54,036 nt of DNA from Mycobacteriales bacterium (GCA_038256525.1 JBBSKF010000005.1:1-54036), one strand, 5' to 3'. Shown: positions 1 to 54,036, numbered from the stretch's first letter. Program-made: numbers and translations. The notes: generated from the letters alone by a model not told the origin.

Positions 1-648
1 CCCGGACACGCCGTAGGCGAGCACGTCGGCCGGTGACAGCAGACCGACCCCGCGGGGCAGCGCGTCGACCATGCGGTCCAGCACGGCAAGGACGGGGCGT
101 ACGCCGGCGATCGCCGCCCGGGCGCGCCCGATCCAGCCGGCGGGGAGGTCCTCCTTCAGCCCCCCTACCCGGTTGTACATGTAGTGCATCCGCCCGCCGG
201 TCGCCTCCTCCATGACCGCTTGCAACGCTTCGCGCTGCGAGAACCCCTGCTGCACAGCGGGGTCCATGGCACCGAGGAACAGCAGGTGGTTGAGCACCCG
301 GTTGAGCTCGGCCAGCAGGGTGCGCAGCCAGGTGGCCCGCTCGGGCACCTGCATGCCGAGCATCCGCTCGACCGCGAGCACGATGCCGAGCTCGTTGCTG
401 AACGCCGACAGCCAGTCGTGCCGGTTGGCGAGCATCACCAGCTGGCGGTAGTCGCGTACCTCGAACAGCTTCTCCGCCCCCCGGTGCAGGAAGCCGACCA
501 CCGGCTCGGCGGTCACGATGCGGTCGCCGTCGAGGGTGAGTGCGAGCTGCAGCACGCCGTGGCTGGACGGGTGGTGGGGGCCGAGGACGAGCACGACGTC
601 GGAGGTGGCGTGGGCGGCGGCGCCGATGCCGACGAGCAGGTCCGCCAC
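1..648 (-). CDS. nuoD: NADH-quinone oxidoreductase subunit D paralog (stand-alone; 3' end outside window)
   Basis: Not in the ORF track; translated by hand from GTG 648: [12 protein letters not shown]...[12 protein letters not shown]...[10 protein letters not shown]...LLAELNR...[13 protein letters not shown]...YGVSG, the complex I 49-kDa subunit signatures. TAGGCT lies 7 nt upstream of the GTG. Confidence 0.88.
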
Positions 649-658
649 GAAGCCGAGC

Positions 659-1609
659 CTAGATCGCGAGTGGGTCGGTGATCCCGACCGGGCACACGAT
701 CCAGCCGAAGCCACCCAGGCCGCGCGGGTCGAGCAGCTCGGTGGCCTGCGAGGCGACCTGCAGGCCGGCGAGGTAGGTCCGCGGCTCGGTCAGCGACAGC
801 TCGCGGGGCGGGGGTGCGGCATCGACGCCCAGCGCTGCCAGGGCCTCTCGCTGGCGGAGCAGCCGTCCGCCGGCAGCGGCCAGGCACGAGTCCAGCGCGA
901 CGTGGGCCGTCAGGTCGCAGGTCCTGTCCGGAACCGCGAGGACCTGGCGGCCGTCGCGGTAGCCGGTCAGCGTCGGCCGGCGATCCCCGTAGGTCGTCCG
1001 GTCACCCAGCACATGCCCGTAGTCGACCGCGACGGCCAGCCCGCGCCGGACCTGCCCGACCGCTGCTGCCCACGCACGGTCGCGAGCGAGCCCGACCTCC
1101 ACGCGGCGCCCCTGCGGCCACCACCGCTTCGCCCAGGCCAGAGCGTCCGGGGGCGCCGGACCGCCGAGCCGCTCGGTCCCGTCCGCGCCGACCTCGACGA
1201 CCCGCCCGTCGAACAGCACGTCGAGCGGTACGTCGTCCAGCCACTCGTTCGCCACGAGCAGTCCGAACGCCTGCGGGACGGTCGACGTCCAGCCGATCCC
1301 TGTGCCCGGGTCCGGGCCGAGGTCGACGCCGGTCAGCCGCCACCGGGCCGGGACGTCCGGCAGCGCCGACAGCAGCTCCCCTTGGCCCGCACCGACATCC
1401 ACCAGGTCGAAGGGGTCCGGCTGGCCGAGCGCCTCGTCCACGAGTCCGGCGAGCCGGCGTACGGCCGTCGCGAACACCGGGGACGCCGTGACGGACGTAC
1501 GGAAGTGCGCGGCCGGCGCGTGCCGCAGCCAGAAGCCCTCCTGGCCGTAGAGGGCGTCCTGCATCGCCTCGCGCCAGGGCCGGAAGCCGGCGGCAGGGGC
1601 GGTGGTCAC
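659..1609 (-). CDS. SAM-dependent methyltransferase, MidA/NDUFAF7 family
   Basis: C-terminal half of ORF 659..2590: [43 protein letters not shown]. Start placed at GTG 1609. Confidence 0.85.
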
Positions 1610-1695
1610 GGCGCAAGCATGTCGCGACCCCCCCTGCCCCTGGCACTTCCCCTGCGGTACGACATCCGTGGGCGGCTCAGAGGTGACGGCTCGCA

Positions 1696-1749
1696 GGGGA
1701 AGTGCGGGAAAGGGGGAGTGCGGGAAAGGGGGGCGCGGGGCCGGCGGGG
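1696..1749 (+). repeat. G-rich tandem repeat (AGTGCGGGAAAGGGGG x2) within seven G-runs; potential G-quadruplex
   Basis: Exact 16-bp copies at 1701-1716 and 1717-1732, in a divergent intergenic region. Confidence 0.7.
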
Positions 1750-1840
1750 CGTGATCCGGGCCACAGGGGATGGACGGCGCGGGCGGCGGCGTTAAGGTGA
1801 GCAGCGCACCGTCCGGTACCCCACGAGGACTGGAACGACG

Positions 1841-2755
1841 ATGGAGAACAGCAGCGACGCTCCCCGCCCTGGCCGGCTGGCCGTCGGCGTGGTCGGCGTC
1901 GGGCGGGTAGGTGCGGTCCTGGGCGCCGCCCTGGCCCGGGCGGGCCACCACGTCGTCGCGGTCTCTGCGGTGTCCACCGCGTCCCGCGCGCGAGCCGCCG
2001 ACCTGCTGCCCGGCGTGCCGGTCCTGTGTGTCGACGAGGTGCTGGCGCTGTCCGGCCTGGTGCTGCTGACCGTCCCCGACGACGCCCTGCCCGACCTCGT
2101 GGGCGGGCTCGCTGCGACCGGCGGGATCCGCCGCGGCGTCCTGCTGGCCCACACCAGCGGCCGGCACGGCTTGGCGGTCCTCGAGCCGGCGTCCCGCGCA
2201 GGCGCCCTGCCGCTGGCCCTGCACCCGGCGCTGCCCTTCGCCGGCACCCGGGTCGACCTGGAGCGCCTGACCGGCACGTCGTTCGGGGTCACCGCCCCGG
2301 ATCCGCTGCGGGCCGTGGCCGAGGCCCTCGTCGTCGAGATGGGCGGCGAACCGGTCTGGCTGACCGAAGAGCAGCGGCCGGTGTGGCACGCCGCCCTCGC
2401 GCACGGCGCGAACCACCTCACGACGCTGGTCGCGAGCGCCGCTGACCTGCTGCGCGCGACCGGGGTCGAGAAGCCGGCGCAGGTGCTCGGTCCGCTGCTC
2501 GGGGCGGCGCTGGACGGCTCCTTGCGCAGAGGGGACGCCGCGCTCACCGGTCCGGTCGCCCGGGGTGATGCCGCCACCGTGCACGCCCACCTTGCTGCCC
2601 TTGCCCGCGTGGCGCCGGAGGTGCTGCCCGCCTACGTCGCGATGGCCCGGCTCACCGCCGACCGTGCTCTCGCCAGCGGAGCACTCGACCCGGCGCAGGC
2701 ATCGGCGCTGCTCGAAGTGCTGGCCACGACCCCGGGCGGAGGTGTGCCGCGATGA
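1841..2755 (+). CDS. Rossmann-like plus DUF2520 oxidoreductase (probable PanG-type ketopantoate reductase)
   Basis: GVGRVG, LTVPDD, HTSG, LHP, HAA..HGANH, LTGPVARGD; stop overlaps the panC start. Confidence 0.8.
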   Translation: MENSSDAPRPGRLAVGVVGVGRVGAVLGAALARAGHHVVAVSAVSTASRARAADLLPGVPVLCVDEVLALSGLVLLTVPDDALPDLVGGLAATGGIRRGVLLAHTSGRHGLAVLEPASRAGALPLALHPALPFAGTRVDLERLTGTSFGVTAPDPLRAVAEALVVEMGGEPVWLTEEQRPVWHAALAHGANHLTTLVASAADLLRATGVEKPAQVLGPLLGAALDGSLRRGDAALTGPVARGDAATVHAHLAALARVAPEVLPAYVAMARLTADRALASGALDPAQASALLEVLATTPGGGVPR

Positions 2756-3561
2756 TCGTCGCCGAGAAGCGATCCGACCTTGCCGCCGCGCGAGAGGCGA
2801 TGCCCGGCCGGGTCGCCGTCGTCATGACCATGGGCGCGCTGCACGAGGGGCACGCCGCGCTGCTGCGCGCCGCCACCCGTACCGCCGACTCGGTCCTGGC
2901 CACCGTCTTCGTCAACCCGCTGCAGTTCGGGCCCGGCGAGGATCTGGCGCGCTATCCCCGTACCCTCGACGCCGACCTCGCGCTGTGCGAGCGCGAGGGG
3001 GTCGATGCCGTCTTCACGCCGACACCCGAGATCGTCTATCCCGACGGCGACCCGGTCGTACGCGTCGGTGCCGGTCGGCTGGGTGAGGTGTTCGAAGGCG
3101 CGACCCGGCCGGGACACCTCGACGGGGTGCTCACCGTCGTGCTGAAGCTGCTGCACCTCACCCGGCCGGATGTCGCGCTGTTCGGGCAGAAGGACGCCCA
3201 GCAGCTCGCCGCGATCCGGCTCATGGCGCGCGATCTCGACCTGCCGGTGGACGTCGTGGCCGTCCCGACCGTGCGCGACAGCGACGGGCTCGCGCTGTCG
3301 AGTCGCAACCGCTACCTGTCGGCGGCCGAGCGCGGCATCGCCCTCGCCCTGAGCCGGGCGCTCGCGACGCGGAACGTCGAAGCCGGCCGGGCGCTGCTCG
3401 CCGCCGAATCCGGTCTGTCGACAGACTACTTCGACCAGGTGGACAGCACGAGCTTCACCCCCGACCCGGCCGGTGACCTGCTGATCGTCGCCGCGACGGT
3501 GGGCGCGACCCGCCTGATCGACAACCTGCTGCTGACCCCGGGAAGGGGCGAAGTGCCATGA
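2752..3561 (+). CDS. panC: Pantoate--beta-alanine ligase
   Basis: [44 protein letters not shown]. Confidence 0.97.
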
Positions 3562-4034
3562 TCCGCACCATGCTCAAGAGCAAGATCCACCGGGCGACGG
3601 TCACCCAGGCCGACCTGCACTACGTCGGCAGCGTCACCGTCGACGAGGACCTCATGGAGGCCGCCGACCTGCTGCCCGGGGAGAAGGTCGCCATCGTCGA
3701 CGTCACCAACGGCGCCCGGCTCGAGACCTACGTCATCGCCGGCCGCCGGGGCAGCGGGGTGCTCGGCATCAACGGGGCCGCGGCCCGGCTCGTCCACGCG
3801 GGAGACCTCGTCATCCTCATCTCGTACGGGCAGTTCGACGACGAGCAGGCGCGGCGCTTTCGGCCGCGGGTCGTGTTCGTCGATGCCGACAACCGGATCG
3901 TCGGCACGGGAGAGGATCCGGCCGAGGTGCTCCCCGGGACGGGCCTGATCCGCGGTGACCTGACGCCGCCGATCGCCTCTCCCACCCGGGCGCACAGCGG
4001 CTCCTACGACGATGACCCCACACTCCTCTGGTGA
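3558..4034 (+). CDS. panD: Aspartate 1-decarboxylase
   Basis: [16 protein letters not shown] self-cleavage site, RLETYVI, INGAAA. Confidence 0.97.
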
Positions 4035-5656
4035 CCTCTGTTCACACCCCCGGTCGGCTGCTCGCCCCTGAGCCCGGGTGGATCACGTCCACCGACGTCG
4101 TCGTGGTCGGTTCCGGCGTCGCCGGGTTGACCGCAGCCCTGCACGCCACGGCCGCCGGGAGCGTCCTGCTCGTCACCAAGGTGCTCGTGGACGACGGCTC
4201 GACGCGTTGGGCGCAGGGCGGTGTTGCCGCCGCGTTGGCGCCGGACGACAGCCCCGAGCAGCACCTGAGGGACACCCTCGCCGCCGGCGCCGGGCTCTGC
4301 GACCCCGCGGCCGTGCGCGTCCTGTGCACCGAAGGCCCGGCACGCCTTCGCGAACTCGTCTCACTGGGAGCGGCTTTCGACCGCGAACCCTCTGGTGAGC
4401 TGTCCCGCACCAGGGAGGGCGGCCACTCGCGGGACCGGGTCGTGCACGCGGGCGGCGATGCCACCGGCGTCGAGGTCCAGCGCGCGCTGGTCGCGGCCGT
4501 ACGCGCCCATCCCGCCATCCGCCTGGTCGAGCACGCGCTGGTGCTCGACCTGCTGCAGACGGCCGACGGGGCAGCCGCCGGAGTCACGCTGCATGTGCTC
4601 GGCGAGGGAACCCGGGACGGGGTCGGTGCCGTGCACGCCCGCGCCGTCGTGCTGGCCACCGGTGGCATGGGTCAGGTCTACGCCAGCACGACGAACCCGG
4701 CTGTCTCCACGGGCGACGGGGTGGCTCTCGCTCTGCGGGCGGGGGCGGCGATCGCCGACCTCGAGTTCGTGCAGTTCCACCCCACCGTGCTCTATCTCGG
4801 GGCAGGCTCGACCGGTCAGCAACCCCTTGTGTCGGAGGCGATGAGAGGAGAGGGCGCCTTCCTCGTGGACGCCGCAGGGGACCGCGTGATCACGAGTGCG
4901 GACCATCCGCTGGCCGACCTTGCTCCCCGCGACGTCGTGGCCAAGGCCATCCACCGCCGGATGCTCGACCGCGGCGAGGATCACGTCTTCCTCGATGCCC
5001 GGCACCTGGGCGAGCCCGTCCTGCTGCAGCGTTTCCCGACCATCGTGGGCCGTTGCCGGGAGGCCGGCATCGACCCGGTGCGCCAGCTCGTTCCGGTCGC
5101 TCCTGCGGCGCACTACGCAAGCGGTGGCATCCGCACCGACCTGGCTGGACGCACCTCGGTGCCGGGGCTCTACGCCTGCGGCGAGGTCGCCTGTACGGGT
5201 GTGCACGGGGCCAACCGGCTGGCCTCCAACAGCCTGCTCGAGGGGCTGGTGTTCTCCGCCCGGGTCGGGGCGGATCTCGAGCGCGGCCTCGCGCCGTTCG
5301 AAGCACCCATGACACCGGCCGGCGACCGCATCCTGCTCGACCCGACCGTCCGCGCCGATCTTGCCCAGGCGATGACGCGGGGCGCGGGCGTCCTGCGGAG
5401 CAAGATCTCGCTCGGCGCGACCGCCGACGAGCTCGACGAGCTCGCGACCCACACCAGTGTCGCGCCCTGCCCGGCCGCCTGGGAGGCAACCGACCTGCAC
5501 GCGGTCGCGACCGCGCTCGTGTCGGCGGCGCTGCGCCGGGAGGAGACTCGCGGGGCTCACTGGCGTGAAGATCATCCCGACGAGTCTGCCTCCTGGTTAG
5601 GACATCTGGTGACAACATCGACCGGCACGACGTTCGAGCCATGGGAGCAGACATGA
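4031..5656 (+). CDS. nadB: L-aspartate oxidase
   Basis: [52 protein letters not shown]. Confidence 0.96.
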
Positions 5657-6537
5657 TCTTGAGCCCGGCCACCGAGCAGGCGCTGACTGCCGCGGGGCTC
5701 GACCCTGCGTACGTCCTGGATCTCGTCTCGCGCGCAGTTGCGGAGGACCTCGACGGCGGCGTCGACGTCACCAGCGTCGCGACGGTGCCGGCCGGGCTGC
5801 GCGGGGTGGCGGCGTTCGTCCCCCGCGAGGCCGGCACGGTCGCCGGGACCGGCATTGCCATGGCCGTGCTCGACGTCGTCGTGCCGGGGGTGCAGCACCT
5901 GCTCCCCGCCGTCGACGGCATGGCGGCGCTGCCCGGGCTGTCCGTGCTGGAGGCCGAAGGCCCGGTCCGCGAGCTGCTGACGGCCGAGCGCACGGCGCTC
6001 AACCTGCTGTGCCACCTGTCCGGGATCGCGACTCTCACCCAGACCTGGGTCGACGCGATCGAGGGCACAGGCGCGCGGATCCGGGACACCCGCAAGACGA
6101 CGCCGGGTCTGCGAGCGCTGGAGAAGTACGCCGTTCGCTGCGGTGGCGGCGTCAACCACCGGATGTCGCTGTCGGACGCCGCCCTCGTGAAGGACAACCA
6201 CGTGGTCGCGGCCGGCGGCGTGCAGGCGGCGTTCGCCGCGGTGCGCACAGCCTTTCCCGGGCTGGACGTGGAGGTGGAGTGCGACGCCGTCGCGCAGGTC
6301 GCGGAGGCGGTCGAGGCCGGCGCCGATCTGGTGCTGCTGGACAACATGGACCTGCCGGCTCTGGTCGAGTCGGTCGCGCTGTGTCGAGCCCGCGGAGTGC
6401 GGTCCGAGGCATCCGGCGGACTGACCCTCGCCACGGCTCGCGAGGTTGCCGGCGCCGGCGTCGACTTCCTCGCGGTCGGTGCGCTCACCCACTCCGCCGC
6501 CGTTCTGGACATCGGGGTCGATCTCACGTGCTTCTGA
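5653..6537 (+). CDS. nadC: Nicotinate-nucleotide diphosphorylase (carboxylating)
   Basis: AERTALN, DTRKTTPG, NHRMSL, KDNH, EVE, LLDN, EASGG; ATGA overlap with the nadB stop. Confidence 0.96.
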   Translation: MILSPATEQALTAAGLDPAYVLDLVSRAVAEDLDGGVDVTSVATVPAGLRGVAAFVPREAGTVAGTGIAMAVLDVVVPGVQHLLPAVDGMAALPGLSVLEAEGPVRELLTAERTALNLLCHLSGIATLTQTWVDAIEGTGARIRDTRKTTPGLRALEKYAVRCGGGVNHRMSLSDAALVKDNHVVAAGGVQAAFAAVRTAFPGLDVEVECDAVAQVAEAVEAGADLVLLDNMDLPALVESVALCRARGVRSEASGGLTLATAREVAGAGVDFLAVGALTHSAAVLDIGVDLTCF

Positions 6538-7283
6538 CCGTCGACGTCGGCAACACCCAGACCGTGCTCGGACTGTTCGACGGCGAAGCGCTTTTCGAGA
6601 GCTATCGCATCAAGACCGATTCGCGGGTGACCGCGGACGAGCTGGCGCTGATGTTTCGCGGGCTGCTGTCGGAGCACTCCGCGCCCGACGGCGTCGCCGT
6701 CTGCTCCACGGTCCCGGCGGTTCTCGACCAGCTCACCACGATGTTCGACCGCTACTTCGCCGACGTCCCGACCATCGTGGTCGGACCGGGGCTCAAGACC
6801 GGAGTGCCGATCCTCACCGACAACCCGCGGGAGGTCGGCCCGGACCGCATCGTCAACACCCTGGCCGCCCATACGTTGTACGGCGGTCCCGCCATCGTCG
6901 TGGACTTCGGCACCTCGACCAACTTCGATGTGGTGTCGGCGCGCGGGGAGTTCCTCGGCGGGGCGCTCGCCCCCGGGATCGAGATCAGCGTCGACGCGCT
7001 GGCGGCGCGCGCCGCCCGGCTGTTCAAGGTGGAGCTGGTCGAGCCGCGCTCGGTCATCGGCAAGAACACCAGCGAGTCGCTCCAGTCGGGGTTGCTCTAC
7101 GGCTTCGCCGGCCAGGTGGACGGGATGGTCCGCCGCATCTGCGACGAGCTCGGCGCACGGCCGGTCGTGCTGGCGACCGGGGGCCTGTCCCACCTGATGT
7201 TCAGGGTGTGCGAGACGCTCGACCACCACGAGCCGGACCTGACCCTGCACGGACTGCGGCTGGTCTACGAACGCAACCGCTGA
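6528..7283 (+). CDS. coaX: Type III pantothenate kinase
   Basis: VDVGNT, GPDR, VDFGTST, GGALAPG, ATGG; start at GTG 6528. Confidence 0.95.
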   Translation: MLLTVDVGNTQTVLGLFDGEALFESYRIKTDSRVTADELALMFRGLLSEHSAPDGVAVCSTVPAVLDQLTTMFDRYFADVPTIVVGPGLKTGVPILTDNPREVGPDRIVNTLAAHTLYGGPAIVVDFGTSTNFDVVSARGEFLGGALAPGIEISVDALAARAARLFKVELVEPRSVIGKNTSESLQSGLLYGFAGQVDGMVRRICDELGARPVVLATGGLSHLMFRVCETLDHHEPDLTLHGLRLVYERNR

Positions 7284-7286
7284 GCG

Positions 7287-8675
7287 TCAGCGCCGGAGCA
7301 TCTCGGCCGGGCCGAACCCGCGTACAGCTCCGACCTGGATCTCGGGCCGGACACCGCCCCTGCCCCAGATAAGCAAACCGGGCTGGGGGACGGGGTTCGG
7401 CGCCTGGCGGAGCTTGCGGGCCACGTCGTCGAGGGCAGCAGGGCCCAGCGGGGATCGTTGCCATTTGGCCTCCCCGACGAACGCGGTGCGGTGATTCTGG
7501 AGGCCGAGAACGTCGATCTGGCATGGCTCCCCGGTCGTCGTCCACCATTCGTCGACCTGCGTCCCGGCCGGCAGCTCGCCGCTCGCCACAAGATGCGCTG
7601 CGTGCTCGCGGGCGGTCTGCTCGAACGTCCATCCCAGGTGGACCTGCCACTCGCCTGCGGTGTGCTGCAGTACGGCGGCACCCTGCCCGGCCTCGATCCG
7701 CTGCACGCCGTTGGACAGCACCCGGAACCAGAAGCGCAGGTAGGCGTCGTCGACGCGGTACTCCAGCCGGGCCTTGAGCGGCGCCCCCAATGGCTTCACA
7801 GCTCGGATGAACCGGCCGCGGAGCAGCGCTTCGAGCGGCCGGTCGACACGTCCGTCGACCTCGTTTGCGATCTCACCCCGGCGGCTTCTGCCCTGCCCAA
7901 TCGCGATCAGCACCCGACGGAAGCTCTCCGGGAGCGTGCTGAGCAGCAGACTCGCGTCCTCGAGCAGGATTCCACCCGGTGCCCCGGCCATCCGGCGCAG
8001 GTTGCTGTCCGCTCTCCGGCCGAAGTCCCAGGCGTCAAGGTGAAGCGGATACCCGCCGCAGGCTGCGTAGGCCTCGAACAGTGAGACCGGATCCGGATGG
8101 CCGCAGAACTCGCTTGCCTCGGCCGCGGTGAGGGGGGCCAGGCGGAGCACGTCATCCGGCCGACCGTAGAGCGGCCCGTTGTGATCGAGCGCGTCTTCCA
8201 TGAGCCCGACTGCTGAACCCGTGAGGATCAACGTCAACTGCGGCTGGTCGGAGTCCACTGCGAGCCGGTCCCACTCGCTCTTGACGATGCTCATGAAGCC
8301 GGGCGTGGAGCCCATGAGGTAGGTCGCTTCGTCGAGCGCCACCACGAGCGGCCGTCGGCGCGCGACGTAGACGCAGGCGGCCAGCGCCTGGTGCCAGTTG
8401 GTTGCTGTGCCCGTCGGTGGCGCATCCGGGCCGAGCGCTGCGGCCAGGGCCTCGCCGAAGCGGCGCAGCTGGTCCCGCTCGCCGGCTTGTGTCGCCTCGA
8501 AATAGACCGGTGTGACCTCAGGCGGTAGCTGGGCGAGCAGATGATGCAGCAGAAAGCTCTTTCCGGTACGACGAGGGCCCTCGATGACCAGCAGTCGGGC
8601 CCTACCAGGAGTCGCCACCCCTGTCCGAAGCCGGTCGAGCGCAGCCCGGCGGCAGCGCAAGGGACGCAATGTCAT
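7287..8675 (-). CDS. AAA-type ('archaeal ATPase'-like) ATP-binding protein with HTH and C-terminal PD-(D/E)xK-like domain (DUF234-like)
   Basis: Walker A GPRRTGKS, Walker B ALDE, LTGS, GGYP, DAYLRFWF, C-terminal IDVL...GEAKW. TATGCT lies 6 nt upstream of ATG 8675. Confidence 0.8.
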   Translation of the reverse strand: MTLRPLRCRRAALDRLRTGVATPGRARLLVIEGPRRTGKSFLLHHLLAQLPPEVTPVYFEATQAGERDQLRRFGEALAAALGPDAPPTGTATNWHQALAACVYVARRRPLVVALDEATYLMGSTPGFMSIVKSEWDRLAVDSDQPQLTLILTGSAVGLMEDALDHNGPLYGRPDDVLRLAPLTAAEASEFCGHPDPVSLFEAYAACGGYPLHLDAWDFGRRADSNLRRMAGAPGGILLEDASLLLSTLPESFRRVLIAIGQGRSRRGEIANEVDGRVDRPLEALLRGRFIRAVKPLGAPLKARLEYRVDDAYLRFWFRVLSNGVQRIEAGQGAAVLQHTAGEWQVHLGWTFEQTAREHAAHLVASGELPAGTQVDEWWTTTGEPCQIDVLGLQNHRTAFVGEAKWQRSPLGPAALDDVARKLRQAPNPVPQPGLLIWGRGGVRPEIQVGAVRGFGPAEMLRR

Positions 8676-8681
8676 GGACGT

Positions 8682-8715
8682 AGCATACACGGGCTGTGTA
8701 CTCACACAGCGTGTA
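8682..8715 (-). promoter_or_regulatory. Leaderless -10 box overlapped by an inverted repeat (possible operator)
   Basis: TATGCT on the minus strand (8682-8687); plus-strand TACAC(GG)GCTGTGT-actc-ACACAGCGTGTA at 8686-8715. Confidence 0.5.
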
Positions 8716-8769
8716 CAGATCCGAGATACGGCCGGGGACGGTCGCTGGGGACCGCCCCCGGCCGGGCAC

Positions 8770-10911
8770 TCAGCCCACCGGTGGCGCGAACACCTCCTTG
8801 CGGAACAGCGGCGGCGGGCGCTCCTTCATCACCTCGAAGTTCAGCGTGCTGACGAACCGCTGCCCGTCTGAGTCGTTCGCATACACCGTCGCGGTGTGCC
8901 CGCCCACCTCGAGGTCCGAAGGCAGGGGCAGCCGCCAGAGGCTGCTGGACTGGTCGGCCCACAGCCACTGCGGTATCGGCTGCGTCGGTCCGGGGCCGAA
9001 TCGATCACCTCGGAAGGCCTCGAAGCCTTGGGTCCGCTCGTTGCCGGAGGTGCTCTCCAGGCTGTGCCGCGCCACCTGCAGGTTGCGCATCATGGCGTAC
9101 GGGTCGGCGAACTCCGGACCGGTCCGGATGCCCTCGCCGCGCGCGTCCTGCGTGCGCTTGGCTGCGGTCGGCCGGCGCTCATCGATCTTGACCAGCACCT
9201 CGGTGTCGGTCGTGCCGTTCCAGACATTGGCCATCAACGAGCTGCCGCCGCCGGACAGGTCGGCCGGGGTCAGCAGGTTGGGATCGCCCAGGTCGTTGAT
9301 GTTGACCGGTGGCGGGGTCGGGCTGGTACCGGGATGTGCCGTCTTCCACGCATCGAGCGTTGCGAACCAGTCGCGGAAGAACGGTGAGGAGATCGACAGC
9401 GACATCTGCTCGTCCTCGGCTCGCCGGGTCGCCCGGTAGGTGTCCCGGAAGGTGTTGCCGTCCAAGGCCAGGTTGATGTAGCCGGGCGGTGCACCACCGC
9501 GCTGGAGGGACTCCGGCAGGCCGTCGACGTCCAGGTCGCCGATCCACCACGAACCGGATGCGGCCCCGACCGTGATGTGCTGGAAGGGAATGCCGTCGAC
9601 GCCGACCGCCTGCTGCCAGCCGGCGAAGCGGTCGCCCGGGATCATGTTCTCGAGCGTCTGCGCGTGACCGGACACCGACAACGCCGACCGACCCTCGAGC
9701 AGGCGGTAGAGCTCCTTCGCGTCGTCGGTCTGGTGCTTGGTGGCGTCCATGTCGATGAACGACACGAGCGGGATGTGCGTGCCGATGACGATCAGCTTGT
9801 CCTTCGGCACGACGGCGAGGTCGTTGGCCAGCCACGCGAGCTGCTGCTCGCCGATGACACCGTTGTAAGTGGGGTGGTTGGCCGGGTCGTTGCAGAACTC
9901 GTGCTTGCCGTCGGCGTTGTCCTCCTCCGGAGTGCACGGGTACTTCACGTTGTCCAGGCCGATGAAGTGGGCGCCGGCGACGTCGTAGGAGTAGTACTCC
10001 GGACCGATCTCGCGCAGATAGGTGTCGAAGGAGTTCTCGTCGTCGGTGGCGTCGAAGTCGATGTCGTGGTTGCCCGGGACGGCGCGTACGGGAATGTCGG
10101 CGATGCTCATGACCTGCTTGAGCCGGGGGTAGACCCCGAGGTCGTCGCCGACGACGTCGCCCACGATGAGCGCGCCGCACTCGTCCAGGTCGTCCCGCTC
10201 GGCGAGGTCGCGCACCACGCCGTCACGCAGGTAGCCGGCCTCGCGGTTGCTGTAGGTCTGGGTGTCCCCGATGACCGCGCAGTCGGCCTCGCCGGAGCTG
10301 GCGGCCTTCGCCAACGGGAAGTTGATGGCCTGCGGAAGGGGGCCAGTGGGCGGCAGACCGCCGAAGCGCAGCGGCGGCGAGCCCGCGGGCAGGTGGTGGT
10401 AGAAGAACTGCGGGACGTGGTCCTCGCTCACAGGCGTGTCGAAGCCGGCCGGCTTGGTCACGAAGACGGTCATGTCCTCGTAGACCGGAAGCCGGTAGCG
10501 GCCGTCCTTGTCGGTCAGCACCACCTCGCGGCCGTTCGAGACGGCGACGCCCGGGATACCGCGTTCCTTGCCCCGCTGGGCTGCCGACGTGTCGGAGCGC
10601 TGTTGCTTCGGGCCCTGCGCGTGTGCCGGGGGGCCTTGCGCGTGCTCCGGCGGTCCTTGCGCCCCGCGTCCCGCAGGGCCGCCGCTGTCGGCTGGTGGTC
10701 CGGCGAATCTCCCGTTCCGGTCGGCGTCCTCGAAGACGGTTCCCTGGACGACATCGGGCGTCGGGGCGCCGGGGACACGTAGCACCTCGATCGAGGCGAC
10801 GTAGTTCGTCGGCTTCGGGGTGGCGGACTGGCCGGTGGCAGTGCCACCGATCAGTGTCGCGCCGGCCAGGAGAGCCACCACGCTTGCGCCGCGCCGGCGT
10901 ACGTTCGACAT
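8770..10911 (-). CDS. Secreted calcineurin-like metallophosphoesterase with N- and C-terminal accessory domains
   Basis: Signal peptide (RRR plus hydrophobic stretch); GTVFED.DRNG, GVAVSNG, GDTQ, GDVV, GNHD, THIP, SGHAQ. Confidence 0.85.
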   Translation of the reverse strand: MSNVRRRGASVVALLAGATLIGGTATGQSATPKPTNYVASIEVLRVPGAPTPDVVQGTVFEDADRNGRFAGPPADSGGPAGRGAQGPPEHAQGPPAHAQGPKQQRSDTSAAQRGKERGIPGVAVSNGREVVLTDKDGRYRLPVYEDMTVFVTKPAGFDTPVSEDHVPQFFYHHLPAGSPPLRFGGLPPTGPLPQAINFPLAKAASSGEADCAVIGDTQTYSNREAGYLRDGVVRDLAERDDLDECGALIVGDVVGDDLGVYPRLKQVMSIADIPVRAVPGNHDIDFDATDDENSFDTYLREIGPEYYSYDVAGAHFIGLDNVKYPCTPEEDNADGKHEFCNDPANHPTYNGVIGEQQLAWLANDLAVVPKDKLIVIGTHIPLVSFIDMDATKHQTDDAKELYRLLEGRSALSVSGHAQTLENMIPGDRFAGWQQAVGVDGIPFQHITVGAASGSWWIGDLDVDGLPESLQRGGAPPGYINLALDGNTFRDTYRATRRAEDEQMSLSISSPFFRDWFATLDAWKTAHPGTSPTPPPVNINDLGDPNLLTPADLSGGGSSLMANVWNGTTDTEVLVKIDERRPTAAKRTQDARGEGIRTGPEFADPYAMMRNLQVARHSLESTSGNERTQGFEAFRGDRFGPGPTQPIPQWLWADQSSSLWRLPLPSDLEVGGHTATVYANDSDGQRFVSTLNFEVMKERPPPLFRKEVFAPPVG

Positions 10912-11109
10912 TCTTGATCTTGACAGAGCTGGCATCCAGAACCTCCGGATCGCAGAAGAACGCCCATGGGCGGAGGACCCACCCACAGCCGCCCCAGCAA
11001 AGACCCGCGCGGGTTACCGGCGAAGTGACAGCAGACAAAGATTGCGTGGCCGTTGGTGGTCCTGCGGGGGCCGAACTGCGACTGCCCGGAGCCAAACTAG
11101 GCTGCCGGG

Positions 11110-12615
<1,506 letters not shown>

Positions 12616-12624
12616 GAGCACCTC

Positions 12625-13974
12625 GTGACCGACGACCCCAGAACCGACGACCCCACAACCGACCGCACCGCATTCCTGCTCGCAGCCCTCGCCGAGGCCT
12701 TCCAGGACCTGGTCGACGCGGACCCGGCGGCCTTCCGCCGCAAGTATCGCTCCATGGCTGCCGACCCGTTCGCCTTCTATCGGGGGACGGCGTGCCTGTT
12801 CTACGCCGATGCGCGCGACCGGCAGGACCGGTGGGCCGACGAGCGCACCAGCCGGGTCTGGATCCAGGGCGACCTGCACGCGGAGAACTTCGGCACGTAC
12901 ATGGACGGCGAGGGCCGGCTCGTCTTCGACGTCAACGACTTCGACGAGGCCTACCTCGGTCACTTCACCTGGGACCTGCAGCGCCTGACGGCGAGCGTGG
13001 CGCTGATGGGCTGGACCAAGGCGCTGCCCGACGCCGATATCGAGGCGCTGATCGACACCTTCCTGCGCGCCTACCTGGACCAGGTCAACTACTTCGTCGA
13101 CGGCGACCGTGACGAGCAGTGGTCGCTGCGCCTGGGCACGGCCACCGGGCCGGTACGCGCGGCGCTGCTCGAGGCGCAGCTGTCCACCCGCATCGAGCTG
13201 CTCGACAAGGTGACCGTCATCGACGACTACGAGCGGCGCTTCCGCCACGGGCCCGGAGTCCGCGAGCTCGAGCCGGACGAGCGCGAGCGGGTGGAGCACG
13301 CCTTTGCGGACTACCTCGAGACGATTCCGCCGGCCAAGAAGCTCGGAAGCCTGACCTACGTCCTCAAAGACGCCGTCGGCAAGAGCGGCTTCGGTATCGG
13401 CAGTGCCGGCCTGCCGGCCTACAACCTGCTCGTCGAAGGCCACACCGAAGCACTCGAGAACGACGTCGTTCTCACCATGAAGCAGGGAAACATCGCAGCG
13501 CCGAGCCGCATCGTCGAGGACGAGCGCTGCCGAAGCGCGTTCGAGCACCACGGCCACCGGACGGCTGTCTCCCAGCGGGCGCTGCAGGCCCACTCTGATC
13601 CGTGGCTCGGCTGGACCTGCTTGGACGGGGTCGGGTTCGTCGTTGCCGAGTTCTCCCCGTACGAAGCCGACCTCGACTGGGACGAGCTGTCCGAACCGGA
13701 GCAGCTCTCGGAGGTGCTGGACCAGCTGGGCCGGGCGACCGCCAAGGTGCATTGCGTCTCGGACGTGGACGACGCGTCGACGCCACTGGTGGACTTCCAG
13801 GTCGAGGACGCCGTCCGCGACGTGGTGGGCGGCAAGGTGGACGAGTTCGTGGCGGAGTTGACTGCTTTTGCGCTCGACTACGCGGTACGCGTGCGGGAGG
13901 ACCACGCGTTGTTCGTCGACGCATTCCGCAACGGTCGGATCGAGGGCGTCACCGCGGTGCGGACAAACGCCTGA
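12625..13974 (+). CDS. DUF2252 family protein (kinase-like fold)
   Basis: [42 protein letters not shown]. Confidence 0.85.
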
Positions 13975-14080
13975 GCCGACGCGCCGAAAATCACGTGGAG
14001 GTATTTGTGTTCGGCGCCGTTCAGTGCTTTCCTGTAGGCCCAGCGGTTCGCAAAGGCTTTGGCCCGGAAAGAGGCAGGAC

Positions 14081-14437
14081 ATGGCTCAGAAGGTAAATGT
14101 GGTGCTCGTCGATGATCTTGACGGATCGGAGGCCGACGAGACCATTTCTTTCACCGTGGACGGTGCAAGCTACGAGATCGACCTCAACGAGGCCAACGCG
14201 GCAGCGCTACGAGATGCCTTCGCGCCCTGGCTGGGAGCAGCCCGGAGAGCGGGCCGCGGGACATCCGCCTCGGCGACCCGGCGCACCTCGCGCGGCGGGA
14301 CGCGGCCGGCAGCTGCGGGCAGCGATCGCGAGCGGGTCCAGGCGATCCGTGAGTGGGCCCGTGCCAACGGCCACAACGTGAGCGAGCGCGGGCGGCTGTC
14401 CGCCGACGTCCTCGCTGCCTACGAGGCGGCGCACTAG
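14081..14437 (+). CDS. lsr2: Nucleoid-associated protein Lsr2
   Basis: [34 protein letters not shown]; GAGGCAGGA upstream of the ATG. Confidence 0.96.
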
Positions 14438-14652
14438 ACCCTCCGGTCGTGGATTTCGCTGCTGGCGTAGGCATCCGTGGGGAACGGACACCACCGGACC
14501 CGGGTTGCACGAGATGTCTCAGCCCACCGGCACCGCTGGCGGGCGCCCGGACGAGCGCTTTTCGGTGGCCTGCTCACCCGACGAAGCGGCGCGACCGGGG
14601 CTAGTGTGCGCAGGACGACGGGACCGTCCCCGCCCCGTGAGGAGCGACAGCC

Positions 14653-17163
<2,511 letters not shown>

Positions 17164-17179
17164 CGCCGACCACTCGGCC

Positions 17180-18052
17180 TCAACTGCCGGGCAGCGCGTA
17201 GCGCCCGTCCGGCAGCGGGTCGACCAGACCGTCGTCGACCAGTGCGTCCAGCGCCCTCGCGCGCTGAACCGGCTCGTCCCAGACCGCGGCGAGCCGGTCG
17301 GCCCTGACCGGGCCGGCGCTGTCGCGCAGCACCTGCAGGAGCCGGCCGCGTACCTGCCGGTCGGTGCCTGCCCAGGCCTGCGGACGCCGTACCGGGCTGT
17401 CCAGAGTCGGCTTGCCGGCCTTCAGCCAGGCGCAGGCCGGACGTAGCGGGCAGCTCGGGCACCGCGGCGCGCGGGCGGTGCAGACCAGCGCGCCGAGCTC
17501 CATGAACGCGATGGAGGCGGTGGCCGCGTCCTCGGGGTCGACCGGCAGCAGCTGCTCCACCAGGGCGAGGTCGCGGCGGGTGACCGGCGCATCCGCGCGG
17601 CCCTCGACCGCCCGGGCCACCACCCGGCGGACGTTGGTGTCGACCACCGGCACCCGTTGGCGGTAGGCGAAGGCGGCGACGGCCCGGGCCGTGTAGTCGC
17701 CGACTCCGGGAAGTGCGAGAAGCTCCACGACCGTACGCGGCAGCTCGCCGCCCGGCCGCTGCGCGACGGCCACGGCAGCGGCGTGCAGCCGCAGGGCCCG
17801 GCGCGGGTAACCGAGCCGGCCCCACAGCCGCACCGCCTCGCCCGGTGCGTCGGCTGCCAGGTCCGCCGGCGCCGGCCAGCGCTCGAGCCAGGCGGTGTAG
17901 ACCGGCAGGACGCGCGCCACGGGCGTCTGCTGCAGCATCACCTCGCTGACCAGGACCGCCCACGGGCTCACCCCCGGCCGCCGCCACGGCAGGTCGCGGG
18001 CGGCCTGGGCGTACCAGCCGGTGACGGTGTCGGCCAGCCCGGTGTTCCCCAC
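17180..18052 (-). CDS. mutY: A/G-specific adenine glycosylase (short actinobacterial type)
   Basis: RDLPWR, SEVMLQQT, LGYPRRA, LPGVGDYTA, VDTNV, Fe-S motif C-x6-C-x2-C-x5-C; TACGCT 6 nt before GTG 18052. Confidence 0.92.
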   Translation of the reverse strand: MGNTGLADTVTGWYAQAARDLPWRRPGVSPWAVLVSEVMLQQTPVARVLPVYTAWLERWPAPADLAADAPGEAVRLWGRLGYPRRALRLHAAAVAVAQRPGGELPRTVVELLALPGVGDYTARAVAAFAYRQRVPVVDTNVRRVVARAVEGRADAPVTRRDLALVEQLLPVDPEDAATASIAFMELGALVCTARAPRCPSCPLRPACAWLKAGKPTLDSPVRRPQAWAGTDRQVRGRLLQVLRDSAGPVRADRLAAVWDEPVQRARALDALVDDGLVDPLPDGRYALPGS

Positions 18053-18152
18053 GCTCCGAGCGTAGGGTCCCTCCTGGCCCGCCCGCCCCTCAGTGATCAA
18101 CGGGCCTGACAGTGGTGCCGGAAGCTTGTGTCGGGCGGCTAGGCTGCCCAGG

Positions 18153-18773
18153 ATGGCGCTGCACTGGCGGCCGGTCGGTCCCGAGCCCGCCCAGACGTAC
18201 TGGCGGCGGCGTGCCGCGCTCGTGATCACCCTCGCGCTGCTGCTCTTCCTGATCACTTCGGTGACCGGTCGGGGCGACGATGACCGGTTGGCGTCCGGGG
18301 AGCCGTCCCCCTCCGCCTCGACGTCGACCTCCGACCCCACGGCGCCGCCGTCCCCGTCAGCCGCACCGCGAGCTGCCTCCGCCGACCCCTGCCCGCCGGC
18401 CGGGCTGAAGATCGACTCGAATTCTGACAAGGACAGCTATCCCGCTGGCGGCCGGCCACAGCTCGAGCTGCGGGTCACCAACACCGGCTTGGCCCCGTGC
18501 ACCCTCGACCTGGGTCAGTCCGCGGTCGAGTTCCTGATCTTCTCCGGCCCGGACCGCATCTGGTCCAGCGATGACTGCGCCCCGGGCGGAGCGGCGAAGC
18601 CGACCACCCTGGAGCCGGGCAAGCCGGTCCCGACCCGGCTGACCTGGGCGGGGCGACGCTCGTTGCCCGGGTGCGCCGGACCCAAGGCGCAAGCGCTGCC
18701 AGGCACCTATCGCATCACGGGGCGAATCGGTGACCTGCAGGCCGAGGGCGGGTCCTTCTCCCTGACCGGCTGA
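18153..18773 (+). CDS. Conserved actinobacterial membrane protein (Rv3587c-like)
   Basis: PVGP...YWRRR followed by a TM helix, Pro/Ser linker and Cys-containing domain (RIWSSDDC, PGTY); usual neighbour of mutY/disA. Confidence 0.7.
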   Translation: MALHWRPVGPEPAQTYWRRRAALVITLALLLFLITSVTGRGDDDRLASGEPSPSASTSTSDPTAPPSPSAAPRAASADPCPPAGLKIDSNSDKDSYPAGGRPQLELRVTNTGLAPCTLDLGQSAVEFLIFSGPDRIWSSDDCAPGGAAKPTTLEPGKPVPTRLTWAGRRSLPGCAGPKAQALPGTYRITGRIGDLQAEGGSFSLTG

Positions 18774-18895
18774 GGACTCAAGCCCCCGAGCAGGCCCGTC
18801 GACACAGGGAGGGCCGGGCCTCCCGCCGGCGGACGGGAGCGACCGGTGCCGGACGACCAGGACGTCGCCGCCGTGCGCCAGTGCGGGCGCCCGGC

Positions 18896-19987
18896 GTGAC
18901 CGCCTTCTTGCGCGCCACCGTCACGGTGGTCGTCGTGGACGACTCCGCCCGTCAGCGGCGATCCCTGCGTGCCGCCGTCGAGGCCGACGGCGACCTCACC
19001 GTCGTGGGGGAGGCCCGCAATGGTCCTGAAGCCGTCGCTCTCGTGGCGAGGCTCCGCCCCCGGGTGGTGCTGATGGACCTCGACCTACCGGCAATGACCG
19101 GCATCGACGCGATCGAGCGCATCATGTCGGCCAGCCCCACGGCGATCGTCGTCTACGGCTCGTCGCCGGCCGGCGACAACAGGGTCGACGCGCTGGAGGC
19201 GCTGGCCGCGGGCGCTGTGGACGTGCTCGCCGCGCCCGGGCCGGGCAACAGCGCGGACGACGCCGCGGCGCTGCGGGCCGCCCTTCGCGTCGCCGCTCGG
19301 GTGCGCGTGATCACGCATCCCCGCGGCCGGCTCCGGTTGCAGGGCATGGGCGCCGCCGCCCCGTCGCTGCCCGAGGCTGCCAGGCACCCGACCGCTGAGC
19401 CAGACCGCGGCGATGTCCGCCTGGTGGCGATCGGTGCTTCGACGGGCGGGCCACAGGCGCTTCTCACGCTGCTCGCCGGGCTCCCCGCAGATCTCGAGCA
19501 GGCGGTCCTGGTCGTGCAGCACATGGCGGCCGGGTTCATCCCCGGTCTCGCCTGCTGGCTCGACGGGCTGGTCGCGCTGCCGGTCGGGGTGGGGGCGACC
19601 GGCTGCCGACTTGCTCCCGGCACCGTCACCATCGCGCCGAGCGGCAGCAACCTGCTGCTCTCGGACGACCGGCTGCGCGTGGTGTGCAAAGCGCCGGAGA
19701 GCAGGCAGTTCCACGTGCCGGGGATCGACGCCACCTTCGCCAGCATCGCCGCGGTGCTGGGCGATCGCGCCATCGGCGTGCTGCTGACCGGCATGGGCCG
19801 GGACGGCGCCGCGGGCCTGCTGGCCATGCGCCGGCGGGGCGCCCTGACGATCGGCCAGGACGAGGCGACCAGCGCCGTCTACGGCATGCCCGCCGCCGCG
19901 TGCGCCCTCGACGCCGTGGAGCGCCAGCTCGCGCTCGATCGGATCGCGCCTGCGGTGCTCGGCGCAGTCGGCCGGGCGTTGGCATGA
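18896..19987 (+). CDS. cheB: Chemotaxis methylesterase (receiver plus catalytic domain)
   Basis: VVDDS, LMDLDLP, IGASTGGP, VQHM, PGIDATF, LTGMGRDGA, QDEATSAVYGMP. Start uncertain (18881 or 18896). Confidence 0.92.
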   Translation: MTAFLRATVTVVVVDDSARQRRSLRAAVEADGDLTVVGEARNGPEAVALVARLRPRVVLMDLDLPAMTGIDAIERIMSASPTAIVVYGSSPAGDNRVDALEALAAGAVDVLAAPGPGNSADDAAALRAALRVAARVRVITHPRGRLRLQGMGAAAPSLPEAARHPTAEPDRGDVRLVAIGASTGGPQALLTLLAGLPADLEQAVLVVQHMAAGFIPGLACWLDGLVALPVGVGATGCRLAPGTVTIAPSGSNLLLSDDRLRVVCKAPESRQFHVPGIDATFASIAAVLGDRAIGVLLTGMGRDGAAGLLAMRRRGALTIGQDEATSAVYGMPAAACALDAVERQLALDRIAPAVLGAVGRALA

Positions 19988-21366
19988 CGACCGCTGTGCA
20001 GCCGCTGCCCGACGAGGCCCTGGCCCGGCTGCGGGACCTGCTCGCCACTGCCGCCGGACTGGTCTTCGAGGATTCGCGCCGGGCCTCGCTCAGTGCCGCG
20101 GTCGCCGAGCGGCAACGACTCACCGGCATGCGGGACGTCGCTGCCTACCTCGATCTGGCCTGCGATCCGGCCGGACCGGAACGGCAGAGCCTGTTGGACG
20201 AGGTGACGATCCAGGAGACGCACTTCTTCCGCAATCCCCCGCAGATGCGGGCGCTGCGCACCGAGGTGCTGCCGGAGCTGGTGCGGGCTGCGCGCGGGCG
20301 CGGTCGACGGCTGCGCATCTGGAGTGCCGGCTGCTCCACCGGCGAGGAGCCGTACACGGTCGCGATGATGCTGCGCGAGCTGCTGCCGGACCTGACCGGT
20401 TGGGATGTGCGTGTGCTGGCCACGGACCTGTCCCAGACGGCGCTGCGGACGGCCCGGGCAGGGACCTACGGCGAGCGCGCCGTCCAGCTGGCGTCGCCCG
20501 CGACCCGGGGACGCTTCCTGCTGCCGACCGAGGCCGGCCGCTACGAGGTCCGGCGTGAGGTCCGTGAGCTCGTCCGCTTCACCCACCACAACCTGGTCCT
20601 CGACCCGGTCCCGCGGGAGAGCTTCGACCTCATCCTGTGCCGCAACGTCACGATCTACTTCGGCCGTGAGACGACGCGGGCCCTGGTCCGCCGGTTGCAC
20701 GGCTGCCTGCGCGACGGGGGCTACCTGCTGCTCGGGCACGCCGAGACGCTGTGGCAGGTCAACGACGACTTCCGCCTCGTGGCCGTCGGCGGGGACAGTC
20801 CCAGCTACGTCTACCGGCGTCCGGCTCCTTCGAGCCCGATGGGACAGGCAGACCGGCGTACGACGTTCCGTCCCCCGGCGCCGCGTCCACCGCCACCCGG
20901 GAGCATGCCGCCCGGGACCGAGTCGCTCGGGTCCTGCCCGGCCGACGCGGTCCGGGCGGTCCTTGCCGAAGGCCGCCATGAGCAGGCCGCCCGCCTGGCG
21001 CGCCGGGCGGCGGCGGCGGAACCGATGCGCCCTGAGCTGCACTACCTGCTGGGTCGCGCGCTGGTCGAGCTCGGCCGTGACGCCGAGGCACTGCCCGCCC
21101 TGCGCCGCGCGACCTACCTCGAACCGGCCGCCGGGCTCGCGCACTTCCTGCTCGCCGGCGCGCTGGCCCGATGTGGTGATGCCCGCGCGGCCGCCAGGGA
21201 GTACCAGGCGGCTGCTTCGACGCTGGGCCTCGACCTGGACGAGGCGGGCGCGCCAGAACTCGGTGGGCGAAGCGCGCGTGAGCTCGCGGAGCTGTGCCGC
21301 CAGCTCGAAGGGCAGCTGTCCGGCAGCGCCGACCCCGGCAACCCGGACGTCGGGGGCACGACGTGA
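19984..21366 (+). CDS. cheR: Chemotaxis methyltransferase with C-terminal TPR
   Basis: ETHFFR, RIWSAGCSTGEEPYT, ATDLS, FDLILCRNVTIYF, LLGHAE; TPR region HYLLG...LRRATYLEP. Confidence 0.92.
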   Translation: MTTAVQPLPDEALARLRDLLATAAGLVFEDSRRASLSAAVAERQRLTGMRDVAAYLDLACDPAGPERQSLLDEVTIQETHFFRNPPQMRALRTEVLPELVRAARGRGRRLRIWSAGCSTGEEPYTVAMMLRELLPDLTGWDVRVLATDLSQTALRTARAGTYGERAVQLASPATRGRFLLPTEAGRYEVRREVRELVRFTHHNLVLDPVPRESFDLILCRNVTIYFGRETTRALVRRLHGCLRDGGYLLLGHAETLWQVNDDFRLVAVGGDSPSYVYRRPAPSSPMGQADRRTTFRPPAPRPPPPGSMPPGTESLGSCPADAVRAVLAEGRHEQAARLARRAAAAEPMRPELHYLLGRALVELGRDAEALPALRRATYLEPAAGLAHFLLAGALARCGDARAAAREYQAAASTLGLDLDEAGAPELGGRSARELAELCRQLEGQLSGSADPGNPDVGGTT

Positions 21367-21815
21367 TCGGCCTGGTCAGCTTCCGGCTCGGTGCGCGTGA
21401 ATACGCCACCTCACTGCACGATGTGCGCGAGGTGGTCCGGCTCAGCGGCCTGGCCGACCTGCCGGGGATGACGCCGCCCCTCGCCGGCGTCCTGGACGTG
21501 CGGGGCACGGCTCTGCCGGTGCTCGACCTGCGGCCTGGCGCACGGCCCGGTGATCCTGGCGACGTGCTGGTGCTCGAGCGGGCACAGCCGGACGGCGGAG
21601 CCGTCGGCGTCGCCGTGGACCAGGTACGCGCTGTCGTCGACGCCGGGCAGCTCGTTCCGGCTGGGACGACCGGCCGGGACGGAGTGCTACCCGCGTACGT
21701 CCTGGACGTTCTTCGCGGCTGCGACGGGATCGTCTTCCTCGTCGATCTGCCCCGGATGGTGGCTGGTGCAGCGGCTCAGGCGGGGACCGCGAAGACGACG
21801 ACGTTGTCCCGGTAG
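21363..21815 (+). CDS. cheW: Chemotaxis coupling protein
   Basis: VSFRLG..EYA, VREVV, GVLDVRG..LPVLDL, GVAVDQV; GTGA overlap with cheR. Confidence 0.88.
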   Translation: MIGLVSFRLGAREYATSLHDVREVVRLSGLADLPGMTPPLAGVLDVRGTALPVLDLRPGARPGDPGDVLVLERAQPDGGAVGVAVDQVRAVVDAGQLVPAGTTGRDGVLPAYVLDVLRGCDGIVFLVDLPRMVAGAAAQAGTAKTTTLSR

Positions 21816-22459
21816 CTGCGCGCGCTCTTGTCGAACTCCCCGCCGCAGGTGATGAGCCGCAGACTGGTCGTGCTGTCGCCGATGTAGACCGCCTCGGTGG
21901 GGAAGTCCCGCTTGGCGTAGGTCTGCACGCTCTGCACGACGAAGGCGACGATCGACCCGTCCGCCCGGCGGACCGAGACCTGGTCGCCGGTGACGAGCTC
22001 GTCGAGGCGAGCGAAGATCCCCGGTCCGCGGAAGCTGTCGACGTGGCCCACGATCACCGCGGGGCCGTCGTCGCCCGGAGCGGGTCCCTGGCTGTACCAG
22101 CCCGCACGCATGGGGTCCTCGGGCACCTGGAGCGAGCCGTCCGTGTTCTTGCGCAGCCCGATGAGCCGGGTGTCGGTCTCGAGCGCTGGGATCGTGAGGG
22201 CGACCGGTGGCGAGACACCCTGATCCACCACGCCGACGGCCAGCTGCTCACCGACGCCTCGATCGGCGCGCACGTCGGCGCGCGCGCCGTCGAGCACGAC
22301 AGCCTGCACGCTGAACAGCGCCAGCAGGGTCAGGGCCTGCAGGACCACCGAGCGCCAGCGGCGCGGCTTCGGTGGGGCCCGGTGCCGTCCCGCCGCGCGC
22401 GGTCCGAGAGCCGGTCGGAGACCGGGCCCCCCGGAACCGCGACGCGACGAGACGGTCAT
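21776..22459 (-). CDS. Class F sortase
   Basis: N-terminal TM; AGWY, PG..G.AVIVGHVD, LRLITCGG, Y..N.VVFA. Confidence 0.9.
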   Translation of the reverse strand: MTVSSRRGSGGPGLRPALGPRAAGRHRAPPKPRRWRSVVLQALTLLALFSVQAVVLDGARADVRADRGVGEQLAVGVVDQGVSPPVALTIPALETDTRLIGLRKNTDGSLQVPEDPMRAGWYSQGPAPGDDGPAVIVGHVDSFRGPGIFARLDELVTGDQVSVRRADGSIVAFVVQSVQTYAKRDFPTEAVYIGDSTTSLRLITCGGEFDKSARSYRDNVVVFAVPA

Positions 22460-22463
22460 CGAG

Positions 22464-24077
22464 CTACTGCGCTGCGCGCTTGCGCAGGACCAGGCCGGAG
22501 CCGGCGAGAGCCAGTCCGACCAGTGCGATGCTCACCGGCAGGGCGGGGATGCCGCCGTCGGCCAGACCGCCGAAGCCGGTCGCCACGCCACCGGTCGGGG
22601 TGCCACCGGTCCGGTTGCCACCGGTGCCGGCCGTGCCACCGGAACTCGGAGCGCCACCGCTCGGTGCCGCAGCGGCCCGCAGGCGGGTGGCCCGGGGGTC
22701 GGTGCTGGAGCCGGACTCGGGCAGCGCGAGATACGGGAACGTCGAGCCGAAGGCCTTGTCGTTCTCGTTGACACCGTCACCGGCGGCGAGCGCCTGGACG
22801 ATCGTGCCGGTGCGGACGGCGCCCACCAGCGCCTGGATCTCGATGTCGACCACGTCGTCGATCAGCCGGCGCCCGTTGGGGAACCCGGCGGTGTCCTTGG
22901 CCAGCACACCGAGCCGGTTGGGGTTCGCCGACGGCGGGATCTTGGTGTTGAGCCGCTGCATCTCGGCCGGCGTCACCGTCGGCGGCTTGTTCAGACCTTC
23001 GACGCCGGTCAGGAAGATGGCGAAGATGTCGTCACGGGGCGCTGCGGGGGCCGGGATCTTGTAGATGGACTCGATGAGCTTGGGCACCTCGGGGTCGTTC
23101 ACCTTGGCGACGACCGCCGGCACGGTGGCGTCCGCCTCGGGCGGCAGCGAGTTGAAGGCGTCCTTGAGGCCGGCGGGCACGACGACCTCGTTCACCAGCG
23201 GCATGCCGAGGCGCGAGACCTGGACGAAGTCGCCGGTCGGCTCGGACTTCCCGGCCGACAGGGTCATGGTCTGCTGGTCGGTGGTCGACCAGACCCCGAT
23301 GATGCCGCTGCCGTCACCGCCTTCAGTGATCTTGGCCACCGGCACCTGCAGGGCGATGGCGTTGACGTTGTAGTTCGTCAGCGTGTCGTTGCCGACCTCC
23401 GACAGGTCACCGCCGTAGAGAAGGTCGAAGACCCGCAGATCCAGGAAGAACGGGTCGTCGGCCTGGCCGGCGAAGGTCCTGCCACCGTCGGACGTGGAGG
23501 TGATGGCTTCGTCGCGCAACGCCGCGTAGTTCGGCATCGAGGCGTCACCGACACGGGAGGGAGCGACCTTCGCGTTGTCGACCAGCACCGTCGCGGCGCC
23601 GCCCTCGTCGATCGCCTCGAGCTTGTAGGTCTGCTTGAACAGCAGCGTGGCGTCGTTGAAGGAGTTCACGGCGCCGTTGTTGTAGAGGAAGGTGTTCGTG
23701 CCACGGGTGTCGATGTTGCTGAACGTCCAGCGGTAGGTGATGTCCGGCTTGGCGTCACCGTTGTTGTCGACCTTGATGTTGTAGCGGTAGCCGTCGGCGC
23801 CCCAGGGGTAGAAGTTCGGGCCACCGGAGGGCTCCTGGAAGGGAATCCAGTTGGCGATCAGCGTCACCGTGTCCGGCTTGTCCGGGCTGACGAACGCGTA
23901 GGTGTCGGTGTTGTCCGACAGCGGATTCGCCGCGGTCAGCGGCGCTTCGCGGTGGCTGGAGGCGCTTCCGGTGCTGGGCCCGAGGGCCACTCCTGTGCCG
24001 ACGACGGCCAGGCCGGCTGCGACGAGCGCACGGCCGGCGCGACGCGCCGACACATGTCGTGAGGGGACTGTGCTCAT
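22464..24077 (-). CDS. DUF4331 family secreted protein with C-terminal sorting signal
   Basis: Signal peptide then ASSHREAP, DNTDTYAF, GQADDPFFLD, QVSRLGMPLVNE, GFPNGRR..DDVVD, FPYL; C-terminus PTGGVATG plus TM plus RKR. Confidence 0.88.
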   Translation of the reverse strand: MSTVPSRHVSARRAGRALVAAGLAVVGTGVALGPSTGSASSHREAPLTAANPLSDNTDTYAFVSPDKPDTVTLIANWIPFQEPSGGPNFYPWGADGYRYNIKVDNNGDAKPDITYRWTFSNIDTRGTNTFLYNNGAVNSFNDATLLFKQTYKLEAIDEGGAATVLVDNAKVAPSRVGDASMPNYAALRDEAITSTSDGGRTFAGQADDPFFLDLRVFDLLYGGDLSEVGNDTLTNYNVNAIALQVPVAKITEGGDGSGIIGVWSTTDQQTMTLSAGKSEPTGDFVQVSRLGMPLVNEVVVPAGLKDAFNSLPPEADATVPAVVAKVNDPEVPKLIESIYKIPAPAAPRDDIFAIFLTGVEGLNKPPTVTPAEMQRLNTKIPPSANPNRLGVLAKDTAGFPNGRRLIDDVVDIEIQALVGAVRTGTIVQALAAGDGVNENDKAFGSTFPYLALPESGSSTDPRATRLRAAAAPSGGAPSSGGTAGTGGNRTGGTPTGGVATGFGGLADGGIPALPVSIALVGLALAGSGLVLRKRAAQ

Positions 24078-24351
24078 GGAACTCCCTGCAGTCGCGTCCC
24101 GAATCGGGACGTCCTCGCCTGCCTCCCTGGTGGAGGGCAGAGGAGACGCGGAGAAGGCCGTCCCCACGGCAGCGTACGTACGACTCGGGCATAAGGTTCA
24201 TTCAGGCTCATCTGGAGACCTCGTCAGTCGGTTGTCCGAATGGGCCGGCGGGACCTTTCGCGAGTTGAATTGACCGGTCTGGCAAGCCGTGACGTCCTGT
24301 CGCACGAATGTCTTCCGAGAAGTCGTGTGCCTCTGGTGGAAGGACGGCTTG

Positions 24352-25653
24352 ATGCAGCGCAGGATGCGAGGTGCGCTTTCCGTGGCCGCCGTTCTCGGGC
24401 TGGCTGCGGGGCTGCTCGCCGTCGGCGCGGGCGCCGGGCCGCCGCCGGACTCGACGTCGACGAGCGCGGCAGGCGGAGCGGCAAATCCTGCTCTGCAGGG
24501 CATCACCGGTCTGCAGGCCGAGTTGAAGCGCGTTCCCGGGAACTACCCGAAGTGGTCGGCTCTCGGCATGGCCTACGTCCAGCAGGCGCGACTCACCGCC
24601 GACCCGACCCTCTACGGCAAGGCCGAGGGGGCTTTCGAGATGTCGTTGCAGCTGCGTCCGTCCGACAACGACGCTGCGCTGACCGGCCAGGCAACCCTGG
24701 CCGCGGCCAGGCACGATTTCGCGGGTGCCCTGGCCCTGACCGACCAGAGCCTGGCGATCAACGACTTCAGCGCGACCACCTATGCGGTCCGGTTCGATGC
24801 CCTCAACGAGCTCGGCCGGTACGACGACGCGCAGGTGGCCGTGCAGAGGGTGCTGGACCTGCGCCCGGGCCTGGACGCGCTGGTCCGGGCGTCGTACGCC
24901 CTGGAGCTGCGGGGGAACGTCGAGGGCGCCCGCGATCTGCTGCAGCGGGCGGCGTCGAGCGCAAGAGCACCCAGCGACATCGCCTTCGCGCAGTACTACC
25001 TCGGCGAGCTCGCGTGGAACAACGGGGACCTGCCCGGTGCCCGTGCCGCCTACCTGGCCGCGCTCGAGGCTGATCCCGGTTACCTGGCCGCTGTCGGGGG
25101 ACGCGCCAAGGTTTCGGCCGCCTCGGGTGATGTCGAGGCCGCCGGGGTGGACTATCGCAGGGTGGTCGAGCAGCTGCCGGCGCCGGAGTTCCTGGTCGCC
25201 TACGGCGAACTGCTCGAGTCGACCGGGCAGACCGACGCCGCACAGGAGCAGTACGCCGTCGTTCGCGCGACGCAGCAGCTGTTCGCTGCGAACGGCCAGG
25301 ACGTGGACACCGAGCTCGCGCTGTTCGAGGCCGACCACGGCACCCCGTCAGCCGCTGTCGCGAGCGCGGAGAAGGCTTACGCCAAGCGTCCCCTCGCCGT
25401 ACTGACCCAGGACGCCTACGCCTGGGCACTGCACTCCGCCGGCCGATCTGCGGAGGCGCTGCCCATCGCCCGGCAGGCCGCCCGGCTCGGCCTGCGCTCA
25501 CCGGTCCTCGCCTATCACCTCGGCGTCATCGAGGCCGCCGCCGGCGATCGCGTCGCGGCCCGCAGCTCCCTGCAGCGGGCCCTCGACCTCAACCCGGCCT
25601 TTCATCCGCTCCAGGCGCCGAGAGCCCGCGCCCTGCTGGCGACGCTCGGCTGA
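24352..25653 (+). CDS. Exported tetratricopeptide-repeat protein
   Basis: Signal peptide; repeated TPR helices (WSALGMAY, YYLGELAW, DAYAWAL, YHLGVI, ALDLNPAF). Confidence 0.85.
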   Translation: MQRRMRGALSVAAVLGLAAGLLAVGAGAGPPPDSTSTSAAGGAANPALQGITGLQAELKRVPGNYPKWSALGMAYVQQARLTADPTLYGKAEGAFEMSLQLRPSDNDAALTGQATLAAARHDFAGALALTDQSLAINDFSATTYAVRFDALNELGRYDDAQVAVQRVLDLRPGLDALVRASYALELRGNVEGARDLLQRAASSARAPSDIAFAQYYLGELAWNNGDLPGARAAYLAALEADPGYLAAVGGRAKVSAASGDVEAAGVDYRRVVEQLPAPEFLVAYGELLESTGQTDAAQEQYAVVRATQQLFAANGQDVDTELALFEADHGTPSAAVASAEKAYAKRPLAVLTQDAYAWALHSAGRSAEALPIARQAARLGLRSPVLAYHLGVIEAAAGDRVAARSSLQRALDLNPAFHPLQAPRARALLATLG

Positions 25654-25666
25654 GTGCGGCGCGTCC

Positions 25667-26839
25667 TCAGACGTAGCGCTCGAGGATGGAGCTCTCCGCG
25701 AGCCGGGACAGTCCCTCGCGCACGCTGCGCGCCCGGGTCTCGCCGACGCCGTCGACGACCTGCAGGTCGTCGATCCCGGCGGCGAGCAGCTTCTGCAGCC
25801 CACCGAAGTGCTCCACGAGGCGATCCACGACCAGGTTGGGGAGCCGAGGGACCTTGGCGAGCAGCCGGTAGCCGCGCGGGCTGGCCGCCATCTCGAGCGC
25901 GTCGGCGTCCGGCCGGAACCCGACCGCCCGCGCGACCGAAGACAGGTCGAGCAGCTCGCCGGCCGTCAGGCTGTCCAGCGCAGCGAGGGCGTCGTCGAGC
26001 CGGCGGGCCCGGCGACCGCTGCCGGAGATGAGGTAGTCGCGCACGATCAGCTCGCGCTCGGCCTCGACGCCGGCCATCAGCTCGTCGAGCTGAAGCGACA
26101 GCAGCCGTCCGTCGGTGCCGAGCTCGACGACGTAGCCCTCGATCTCGGTGGCGATCCGGCGCACCATCTCGAGGCGCTGGCTGACCGCCATCGCGTCCCG
26201 GACGGTGACCAGGTCCTCGATCTCGAGGGCGGAAAGCGTCCCGGCGACCTCGTCGAGCCGGAGCTTGTAGCGCTCGAGCGTGGCGAGCGCCTGGTTGGCC
26301 CGGGACAGGATGGAGGCGCTGTCGTCGAGGACGTAGCGGCGCCCGTCCACGTAGAGCGCGATGATCCGCATGGACTGGCTGACCGTGATGACCGGGTTGC
26401 CGGTCTGCTTCGCGACCCGCTCCGCGGTGCGGTGGCGGGTGCCGGTCTCCTCGGTCGGGATGCTCGGGTCGGGGACCAGCTGCACGCTGGCCAGCACGAT
26501 CCGGTCCAGGTCGCCGGTGACGACGACCGCTCCGTCCATCTTGGACAACTCGCGCAGCCGGGTCGCGGAGAACGCGACGTTGAGCTCGAAGCCGCCGGTG
26601 CACAGCGCCAGCACGGCCTTGTCGTTGCCGAGCACGATCAGGGCCCCGGTGTTGCCCCTCAGGATGCGCTCGAGACCGTCGCGCAGGGCCGTGCCGGGAG
26701 CGACCGCGGCCAGGGTGGAGCGCAGGAGATCGTCGGTGGTCGCCACCTGCCGCCCCCTTGCTCGACTCGCCCGTGCGGCGAAGTCTAGGGAGCGCGTGAA
26801 GCTGGACCGGAGCGGCTCGGTCACCGCATCGCCGCTCAC
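25667..26839 (-). CDS. disA: DNA integrity scanning diadenylate cyclase
   Basis: VAPGT.LR, KMDGA, GTRHRTA, SRANQAL.TLERY, C-terminal HhH (DGVG). Confidence 0.96.
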
Positions 26840-28239
26840 ACGACGTTGAGGGGACGGCGCGGTCCCACTGACCGCAGGGTGGCGAGGTTGGTCAGGGCCT
26901 GCAGGGCCTGCGGCAGGTCGCCGACCTCGAGGACGCGGATGCCGTGTGGAGCCCGCCCGCTGCCGGCCGGCACGATGGCGCGGGTGAAGCCCAGCCGTGC
27001 CGCCTCGGTCAGCCGGCGCTGCACGCCGCCCACCGGGCGCAGCTCACCGGAGAGCCCGAGCTCGCCGATCGCCACGACGTCGACCGGCAGGGCCCGGTCG
27101 TTGACGGCGCTCGCGACCGCGAGGGCGACCGCGAGGTCCGCGGCCGGCTCGAGCAGGCGCATGCCGCCGACGGTGGCGGTGTAGACGTCGCTGCCGGCGA
27201 GCCTGACCTCGCCGCGGCGCTCCACGATCGCGAGCACCATCGCCACCCGGGCGTTGTCCAGCCCGGACACGGCCCGACGCGGGTTGGCGGCCTGCGTCTG
27301 CGCGACGAGCGCCTGGACCTCCGCGAGCATCGGGCGGCGTCCCTCCACGGTGACCGTCACGCAGGTCCCGGGCACCGGGGCGCCGCGCGCAGACAGGAAC
27401 AGCCCTGACGGGTCGGCCAGCCCGCAGATGCCGGTGTCGCCGAGCGTGAAGCAGCCGACCTCGTCGGCCGGGCCGAAGCGGTTCTTCACCGCTCGAACCA
27501 TACGCAGGGGTGAGTGCCGGTCACCCTCGAAATGCAGGACCACGTCGACGAGGTGCTCGAGCAGGCGCGGTCCGGCTATCGCGCCGTCCTTCGTGACGTG
27601 GCCGACCAGCACGGTCGCGATGCCCCGCTGCTTGGCCAGGCCGATGAGCGCCGCGGCGACCGCACGGACCTGGGTGACGCCGCCGGCGCTTCCCTCGACC
27701 TGCGTGCTGGCGATGGTCTGGACGCTGTCCACGACGAGCAGCCCGGGTCCGACCGCGTCGACGTGGGACAGCACCGCCGCGAGATCGGTCTCCGCGGCGA
27801 GCCACAGGTGGGGATCGAGGCCACCCGTGCGGCCCGCTCGCAGCCGGACCTGGGCGGCCGACTCCTCGCCCGTCACGTAGAGGGTCGGCGATCCGGCCCT
27901 GGCCGCCCGGGCGGCCATCTCGAGCGTCAGGGTGCTCTTGCCGACGCCCGGCTCCCCGGCGAGAAGGACGACAGCGCCAGGCACGAGTCCGCCGCCGAGA
28001 ACCCGGTCGAGCTCGCTCACCCCGGTCGGGACGGCCCGGGCGTCCTCGACGTCGACCTGGTCGATGGGGCGGGCCGGTGCGCTGACCGGCCCGGCCTCGA
28101 GTCGGACCCGGGTGGCACCGACCTCGGCGAGCGATCCCCAGGCCTGGCACTGCGGGCACTGCCCGAGCCACTTGCCGACGGTCACGCCACACTCTGCACA
28201 GCGGTGGGTCGGGCGGACCCGTGCGCTCGTCACCGCCAT
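26836..28239 (-). CDS. radA: DNA repair protein RadA/Sms
   Basis: C4 zinc finger, [27 protein letters not shown]. Confidence 0.96.
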
Positions 28240-28246
28240 GGGGCAG

Positions 28247-28268
28247 ACGTTATCGGTGCACGCCGACA
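28247..28268 (-). promoter_or_regulatory. PafBC-type (RecA-NDp) DNA-damage promoter of radA-disA
   Basis: Minus strand reads TGTCGG-cgtgcaccga (10 nt)-TAACGT, 7 nt before the radA ATG; matches TGTCGG-N10-TANNNT. Confidence 0.75.
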
Positions 28269-28285
28269 GGCGCGCCCGCCGTCGG

Positions 28286-28864
28286 CTACTCCTTCTCCTT
28301 CTCGCTGTGCCCGCCGGTCGGGGCCTGCAGGGCCGGCTCACCCTCGCCACCCTCTTCGCCCGTGTAGATCGGCCGGTCCGACTCCCCGGTCAGGGCGATC
28401 GGGACGAGCGCCTCGACCGTGCCGTTGTCCTCGAAGCGGAACGTCATCTCGACGAACTCGCCCGGGCCCACCCGCTCGGTGAGACCTTGGATCTCCAGCG
28501 TGACCCGGTCCCCGGTGCTGCCTGAGCCGGGCACCTCCGGTCGGCCTGGCCGGCCGTCGTCGAGCACCACGACCTTCTCCGCACCGGGCGAGGTCACCGA
28601 CACCAGCCGGTCGGCCTCGGCGGCGCGGTTGATCACGGTGAGCACGACCTCGGCGTCCTCGCCCACGTCGTAGGCCTCACCCTGCTCCGGCGCAAGCACC
28701 GACACGTTGCGCAGGGCCAAGGAACCAACCTCGAGGTTGCTGGCCTCCGGGGCGGTGCGCAACCCGTACGTCTGGGGGCGCAGACCAGCGCCGCACCCGC
28801 TCAGCGACACTGCCGCGAGCACGACAACGGCGAGTGCGGTCGGGCGGCCACGAAGTGCGGTCAC
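28286..28864 (-). CDS. LpqE-like lipoprotein
   Basis: Lipobox [24 protein letters not shown]; divergent from carD as in other actinobacteria. Confidence 0.7.
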
Positions 28865-29087
28865 GGTGCGGCTCCCGGGCGAAAAGGGCGTCATGGGCGG
28901 GGGGCATACCGTATCCATGCGGCCTGACCCGCGCCACGCTGCCCGGTCGTGGCACCCGACGGAAGTCGCCTGCAGCACTCGAACCGGCGTCTGTCAAGAC
29001 CTGGCTATGCCTCTGACCTGCAACGATGGTGACCGGAGCCACATCGCCCCGTGTTACGATGAGCGCGGCGAGAGGGGCCACACACAC

Positions 29088-29570
29088 ATGACGTTCGCAG
29101 TTGGCGAGACTGTCGTCTACCCGCACCACGGGGCCGCGCTCATCGAGGCCATCGAGACCCGCACCATTGCAGGCGAAGATCGTATCTACCTCGTGCTGAA
29201 GGTGGCGCAGGGGGACCTGACCGTCCGGGTGCCCGCTGACAACGCCGAGATCGTCGGTGTCCGCGACGTCGTCGGCCAGGCCGGCCTCGACAAGGTGTTC
29301 GAGGTCCTGCGTGCCCCGGCGGTCGAGGAGCCGACCAACTGGTCGCGTCGCTACAAGGCCAACCTGGAGAAGCTCGCCTCCGGTGACATCAACAAGGTCG
29401 GCGAGGTCGTGCGTGACCTGTGGCGTCGCGACAAGGAGCGGGGTCTGTCCGCCGGCGAGAAGCGCATGCTCTCCAAGGCCCGCCAGATCCTCGTCAGCGA
29501 GCTCGCGCTTGCCGAGGGGACCAACGAGGACAAGGCCGAGACCATCCTCGACGAGGTTCTCGCTTCCTAG
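29088..29570 (+). CDS. carD: RNA polymerase-binding factor CarD
   Basis: [31 protein letters not shown]. Confidence 0.97.
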
Positions 29571-29612
29571 CGACCCCTCCTGCTGTGAGGCGGTCCTGCC
29601 GATGGCACCATC

Positions 29613-30878
29613 ATGACCCTTCGCGGCGCAATGACCGGTCGAGGCGACCGGAGCAGCCGCGCGACCGGCCCGGGACCTGCTGGGCAGGCGGCTGCTCCTC
29701 CTGTGCGGCCGACGCGGACCCCCCGCACGCCCTACGCCGTGCTCGAGGCGCTCCGCCTGCTGGTTGTCGTCTTCTTCGCCGGCGCCGGCTACCAGATCGG
29801 CACCGCCGTGGACGGCGACCGGCTCGTGCTCGGTGCGCTCAACGGCACGGCCCTCGGCTTGGTGCTCGGTTGCGGCTTCGGCTACGTGCTCGGGGGCGTG
29901 CTCGGTCGCCGGACGGCTGCCGCGGCCGAGGTCACCCGCACTCGGCTGCACGAGGTCTCTGCCGACACCCTCGTTGCCGGTGCCGTCGGCGTGGTGGGCG
30001 GCGTGCTGCTCGGAGCTGGTGTGGCCTGGCCGGTCTTCCTGCTGCCGCAGACCTACCTCGCCTTCCCGCTGTTCGGCTTCGTCGTCGTGGTGCTCGGCTA
30101 CATCGGCTCGCAGATCGCGATGAGCAAGCGGGACGGTGTGCTGGCCCTGTTCGGCGAGCGGGCCGGCCGCGTGCCCCGGCTGCTGCCGCCCTCGGCGGTG
30201 CCGCGGGTCATCGACACCTCGGTGGCCGTGGACGGCCGGGTGTTGGACGTGGTGCGGGCCGGCTTCCTCCACGGCACCCTGTGGGTGCCCAACCCTGTGC
30301 TCGCCGAGCTCCAGGGGCTCGCTGACGCCGGCGACGACCTGCGACGGGCCCGCGGTCGACGCGGGCTCGAGGTGCTCGAGGCGCTGCAGCGCGAGGACGG
30401 GGTGGAGGTGGAGGTGCTCGACCTCGACGTGCCGGGTGTCCACGAGGTCGACGCGAAGCTGGTCCGGATCTGCCTCGACCGGGGGGCGGCGCTGCTCACC
30501 CTCGACACCAACCTCGCCAAGGCTGCTGGTCTGGCCGGGGTGCGGGTGCTCAACCTCCATGCTCTGTCGCTCGCGATGCGACCGCCGGTCGCGGCCGGGG
30601 ACGATGTTCCCGTGCTTTTGCTCAAGGCCGGCAAGGAGTCGGGGCAGGCGGTCGGTTATCTCGACGACGGCTCGATGGTGGTGGTGGAGCGCGCCCGCAG
30701 CCGCTTGGGCGCGCAGGTGCCTGTGCGGGTGACCAGCGTGCTGACGACCGCGAATGGGCGGCTGGTGTTCGGGCGGCCGGCGGACGAGCGGGAGGACCCC
30801 CCGACCCCTCGGCCCCGCTCGGCGACTGCGCTGTCCCCCCCGTCGCCGGCCGCCATGCCCGCCCGTCGCCGGCCTTGA
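29613..30878 (+). CDS. Membrane PIN/TRAM-domain protein (YacL-like)
   Basis: Four TM helices; DTS..DGR, VLAELQ..AD, RGRRGL, EVDAKL, TLDTNL, K.GKE.GQAVGYLDDG.MVVVE, VTSVL.T..GRLVF. Confidence 0.88.
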   Translation: MTLRGAMTGRGDRSSRATGPGPAGQAAAPPVRPTRTPRTPYAVLEALRLLVVVFFAGAGYQIGTAVDGDRLVLGALNGTALGLVLGCGFGYVLGGVLGRRTAAAAEVTRTRLHEVSADTLVAGAVGVVGGVLLGAGVAWPVFLLPQTYLAFPLFGFVVVVLGYIGSQIAMSKRDGVLALFGERAGRVPRLLPPSAVPRVIDTSVAVDGRVLDVVRAGFLHGTLWVPNPVLAELQGLADAGDDLRRARGRRGLEVLEALQREDGVEVEVLDLDVPGVHEVDAKLVRICLDRGAALLTLDTNLAKAAGLAGVRVLNLHALSLAMRPPVAAGDDVPVLLLKAGKESGQAVGYLDDGSMVVVERARSRLGAQVPVRVTSVLTTANGRLVFGRPADEREDPPTPRPRSATALSPPSPAAMPARRRP

Positions 30879-31588
30879 GGCCTGCGCAGGCCGGTTCCGA
30901 CCCGGTGGGAGCGCTCGTGCCCGCTGCCGGCCTCGGCGTGCGGCTCGGTCCGGGCGAACCCAAGGCCTTGCGCGAACTGGCCGGCGAGCCGCTGCTGGTG
31001 CACGCCGTCCGCATGCTGCGCTCGGCGCCCTCGATCGGGCCGGTCGTGGTCGCCGCACCCGCGCCGGACGTCGAGGCCGTGAGCAGGCTGCTCGCGGCGT
31101 ACGACGTCGTCGTGGTTCCCGGCGGGAGCGACCGGCAGGCCTCGGTCCGGTCTGCGCTCGCGGCGCTGGAACCGGGCATCGAGCTGGTGCTGGTGCACGA
31201 CGCGGCCCGCTGCCTCACGCCCCGTCAGGTGATCGAGGCCGTGGTCGCGGCGTTGCGGGCCGGGGCCGACGCCGTCGTGCCGGTGCTGCCGATCGTCGAC
31301 ACCGTCAAGCACGTCGACGGCGTACGGGTGCTGGGCACCGTCGACCGAGGGGCGCTGCGGGCGGTGCAGACGCCGCAAGGGTTCCGCCGACAGGTGCTCG
31401 AGTCGGCACACGCAGCCGGACGCTCGGCGGCGACCGACGACGCCGGCCTGGTGGAGGCGCTGGGCGGGCGAGTGACGACGGTCCCTGGGAACGACGAGGC
31501 ATTCAAGATCACCCGCCCGCTGGACCTGTTGCTCGCTGAAGCCGTCCTGGCCGCGCGCTCCTCCCGGAGCGGCCGACATGGCCGCTGA
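30875..31588 (+). CDS. ispD: 2-C-methyl-D-erythritol 4-phosphate cytidylyltransferase
   Basis: PAAG.G.RLG, GG.DRQASV, VHDAAR, QTPQGF, TDDA, KITRP.DL. Start may be a few codons downstream. Confidence 0.95.
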
Positions 31589-32057
31589 GCTGCCGCGGGT
31601 CGGGATCGGGGTCGACGTGCACCCGTTCCAGGCCGGCCGAGCGTGCTGGGTGGCCGGGCTGCGCTGGGAAGGCGTCGACGGGCTCGCCGGCCACTCCGAC
31701 GGCGACGTCGCCGCCCATGCCGCCTGCGATGCGCTGCTCTCAGCCGCCGGCCTGGGCGATCTGGGTGGCACCTTCGGCACCGCAGACCCGACGTGGGCGG
31801 GTGCATCCGGGGCGGCGCTGCTGGCCGAGACGGCGCGCCGGCTCGAGGACGCCGGTTTCCGGATCGGCAACGTCGCGGTGCAGGTGGTCGGCAACGCCCC
31901 CCGACTCGGCCCACGCCGCGCCGAGGCCGAGGCGGTCCTGTCCGCCGCGCTCGGCGCGCCGGTCAGCGTCTCCGCAACCACCACCGACGGTCTCGGGCTG
32001 ACCGGGCGCGGCGAGGGGCTGGCCGCCATCGCCACCGCCCTGGTCGTCCTGGGCTGA
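31578..32057 (+). CDS. ispF: 2-C-methyl-D-erythritol 2,4-cyclodiphosphate synthase
   Basis: [35 protein letters not shown]. Confidence 0.96.
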
Positions 32058-32060
32058 GCG

Positions 32061-32573
32061 TCAGGGCCAGTCGATGTCCTCGGTCACCCCGGCGGTCGTC
32101 AGCCCGAGCAGGCGGCTGGCATCGACCTCTTCGTACGCCCCGTCGGTCAGTGCCCAGATGCGGACCGTATGTTCCAGCGGGTCGACGACCCAGAGCTCCT
32201 CGACCCCGTGCTCGGCGTAGAAGTCGAATTTCGCGAACGTCTCGTCGCCGGGCGACAGGACCTCGATCAGCAGGGCGGCGCTCGGGAAGTACAGGTGGTC
32301 CGGCGATCCTCGGTGGAAGCCCAGATCCGGCACCCGGAAGTTCTTCGGCTCGCCGAGGTTGAACGACCCGCCGGCCCGCAGACCGGCCGCCCGCGCCGGC
32401 TCCCGCAGCACGGCGACAAGGTCCATCGCCACCGCGCCGTTGCGCCCGTGCTCGTGAGGTGCCACGTGGTAGACCCCCTCCCACACCTCGTCCCGGCCGT
32501 CCTGGCCCAGCGCCCTGCGCTGCTCCAGCCAGGCCTCGACGACGGGCTCGTGGCCCACCACGAAAGTGCTCAT
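32061..32573 (-). CDS. Uma2-family putative restriction endonuclease
   Basis: EVWEG, VPDLG, IEVLSP, K..FY...GV.E.WVVDP; TACGAT 7 nt before the ATG. Confidence 0.88.
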   Translation of the reverse strand: MSTFVVGHEPVVEAWLEQRRALGQDGRDEVWEGVYHVAPHEHGRNGAVAMDLVAVLREPARAAGLRAGGSFNLGEPKNFRVPDLGFHRGSPDHLYFPSAALLIEVLSPGDETFAKFDFYAEHGVEELWVVDPLEHTVRIWALTDGAYEEVDASRLLGLTTAGVTEDIDWP

Positions 32574-32640
32574 GGCGTCGATCGTACGAGCCGGCCCGGC
32601 CCTCGGGAAGCAGACGCGCCCGCCGGTAGCCTTTCCGCCT

Positions 32641-34077
32641 GTGAGCCTGCGCCTGTACGACACCGCAACGCGGTCGGTGCGCCCCCTGGCGCCGCTGCGG
32701 GCTGGTTCGGTCGGCGTCTACGTGTGCGGGCCGACGGTCCAGGCGCCGCCCCACGTCGGGCATCTGCGCAGCGCGGTCGCGTTGGACATCCTGCACCGTT
32801 GGTTGCTCGCCAGCGGCCTCGCGGTCACCTTCGTCCGCAACGTCACGGACATCGACGACAAGATCCTGCATGATGCTGCCCACACCGGCGAGCCCTGGTG
32901 GGCCCTTGCCACCCGGGTGACCCGCGCCTTCCACGACGCCTACGACGCCGTCCAGGTCCTGCCGCCGACCGGTGAGCCGCGGGTGACCGGCAGCATCGGC
33001 AGCATCACCGCGCTGATCGAGCGGATCATCGACCGGGGGCACGCCTACGCCAGCGGCGGTGACGTCTACCTGGCGGTGCGCACGGCCCCCGGTTACGGCG
33101 GGCTGTCCGGGCAGGATCCCGACTCGCTGCGCGCGTCGGACAAGGCTGTCGCGCACGGCCACACGGGCGCCAAGCGCGACCCGCTGGACTTTGCGCTGTG
33201 GAAGGCGGCCAAGCCGGGCGAGCCGTCGTGGCCGTCGCCGTGGGGGCCGGGCCGGCCCGGCTGGCACATCGAGTGCTCGGCGATGGCGGTGGACCACCTG
33301 GGCGAGAGCTTCGACATCCATGCCGGCGGGATCGACCTGGTCTTCCCGCATCACGAGAACGAAGTCGCGCAGTCCCGAGCCGCGGGCCACGGCTTCGCCC
33401 AGCACTGGCTCCACCACGGCCTGGTCACCGTCGCGGGAGGGGCGGAGAAGATGAGCAAGAGCCTCGGCAACGGCACCCTCGTCGAGGACGTCCTGCGCGA
33501 TGTCCGCCCGCAGGTCCTGCGCTACGTGCTGGGAGCCGGCCACTACCGCTCGCAGCTCGAGTGGTCCCTGGCCGCGGTCGCCGACGGGGAGGCGGCGTAC
33601 GGCCGGATCGAGACCTTCGTCCGCAACGCCACCGACGCCGTGGGGAGCCAGCCGGTCGACGAGGCGCTCGCCAAGGCCTCGTGGGAGGAGTTCGCCGCGG
33701 CGCTCGACGACGACCTGGCCGTCCCGCAGGCGCTCGCGGCGGTGCACTCCGCCGTGCGGGTCGGCAACGCACTGCTGGCCGCCCACGAGCTGCCGGCGCT
33801 TGCCGCGACGCTGTCGGTCGTCCGCCGGATGCTGGCCGTGCTCGCTCTCGACCCGGTCGGGCAGTGGCCCTCACCGGGCGGCAGTGAGCTGGGCGGTGTC
33901 GTCGACGCCCTGGTCGAGCTTGCGGTCGAGGCGCGCGCGGACGCCCGGGCCGGCAAGGACTGGGCGCGGGCCGATGCGCTTCGCGACCGGCTCACGGCCG
34001 CTGGCATCGTGCTCGAGGACACCGTGGTCGACGGGGTGGCCGGCGTGCGCTGGAGGTTGGCAGCCCATGACCGGTAA
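32641..34077 (+). CDS. cysS: Cysteine--tRNA ligase
   Basis: [47 protein letters not shown]. Confidence 0.97.
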
Positions 34078-35098
34078 GCCCCGCAGCGGGATCGCCAAGG
34101 GTGGCCAGGGTGGCCGGGCGGGCAAGACCGGTTCGCACCGCAAGGGGGCGGCGGTCGGTTCGGGTGGCCAGGGGCGCAAGAAGCTCGAGGGTCGCGGCCC
34201 GACCCCGCCGGCCGAGCAGCGCACCAAGCACCCGGCCGCCCGCAAGGCCGCTGCGGCCGTTCGGCGGGCCGCGAGCGCGAGTGCCAACCCGGCCTCGGCC
34301 GCCAGGCCGGTCGACCGGGCGGCCGGGCCGCGCGGCCCGCGCCGCTCCGGAGCGGACGCGCCGGAGACGGTCGTCGGCCGCAATCCCGTGCTGGAGGCAC
34401 TGCGCGCGAAGGTCCCGGCGACCGCCCTCTTTGTCGCGCTCGGGCTCGACGCGGACGAACGGGTGAAGGAGTCGGTTGCCCTCGCGGGCAAGGCCGGCAT
34501 GGCGCTGATGGAGGTCAGCCGGGCCGAGATGGACCGGATGACCGACCGCGCGCTGCACCAGGGGCTGGCGCTGCAGGTCCCGCCGTACACCTATCTGCAC
34601 CCCGACGACCTGCTGCAGCGCGCGCTCGCCTCGCCCGGACCCCTGCTGGTGGCCCTCGACGGGGTGACCGATCCGCGCAACCTCGGTGCGATCGTGCGTT
34701 CTGCGTCGGCCTTCGGCGCGCAGGGTGTGCTCGTCCCGGAGCGGCGCGCGGCCGGCATGACCGCCGCTGCCTGGCGCGCCTCGGCCGGCGCCGCTGCCCG
34801 GCTGCCGGTCGCGCGGTGCACCAACCTCTCGCGGACGCTCGGGGCCTACCGGGAGGCAGGTCTGTTCACCGTCGGGCTGTCCGCCACCGGAGACGTGCGG
34901 CTCGACGATCTCGAGCTCGCGACCGAGCCGCTGGTGGTCGTGGTCGGGTCCGAGCGTGACGGGCTGGGCCGGCTGGTGACGCAGAGTTGTGACCTCACCG
35001 TGAGCATCCCGATGGGGGCACAGTCTGAGTCGCTCAACGCCGGCATTGCTGCTGCCGTCACTCTCGCCGAGATCGCGCGCCGGCGTCGGGTTTCCTGA
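34067..35098 (+). CDS. rlmB: 23S rRNA (guanosine-2'-O)-methyltransferase
   Basis: [32 protein letters not shown]....SLNA. Confidence 0.93.
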
Positions 35099-35196
35099 TC
35101 GAGCACGACATGCGTAGGATACGTCCGCCCTGAGAGCTATCGCCCGCACGTCGCTGGCGTTACCCCTTGGTGTCAGGCTCGTTGACTTTCCCGAAC

Positions 35197-36036
35197 ATGC
35201 AGCTCCCCGCCAACTCCCAACGGCGAAGGACCCAGAACGTGCGCCTGCTTCGCGAGCGGTCCGCCTCGGGCGACCGGCTGCCGTCGCGCGAGGAGCTGCT
35301 CCCGCCTGTTGCGGTCGTTGCGCTCGGTGACGAAATCGCGCAGGCAGAGTCGCTGGTGGCCCAGCTCGACAGCGAGGTCAGCACGTCCGTCCGGGGGGCC
35401 GGCTGGGGCGGCGCCCCTGTCGCCACAGACGACGAGCTGGTGCGCGACGCCCGGACGGGCAGCGACGCGGCGCTGGCCGAGCTGCTACAGCGCTACCGCT
35501 CCTACGCGCGGGTCAAGGCCCGGTCCTACTTCCTGGTCGGCGCCGACCGCGAGGACGTCGTGCAGGAGGGGATGATCGGCCTCTACAAGGCCATCCGCGA
35601 CTTCGACCCCGGCCGCGAGTCCTCGTTCCGCGCCTTCGCCGAGCTCTGCATCACCCGGCAGATCATCACGGCCATCAAGACCGCGACCCGCCAGAAGCAC
35701 GGCCCCCTGAACAACTACGTCTCGTTCTCGCGGCCGGTCGGCGGGGAGGTGGACGGTGAGCACCTGCTGGCCGACGTGCTGCCCACCGTCGCCCTCAGCG
35801 ACCCGGCCGACCTGGTCATCTCGGCCGACCGCATCCGCGCCCTGCAGGCGCATTTCGACGAGGTCCTGTCCGATCTCGAGACCGAGGTCCTCCGCCTGTA
35901 TGTGGAGGGGCGCAGCTACCAGGAGATCGCCGAGCGGCTGCACCGCCACGTCAAGTCCATCGACAACGCGCTCCAGCGCATCAAGCGCAAGCTCGAGGGC
36001 CACCTGCAAGCACGTGAAGTCGCCGACGCCGGCTGA
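35197..36036 (+). CDS. sigH: Sigma factor of the Bacillus/Clostridium SigH (Spo0H) family, not the actinobacterial ECF SigH
   Basis: KARSYFLVGADREDVVQEGMIGLYKAIRDF, FAELCITRQIITAIKTATRQKH.PLN.Y, GRSYQEIA...VKSIDNALQRIKRKL. Start uncertain. Confidence 0.9.
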   Translation: MQLPANSQRRRTQNVRLLRERSASGDRLPSREELLPPVAVVALGDEIAQAESLVAQLDSEVSTSVRGAGWGGAPVATDDELVRDARTGSDAALAELLQRYRSYARVKARSYFLVGADREDVVQEGMIGLYKAIRDFDPGRESSFRAFAELCITRQIITAIKTATRQKHGPLNNYVSFSRPVGGEVDGEHLLADVLPTVALSDPADLVISADRIRALQAHFDEVLSDLETEVLRLYVEGRSYQEIAERLHRHVKSIDNALQRIKRKLEGHLQAREVADAG

Positions 36037-36070
36037 CGGCCCGGCTCGAGCCCTACGCTTCGGGGCGTCT

Positions 36071-36145
36071 GCCGGATTAGCTCAGTGGTAGAGCAACCGC
36101 CTTGTAAGCGGTAGGTCGTCGGTTCAACCCCGACATCCGGCTCCA
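36071..36145 (+). tRNA. tRNA-Thr (anticodon TGT), CCA encoded
   Basis: Acceptor stem GCCGGAT/ATCCGGC, D arm GCTC..GAGC, anticodon arm ACCGC-CTTGTAA-GCGGT, T arm GTCGG-TTCAACC-CCGAC. Confidence 0.97.
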
Positions 36146-36200
36146 CAAGCGCCCGAGCTGCGGGAAACCTTTGCGCCCGCTTTGAGGCCCCCCGGGGGGG

Positions 36201-36260
36201 GGCAAGATCTTCGCGGAGTTCACAGGGTGCCTGCCCTGTGAACACCCCGAAGATCTTGCC
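36201..36260. repeat. Long inverted repeat (27-bp arms, 2 mismatches, 6-nt loop)
   Basis: GGCAAGATCTTCGCGGAGTTCACAGGG-tgcctg-CCCTGTGAACACCCCGAAGATCTTGCC. Confidence 0.85.
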
Positions 36261-36341
36261 GGTCATCCGTCCGGCGCGCGGCGGGAAACTGGACGAGGTC
36301 GGGCTGGACCTGAGTTGATGGCGTTCTGCTGCACGCGCGGC

Positions 36342-36545
36342 TCACTCGGCAGACGCGAGCAGCTCCTTGGTCTGGCGGCGTATCAGGACCGGCAGGAAGG
36401 TGCGCACCGGAGCGCCCTCGTAACGACCGACGATGTCGGCGAAGTGCCGGGCCACGACGTCGGCGGGAATGCGGTCCGAGAACTCCTGCTCGAGGTGAAT
36501 CCGCACCGCGTCCAGCTGTCGCTGCTCGTCCTCGACGCCCACCAA
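36342..36545 (-). CDS. Small three-helix-bundle protein (DUF3562-like)
   Basis: L..EF......V...........APVRTFLPVLIRR; AAGGGAG upstream of a TTG/GTG start. Confidence 0.7.
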   Translation of the reverse strand: MVGVEDEQRQLDAVRIHLEQEFSDRIPADVVARHFADIVGRYEGAPVRTFLPVLIRRQTKELLASAE

Positions 36546-36660
36546 GACTCCCTTCAGGGACACTGCCGACCGGCGCCCTCCATGCACCGAACACCTACCG
36601 GGTGAACAGAGGATGACAATCGGGCCGGCCAGCGGATCCAGCCGCCGTAGGGTGGGCACG

Positions 36661-38070
36661 GTGACCGGTCGGCTCGTCAGCCGCACCGTCGACCTCGCTC
36701 CGGCCCTGGTCCTCGCGCTGCTCGGCAGCGCCTTGCTGGCCCGTCGTCAAAGTCTTTGGTACGACGAGCTGTTCACCGCCGAGGTCGGGCCCGTCCCGTT
36801 CGGCGAGCTGGTCCGGGCGGTGCTGTCCGGCGAGGGCACGACGTCGTACCTCGTGGGAGTCCCGCCTTCCTACAACGCCCCCTACTACGCGGCCGTGCAC
36901 CTGTGGCTCCTGCTGACCCGGCTGCCCGCCAACGACATCGGCCTGCGCCTGCTCTCGCTGCTCGCCACTGTCGGCGCGGTCGTGGTGCTGACCGCCGCTG
37001 TCTCCCGGCTGGCCGGGCGCCAGGTCGGGCTGACGGCCGGGCTGGTCGCGGCCACGAACCCCTTCGTCGTGGAGTACGCCGTGGAGGCTCGCGGCTACGG
37101 CCTGGCCATGCTCGCCACCAGCATCACCGTGCTCGGGCTGGCCCACTGGCTCGACGGCGGTCGGTTGTGGCGCTACGCGGCCGGCGCGACGCTGGCCGGG
37201 CTCGCCCACTGGTTCGCCCTGCCAGTCGTGGCCGGACTCGCGCTGGCCGCGCTGCTGCTGCGCCGGCGGCAGGCCCGGGGGCTGCTCGCCGTGAGCGCCG
37301 CCGCTGCCGTCCCGACCCTGCTGCTCGTCGGACTGACGCAGCTCAACGGGCTCGGCGACGGCGCGATCGGCCCGATTCCGAACGCTGGCGCCGCCGTGCC
37401 CGCCCTCGCCGTGAAGGCATGGAGCGCAGGAAGTCCGCTGCTGATCGTTGCCACGGTCCTCGCGGTGGCAGCCGGGATGTGGCAGGGCGTACGCGGCAGT
37501 GCGCCGGACCGGCGTACCGCAGTGATCGGTGCCTGCTGGGTCGGGGTCCCGCTGGTCGCGGTCACCCTCGCCCAGCTGGCCCGGCCGGTGTTCGTTCCGC
37601 GCTACCTGCTGGCGGCGCTGCTCGGGCTGAGCGTGCTGACCGCGCTGGGCATCGCCCGGCTGCCCGGGCGCTCGCGGGTCGTCGCTGCGGGCCTGCTGGT
37701 GATCTTCTCACTGGTGGCCGTCGCCGACGTCTACGGCCGGCGCGTTCGCGAGGATGCCCGCGGTGTCGTCGCCCTGATCGCCGCGCGGCAGCAGCCGGGG
37801 GAGCCAGTCGTGGCGGTCGACCGGCGGGCCGCGCTCGCGCTCGAGCACTACACCGAGCGGGAGCATCCGCGGCTGCTGCCGGACATCTTCGTGCCGCCCG
37901 ACGACCCGCCGGCCGGCGCCGGGACGGTCTGGCTGGTGCGCGAGTCGGTGCGCGGCCGGCCGCTGCCCTCCGACGACGACGCCATCCTGATCGCGCAGGG
38001 CCTGCAGATCACCGACACGTGGGTGCTGCCGGGCACGATCATGGACCTGGTCGTCCAGCGCTGGGCGTAG
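36661..38070 (+). CDS. Polytopic GT-C glycosyltransferase (GT39/GT83, PMT-like)
   Basis: SLWYDE, P.YY...H.W, LRLLS, YAVEARGY, FVPRYL, many TM helices; TAGGGT 7 nt before GTG 36661. Confidence 0.82.
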   Translation: MTGRLVSRTVDLAPALVLALLGSALLARRQSLWYDELFTAEVGPVPFGELVRAVLSGEGTTSYLVGVPPSYNAPYYAAVHLWLLLTRLPANDIGLRLLSLLATVGAVVVLTAAVSRLAGRQVGLTAGLVAATNPFVVEYAVEARGYGLAMLATSITVLGLAHWLDGGRLWRYAAGATLAGLAHWFALPVVAGLALAALLLRRRQARGLLAVSAAAAVPTLLLVGLTQLNGLGDGAIGPIPNAGAAVPALAVKAWSAGSPLLIVATVLAVAAGMWQGVRGSAPDRRTAVIGACWVGVPLVAVTLAQLARPVFVPRYLLAALLGLSVLTALGIARLPGRSRVVAAGLLVIFSLVAVADVYGRRVREDARGVVALIAARQQPGEPVVAVDRRAALALEHYTEREHPRLLPDIFVPPDDPPAGAGTVWLVRESVRGRPLPSDDDAILIAQGLQITDTWVLPGTIMDLVVQRWA

Positions 38071-38089
38071 GCGTCGCCAGGCGCGGGGC

Positions 38090-38752
38090 TCAGCGGTGGC
38101 GGGCCGCCCACCACAGGGTGCGGGTGGACTGCCGAGCTCTCGCGCCCACCGTCCACGCCGAGCGGCCGTGCGCCCGCTCCGACCGGGCCACGGGGACGCT
38201 CGCGACCCGCAGGCGGGCCGCCCCGATCGCGGCCACGAGGCTCGGTGCGTCCCCGGCCAGCACGACGCGTCGCGCGGGAGCATCCAGCGCGAGAAAGGCG
38301 CCGGCGTCGGCGGGCAGGCCGGTGAGCCGGGCCAGCAGGGCGCGGTGCAGCCGGCCGGTGTGCAACCGCAGCGGACTTTCGTACGCACCGCGCCGTCCTG
38401 CGAAGACGACCGCCACGTCACCGCCCGCCAGCCTGTCGAGCAGCAGCGGCACCGCTTCCGGAGGGTCCTGCAGATCGGCGTCCAGGCACACCCAGGCGCT
38501 CGCGTCGGGCTCGGCGGCCAGGCCGAGCTCCAGCGCCCCGTGCTGACCGACGTTGCGCTCCAGCACCGTGACGGTGACGCGCGGGTCGCGGGCGGCGATC
38601 CCGGCGGCGACGGTCGCGCTGGCGTCGGGGGAGGCGTCGAGAACGAACCGCAGCCGCCACGGCCGACCCCGCAGGGCTTCCGCCAGCCGCGCAGTCAGCG
38701 CCTCCAGGGTGGCCGCGTTGCCGTACACGGGCACGACGACCGCCACCGTCAC
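38090..38752 (-). CDS. GT2 glycosyltransferase (polyprenol-phosphate glycosyltransferase, DPM1/GtrB-like)
   Basis: VVVPVY, DASPD, RNVGQH, LDADLQDPPE, R.HGRS; no C-terminal TM helices. Confidence 0.85.
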   Translation of the reverse strand: MTVAVVVPVYGNAATLEALTARLAEALRGRPWRLRFVLDASPDASATVAAGIAARDPRVTVTVLERNVGQHGALELGLAAEPDASAWVCLDADLQDPPEAVPLLLDRLAGGDVAVVFAGRRGAYESPLRLHTGRLHRALLARLTGLPADAGAFLALDAPARRVVLAGDAPSLVAAIGAARLRVASVPVARSERAHGRSAWTVGARARQSTRTLWWAARHR

Positions 38753-39654
38753 GAGCCGGCCTCCCAGCACCGGCGCAGCCCGGTCACCACGTCGGTGCGG
38801 GGCTCCCAGCCGAGGGACTCGCGCGCCGCGGACGAGTCGCACACCCAGGAGCCGGTGTCCCAGGACCGGCCTTGGTGAACTCCGCCCGCCACGCGCACGG
38901 TGCGTCCGCTGACCTGTTCGAGCACGCCGACCAGCTCCTCGTTGGCGGTCTGCACGCCGGTGCCGATGTTGAGCACCGAGCCGGTCGCCAGCCGATCGGC
39001 GCCGGCCGCGAGCACGCACGCGTCCACGACGTCGGCGACGTAGACCCAGTCGCGCCGCCGACCGGGCCCCGTCAGCGGCAGAACGGTGCCGTCACGGGCG
39101 GCACGCACGGCCGTCGGGACGAGCCGGGCCGGATGGTCCCGCGGGCCGTAGACCTGGAAGGCGCGCAGCACCACCGACCGCACGCCGCGCTCAGCGGCAA
39201 CTGCGCTCAGCAGCAGCGAGCCGGCCGCCTTCGTGGCGCCGAAGAACCCACGTGGGCGCAGCGGGGCGTCCTCGGTCATCGGCCCGTCGAGGGCGGCGTA
39301 CTCGGTCGATGAACCGAGCCGGACGACCGCCCGGCAGCGGTCCGGCAGGGCCTCGACCAGGTGCAGGCCGGACAGCGTGTTGACCGCCGCAGTGGCGGCG
39401 CGCCCGGCCGCGTCCCCTCGCAGACGGGACGCGGCGAGGTGGAAGGCGACGTCGGGGTCGGCGGCACGTACGGCGGCCGCGAGCGCCACCGGGTCGGCGA
39501 CATCGACCGCGAGCAGCTCGACCGCGAGCTGTTCGGCGGCCGGGGGCGAGCCTGGCCGTACCGTCCCGACGACGTCCCACCCGTCTGCCACGAGCCGGTC
39601 GCACAGGTGAGCGCCGACGAAGCCACCGGCCCCGAGCACCAGGGCCCGGCTCAC
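38749..39654 (-). CDS. NAD-dependent epimerase/dehydratase family protein (extended SDR)
   Basis: GAGGFVG, FHLAA, GSSTEY, FGATK, VYGP, RDWVYVADV, NIGTG, LGWEP. Confidence 0.87.
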   Translation of the reverse strand: MSRALVLGAGGFVGAHLCDRLVADGWDVVGTVRPGSPPAAEQLAVELLAVDVADPVALAAAVRAADPDVAFHLAASRLRGDAAGRAATAAVNTLSGLHLVEALPDRCRAVVRLGSSTEYAALDGPMTEDAPLRPRGFFGATKAAGSLLLSAVAAERGVRSVVLRAFQVYGPRDHPARLVPTAVRAARDGTVLPLTGPGRRRDWVYVADVVDACVLAAGADRLATGSVLNIGTGVQTANEELVGVLEQVSGRTVRVAGGVHQGRSWDTGSWVCDSSAARESLGWEPRTDVVTGLRRCWEAGS

Positions 39655-40436
39655 ACCGCGGCGGGGACCCGCGTCGGCGCCACCGCGGCGACGAGCGCGG
39701 CCCGGTCGGCGACGACCTGACTGGCCGTACGCCGGCGGGCCATGGCGCAACCGGCCGAGATGCGGGGTATCTCCACCGAGAGGTCCCGTCCAGCCGTGTC
39801 GTCGTGAAAGGACCGGCGCAGAAAAGTGAAAGAGGCTCCGAGCCGGATCAGCTCGGCGGCCAGCAGCCGGCTCGGCACGGGCCAGCCGGCGTCCGGCCGG
39901 GTGAGCCCGGCCACCCCGAAGGGCACCGTCACGGCGCCGCGGACTGCCTGGACCGTCCCGTCGACGAGCGGCTCGAACAGCGATGCGGCCCCGCGGTCGA
40001 TGCGCAGGTCGTTCAGGCCGACGTAGACGCGGGACAGGGGACGCCGGACGATCTCGCCGACACGCTCCACCGCGTCCTGGGTCTCGACGAGGATGCCGAC
40101 CCCGCAGCGCCCCGCAGCGGCGTCGAGCGCCAGGTCGACATCGCCCGGTGTCCGGACCATGGGCAGCAGCACCTCGTCGGCGCCGAGGTCCGCGGCCAGC
40201 CCGATCTCGTCCGGCGTCCAGGGCCCCGGGCCGTTCACCCGGCACAGCACCCGGCCGGCCGTCGCTGACCGGACCCGGGCCAGGTCCTCGGCGGTGTCCT
40301 CGTTGATCTGCGTGTCCGCCCCCGCCTGGCGGCGGGCCTTGCCCCGGCGCTCCCAGTCGACGATCACGCCGGCCGCGCCGGCGGTCACCACGGCGAAGGC
40401 GCGGCGGGGGTCAGCGGTGAAGACGAAGAGGTCCAT
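39651..40436 (-). CDS. HpcH/HpaI aldolase / citrate lyase-like TIM-barrel protein
   Basis: IVDWE..GK..RQ...DTQI, RVN, LLPM, LVET, YVGLNDL; TAACAT 7 nt before ATG 40436. Confidence 0.72.
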   Translation of the reverse strand: MDLFVFTADPRRAFAVVTAGAAGVIVDWERRGKARRQAGADTQINEDTAEDLARVRSATAGRVLCRVNGPGPWTPDEIGLAADLGADEVLLPMVRTPGDVDLALDAAAGRCGVGILVETQDAVERVGEIVRRPLSRVYVGLNDLRIDRGAASLFEPLVDGTVQAVRGAVTVPFGVAGLTRPDAGWPVPSRLLAAELIRLGASFTFLRRSFHDDTAGRDLSVEIPRISAGCAMARRRTASQVVADRAALVAAVAPTRVPAAV

Positions 40437-40514
40437 GCGCGGCATGTTAGGGCAACCTTCCCTAAGCCGCAGGTGGGGCGCTCGGCGTGGCATTCTCGGG
40501 CAGTGACCGCCCGC

Positions 40515-41756
<1,242 letters not shown>

Positions 41757-41817
41757 TGACCTCCCGTGGAGCCTTCCCTTCGACGGCACCTGGCTGTGCT
41801 TTCATGGCGGCGCAGCG

Positions 41818-41836
41818 AATGACAACGGTGTCACTT
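41818..41836. promoter_or_regulatory. Palindromic candidate operator upstream of the DUF3263 operon
   Basis: AA-TGACA-acgg-TGTCA-cTT, about 27 nt before the ATG. Confidence 0.5.
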
Positions 41837-41863
41837 GCCCGCCGGCCCGGCACAGGAGGATCG

Positions 41864-42163
41864 ATGAGCGGCTCCCCGACGCCCGCACCCGTGTCACAGG
41901 TGGTGCCTTCGGACGGCCTGACCGAACGCGAGGTCGCCATCCTCGCCTTCGAACGGCAGTGGTGGAAGTACGCTGGCGCCAAGGAGACGGCGGTCCGTGA
42001 CCTGTTCGACATGAGCGCGACCCGCTACTACCAGGTGCTCAACGCTCTTCTCGACAAGCCGGAGGCGCTCGTGGCCGACCCGATGCTCGTCAAGCGCCTG
42101 CGCCGGCTGCGCTCGACCCGGCAGCGCTCGCGATCGGCGCGCCGCCTCGGCCGCGACGCCTGA
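41864..42163 (+). CDS. DUF3263 family protein (Rv0430-like)
   Basis: IL.FERQWWKYAGAKE, SATRYYQVLNAL, DPMLVKRLRR; AGGAGG ribosome-binding site. Confidence 0.92.
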   Translation: MSGSPTPAPVSQVVPSDGLTEREVAILAFERQWWKYAGAKETAVRDLFDMSATRYYQVLNALLDKPEALVADPMLVKRLRRLRSTRQRSRSARRLGRDA

Positions 42164-42164
42164 G

Positions 42165-42803
42165 ATGACCCCGAGTGGCTCCGGCGCTGAGCCGCTCGCG
42201 GTCACGGACCCGCTCCAGGACGCCGAGCCGCCGCCGATCTCGCCGCCCCGGCTCTCGCCCGCCAGGGCACTGGCCGGCGCCGTGGTGTCGGTCGCCGGGG
42301 TGCTGCTCGGCGTCGGCAGTCTGCTGTGGGTGACCGATGACCCCTCGCGGGGTCCGGGGCCGACCGTGCGCGTCGAGCCGGTGCCGCTCGCCCAGGAGCC
42401 GCGTCCCCAGACGGAGCCGGTCCTGTCGCCGGCCGCCGTGCCCTTCGTGCCGTCCATCGTGGTGCCGGCCACCGTGGTGCCGGCCCCTGTCGCATCGCCT
42501 CCCCCACCCGCGGCGGCCCCGCCGTCGCTGGTCGTGCCGGTCACGGTGCTCAACAACTCCACCAAGAGCGGCCTGGCCGAGCGAGCGGCTGCCCGCTTCG
42601 ATCGCGGTGGCTGGCCGGTCGCGCTGACCGGCAACTTCCGCGGCCAGATCCCGGTCACGACCGTCTACTACGACCCGGGGCTGGAGGCGTCCGCGCGCGC
42701 GTTCGCGGCCGACTTCCGGGGAATCGCCCGCGTCCGCCCACGCTTCGCGACGCTGCCCGCACGGGGCGTCGTCGTGGTGCTCACGCGTGAGTTCCCGGCC
42801 TGA
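42165..42803 (+). CDS. Membrane-anchored LytR C-terminal domain protein (Rv0431/VirR-like)
   Basis: TM helix, Pro-rich linker, VTVLNNST.SGLA, GN, TTVYY. Confidence 0.85.
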   Translation: MTPSGSGAEPLAVTDPLQDAEPPPISPPRLSPARALAGAVVSVAGVLLGVGSLLWVTDDPSRGPGPTVRVEPVPLAQEPRPQTEPVLSPAAVPFVPSIVVPATVVPAPVASPPPPAAAPPSLVVPVTVLNNSTKSGLAERAAARFDRGGWPVALTGNFRGQIPVTTVYYDPGLEASARAFAADFRGIARVRPRFATLPARGVVVVLTREFPA

Positions 42804-43207
42804 TGGCGAACATTCGCAGACCAGTCCTGTGTCTCGTGGCACTTCCGCTGGCCGCGTGCTCCGCCGGCGGCGCCGACTCGGTGACGGCTGCCCCGCGTAC
42901 GGACCTGAGAATCGAGATCGTACGAGAGGTCGGAGCCGAGCCCGAGCGGCTCACGCTCACCTGTGAGCCGACCGGCGGCGACCACCCGGAGGCGGCGCAG
43001 GCCTGTGCCGACCTGGGGCAGGCGCAGGAGCCGTTCGCAGCCCTGCCGTCCGACCGGATGTGCACCGAGATCTTCGGCGGCCCGCAGACAGCCGTCGTGA
43101 CCGGAACCCATCGCGGTGAGCCCGTGCGCACCGAGCTGTCCCGCTCCGACGGCTGCCGGATCGAGCAGTGGGAGAGCCTCGGGGCGGTCCTTGCGGGGCC
43201 ACGATGA
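42803..43207 (+). CDS. Lipoprotein with subtilisin-inhibitor (SSI)-like domain
   Basis: Lipobox LAAC; LTCEP.GGDHP...AC, MCTEIFGGP, RSDGC. Confidence 0.8.
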   Translation: MANIRRPVLCLVALPLAACSAGGADSVTAAPRTDLRIEIVREVGAEPERLTLTCEPTGGDHPEAAQACADLGQAQEPFAALPSDRMCTEIFGGPQTAVVTGTHRGEPVRTELSRSDGCRIEQWESLGAVLAGPR

Positions 43208-44079
43208 CGCCCGCCGGCGAGGCCGGCCTGGCTGCCCTGCGCGCCGACCCGGGCCGGGCGCTCGTGGCGCTCGACTACGACGGGACCCTCGCCCCGATCG
43301 TCGACCGCCCGTCAGAGGCAGTGCCGGCCGCCGGGGCGATTCGCGCCCTGCAGGCCCTCGCGCCGCACGTCGGCACCCTGGCGCTGGTCACCGGCCGGCC
43401 GGCCGACATCGTCGTCGAGCTCGGCGATCTGGCCGAGGTCCCCGGGTTGGTGGTGCTCGGGCAGTACGGCCTGCAGCGCTGGACCCACGCCGGCTTGGAC
43501 ACCCCGATGCCGCTCGCCGGGATCACCGCCGCCCGACGGTCCCTGCCGGCGCTGCTGACCGATGAAGGCGCGCAGCTGGAGGACAAGTACCTCGCGCTGG
43601 TCGTGCACACCCGGACCTGCAAGGACCCCGCCGGTGCGCTCGCCCGGCTCGAGCCGGTGGTCCGCCAGCTCGGCGACCGGCTCGGTCTCGACGTCCATCC
43701 CGGTCGCTTCGTGCTGGAGGTCCGCCCGCCGGGTTACGACAAGCGGGGGGCGCTGCTGTCGCTGTCCGAGCCCGCCCCCTCCGCGGTGCTGTTCGCCGGC
43801 GACGACGTCGGGGACCTGTCGGCGTACGACGCGGTGGACGAGCTGCGGGCGGCCGGGGTGCCGGGGCTGACGGTGTGCAGCGACAGCGCCGAGGCGCCGC
43901 CTGAGCTGCGGGAGCGCGCCGACCTCGTCGTCGACGGCCCGGCGGGGATCGTCACGCTGCTCGAAGGTCTGCTCCCGCAGTCGTCAGCTCCCCCTCACGC
44001 CGTGATCTCCGCGGGCGATGAGGCGGATCGCCCACGACGATCCACCCGAAAGCCTCCGTGGATCAAGGAGAGCGGCTAG
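43204..44079 (+). CDS. otsB: Trehalose-6-phosphate phosphatase
   Basis: LDYDGTLAPI, TGR, E.K, VHTR, LEVRP..DK, AGDD.GD; close to otsA. Confidence 0.92.
   Translation: MTPAGEAGLAALRADPGRALVALDYDGTLAPIVDRPSEAVPAAGAIRALQALAPHVGTLALVTGRPADIVVELGDLAEVPGLVVLGQYGLQRWTHAGLDTPMPLAGITAARRSLPALLTDEGAQLEDKYLALVVHTRTCKDPAGALARLEPVVRQLGDRLGLDVHPGRFVLEVRPPGYDKRGALLSLSEPAPSAVLFAGDDVGDLSAYDAVDELRAAGVPGLTVCSDSAEAPPELRERADLVVDGPAGIVTLLEGLLPQSSAPPHAVISAGDEADRPRRSTRKPPWIKESG
44003..44065. repeat. Imperfect TGATC...GATCA inverted repeat inside the otsB 3' end
   Basis: 28-nt arms (44003-44030 and 44038-44065), about 19/28 matching, with perfect outer TGATC/GATCA and inner GGATCG/CGATCC. Confidence 0.5.
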
Positions 44080-44090
44080 CGGCTAGCCCG

Positions 44091-46259
44091 CTACCGCGCC
44101 GCGCGGCGTTCGGCGTAGGCCGCGAGGGAGGCCACCTGAGCCGGGTCGAGCGAGGGGCGGACGACCGACAGAGCGGCCTCCAGGTGGGCGGCGGTGACGG
44201 TCGCGGCCTCCATCGACGCGCGCATGGCGGTGAGTGCCGCCTCGCGGATCAGGGCGGTGCAGTCGGCGGCCGAGAAGCCCTCGGTCCGAGCGCCGAACGT
44301 GCCGAGGTCGACGTCGTCGGCCAGCGGCACCGGCTTGGCTGCGGCTTTCAGGATGAGGGCGCGTGCCTCGGCGTCCGGGGGCGGCGCGAAGACCAGCCGC
44401 TCCAGCCGGCCCGGTCGCAGCAGCGCCGGGTCGATGAGATCGGGCCGGTTGGTCGCACCGATCACCACCACGTTGCGCAGGTCCTCCACGCCGTCCAGCT
44501 CGGTCAGCAGCGCGGCCACCACCCGGTCGGTCGTTCCCCCGTCGCTCGACTGCCCACGCACCGGGGCCAGCGCGTCCACCTCGTCGAGGAACACGATCGA
44601 CGGGGCCGACTCGCGGGCCCGGCGGAACAGCTCGCGCACTGCCCGCTCGGACTCGCCCACCCACTTGCTGAGCAGCTCGGCGCCCTTGACCGACAGCACA
44701 TTGGCCTGGCCGGACCCGGCGAGCGCCTTGACGAGGAAGGTCTTCCCGCAGCCGGGCGGGCCGTAGAGCAGCAGCCCGCGCGGCGGTGCGACGCCCAACC
44801 GGGCGAAGGTGTCGGGGTAGTTCAGCGGCCACAGCACCGCCTCGGTCAGCGCGGCCTTCACCTCGGCCATGTCGCCGACGTCGTCGAGCGTCAGGCTGCC
44901 GAGGTCGAGCGTGGCTCCCTCCATCGAGGTCGCCCGCACCACCTCCAGCGCAGCGTCGAAGTCGGCCTGCGCGAGGCTTGGCGCCTCTTGTTCGCGCTGT
45001 CGGGAGGCGGCTCGAAGCCCTGCTTCCCGCACCAGCGCGAGCAGGTCGGCGGAGACGAAACCGGGTGTACGGCCGGCAACCTCACTGAGATCGACGTCGT
45101 CGGCAAGGGTCACGGTGTGCGTGGTCACCTCCAGCAGGCGCAGCCGCTGGGCGCGGTCGGGCAGCGGGATGGCCAGCTCGTGGTCGAGCGTGCCTGGCAG
45201 GCGCAGCTCCAGGCTGACGCGCTCCGGGTGGGCGGTGGTGCAGACCACGGCCGCCCTGCCGCCCGCCACCACGTCGCGGATTGCGGTGAGCAGGACTGGG
45301 AGCAGCGGGCCGGCGCCGTCCCGAGGGGCCACCGCCTCGATGTCGACCAGCAGCACGACCGCGGGGAACTCGCGGGTGGCCCGGGCGAGCATGTCCCGGA
45401 GCTGCTGGGCGGCGGCATTCGTCTCGAGCGCCGCGAGAGTCGGCGCCCACAGCGTGCTCACCCGGGCGCCGGTCTCGGCCGCCACGGCCTGCACCAAACT
45501 CGTCTTGCCGGATCCGGCAGCACCGGTCAGCAGCACCCCGAGGCTGGGGGAGGCGCCGAGCTTGGCGAGCAGGTCCTGGTGGTGGAAGCCCAGCTCGAGC
45601 CACTCCCGCAGCGCCGCGCCCTGGGTCTCGAGGCCGGGCAGGTCGGCGAGCCTCTTGCCGGTGTCCGCGCTGGCGGCGACGACGGCCGGGGTGGGCTCGC
45701 CGGTCGTGGTGGTGCCGCCTCGCCACCCCGCGACGGTGCCCATCGTGACGAGCACCGGACCGGCCGGCTCGGTGTCGGCGACGTGCAGGATCTGGCTCGT
45801 CCAGCCGGCCCCGACCGAAGCCGTCAGGCTGGCCCGCAGCCGGGCGAGATCGACCTGCGGCGCGAGGTCGCTCGGTCGCAGCGACACCTGGTCGCCGACG
45901 GTCACGACCTTGCCGAGCAGGGCTCGGCGCAGGTCTTCCGGCCGCAGGGCCCGAGCCACCGCATCCGGGCCGCTGACGGTGAGGCGCCTCGCCTCCGTAC
46001 GCGGTCCGGCAGCAACGTCCACGGGGTCACCGTCGCGCAGGCCGAGGTTGGACAGGACCAGCTCGTCGCACAGGACGCTGCCGGGCGGGCTGTCGTCCGG
46101 AGCGAGCAGCACATGGGCGGCGGTGGAGCGCGCGCCGCGGAGCACGACGATGTCACCCTCCCGCAGGCCGAGTCCGGTCAGTGCAGTCAGCGGCAGTCGC
46201 ACGATGCCGTGCCGGTCGTAGCGGGCCGAGCCGCGCAGGACGGCGGAGAGGGTGAGCAC
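44091..46259 (-). CDS. Cdc48-like AAA+ ATPase of actinobacteria (Cpa, Rv0435c-like)
   Basis: N-domain plus two AAA modules: GAAGSGKT and GPPGCGKT, FLDEVD, ATNRPDLIDPALLRPGRL. Confidence 0.9.
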   Translation of the reverse strand: MLTLSAVLRGSARYDRHGIVRLPLTALTGLGLREGDIVVLRGARSTAAHVLLAPDDSPPGSVLCDELVLSNLGLRDGDPVDVAAGPRTEARRLTVSGPDAVARALRPEDLRRALLGKVVTVGDQVSLRPSDLAPQVDLARLRASLTASVGAGWTSQILHVADTEPAGPVLVTMGTVAGWRGGTTTTGEPTPAVVAASADTGKRLADLPGLETQGAALREWLELGFHHQDLLAKLGASPSLGVLLTGAAGSGKTSLVQAVAAETGARVSTLWAPTLAALETNAAAQQLRDMLARATREFPAVVLLVDIEAVAPRDGAGPLLPVLLTAIRDVVAGGRAAVVCTTAHPERVSLELRLPGTLDHELAIPLPDRAQRLRLLEVTTHTVTLADDVDLSEVAGRTPGFVSADLLALVREAGLRAASRQREQEAPSLAQADFDAALEVVRATSMEGATLDLGSLTLDDVGDMAEVKAALTEAVLWPLNYPDTFARLGVAPPRGLLLYGPPGCGKTFLVKALAGSGQANVLSVKGAELLSKWVGESERAVRELFRRARESAPSIVFLDEVDALAPVRGQSSDGGTTDRVVAALLTELDGVEDLRNVVVIGATNRPDLIDPALLRPGRLERLVFAPPPDAEARALILKAAAKPVPLADDVDLGTFGARTEGFSAADCTALIREAALTAMRASMEAATVTAAHLEAALSVVRPSLDPAQVASLAAYAERRAAR

Positions 46260-46384
46260 GCTGCGGAGCGTACGGACCCACTGCCCGCGCGCCCGGTTCT
46301 CGGTGCCATCAGTGCCCGGCCCGCGCCTGCGCCTGGCACCGAGAACGGTTCGGTGGTGGTCCGACTGGTCGTGCAGGTCGCGGG

Positions 46385-47797
46385 TCAGGCGGGTGGCAGG
46401 GCGGCGAGCTGTGCCTGCAGCCAGGCCGCAGGAGGTAGCGCGCTCGCCGCCTTGGCCAGCCGCTCCGACCGCTCGGCCCGAACCGCCGTGGGTGTGGAAA
46501 GCGCCTCGTGCAACGCCGCCGCGGTTTGGGTCACGTCGTAGGGGTTGACCAGGTGGGCGTCCGCGCCGAGCTCGTCGGCGGCCCCGGCCTGCCGCGACAG
46601 CACCAGCGAGACGCCGCGCTCGGACAGCACCGGGCCTTCCTTGGCGACCAGGTTCATCCCGTCGCGCAGCGGATTGACCAGCAGCACGTCGGCCAGGGTG
46701 AAGGCTGCGAGCGAGCGAGGGTAGTCGTCACTGACCTCCAGATGCACTGGCAGCCAAACGCCTTCGGCGAACTGCTCGTTGACCTCACGGGCGACCCGCT
46801 GAACGGCGCCGGTGTAGGCGCGGTATTCCGGCAGGTCGTGACGTGAGGGGTAGGCGAACGCGAGGTGCACCACCCGGTGCCGCCACTGCGGCCTGGTCTC
46901 CAGCAGCTCGCGGTAGGCCTCCAGTCCGCGCACGATGTTCTTGCTCAGCTCGGTCCGGTCGATGCGCAGCAGCAGCTGCCGGTCCCCGACCAGCTCGCGC
47001 AGCAGCGGCAGCCGGCCCTGGACGTCCGGTCGCGCAACGCAGGCTCGCATCTGTTCAGCGTCAATGCCGAGGGGGTGCACCGACAAGCGGGTGGTCCGCC
47101 CCTCGAAGGTGACCCCCTCCCCCGGGACCCAGCGGGCGCCGAGGACCTCGACGCAGCAGCGGCCGAAGGCATCCGCCCACCGCGGGGAGTGGAAGCCGAC
47201 CGCGTCCGCACCGAGCATCCCCAGCAGCACCTCGCGGGCGATGTCGTCCGGCAGCAGGCAGAAGTACTCCGGCGGCGCCCATGGGGTGTGGCTGAAGTGG
47301 CCGATCCGTAGGTCCGGCCGGCGCTCGCGCAGCTGCCGCGGGGTGAGCGCGAGGTGGTAGTCCTGCACGAGCACGGCTGCCCGCGGCGCCGCACTGCGGG
47401 CCAGGGCCTCGGCGAAGGCGTCGTCGTAGTCCCGGTAGGCCGCCCATTCGCGCCGGGTCCTGGCGTCGAAGACCGGAGCGGTGGGTGTGTCGTAGAGCAG
47501 GTGGGCGACGAACCACAAGGTGGCGTTGGCCACCCCGTTGTAGGCGCGGTCGAAGGTCACCGGGTCGATGTCGAGCATCTCCACGCCCGGCAACACCCGA
47601 CCCGAAGCCGCAGCTGCCGCCACCCGATCGGCAGCGGAGAGCGCAGCGCACACCCACAGCGCCGTCCCCGGCGCGGTTGCTCCCGCCACCGCCGAAACCA
47701 GTCCACCGCCACCCCGCTGGGCGACCAGTCCGCCGCGGCCGTCCTCGACGTAGGAGACCGGCCCGCGATTGGAGGCCAGCAGGAGCGGGACGGTCAC
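46385..47797 (-). CDS. otsA: Trehalose-6-phosphate synthase
   Basis: SNRGP, GGLVSA, QDYHL, HFSHTPW, DRTELSKN, DGMNLVAKE, VNPYD. Confidence 0.95.
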   Translation of the reverse strand: MTVPLLLASNRGPVSYVEDGRGGLVAQRGGGGLVSAVAGATAPGTALWVCAALSAADRVAAAAASGRVLPGVEMLDIDPVTFDRAYNGVANATLWFVAHLLYDTPTAPVFDARTRREWAAYRDYDDAFAEALARSAAPRAAVLVQDYHLALTPRQLRERRPDLRIGHFSHTPWAPPEYFCLLPDDIAREVLLGMLGADAVGFHSPRWADAFGRCCVEVLGARWVPGEGVTFEGRTTRLSVHPLGIDAEQMRACVARPDVQGRLPLLRELVGDRQLLLRIDRTELSKNIVRGLEAYRELLETRPQWRHRVVHLAFAYPSRHDLPEYRAYTGAVQRVAREVNEQFAEGVWLPVHLEVSDDYPRSLAAFTLADVLLVNPLRDGMNLVAKEGPVLSERGVSLVLSRQAGAADELGADAHLVNPYDVTQTAAALHEALSTPTAVRAERSERLAKAASALPPAAWLQAQLAALPPA

Positions 47798-47893
47798 GGG
47801 CGCAGATTATCGACGGGAAGCCGATCGCGCCGGGCGCTTCGCGCAGCGGGCCGCGCTGCCCCGTACACTCGATGTCACAACTGCACAGCACCG

Positions 47894-48004
47894 CTCATCC
47901 CGAGGGGCACCAGGGACACGGCCCGATGACGCCCCGGCAACCAGCGTTCTTCCTGCGCCAGGTGCCACTTCCGTCCCGCGCGACGTCCGCGTGGGAAAGA
48001 TGAG
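47894..48004 (+). promoter_or_regulatory. SAM-I (S-box) riboswitch, probably translational
   Basis: CTCATC...GAG GGGC..GGGA..GGCCCGATGA.GCCCC GGCAACC...GGTGCC..TCC...GAAAGATGAG; the 3' strand of P1 overlaps the GAGGAG ribosome-binding site. Confidence 0.9.
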
Positions 48005-48017
48005 GAGACCCGATCTT

Positions 48018-49277
48018 GTGACCACGCTCGACCTTCCCGCCGCCTTCGCCGACTCCCCGGCCCGCGCGCTCGTCTGTCGCGAGTGTCGACATGAAGTGCC
48101 ACTCTCGCCGGTGCACGTCTGCGACCAGTGCTTCGCACCGCTCGAGGTGGGCTACGACCTGGACCGGATGCGACAGGTCACCCGCGCGAGCATCGAGGCC
48201 GGGCCGCACAGCATCTGGCGTTACGCCGGGCTGCTGCCCGCCGGTCAGGACCTCGCCACCCGCGTCGACCTCGGCACCGGCATGACGCCGCTGCGCAAGG
48301 CGAACAACCTCGGCAAGGTGCTCGGTATGGACAACCTGTGGGTCAAGGACGACAGCGCCAACCCGACCCACTCGTTCAAGGACCGCGTCGTGTCGGTGGC
48401 GCTGTCGGCCGCGCGGGCGTTCGGCTACACGACGGTGTCCTGCGCCTCGACCGGCAACCTCGCCAACTCGGTGGCCGCCCACGCCACCCAGGCCGGCCTT
48501 CGCGCTGTCGTGTTCATCCCGAACGACCTGGAGCAGGGCAAGGTCGTGCAGACAGCGGTCTACGGCCAGACACTCGTCGCCGTTGAAGGCAACTACGACG
48601 ACGTCAACCGGCTGTGCAGCGAGATTGCCGAGAACGAGGAGTGGGCGTTCGTCAACGTGAACGTCCGGCCCTACTACGCCGAGGGTTCCAAGACCTTGGG
48701 GTACGAAGTGGCCGAGCAGCTCGGTTGGCGCCTGCCGCAGCAGGTGGTCATCCCGATGGCATCCGGTTCGCTGCTCACCAAGGTGGACAAGGCCTTTCGG
48801 GAGCTGGTCACCCTCGACCTCGTCGAGGCCTCCCCCGTCAAGGTGTACGGCGCGCAGGCAACCGGCTGCTCGCCCATCGCGACCGCGTTCGAGAACGGCT
48901 GGGACACCGTCCAGCCCGTAAAGCCCAAGACGATCGCCCGGTCGCTCGCGATCGGCAACCCGGCCGACGGGCCGTACGCCCTTGACGCCGTCCGCCGCAC
49001 CGGTGGCGCGATGGGCCACGTGTCCGACGCGCAGGTCGTCGCAGGCATCCGGTTGCTGGCCTCGACGGAAGGGTTGTTCGCCGAGACCGCCGGCGGCGTG
49101 ACGGTCGCGACGCTGCGCCAGCTGCTCGAGCGCGGCCAGATCGACCCCACGGCCGAGACGGTCCTGTACAACACCGGCGACGGGCTCAAGACGCTGGACG
49201 CGGTGGCCGGCGAGGTCGGACCGACCGCGACGATCGCCCCGTCGTACAACGCTTTTGTACGCACCGGCCTGGCCTAG
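48018..49277 (+). CDS. thrC: Threonine synthase-family PLP enzyme under SAM-riboswitch control
   Basis: CxxC..CxxC N-terminus, SIWRY, NPTHSFKDR, ASTGN, EGSKT..YE, ETAGG, TGDGLK. The real reaction may not be threonine synthesis. Confidence 0.85.
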   Translation: MTTLDLPAAFADSPARALVCRECRHEVPLSPVHVCDQCFAPLEVGYDLDRMRQVTRASIEAGPHSIWRYAGLLPAGQDLATRVDLGTGMTPLRKANNLGKVLGMDNLWVKDDSANPTHSFKDRVVSVALSAARAFGYTTVSCASTGNLANSVAAHATQAGLRAVVFIPNDLEQGKVVQTAVYGQTLVAVEGNYDDVNRLCSEIAENEEWAFVNVNVRPYYAEGSKTLGYEVAEQLGWRLPQQVVIPMASGSLLTKVDKAFRELVTLDLVEASPVKVYGAQATGCSPIATAFENGWDTVQPVKPKTIARSLAIGNPADGPYALDAVRRTGGAMGHVSDAQVVAGIRLLASTEGLFAETAGGVTVATLRQLLERGQIDPTAETVLYNTGDGLKTLDAVAGEVGPTATIAPSYNAFVRTGLA

Positions 49278-49309
49278 CGGCTGCCGTGGCCGAGCAGGAG
49301 ATGGGGGAG

Positions 49310-49339
49310 AGAGTCGGTAACGGCGCCCTTAGCTGCTGG
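49310..49339 (+). repeat. Boundary motif copy A (dif-like core, 8-nt centre)
   Basis: AGAGTCGGTAA-CGGCGCCC-TTAGCTGCTGG. Confidence 0.45.
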
Positions 49340-49448
49340 GCTCGTCGAGCCGGGATGCCGCCGCCGTAGGCGTGGCCAGAAGGCCTGTCACCGAGACTGT
49401 CGCCACGAGCGCCGCAAGACAGGCAAGGGCGGGGTGCGCCTCACGGTG

Positions 49449-50054
49449 TCACGGTGTGATTCCGGCGATGCTCACACCGTCGCAGGAAACCGTGTCAGCT
49501 GCCAAAGCCCGATTCACCTTCCACTGGCTACCCTCGAAGAGCATCTCGAACTGGCCCGGGACGATCTTGTACGGCTCAAGCGGCGTGCCACCGGGTCGGT
49601 CGAGCACGTAACCATCTTCGACCGAGCACACGAGCACATTCCGCTGCGTGTCAGACACACCCTGAACCCCAAGCACGGCAACCGGCGAGATGGGCGGGTA
49701 GTACTTCTCCCGCTCTCCTCCGTAGAGACTCTCGTGGAAGCCGGCCCGTCGAGCCGTACTCCTGGCTAGCAGCGCCGGCAGCTGTAAGTTCTTCGTATTG
49801 ACTGCCTCGGCCACCGCGGCGAGGTAGGCCCGTAGCCCCAGCACGGCCGGGTCAGCCTCGATGGCCGACAGCGGTGACGGACTCGGGGACGGTGAGGGGC
49901 TCGGCGAGGGCACCGGGGTCGGCTGCGCTGATGGTGAATCGGCGTCACTGGCAGCCGGCGGGGTGGCGGTGGCGAGCGGCTCGTCGCCGCCGCACGCAAC
50001 GACGGACAGGCCGACGGACAGGCACAGTGCTGCTACGCGGAGCCCTGAACTCAC
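49449..50054 (-). CDS. Hypothetical lipoprotein with Pro/Ser linker
   Basis: Lipobox VVAC, (PS)n tract, Cys pair, C-terminal ..WKV..; start GTG 50054. Confidence 0.75.
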   Translation of the reverse strand: MSSGLRVAALCLSVGLSVVACGGDEPLATATPPAASDADSPSAQPTPVPSPSPSPSPSPSPLSAIEADPAVLGLRAYLAAVAEAVNTKNLQLPALLARSTARRAGFHESLYGGEREKYYPPISPVAVLGVQGVSDTQRNVLVCSVEDGYVLDRPGGTPLEPYKIVPGQFEMLFEGSQWKVNRALAADTVSCDGVSIAGITP

Positions 50055-50141
50055 CCGACTGCCCCTCCCGACGTAAGGCGCTTGCTCCCTCCACGCGAGA
50101 GTAGAGGCTACGCCCTTCGGGCCGTGGTACACGGGTGATCG

Positions 50142-50169
50142 ACCGACGCGAACGGCCCCTATCCGCCGC
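50142..50169 (+). repeat. Boundary motif copy B
   Basis: ACCGACGCGAA-CGGCCC-CTATCCGCCGC. Confidence 0.5.
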
Positions 50170-50359
50170 TGTGCTGGGTGCGGCGATGACTACACAGGAC
50201 GCCGGCCGAGCGTCTCGCGAGCGGGTCTCCCGCCTACCGCTCTTACTCCCGCCGCTTTGGCTTGCGCCTCGGGCACCCCAGCGTGCCTGTTGTCGGGATG
50301 CCGTGAGGGTCTCACGAGCGAGTACCGGCCTATCGGCTCTTCAGGGGGTGCGACGCCGG

Positions 50360-50853
50360 CTACACCGACACCAGTTGCAACTGCCACCAGCCGACGTCGT
50401 GCCAATGGCCGAACTTGAAGCCGACCTTCTCGTAGACGCCCACAGGCAGGAAGTCCATCGCTTCGTGCAGCCGCACGCTGCCACGGTTGGGTAGCGCGAT
50501 CCCGGCATGCGCCCTCCGGTAGCCGTGCTCCCGCAGGAGGGGGAGCAGTGTCGAGTAGGCAAGCGCCCGATACCACGCCCGGTCCCGCCGGGGTCGACGT
50601 AGAGAGAGCAGTCGACCGCCCAGCGGTAGGCGGCTCGCGCCCTGTGCCGCGATGCGTACGCGTACCCGACGATGTGGCCGGCGGGGTCCTCCGCGACCAA
50701 GCACGGTAGCCGAGGCGGCACCTTCATCCGGGTCGCCATCTGGAGCCCGTCGGGCGCCACGTCCTCGAACGACGCTACCGACTCCTCGACGTAGACGCGG
50801 TAGATCTCGGCGATCACCGGCGCGTCGCCGAGTAGGGCGTCACGAACGCGCAC
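50360..50853 (-). pseudogene. Frameshifted phosphinothricin N-acetyltransferase-like GNAT (Pat/YncA family)
   Basis: N-half (IY..YV...ASFE...GYAYA...RAAY.W....YV...GRGIG) is in ORF 50341..50853; C-half (AGIALPN..SVRLHE..F..VG...VGFKFG.WHDVGWWQ) is in ORF 50360..50704; shift near 50560. Confidence 0.85.
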
Positions 50854-50950
50854 GGGACGAAGGTTACTGCGGCCACGGCAACAGGGACGTCTCGCGGGAC
50901 GGCGTGGAACGACGACGACGCTGACCGCTCACATCTGAAAGGCTGCCGTC

Positions 50951-51448
50951 ATGGTTCGGGTCATCCGCGAGCGGACTGAGGCGGACATCTACGACGTGGC
51001 GTTTCTCGGTGTATTGGCTGCGGCTCATCGGGACGGGGGGAAACCGCCGGACGCTCCTCCGCCTCGGACCCTTGCGGCCTGGCGCACCGTCTTTGCTCGG
51101 CCCGGCTCTTGGGGACTCGTCTGTCTGGCAGGTGACCTCCTAGCCGCTGAGGTGAGTGGGTTCGCCATCGACGAGGCCGAGCAACCTGCGGCCAAGTCGC
51201 GACGGCATTACATATCGTCCCTCAGTGTCCGTCCTGACGTTTGGGGTCAGGGCTTGGGCAGGACCATTCTGAACGCGGCGGTGGACTACTTGCGCAGGCA
51301 TCAGGTCGCCGAGGTGGAGGCGTGGGTCGTGCGCGACAATGCCCGCGCAAAGTCGGTGTACGGGCTCTGTGGTTTCGTCGAGACCGGACGCAGCTCCGCC
51401 CACGGCGACACGCTTACAGACGAGATGCTCCGCAGGTTGAGCGCATAG
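50951..51448 (+). CDS. GNAT family N-acetyltransferase
   Basis: LSVRPDVWGQGLG, WVVRDNARA..VY..CGF. Confidence 0.82.
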   Translation: MVRVIRERTEADIYDVAFLGVLAAAHRDGGKPPDAPPPRTLAAWRTVFARPGSWGLVCLAGDLLAAEVSGFAIDEAEQPAAKSRRHYISSLSVRPDVWGQGLGRTILNAAVDYLRRHQVAEVEAWVVRDNARAKSVYGLCGFVETGRSSAHGDTLTDEMLRRLSA

Positions 51449-51474
51449 CCGCCGGTTGCCACGAGCCGCAGGGA

Positions 51475-51502
51475 ACCGTGGAGAACGGCCCTTAGCCGCG
51501 GA
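51475..51502 (+). repeat. Boundary motif copy C
   Basis: ACCGTGGAGAA-CGGCCC-TTAGCCGCGGA. Confidence 0.55.
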
Positions 51503-51724
51503 CCCGCCGGCCCCGCCCACGGCACTGAGCGGGTTCGCCCCTTGATCGTGAGGTGCAACGCGCGGCAGCTCACGCACCACTCGTTTCCGGTCGGCGCCCT
51601 GGCCCGGCCTTGCGCTGCATGTGCCCAACGATGCCTAGTCAACCCCGCCTGTGCAGGCGGGAGCCCTTCCACGGGCGCCGAGGCCCTCGAGCTCGCCTTG
51701 CGCTACGCCGACGGGGCCGCACTG

Positions 51725-51748
51725 CTAACAGACCGCCTAACAGACCGC
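51725..51748 (+). repeat. Direct repeat CTAACAGACCGC x2
   Basis: Exact 12-bp tandem copies in intergenic DNA. Confidence 0.75.
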
Positions 51749-51779
51749 CGCCCTATGGCGACGAGTACCGTCCCGGCGC

Positions 51780-52232
51780 ATGGCACGTCTGACCTGGCAT
51801 CAACGGGAGCAGCTCCTGCTCGAGGCGATCCGCGACCTCGAAGACGAGCTCCTCGGCCAGTTGCAGAACATGCACCTAACCGAACACACCGGTCTGGGGG
51901 CGACCGACGTCGCACTCGGCCTGCAGGCGCTGCTCGACGGCGACTTCATCGCCGGCGGAGACATCAGCAGCGCTGAGGACCCGCCCGGAAGCGCGCAGCT
52001 CCTCGGCATCCGACTCCGGCCCGCCGGCCGCGTCCACGTCCGTCAGTGGCCCGGCGACGACGCCGCCGCAGCGCTGCTCGAAGTCCTCGACGACGCCATC
52101 GAACGCACAGACGACCCTGAGCAGCGCGGCGCACTCGAGCAGACACGCCGCGGCCTCAAGGGACTCGCGGGCAAGGTCCTGACCGAGGTCGCCGTCGGCT
52201 ACGCCAAGCGCGTCTCCGGCCTCGACGCGTAG
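51780..52232 (+). CDS. Hypothetical protein (possible winged-helix N-terminus)
   Basis: Protein-like composition, GC-rich third positions, TACCGT 8 nt before the ATG. Confidence 0.7.
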   Translation: MARLTWHQREQLLLEAIRDLEDELLGQLQNMHLTEHTGLGATDVALGLQALLDGDFIAGGDISSAEDPPGSAQLLGIRLRPAGRVHVRQWPGDDAAAALLEVLDDAIERTDDPEQRGALEQTRRGLKGLAGKVLTEVAVGYAKRVSGLDA

Positions 52233-52439
52233 TCGCCGGAACCGCACAGGAACTTGCAGCACGATGTCACGCGACCAGTCGCGCGCACTACAGGCAGGAC
52301 TAGTGACTCACGGCTGCAACGATCCAGAGCAGGAGCCTCGCCAGTTTCAGCGAGTGACAGCGCGATACTCATGCGGCGGCGAACATGCCTACCCGATCGT
52401 CCTGAGCGCGCAGCCGAACGACCCATTGACGATGAGAGC

Positions 52440-52742
52440 GTGGAGGGCGCAAATTTGGCAGAGGCTACTGCTGCTGATGCTTACGAGTTAGAAGTTCGGG
52501 GTCGCCGAACGAATGCACTGAGGACTCCGCTAGGAATCCTTCTAAGCATCGCGTCCTTCTCCGACATTGACCTCAACAGGTACTACGTGGTCATCACTCG
52601 CCGCGATACAGGTCAAGAGGTAGGCGTTCTCGATATGGGGCGTGGGCAGGCAGCCTCCTATGGGGCTGGCGAGCTCATGCGCGAGAAGGCTGCCTATATG
52701 TCGCCTGAGTCCTTCTTGAAGGAATACTCGTTCCGTCTATAA
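52440..52742 (+). CDS. Hypothetical protein (lower GC)
   Basis: 3' part of ORF 52254..52742; GACGAT 6 nt before GTG 52440; atypical codon usage. Confidence 0.5.
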   Translation: MEGANLAEATAADAYELEVRGRRTNALRTPLGILLSIASFSDIDLNRYYVVITRRDTGQEVGVLDMGRGQAASYGAGELMREKAAYMSPESFLKEYSFRL

Positions 52743-52852
52743 CAGGCAGCATAGTTTTTTTGCGCGGGAGCGGATAGCTTGTATCGGCCCATAGGCTCGG
52801 CCCCGCCGGCCTCGTAGTCGCGGAAGGCCGGTGTCGAGGTACGGGAGGCTCC

Positions 52853-53281
52853 ATGGGCATTACTCTTTCGGACGTAAAGCGTCTGAGGCTCGAGTATTCG
52901 CAGTTTCGACTCACGGGGCTCGAGCGACCCGGGGACGACCCCTCCGCGCCCACCTACGAACCTGACGCCCTATGGCTTCGACACAACCAACCAAGCGGAT
53001 ACGCACGAGTGACAGTAACAACTGGCACAGAGGCCGAGGGGCCAGGCGATGACTGGTATGGCCACCAGACACATTTTGTCAAAGCAAGTTCGTCGATCGG
53101 AATCCAGACCTGGGACGGAGGGCGAGTCGCTCAGTTCCACATTGCACCGGGGAACTACAAAATGATCTGCGCGTTTCGGCCGGCCACAATTACTGTCGAG
53201 CTAGAACTGACCTCTCTTGAGGAAGGCGTGGCCACGAGCGAACAGCGAATCCACTTCGTGCCCGTCGACTTCGATCACTAG
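52853..53281 (+). CDS. Hypothetical protein (lower GC; weak resemblance to immunity-like beta proteins)
   Basis: GGGAGG ribosome-binding site; YSQF, W, PG.Y pattern. Confidence 0.65.
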   Translation: MGITLSDVKRLRLEYSQFRLTGLERPGDDPSAPTYEPDALWLRHNQPSGYARVTVTTGTEAEGPGDDWYGHQTHFVKASSSIGIQTWDGGRVAQFHIAPGNYKMICAFRPATITVELELTSLEEGVATSEQRIHFVPVDFDH

Positions 53282-53317
53282 GGCGCCGGGTGGTCCCACC
53301 AAGCCTCACCCGGTGCC
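53282..53317. terminator. Hairpin between convergent genes
   Basis: GGCGCCGGGTG-N14-CACCCGGTGCC (one G-U pair), no U-tract. Confidence 0.45.
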
Positions 53318-53345
53318 GAAGGCGGGAACGGCTCTTATGACTCCC
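53318..53345 (+). repeat. Boundary motif copy D (supplies the TAA stop of the GNAT gene)
   Basis: GAAGGCGGGAA-CGGCTC-TTATGACTCCC. Confidence 0.55.
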
Positions 53346-53817
53346 CCGGGCTGGAGGCCATCGCCACGCCGAAGCGTCCTCGTCCCGCGGCTGCTACGTG
53401 GAAGCCGCACTTCATGTACAGGCGCAGGGCGACTGTGTTGCGCAGGTGCACGTTCAGCACCAGCACGGGGTGGCCGTGCATCCTCGCGTGTTCCAGCAGC
53501 GCCAGTAGAAGTGCCGTGCCCGCACCACCCCCACGTGCGTCCCGTTCAACGGCCATCGCGAGCTCGGGCGCTGTCGGTAGGCTCGGGACCACTGGGATCG
53601 TGCCTGCTCGCCACCATGCCGCTCCGACATTCCGGCCTGAGGACGTTGTTGCGACGAGCGCGCACCCGGCATTTGCCGGAAGCAGTACGGTCACCGCCTC
53701 GGCGTCCGGTGGCGGTAGGGGACGATCGTCCAACGTGGCAGCGTGACGAGCCATGTCGCGGATGAAGTCAGCATCCTCGGCTGCGGCAACCCGCACGTTG
53801 ACCTCAGTCGTCTGCAT
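53335..53817 (-). CDS. GNAT family N-acetyltransferase
   Basis: GAAWWR, PELAMAV...ARGGGAG..LL, LNV...N.VALRLY.KCGF. Confidence 0.85.
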   Translation of the reverse strand: MQTTEVNVRVAAAEDADFIRDMARHAATLDDRPLPPPDAEAVTVLLPANAGCALVATTSSGRNVGAAWWRAGTIPVVPSLPTAPELAMAVERDARGGGAGTALLLALLEHARMHGHPVLVLNVHLRNTVALRLYMKCGFHVAAAGRGRFGVAMASSPGES

Positions 53818-53882
53818 CGTGCGAGTCTGGCTGCCTCGAGGCGGCGTGGGAAGGCGTTAAAGCGTGTGCACTCATGACCTCG

Positions 53883-53910
53883 ACGGATGAACACGGCACT
53901 TACTCGCCGT
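53883..53910 (+). repeat. Boundary motif copy E (weaker)
   Basis: ACGGATGAACA-CGGCAC-TTACTCGCCGT. Confidence 0.35.
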
Positions 53911-54036
53911 TGGGCCGCTGCGGGCGAAGTCCAGGCTGGTGGTAGCGCCCTGGCACGCGTTCATCTCGCAGCCCCTGCACCTGACGGGTTGCACCGTCGC
54001 TGCCGCGAACAAGCAGCGTGTCGCCGTCAACCCAGA

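Follow-up and report, generated by a model that had tools for sequence, protein, structure and literature searches.

The window analysed here, 54,036 nt of contig C5 in the 225-contig draft genome of an uncultured soil actinobacterium (G000), ends in a 4.76 kb tail of small genes and repeat copies, with the threonine synthase gene thrC and a trehalose-phosphate-synthase-like ORF upstream (Table 1). DNA matches to relatives stop at the end of thrC, its stop codon, at 49248–49292 (40 of the 41 genomes searched), wherever the end of the gene was reached; four relatives have homologues of contigs C109 and C46 after thrC instead. The codon usage of the tail is atypical and its GC content uneven, from 0.58 to 0.73, as the preliminary description of this DNA had stated. 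The array is accessory DNA, and the repeat copies are located at gene boundaries whichever direction the genes take; the earlier picture of small accessory modules with a motif at their boundaries is supported.

Genes of the tail

The genes are small and of mixed orientation, as first described; they were also called unrelated, although three of them encode GNAT acetyltransferases, one frameshifted, too diverged to match one another at E 1e-6. In the frameshifted gene, PF00583 is matched by the N-terminal half in one frame, and the frame of 50360–50704 holds a C-terminal half that matches PF13420. The last GNAT gene's stop codon is supplied by repeat copy D, as had been noticed. Inspection of its translation indicated that the module 1 gene likely starts near 50054, before a signal peptide with a Cys lipobox; no Pfam family was found for this protein. 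The product of the 150-aa gene is possibly a small winged-helix protein: Pfam, NCBIfam and PADLOC searches found no family, and a protein atlas search pointed to actinobacterial hypothetical proteins and to GntR- and YjcQ-like clusters, which are leads only. The same three collections gave no family for the low-GC ORF. Among 401 genomes sampled across the order, the 142-aa gene was detected in one, the source genome itself, and it is ComJ-like by atlas features only (0.95), with no Pfam support.

For the gene-less segment after copy B, RNA folding was without signal on both strands (z +1.2 and +0.1). Read depth in run X1 was 110 in the bin 50116–50333 versus 37–57 in the bins around it, and variants were called at 50170, 50206 and 50323; the source sample holds a second variant of this segment, and X2, X3 and X6 have variants in common at 50206–50258. 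Two X1 contigs overlap at 53896–53925, and one of them continues 2.4 kb past the window end.

Table 1. Features of the window from thrC to its right end (R1, covariance model of the repeat)
Feature	Position	Strand	Evidence and remarks
thrC (threonine synthase)	48018..49277	+	Pfam PALP, E 1.5e-69; last conserved gene
Repeat copy A, weak (first described at 49318)	49305..49336	+	R1 9.5 bits, E 0.067, fifth-best in window
Module 1 gene, secreted/lipoprotein-like	49449..50132	-	ORF and translation; GC3 > GC1, GC2
Repeat copy B, strong, full length	50122..50177	+	R1 37.1 bits, E 9e-11; nhmmer E 9e-7
Gene-less short segment, copy B to 50332 site	50178..50331	.	Occurs in three other metagenomes
Weak site of the first description, ATCGGCTCTTC	50332..50342	+	Module boundary; no R1 match at E<=10
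GNAT acetyltransferase, apparent frameshift (or assembly error)	50341..50853	-	PF00583 and PF13420
GNAT acetyltransferase	50951..51448	+	PF00583, E 1.3e-13
Repeat copy C	51468..51512	+	R1 26.0 bits; begins 20 nt past GNAT stop codon
Module gene, 150 aa	51780..52232	+	Host-like codon score 45
Module boundary without detectable repeat	52262..52282	.	No R1 match; GC falls from ~0.70 to 0.58
Low-GC ORF, up to 162 aa	52254..52742	+	ORF call
Partial repeat, core and 3' arm (first described at 52782)	52785..52809	+	R1 11.2 bits, E 0.02, model positions 35-59
Module gene, 142 aa, rare	52853..53281	+	5 homologues among 5.8 billion proteins
Repeat copy D	53299..53353	+	R1 23.6 bits; 18 nt past 142-aa gene
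GNAT acetyltransferase	53335..53817	-	PF00583, E 5.5e-11; TAA stop from copy D (53335-53337)
Weak repeat copy E, consisting of core and 3' arm	53893..53917	+	R1 9.3 bits, E 0.081

Structure and distribution of the repeat

The repeat unit of about 45 nt consists of a conserved 5' arm (..GTGATCCACCGACGGGAA), the hexamer CGGCNC, the triplet YTA and a GC-rich 3' arm. The conserved part is the long asymmetric 5' arm, where strong conservation spans 25 nt, and not a pair of inverted 11-bp arms. The copies are diverged (about 60–90% identity) and some are half-copies; copies B and C, reported earlier to share sequence, are 80% identical across 25 nt (family D8). Because similarity between copies is confined to at most ~85 nt, they have no longer parent element.

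A sequence-only covariance model (R1), seeded with 11 clear copies, was run over the whole window on both strands with filters off. Its six best matches are six of the seven sites of the preliminary description, all on the plus strand and in the last 4.8 kb, which confirms that the motif recurs in the tail on a single strand; the seventh site, at 50331, gave no match at E ≤ 10, yet it is a module boundary in metagenome contigs. Three of the six matches (52785, 49305 and 53893) were absent from the seed, and the chance that all three would fall on the plus strand of the tail is ~9e-5 by our own arithmetic ((4759/108072)^3, independence assumed). The string AACGGCNCYTA occurs three times in the window (50151, 51484, 53327), always on the plus strand, compared with a mean of 0.07 in shuffled windows, none of 100 shuffles reaching three. 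Genome-wide (3.46 Mb, both strands) it was found 12 times, including the three in the tail; the looser AACGGCNCNTA has 26 matches, including three in the C5 tail and five on contig C29, those all on the plus strand with similar flanks, and AACGGCNC alone occurs 928 times.

A suspicion that the repeat is a chance motif or an assembly artefact is prompted by a motif defined post hoc in GC-rich DNA, where CGGC is common, as the count for AACGGCNC shows, and by the fragmented state of the draft. Against it, copies outside the seed top the R1 scan, the 45-nt unit is also present in two other species (G005 and G019) and an independent X1 assembly reproduces 50293–53925 in a single contig with 0 differences; this explanation, extremely improbable in our estimate, is refuted for practical purposes.

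The repeat does not appear to be structured. DNA folds of nine copies gave no hairpin signal (z −0.93 to +1.17), RNAalifold predicted 0 pairs for 26 copies, and inspection of the alignment revealed no dyad symmetry typical of the core sites of tyrosine recombinases. A test of the independence of the histories of the two arms was without power, giving r 0.14 (p 0.10) and, in its control, r 0.17.

The source genome has 15 R1 matches at E ≤ 0.1, of which 11 fall in the C5 tail (3) and at C29:2–15 kb (8), and three of the five matches outside the seed are on C29, on the same strand; C29 carries a second co-oriented array. Each array keeps to one strand, namely C5 (6 copies), C29 (9, including a weak one), G019:C8 (5), G019:C13 (3) and G005 (2); for 25 copies in five arrays, random orientation would give this with a chance of ~1 in 10^6 (2^-20, own arithmetic). 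Two or more co-oriented boundary sites occur at kilobase spacing, successive copies being 0.17–1.7 kb apart, with one gap of 6.7 kb. Ten of 12 copies in the source genome (R1 E ≤ 0.01; 3 on C5, 9 on C29) are within ~60 nt of the gene end on their 5' side, meaning the stop of a plus-strand gene or the start of a minus-strand gene; the exceptions are C29:2506 and copy D, the latter because of an ORF set without the 142-aa gene, which is present in a separate ORF listing.

Clear arrays were found in three of 20 species of the genus (G000, G005 and G019) and in none of the family's other 58 genomes. In the closest relative, G005, whose thrC region is 91% identical, a full copy in the same orientation lies 236 nt past thrC, followed by other genes; the two genomes share the locus and the repeat, but not the cargo behind it. 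The DUF4265 genes of the two G019 arrays (57% aa identity) have the repeat on the same side. A two-gene module, 91% identical, is shared by contig C103 of G000 and the thrC locus of G005, which are different loci, each having a repeat at a distance of 420–570 nt; homology of the module stops that far from the repeat and not at the repeat, and the conserved element C29:5589–5958 has no adjoining repeat in other genomes. Most of the cargo has no Pfam family and PADLOC recognised none of 28; the C29 cargo includes a YxiG-like protein (YxiG_2, E 2e-73).

Module breakpoints and the search for a recombinase

Breakpoints were read from short Logan contigs of 90–98% identity. Among the matches listed, six contig ends run into unlike sequence, and for four of them (49346, 50331, 50333 and 51492) a repeat is no more than 15 nt away. 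An X6 contig matches the window from 49346 rightwards, its leftward 233 nt being unlike; contigs of X3 and X6, which belong to separate studies, begin to match at 50333 and 50331, respectively, and continue rightwards, also with unlike sequence to the left. A 1060-nt X3 contig matches 51492–52262 only and is unlike on both sides, the match beginning directly after the core AACGGCCC (51484–51491), and an entire 543-nt X2 contig covers exactly 52785–53325, from repeat to repeat. At the boundary without a detectable repeat, one X3 match stops at 52262 and another covers 52282–52423, with unlike sequence to the left. Repeats by themselves also break assemblies. Judging by these contigs, single modules of the array lie in other contexts in other soil metagenomes, with homology ending at or beside the repeat core, and the breaks at or beside CGGCNC accord with the 6-bp centre proposed earlier.

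No recombinase adjoining the arrays on C5, C29 or G019:C8 was revealed by Pfam scans and PF00589 searches, and the window has no integrase, as was first observed. The seven PF00589 matches of the source genome include none on C5, C29, C33, C90 or C103; two of them, on C17 and C115, are strong chromosomal tyrosine recombinases (155 and 153 bits). G005 and G019 have two matches each of like score, with a third in G019 at 150.6 bits. By score alone, these proteins are presumably XerC and XerD. A recombinase specific to all three array-bearing genomes was not found with the two tyrosine recombinases of G000 that were tried.

The preliminary description took the repeats for degenerate dif-like sites. 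The genus dif (..GATAAT-CGACA[T/C]-TATGT..) is single-copy in all five relatives searched; a search of the G000 draft did not find it. When 18 repeat copies were aligned to it without gaps, they agreed at best at 12–16 of 28 positions, with a null mean of 13.5; no copy exceeded the null 99th percentile, and the best register varied by copy. The dif-like identity is not supported, the similarity being no better than that of random DNA. Use of such sites by host XerC/XerD, as in pdif modules and Xer-exploiting elements, would have its enzymes in the strong tyrosine recombinases of the three genomes; the breakpoints flank a 6-bp CGGCNC with AA before and YTA after, and, locked to the register first proposed, five of 18 copies match dif at 13–15 of 28 positions. 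However, over all registers the match equals random expectation, the side of the XerD arm is the least conserved part, the 25-nt conserved arm is far longer than an 11-bp arm, and all sites are direct; the sites of pdif modules alternate in orientation. We regard this explanation as very unlikely. Neither XerC/XerD nor any other tyrosine recombinase is tied to the sites, and so the capture by tyrosine recombination proposed earlier remains a guess.

The repeat could also be passive, an intergenic sequence specific to the lineage (REP- or MITE-like, or the fossil of such an element) that accumulates in accessory DNA, where homologous recombination between copies would reshuffle the genes with no dedicated machinery. 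The missing neighbouring recombinase, the divergence of the copies, the half-copies, boundaries without a repeat (52262–52282) and islands full of IS fragments (IS3, IS256, IS630 and ISL3) are all consistent with it. It is at odds with the strict co-orientation of all five arrays, the lack of a longer parent element and of a hairpin, and the low number of copies, only about 15 per genome; REPs typically number hundreds per genome, and 30–45 nt at 75% identity is a poor substrate for RecA. A Y1/RAYT transposase was found in none of the three array-bearing genomes, the control being positive in 6 of 14 genomes, which also speaks against it. PF04986 (Y2 HUH, IS91/ISCR-type) matched none of the three genomes either, but its control likewise matched nowhere, so this search is uninformative. 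On balance, a passive repeat, the strongest competitor of the reading favoured below, seems rather unlikely.

The ~25 bp arm, long, asymmetric and unstructured, would also suit a DNA-binding protein, and the repeat might be a regulatory site, an operator or a 'stoperator'-like silencer of foreign genes served by an island-borne regulator; cluster A mycobacteriophages are known to have oriented repressor sites at gene ends. In G000, five copies are found directly upstream of minus-strand genes, and an ECF sigma factor and an excisionase-type HTH protein are among the products of the C29 island. At the same time, the orientation of the repeat ignores that of the genes, copies following plus-strand stops as often as they precede minus-strand starts; inspection showed nothing conserved after GGAAC that would make an ECF promoter, no regulator common to the arrays was found, and the homology breaks at the core would be left unexplained. 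A regulatory role is, in our view, quite improbable.

Proposed mechanism and comparison with known systems

The reading we favour, though it falls a little short of being probable, is that the repeats are recombination sites bounding mobile cassettes, with the enzyme encoded elsewhere. An array of small, mobile gene modules, inserted downstream of thrC, would begin in the tail, every module being bounded by one copy of the lineage-specific asymmetric ~45 bp repeat in direct orientation. Modules may be taken up, and perhaps also lost, when the repeat of the incoming DNA and a resident repeat recombine conservatively, with a crossover in or beside CGGCNC; such a crossover would regenerate the repeat on each side, so that the copies stay in one direction. 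The long 5' arm is a putative binding site of the recombinase or an accessory protein, and the recombinase would be encoded elsewhere in the genome and act in trans. The cargo genes probably have promoters of their own, given their mixed orientation and the 60–290 nt of non-coding DNA travelling along with them.

The array has the look of a gene-cassette platform, of a type not described from this phylum, although no enzyme to move the cassettes was found. The complete proposal, a cassette-capture platform of Actinomycetota whose linear double-stranded asymmetric ~45 bp sites have their crossover at CGGCNC and whose recombinase gene lies elsewhere in the genome, is possible but doubtful. If true, it would be a functional analogue of integrons, evolved independently of IntI/attC, and would stock hotspots of the chromosome, the end of thrC being one, with rare single genes, possibly for immunity or resistance.

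Among known systems, REP/BIME elements with RAYT and the miniatures of IS200/IS605 are likewise short intergenic repeats without coding capacity; the present repeat differs in having no palindrome or hairpin and no Y1 transposase, and its ~15 copies are clustered in islands. Xer/dif and the pdif modules of Acinetobacter plasmids combine single-gene modules, flanked by short sites, with a recombinase encoded elsewhere, as would be the case here, but the repeats described here are direct and not alternating, have a single long asymmetric arm and resemble dif at chance level. The YxiG-like cargo of C29 and the ComJ-like gene (assigned by atlas features only) might point to the rAID-1 orphan-immunity clusters of Bacteroidales; according to Ross et al. 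(bioRxiv 10.1101/471110), a XerD-like recombinase on the 5' side and genes that all run in one direction define rAID-1, whereas the arrays have no adjoining recombinase and mixed orientation.

Integrons and CALINs, the latter being attC clusters that have no integrase, offer a further comparison. Cury et al. 2016 (PMC4889954) report no complete integron in the actinobacterial phylum. The repeat has no attC-type hairpin or consensus structure and, by inspection of the alignment, no GTTRRRY/RYYYAAC core; the gene orientation is mixed, and IntI, needed for a complete integron and not for a CALIN, was not found. The likeness lies in cargo that differs among relatives, in the uneven GC content, in the lack of a nearby integrase, as in CALINs, and in compact single-gene modules of varied function, each with one co-oriented site at a gene boundary.

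The repeat unit and its genomic context

The recurring plus-strand motif that the preliminary description placed after thrC is real; AACGGCNCYTA occurs three times in the window, every time on the plus strand and in the tail (0.07 in shuffles), and 12 times in the whole draft genome (G000; 225 contigs, 3.46 Mb, 71% GC). The window corresponds to one entire contig of this draft (C5, 54,036 nt). A looser pattern revealed five further plus-strand copies on another contig, C29, with flanks similar to those of copy B, and the alignment of eleven copies delineated a unit longer than the motif first described, with the consensus line GGnnGnTCCACCGACGGGAACGGCCCnTAnCCnCCGCC, preceded in several copies by GTGATC. 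The similarity between copies never extends past about 85 nt, so the repeat unit is short and free-standing. The variable fifth base of the core CGGCNC covaries with the next triplet: A or T is followed by TTA in 5/6 aligned copies, and C mostly by CTA or ATA.

An unfiltered scan of the whole window with R1, a sequence-only covariance model of the repeat, returned six of the seven sites listed previously as its ranks 1–6, all on the plus strand, including three copies outside the model seed (ranks 4–6; 52785, 49305 and 53893). Over the whole genome, R1 gave 15 matches at E<=0.1: three in the window tail and eight at 2–15 kb of C29, all on one strand, and singles on contigs C33, C90, C103 and C94. 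The weak copies at 52785 and 53893 consist of the core and 3' arm only, while one copy on C90 and one on contig C13 of G019, a further array-bearing species of the genus, consist of the 5' arm and core only; a crossover within the core would yield hybrids of this appearance, and decay would give the same picture. A Mantel test for separate histories of the two arms gave r 0.14 (p 0.10), with r 0.17 for its control. Nine copies folded no better than shuffles, and 26 aligned copies contained no consensus base pair. The Rfam search over the window (44.5–54 kb) and C29 (1–20 kb) found no family on the repeat, its sole match being a SAM riboswitch, whose position suggests that S-adenosylmethionine may control threonine synthase in this lineage.

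The GC content of the tail varies from 0.58 to 0.73, and its ORFs score poorly in a codon model trained on long genes of the same genome. A gene end (the stop of a plus-strand gene or the start of a minus-strand gene) lies within about 60 nt on the 5' side of 10 of the 12 genomic copies detected at R1 E<=0.01; between a copy and the gene that comes next on its 3' side there are up to 290 nt of non-coding DNA.

Features of the window tail, the C29 island and related loci
Feature	Location	Strand	Remarks
SAM riboswitch RF00162	window 47892–48006	+	directly 5' of thrC; 67.5 bits, E 6e-14
thrC stop	window 49277		
ORF 1 after thrC		-	lipoprotein-like
Gene-less 0.2-kb segment	window 50116–50333		between two repeat sites; about double depth in source run, second variant present; kept in three other metagenomes; no folding signal or Rfam family
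ORF 2 after thrC	window 50341–50853	-	GNAT, apparently frameshifted, spread over two reading frames; an X3 contig lacks 34 nt (50460–50493)
ORF 3 after thrC		+	GNAT
ORFs 4–6 after thrC		+	150 aa, up to 162 aa, 142 aa
ORF 7 after thrC		-	third GNAT
Last ORF of window			incomplete, cut at contig end
Element with 107-aa ORF	L001 (C29) 5589–5958		370 nt; ORF without family
Hen1-Pnkp RNA-repair gene pair	L001 (C29) 7481–11697		forms the only large module of the array (6.7 kb), beside IS3 fragment
ECF sigma factor (SigE family), excisionase-type HTH protein, 60-aa tyrosine integrase fragment	L001 (C29) 16319–19021		between array and core genes
Two-gene module	C103:178–1001; L017 (G005) 621–1444		overlapping genes, 137 and 136 aa
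DUF222/HNH-type gene (PF02720)	C72:1719–3347		multi-copy in G000

The proposal that these sites are dif-like and driven by Xer recombinases is not supported, the likeness of the repeat to the genus dif being at a random level. A dif-type pattern gave exactly one match in each of five relatives (L111–L115) and zero control matches, defining a genus dif of the form ATCGCCGATAAT-CGACA(T/C)-TATGTCA..; 18 repeat copies compared with the relatives' dif 28-mers shared 12–16 positions (null mean 13.5, 99th percentile 16), and the best register varied from copy to copy. In G000 itself no dif site was detected, presumably because of an assembly gap. A tRNA-derived att site was likewise rejected, as the 3' end of the tRNA-Ala beside the integrase on G019 contig C13 matches at 14 of 24 positions, with a null mean of 14.8. 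On inspection, the frame starting from the GTG of the arm stays open in only some of the copies, which speaks against peptide coding, and the absence of conservation at the -10 position speaks against an ECF or PafBC-type promoter. A tie to the multi-copy DUF222/HNH genes was discarded as well, since the array-bearing G019 has no more than two homologues, which are distant and do not lie near the arrays. Copies of these genes in G000 share 80–90% amino-acid identity, and their fragments are found at the ends of C15, C22, C40, C52, C68, C90, C103, C109 and C128, so the assembly is broken there; the far side of the thrC island has one such copy, both here and in the closest relative, G005.

The thrC locus and arrays in relatives

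Of 41 related genomes, 40 show DNA homology to the window that ends at the thrC stop, a tally that takes in the unpublished genomes G021 and G030, on which no specific claim relies; past this point, matches are confined to distant paralogues of the GNAT and lipoprotein genes. Homologues of G000 contigs C109 and C46 come next after thrC in four relatives, which makes the array an insertion that separates thrC from the genes of C109, a contig that starts within a DUF222/HNH gene. The thrC region of G005 is 91% identical to the window, and 236 nt past thrC there is a complete copy of the repeat in the same orientation; next come a weaker copy, a module of two overlapping genes and a DUF222/HNH gene. 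This module recurs with 91% identity on G000 contig C103, at a different locus, where it adjoins different core genes than in G005 and again has a repeat copy nearby; the gene pair is possibly toxin-antitoxin-like.

In the C29 island, the sigma factor, the excisionase-type protein and the integrase fragment lie 2–4 kb past the last repeat and suggest a decayed integrative island. Copies of the Hen1-Pnkp pair, 78–79% identical, are present in G001 and, twice, in G019; the 370-nt element is 81–87% identical to a G005 sequence and to three places in G019, none of them beside a strong repeat.

G019 possesses five co-oriented copies within 3 kb of one contig (C8), beside DUF4265 and DUF7668 genes, and three further copies on C13, in a tRNA-Ala island with an integrase and IS630 and ISL3 copies; the repeat lies on the same side of both G019 DUF4265 genes (57% identity). 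Among 78 genomes of the family, arrays were found only in G000, G005 and G019, and ten other genomes gave single marginal R1 matches; a search of the 78 genomes for CACCGACGGGAACGGCCC with two mismatches was noisy, a control pattern being almost equally frequent. An exact 21-nt pattern retrieved six stretches from the public collection genome_contigs and two from metagenome_contigs, where the only convincing copies (good R1 score) belonged to two actinobacterial MAG records, assigned to Mycobacteriales and Actinomycetota.

The original observation is thus confirmed and extended. A cassette array is the best-supported reading of the thrC tail, and a tentative one, falling a little short of probable. 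Its main rival is a passive repeat between whose copies genes are reshuffled by homologous recombination; the strictly shared orientation of 25 copies across five arrays speaks against this.

Module boundaries in other metagenomes

Four public sequencing runs, soil or environmental (X1, X2, X3 and X6), supplied contigs that were aligned to positions 47500–54036 of the window. Contigs of X1, probably the source of G000, reproduce 50293–53925 with zero differences. X2, X3 and X6 belong to other studies; among the matches listed, their contigs contain single modules of the array at 90–98% identity, and matched contigs run into unlike sequence at 49346 and 50331 (X6) and at 50333 (X3); one X3 contig turns unlike the window at both ends (51492 and 52262), and a further X3 end lies at 52282. 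Among the matches listed, 4/6 such contig ends are no more than 15 nt from a repeat, and 51492 is the base directly 3' of the copy C core AACGGCCC. The ends at 50331 and 50333 coincide with the edge of the weak seventh site of the preliminary description (50331), although this site is invisible to R1 in the window. A whole 543-nt X2 contig corresponds to 52785–53325, the interval from a repeat core to the following one. No repeat is present at the 52262–52282 boundary, which coincides with a drop in GC. Over the parts of the tail covered in X2, X3 and X6, these matches suggest that module homology may end at the repeat; the breakpoints are taken as suggestive, not conclusive, because the contigs are short.

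Recombinases, cargo and comparison with known systems

A search for a recombinase serving the arrays found none beside those in the window, on C29 and on G019 contig C8. None of the seven PF00589 matches in G000 is on an array contig, the C29 island retains an integrase only as the fragment, and on G019 contig C8 no recombinase gene was detected up to 10 kb from the array. Two extra G000 recombinases are not common to G019, serine recombinases were absent from G000 and G005, and a search for Y1 transposases found none in G000, G005 and G019. A search for Y2 transposases (PF04986) gave no match in three genomes, and its control gave none anywhere.

The cargo families are mostly unassigned; those with names are the three GNATs in the window, a glyoxalase, DUF1990, a YxiG-like protein and the Hen1-Pnkp pair on C29, and DUF4265, DUF7668 and isochorismatase in G019. 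No module paralogues were found within G000 save a 120-nt IS3 fragment. The 142-aa gene is rare, with five homologues and presence in 1/401 genomes of the order; its product is ComJ-like by language-model features only. Context comparison in genome_contigs yielded no locus for the 150-aa protein or for a homologue sharing 65% identity with the 142-aa protein. Orphan immunity genes make up the content of rAID-1 clusters, as described in the available part of the source (10.1101/471110); such content here is only a lead, because the ComJ likeness has no Pfam support and PADLOC recognised 0/28 cargo proteins.

Among the papers listed by the literature search, none was relevant to an actinobacterial cassette system or to these cargo families. 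Should the arrays function as a cassette system, soil bacteria of the high-GC Gram-positive group would trade single genes in their own way, with a site type differing from that of the integron and a possibly new enzyme, and the repeat could serve as a probe for fishing cassette cargo from soil metagenomes; even if passive, the repeat is useful for marking hypervariable hotspots in this uncultured lineage. The textbook means of stockpiling single genes is the integron. The survey by Cury et al. 2016, in the portion available, reports no complete integron in any actinobacterial genome (PMC4889954), and in such a phylum the thrC array would count as a new form of site-bounded cassette.
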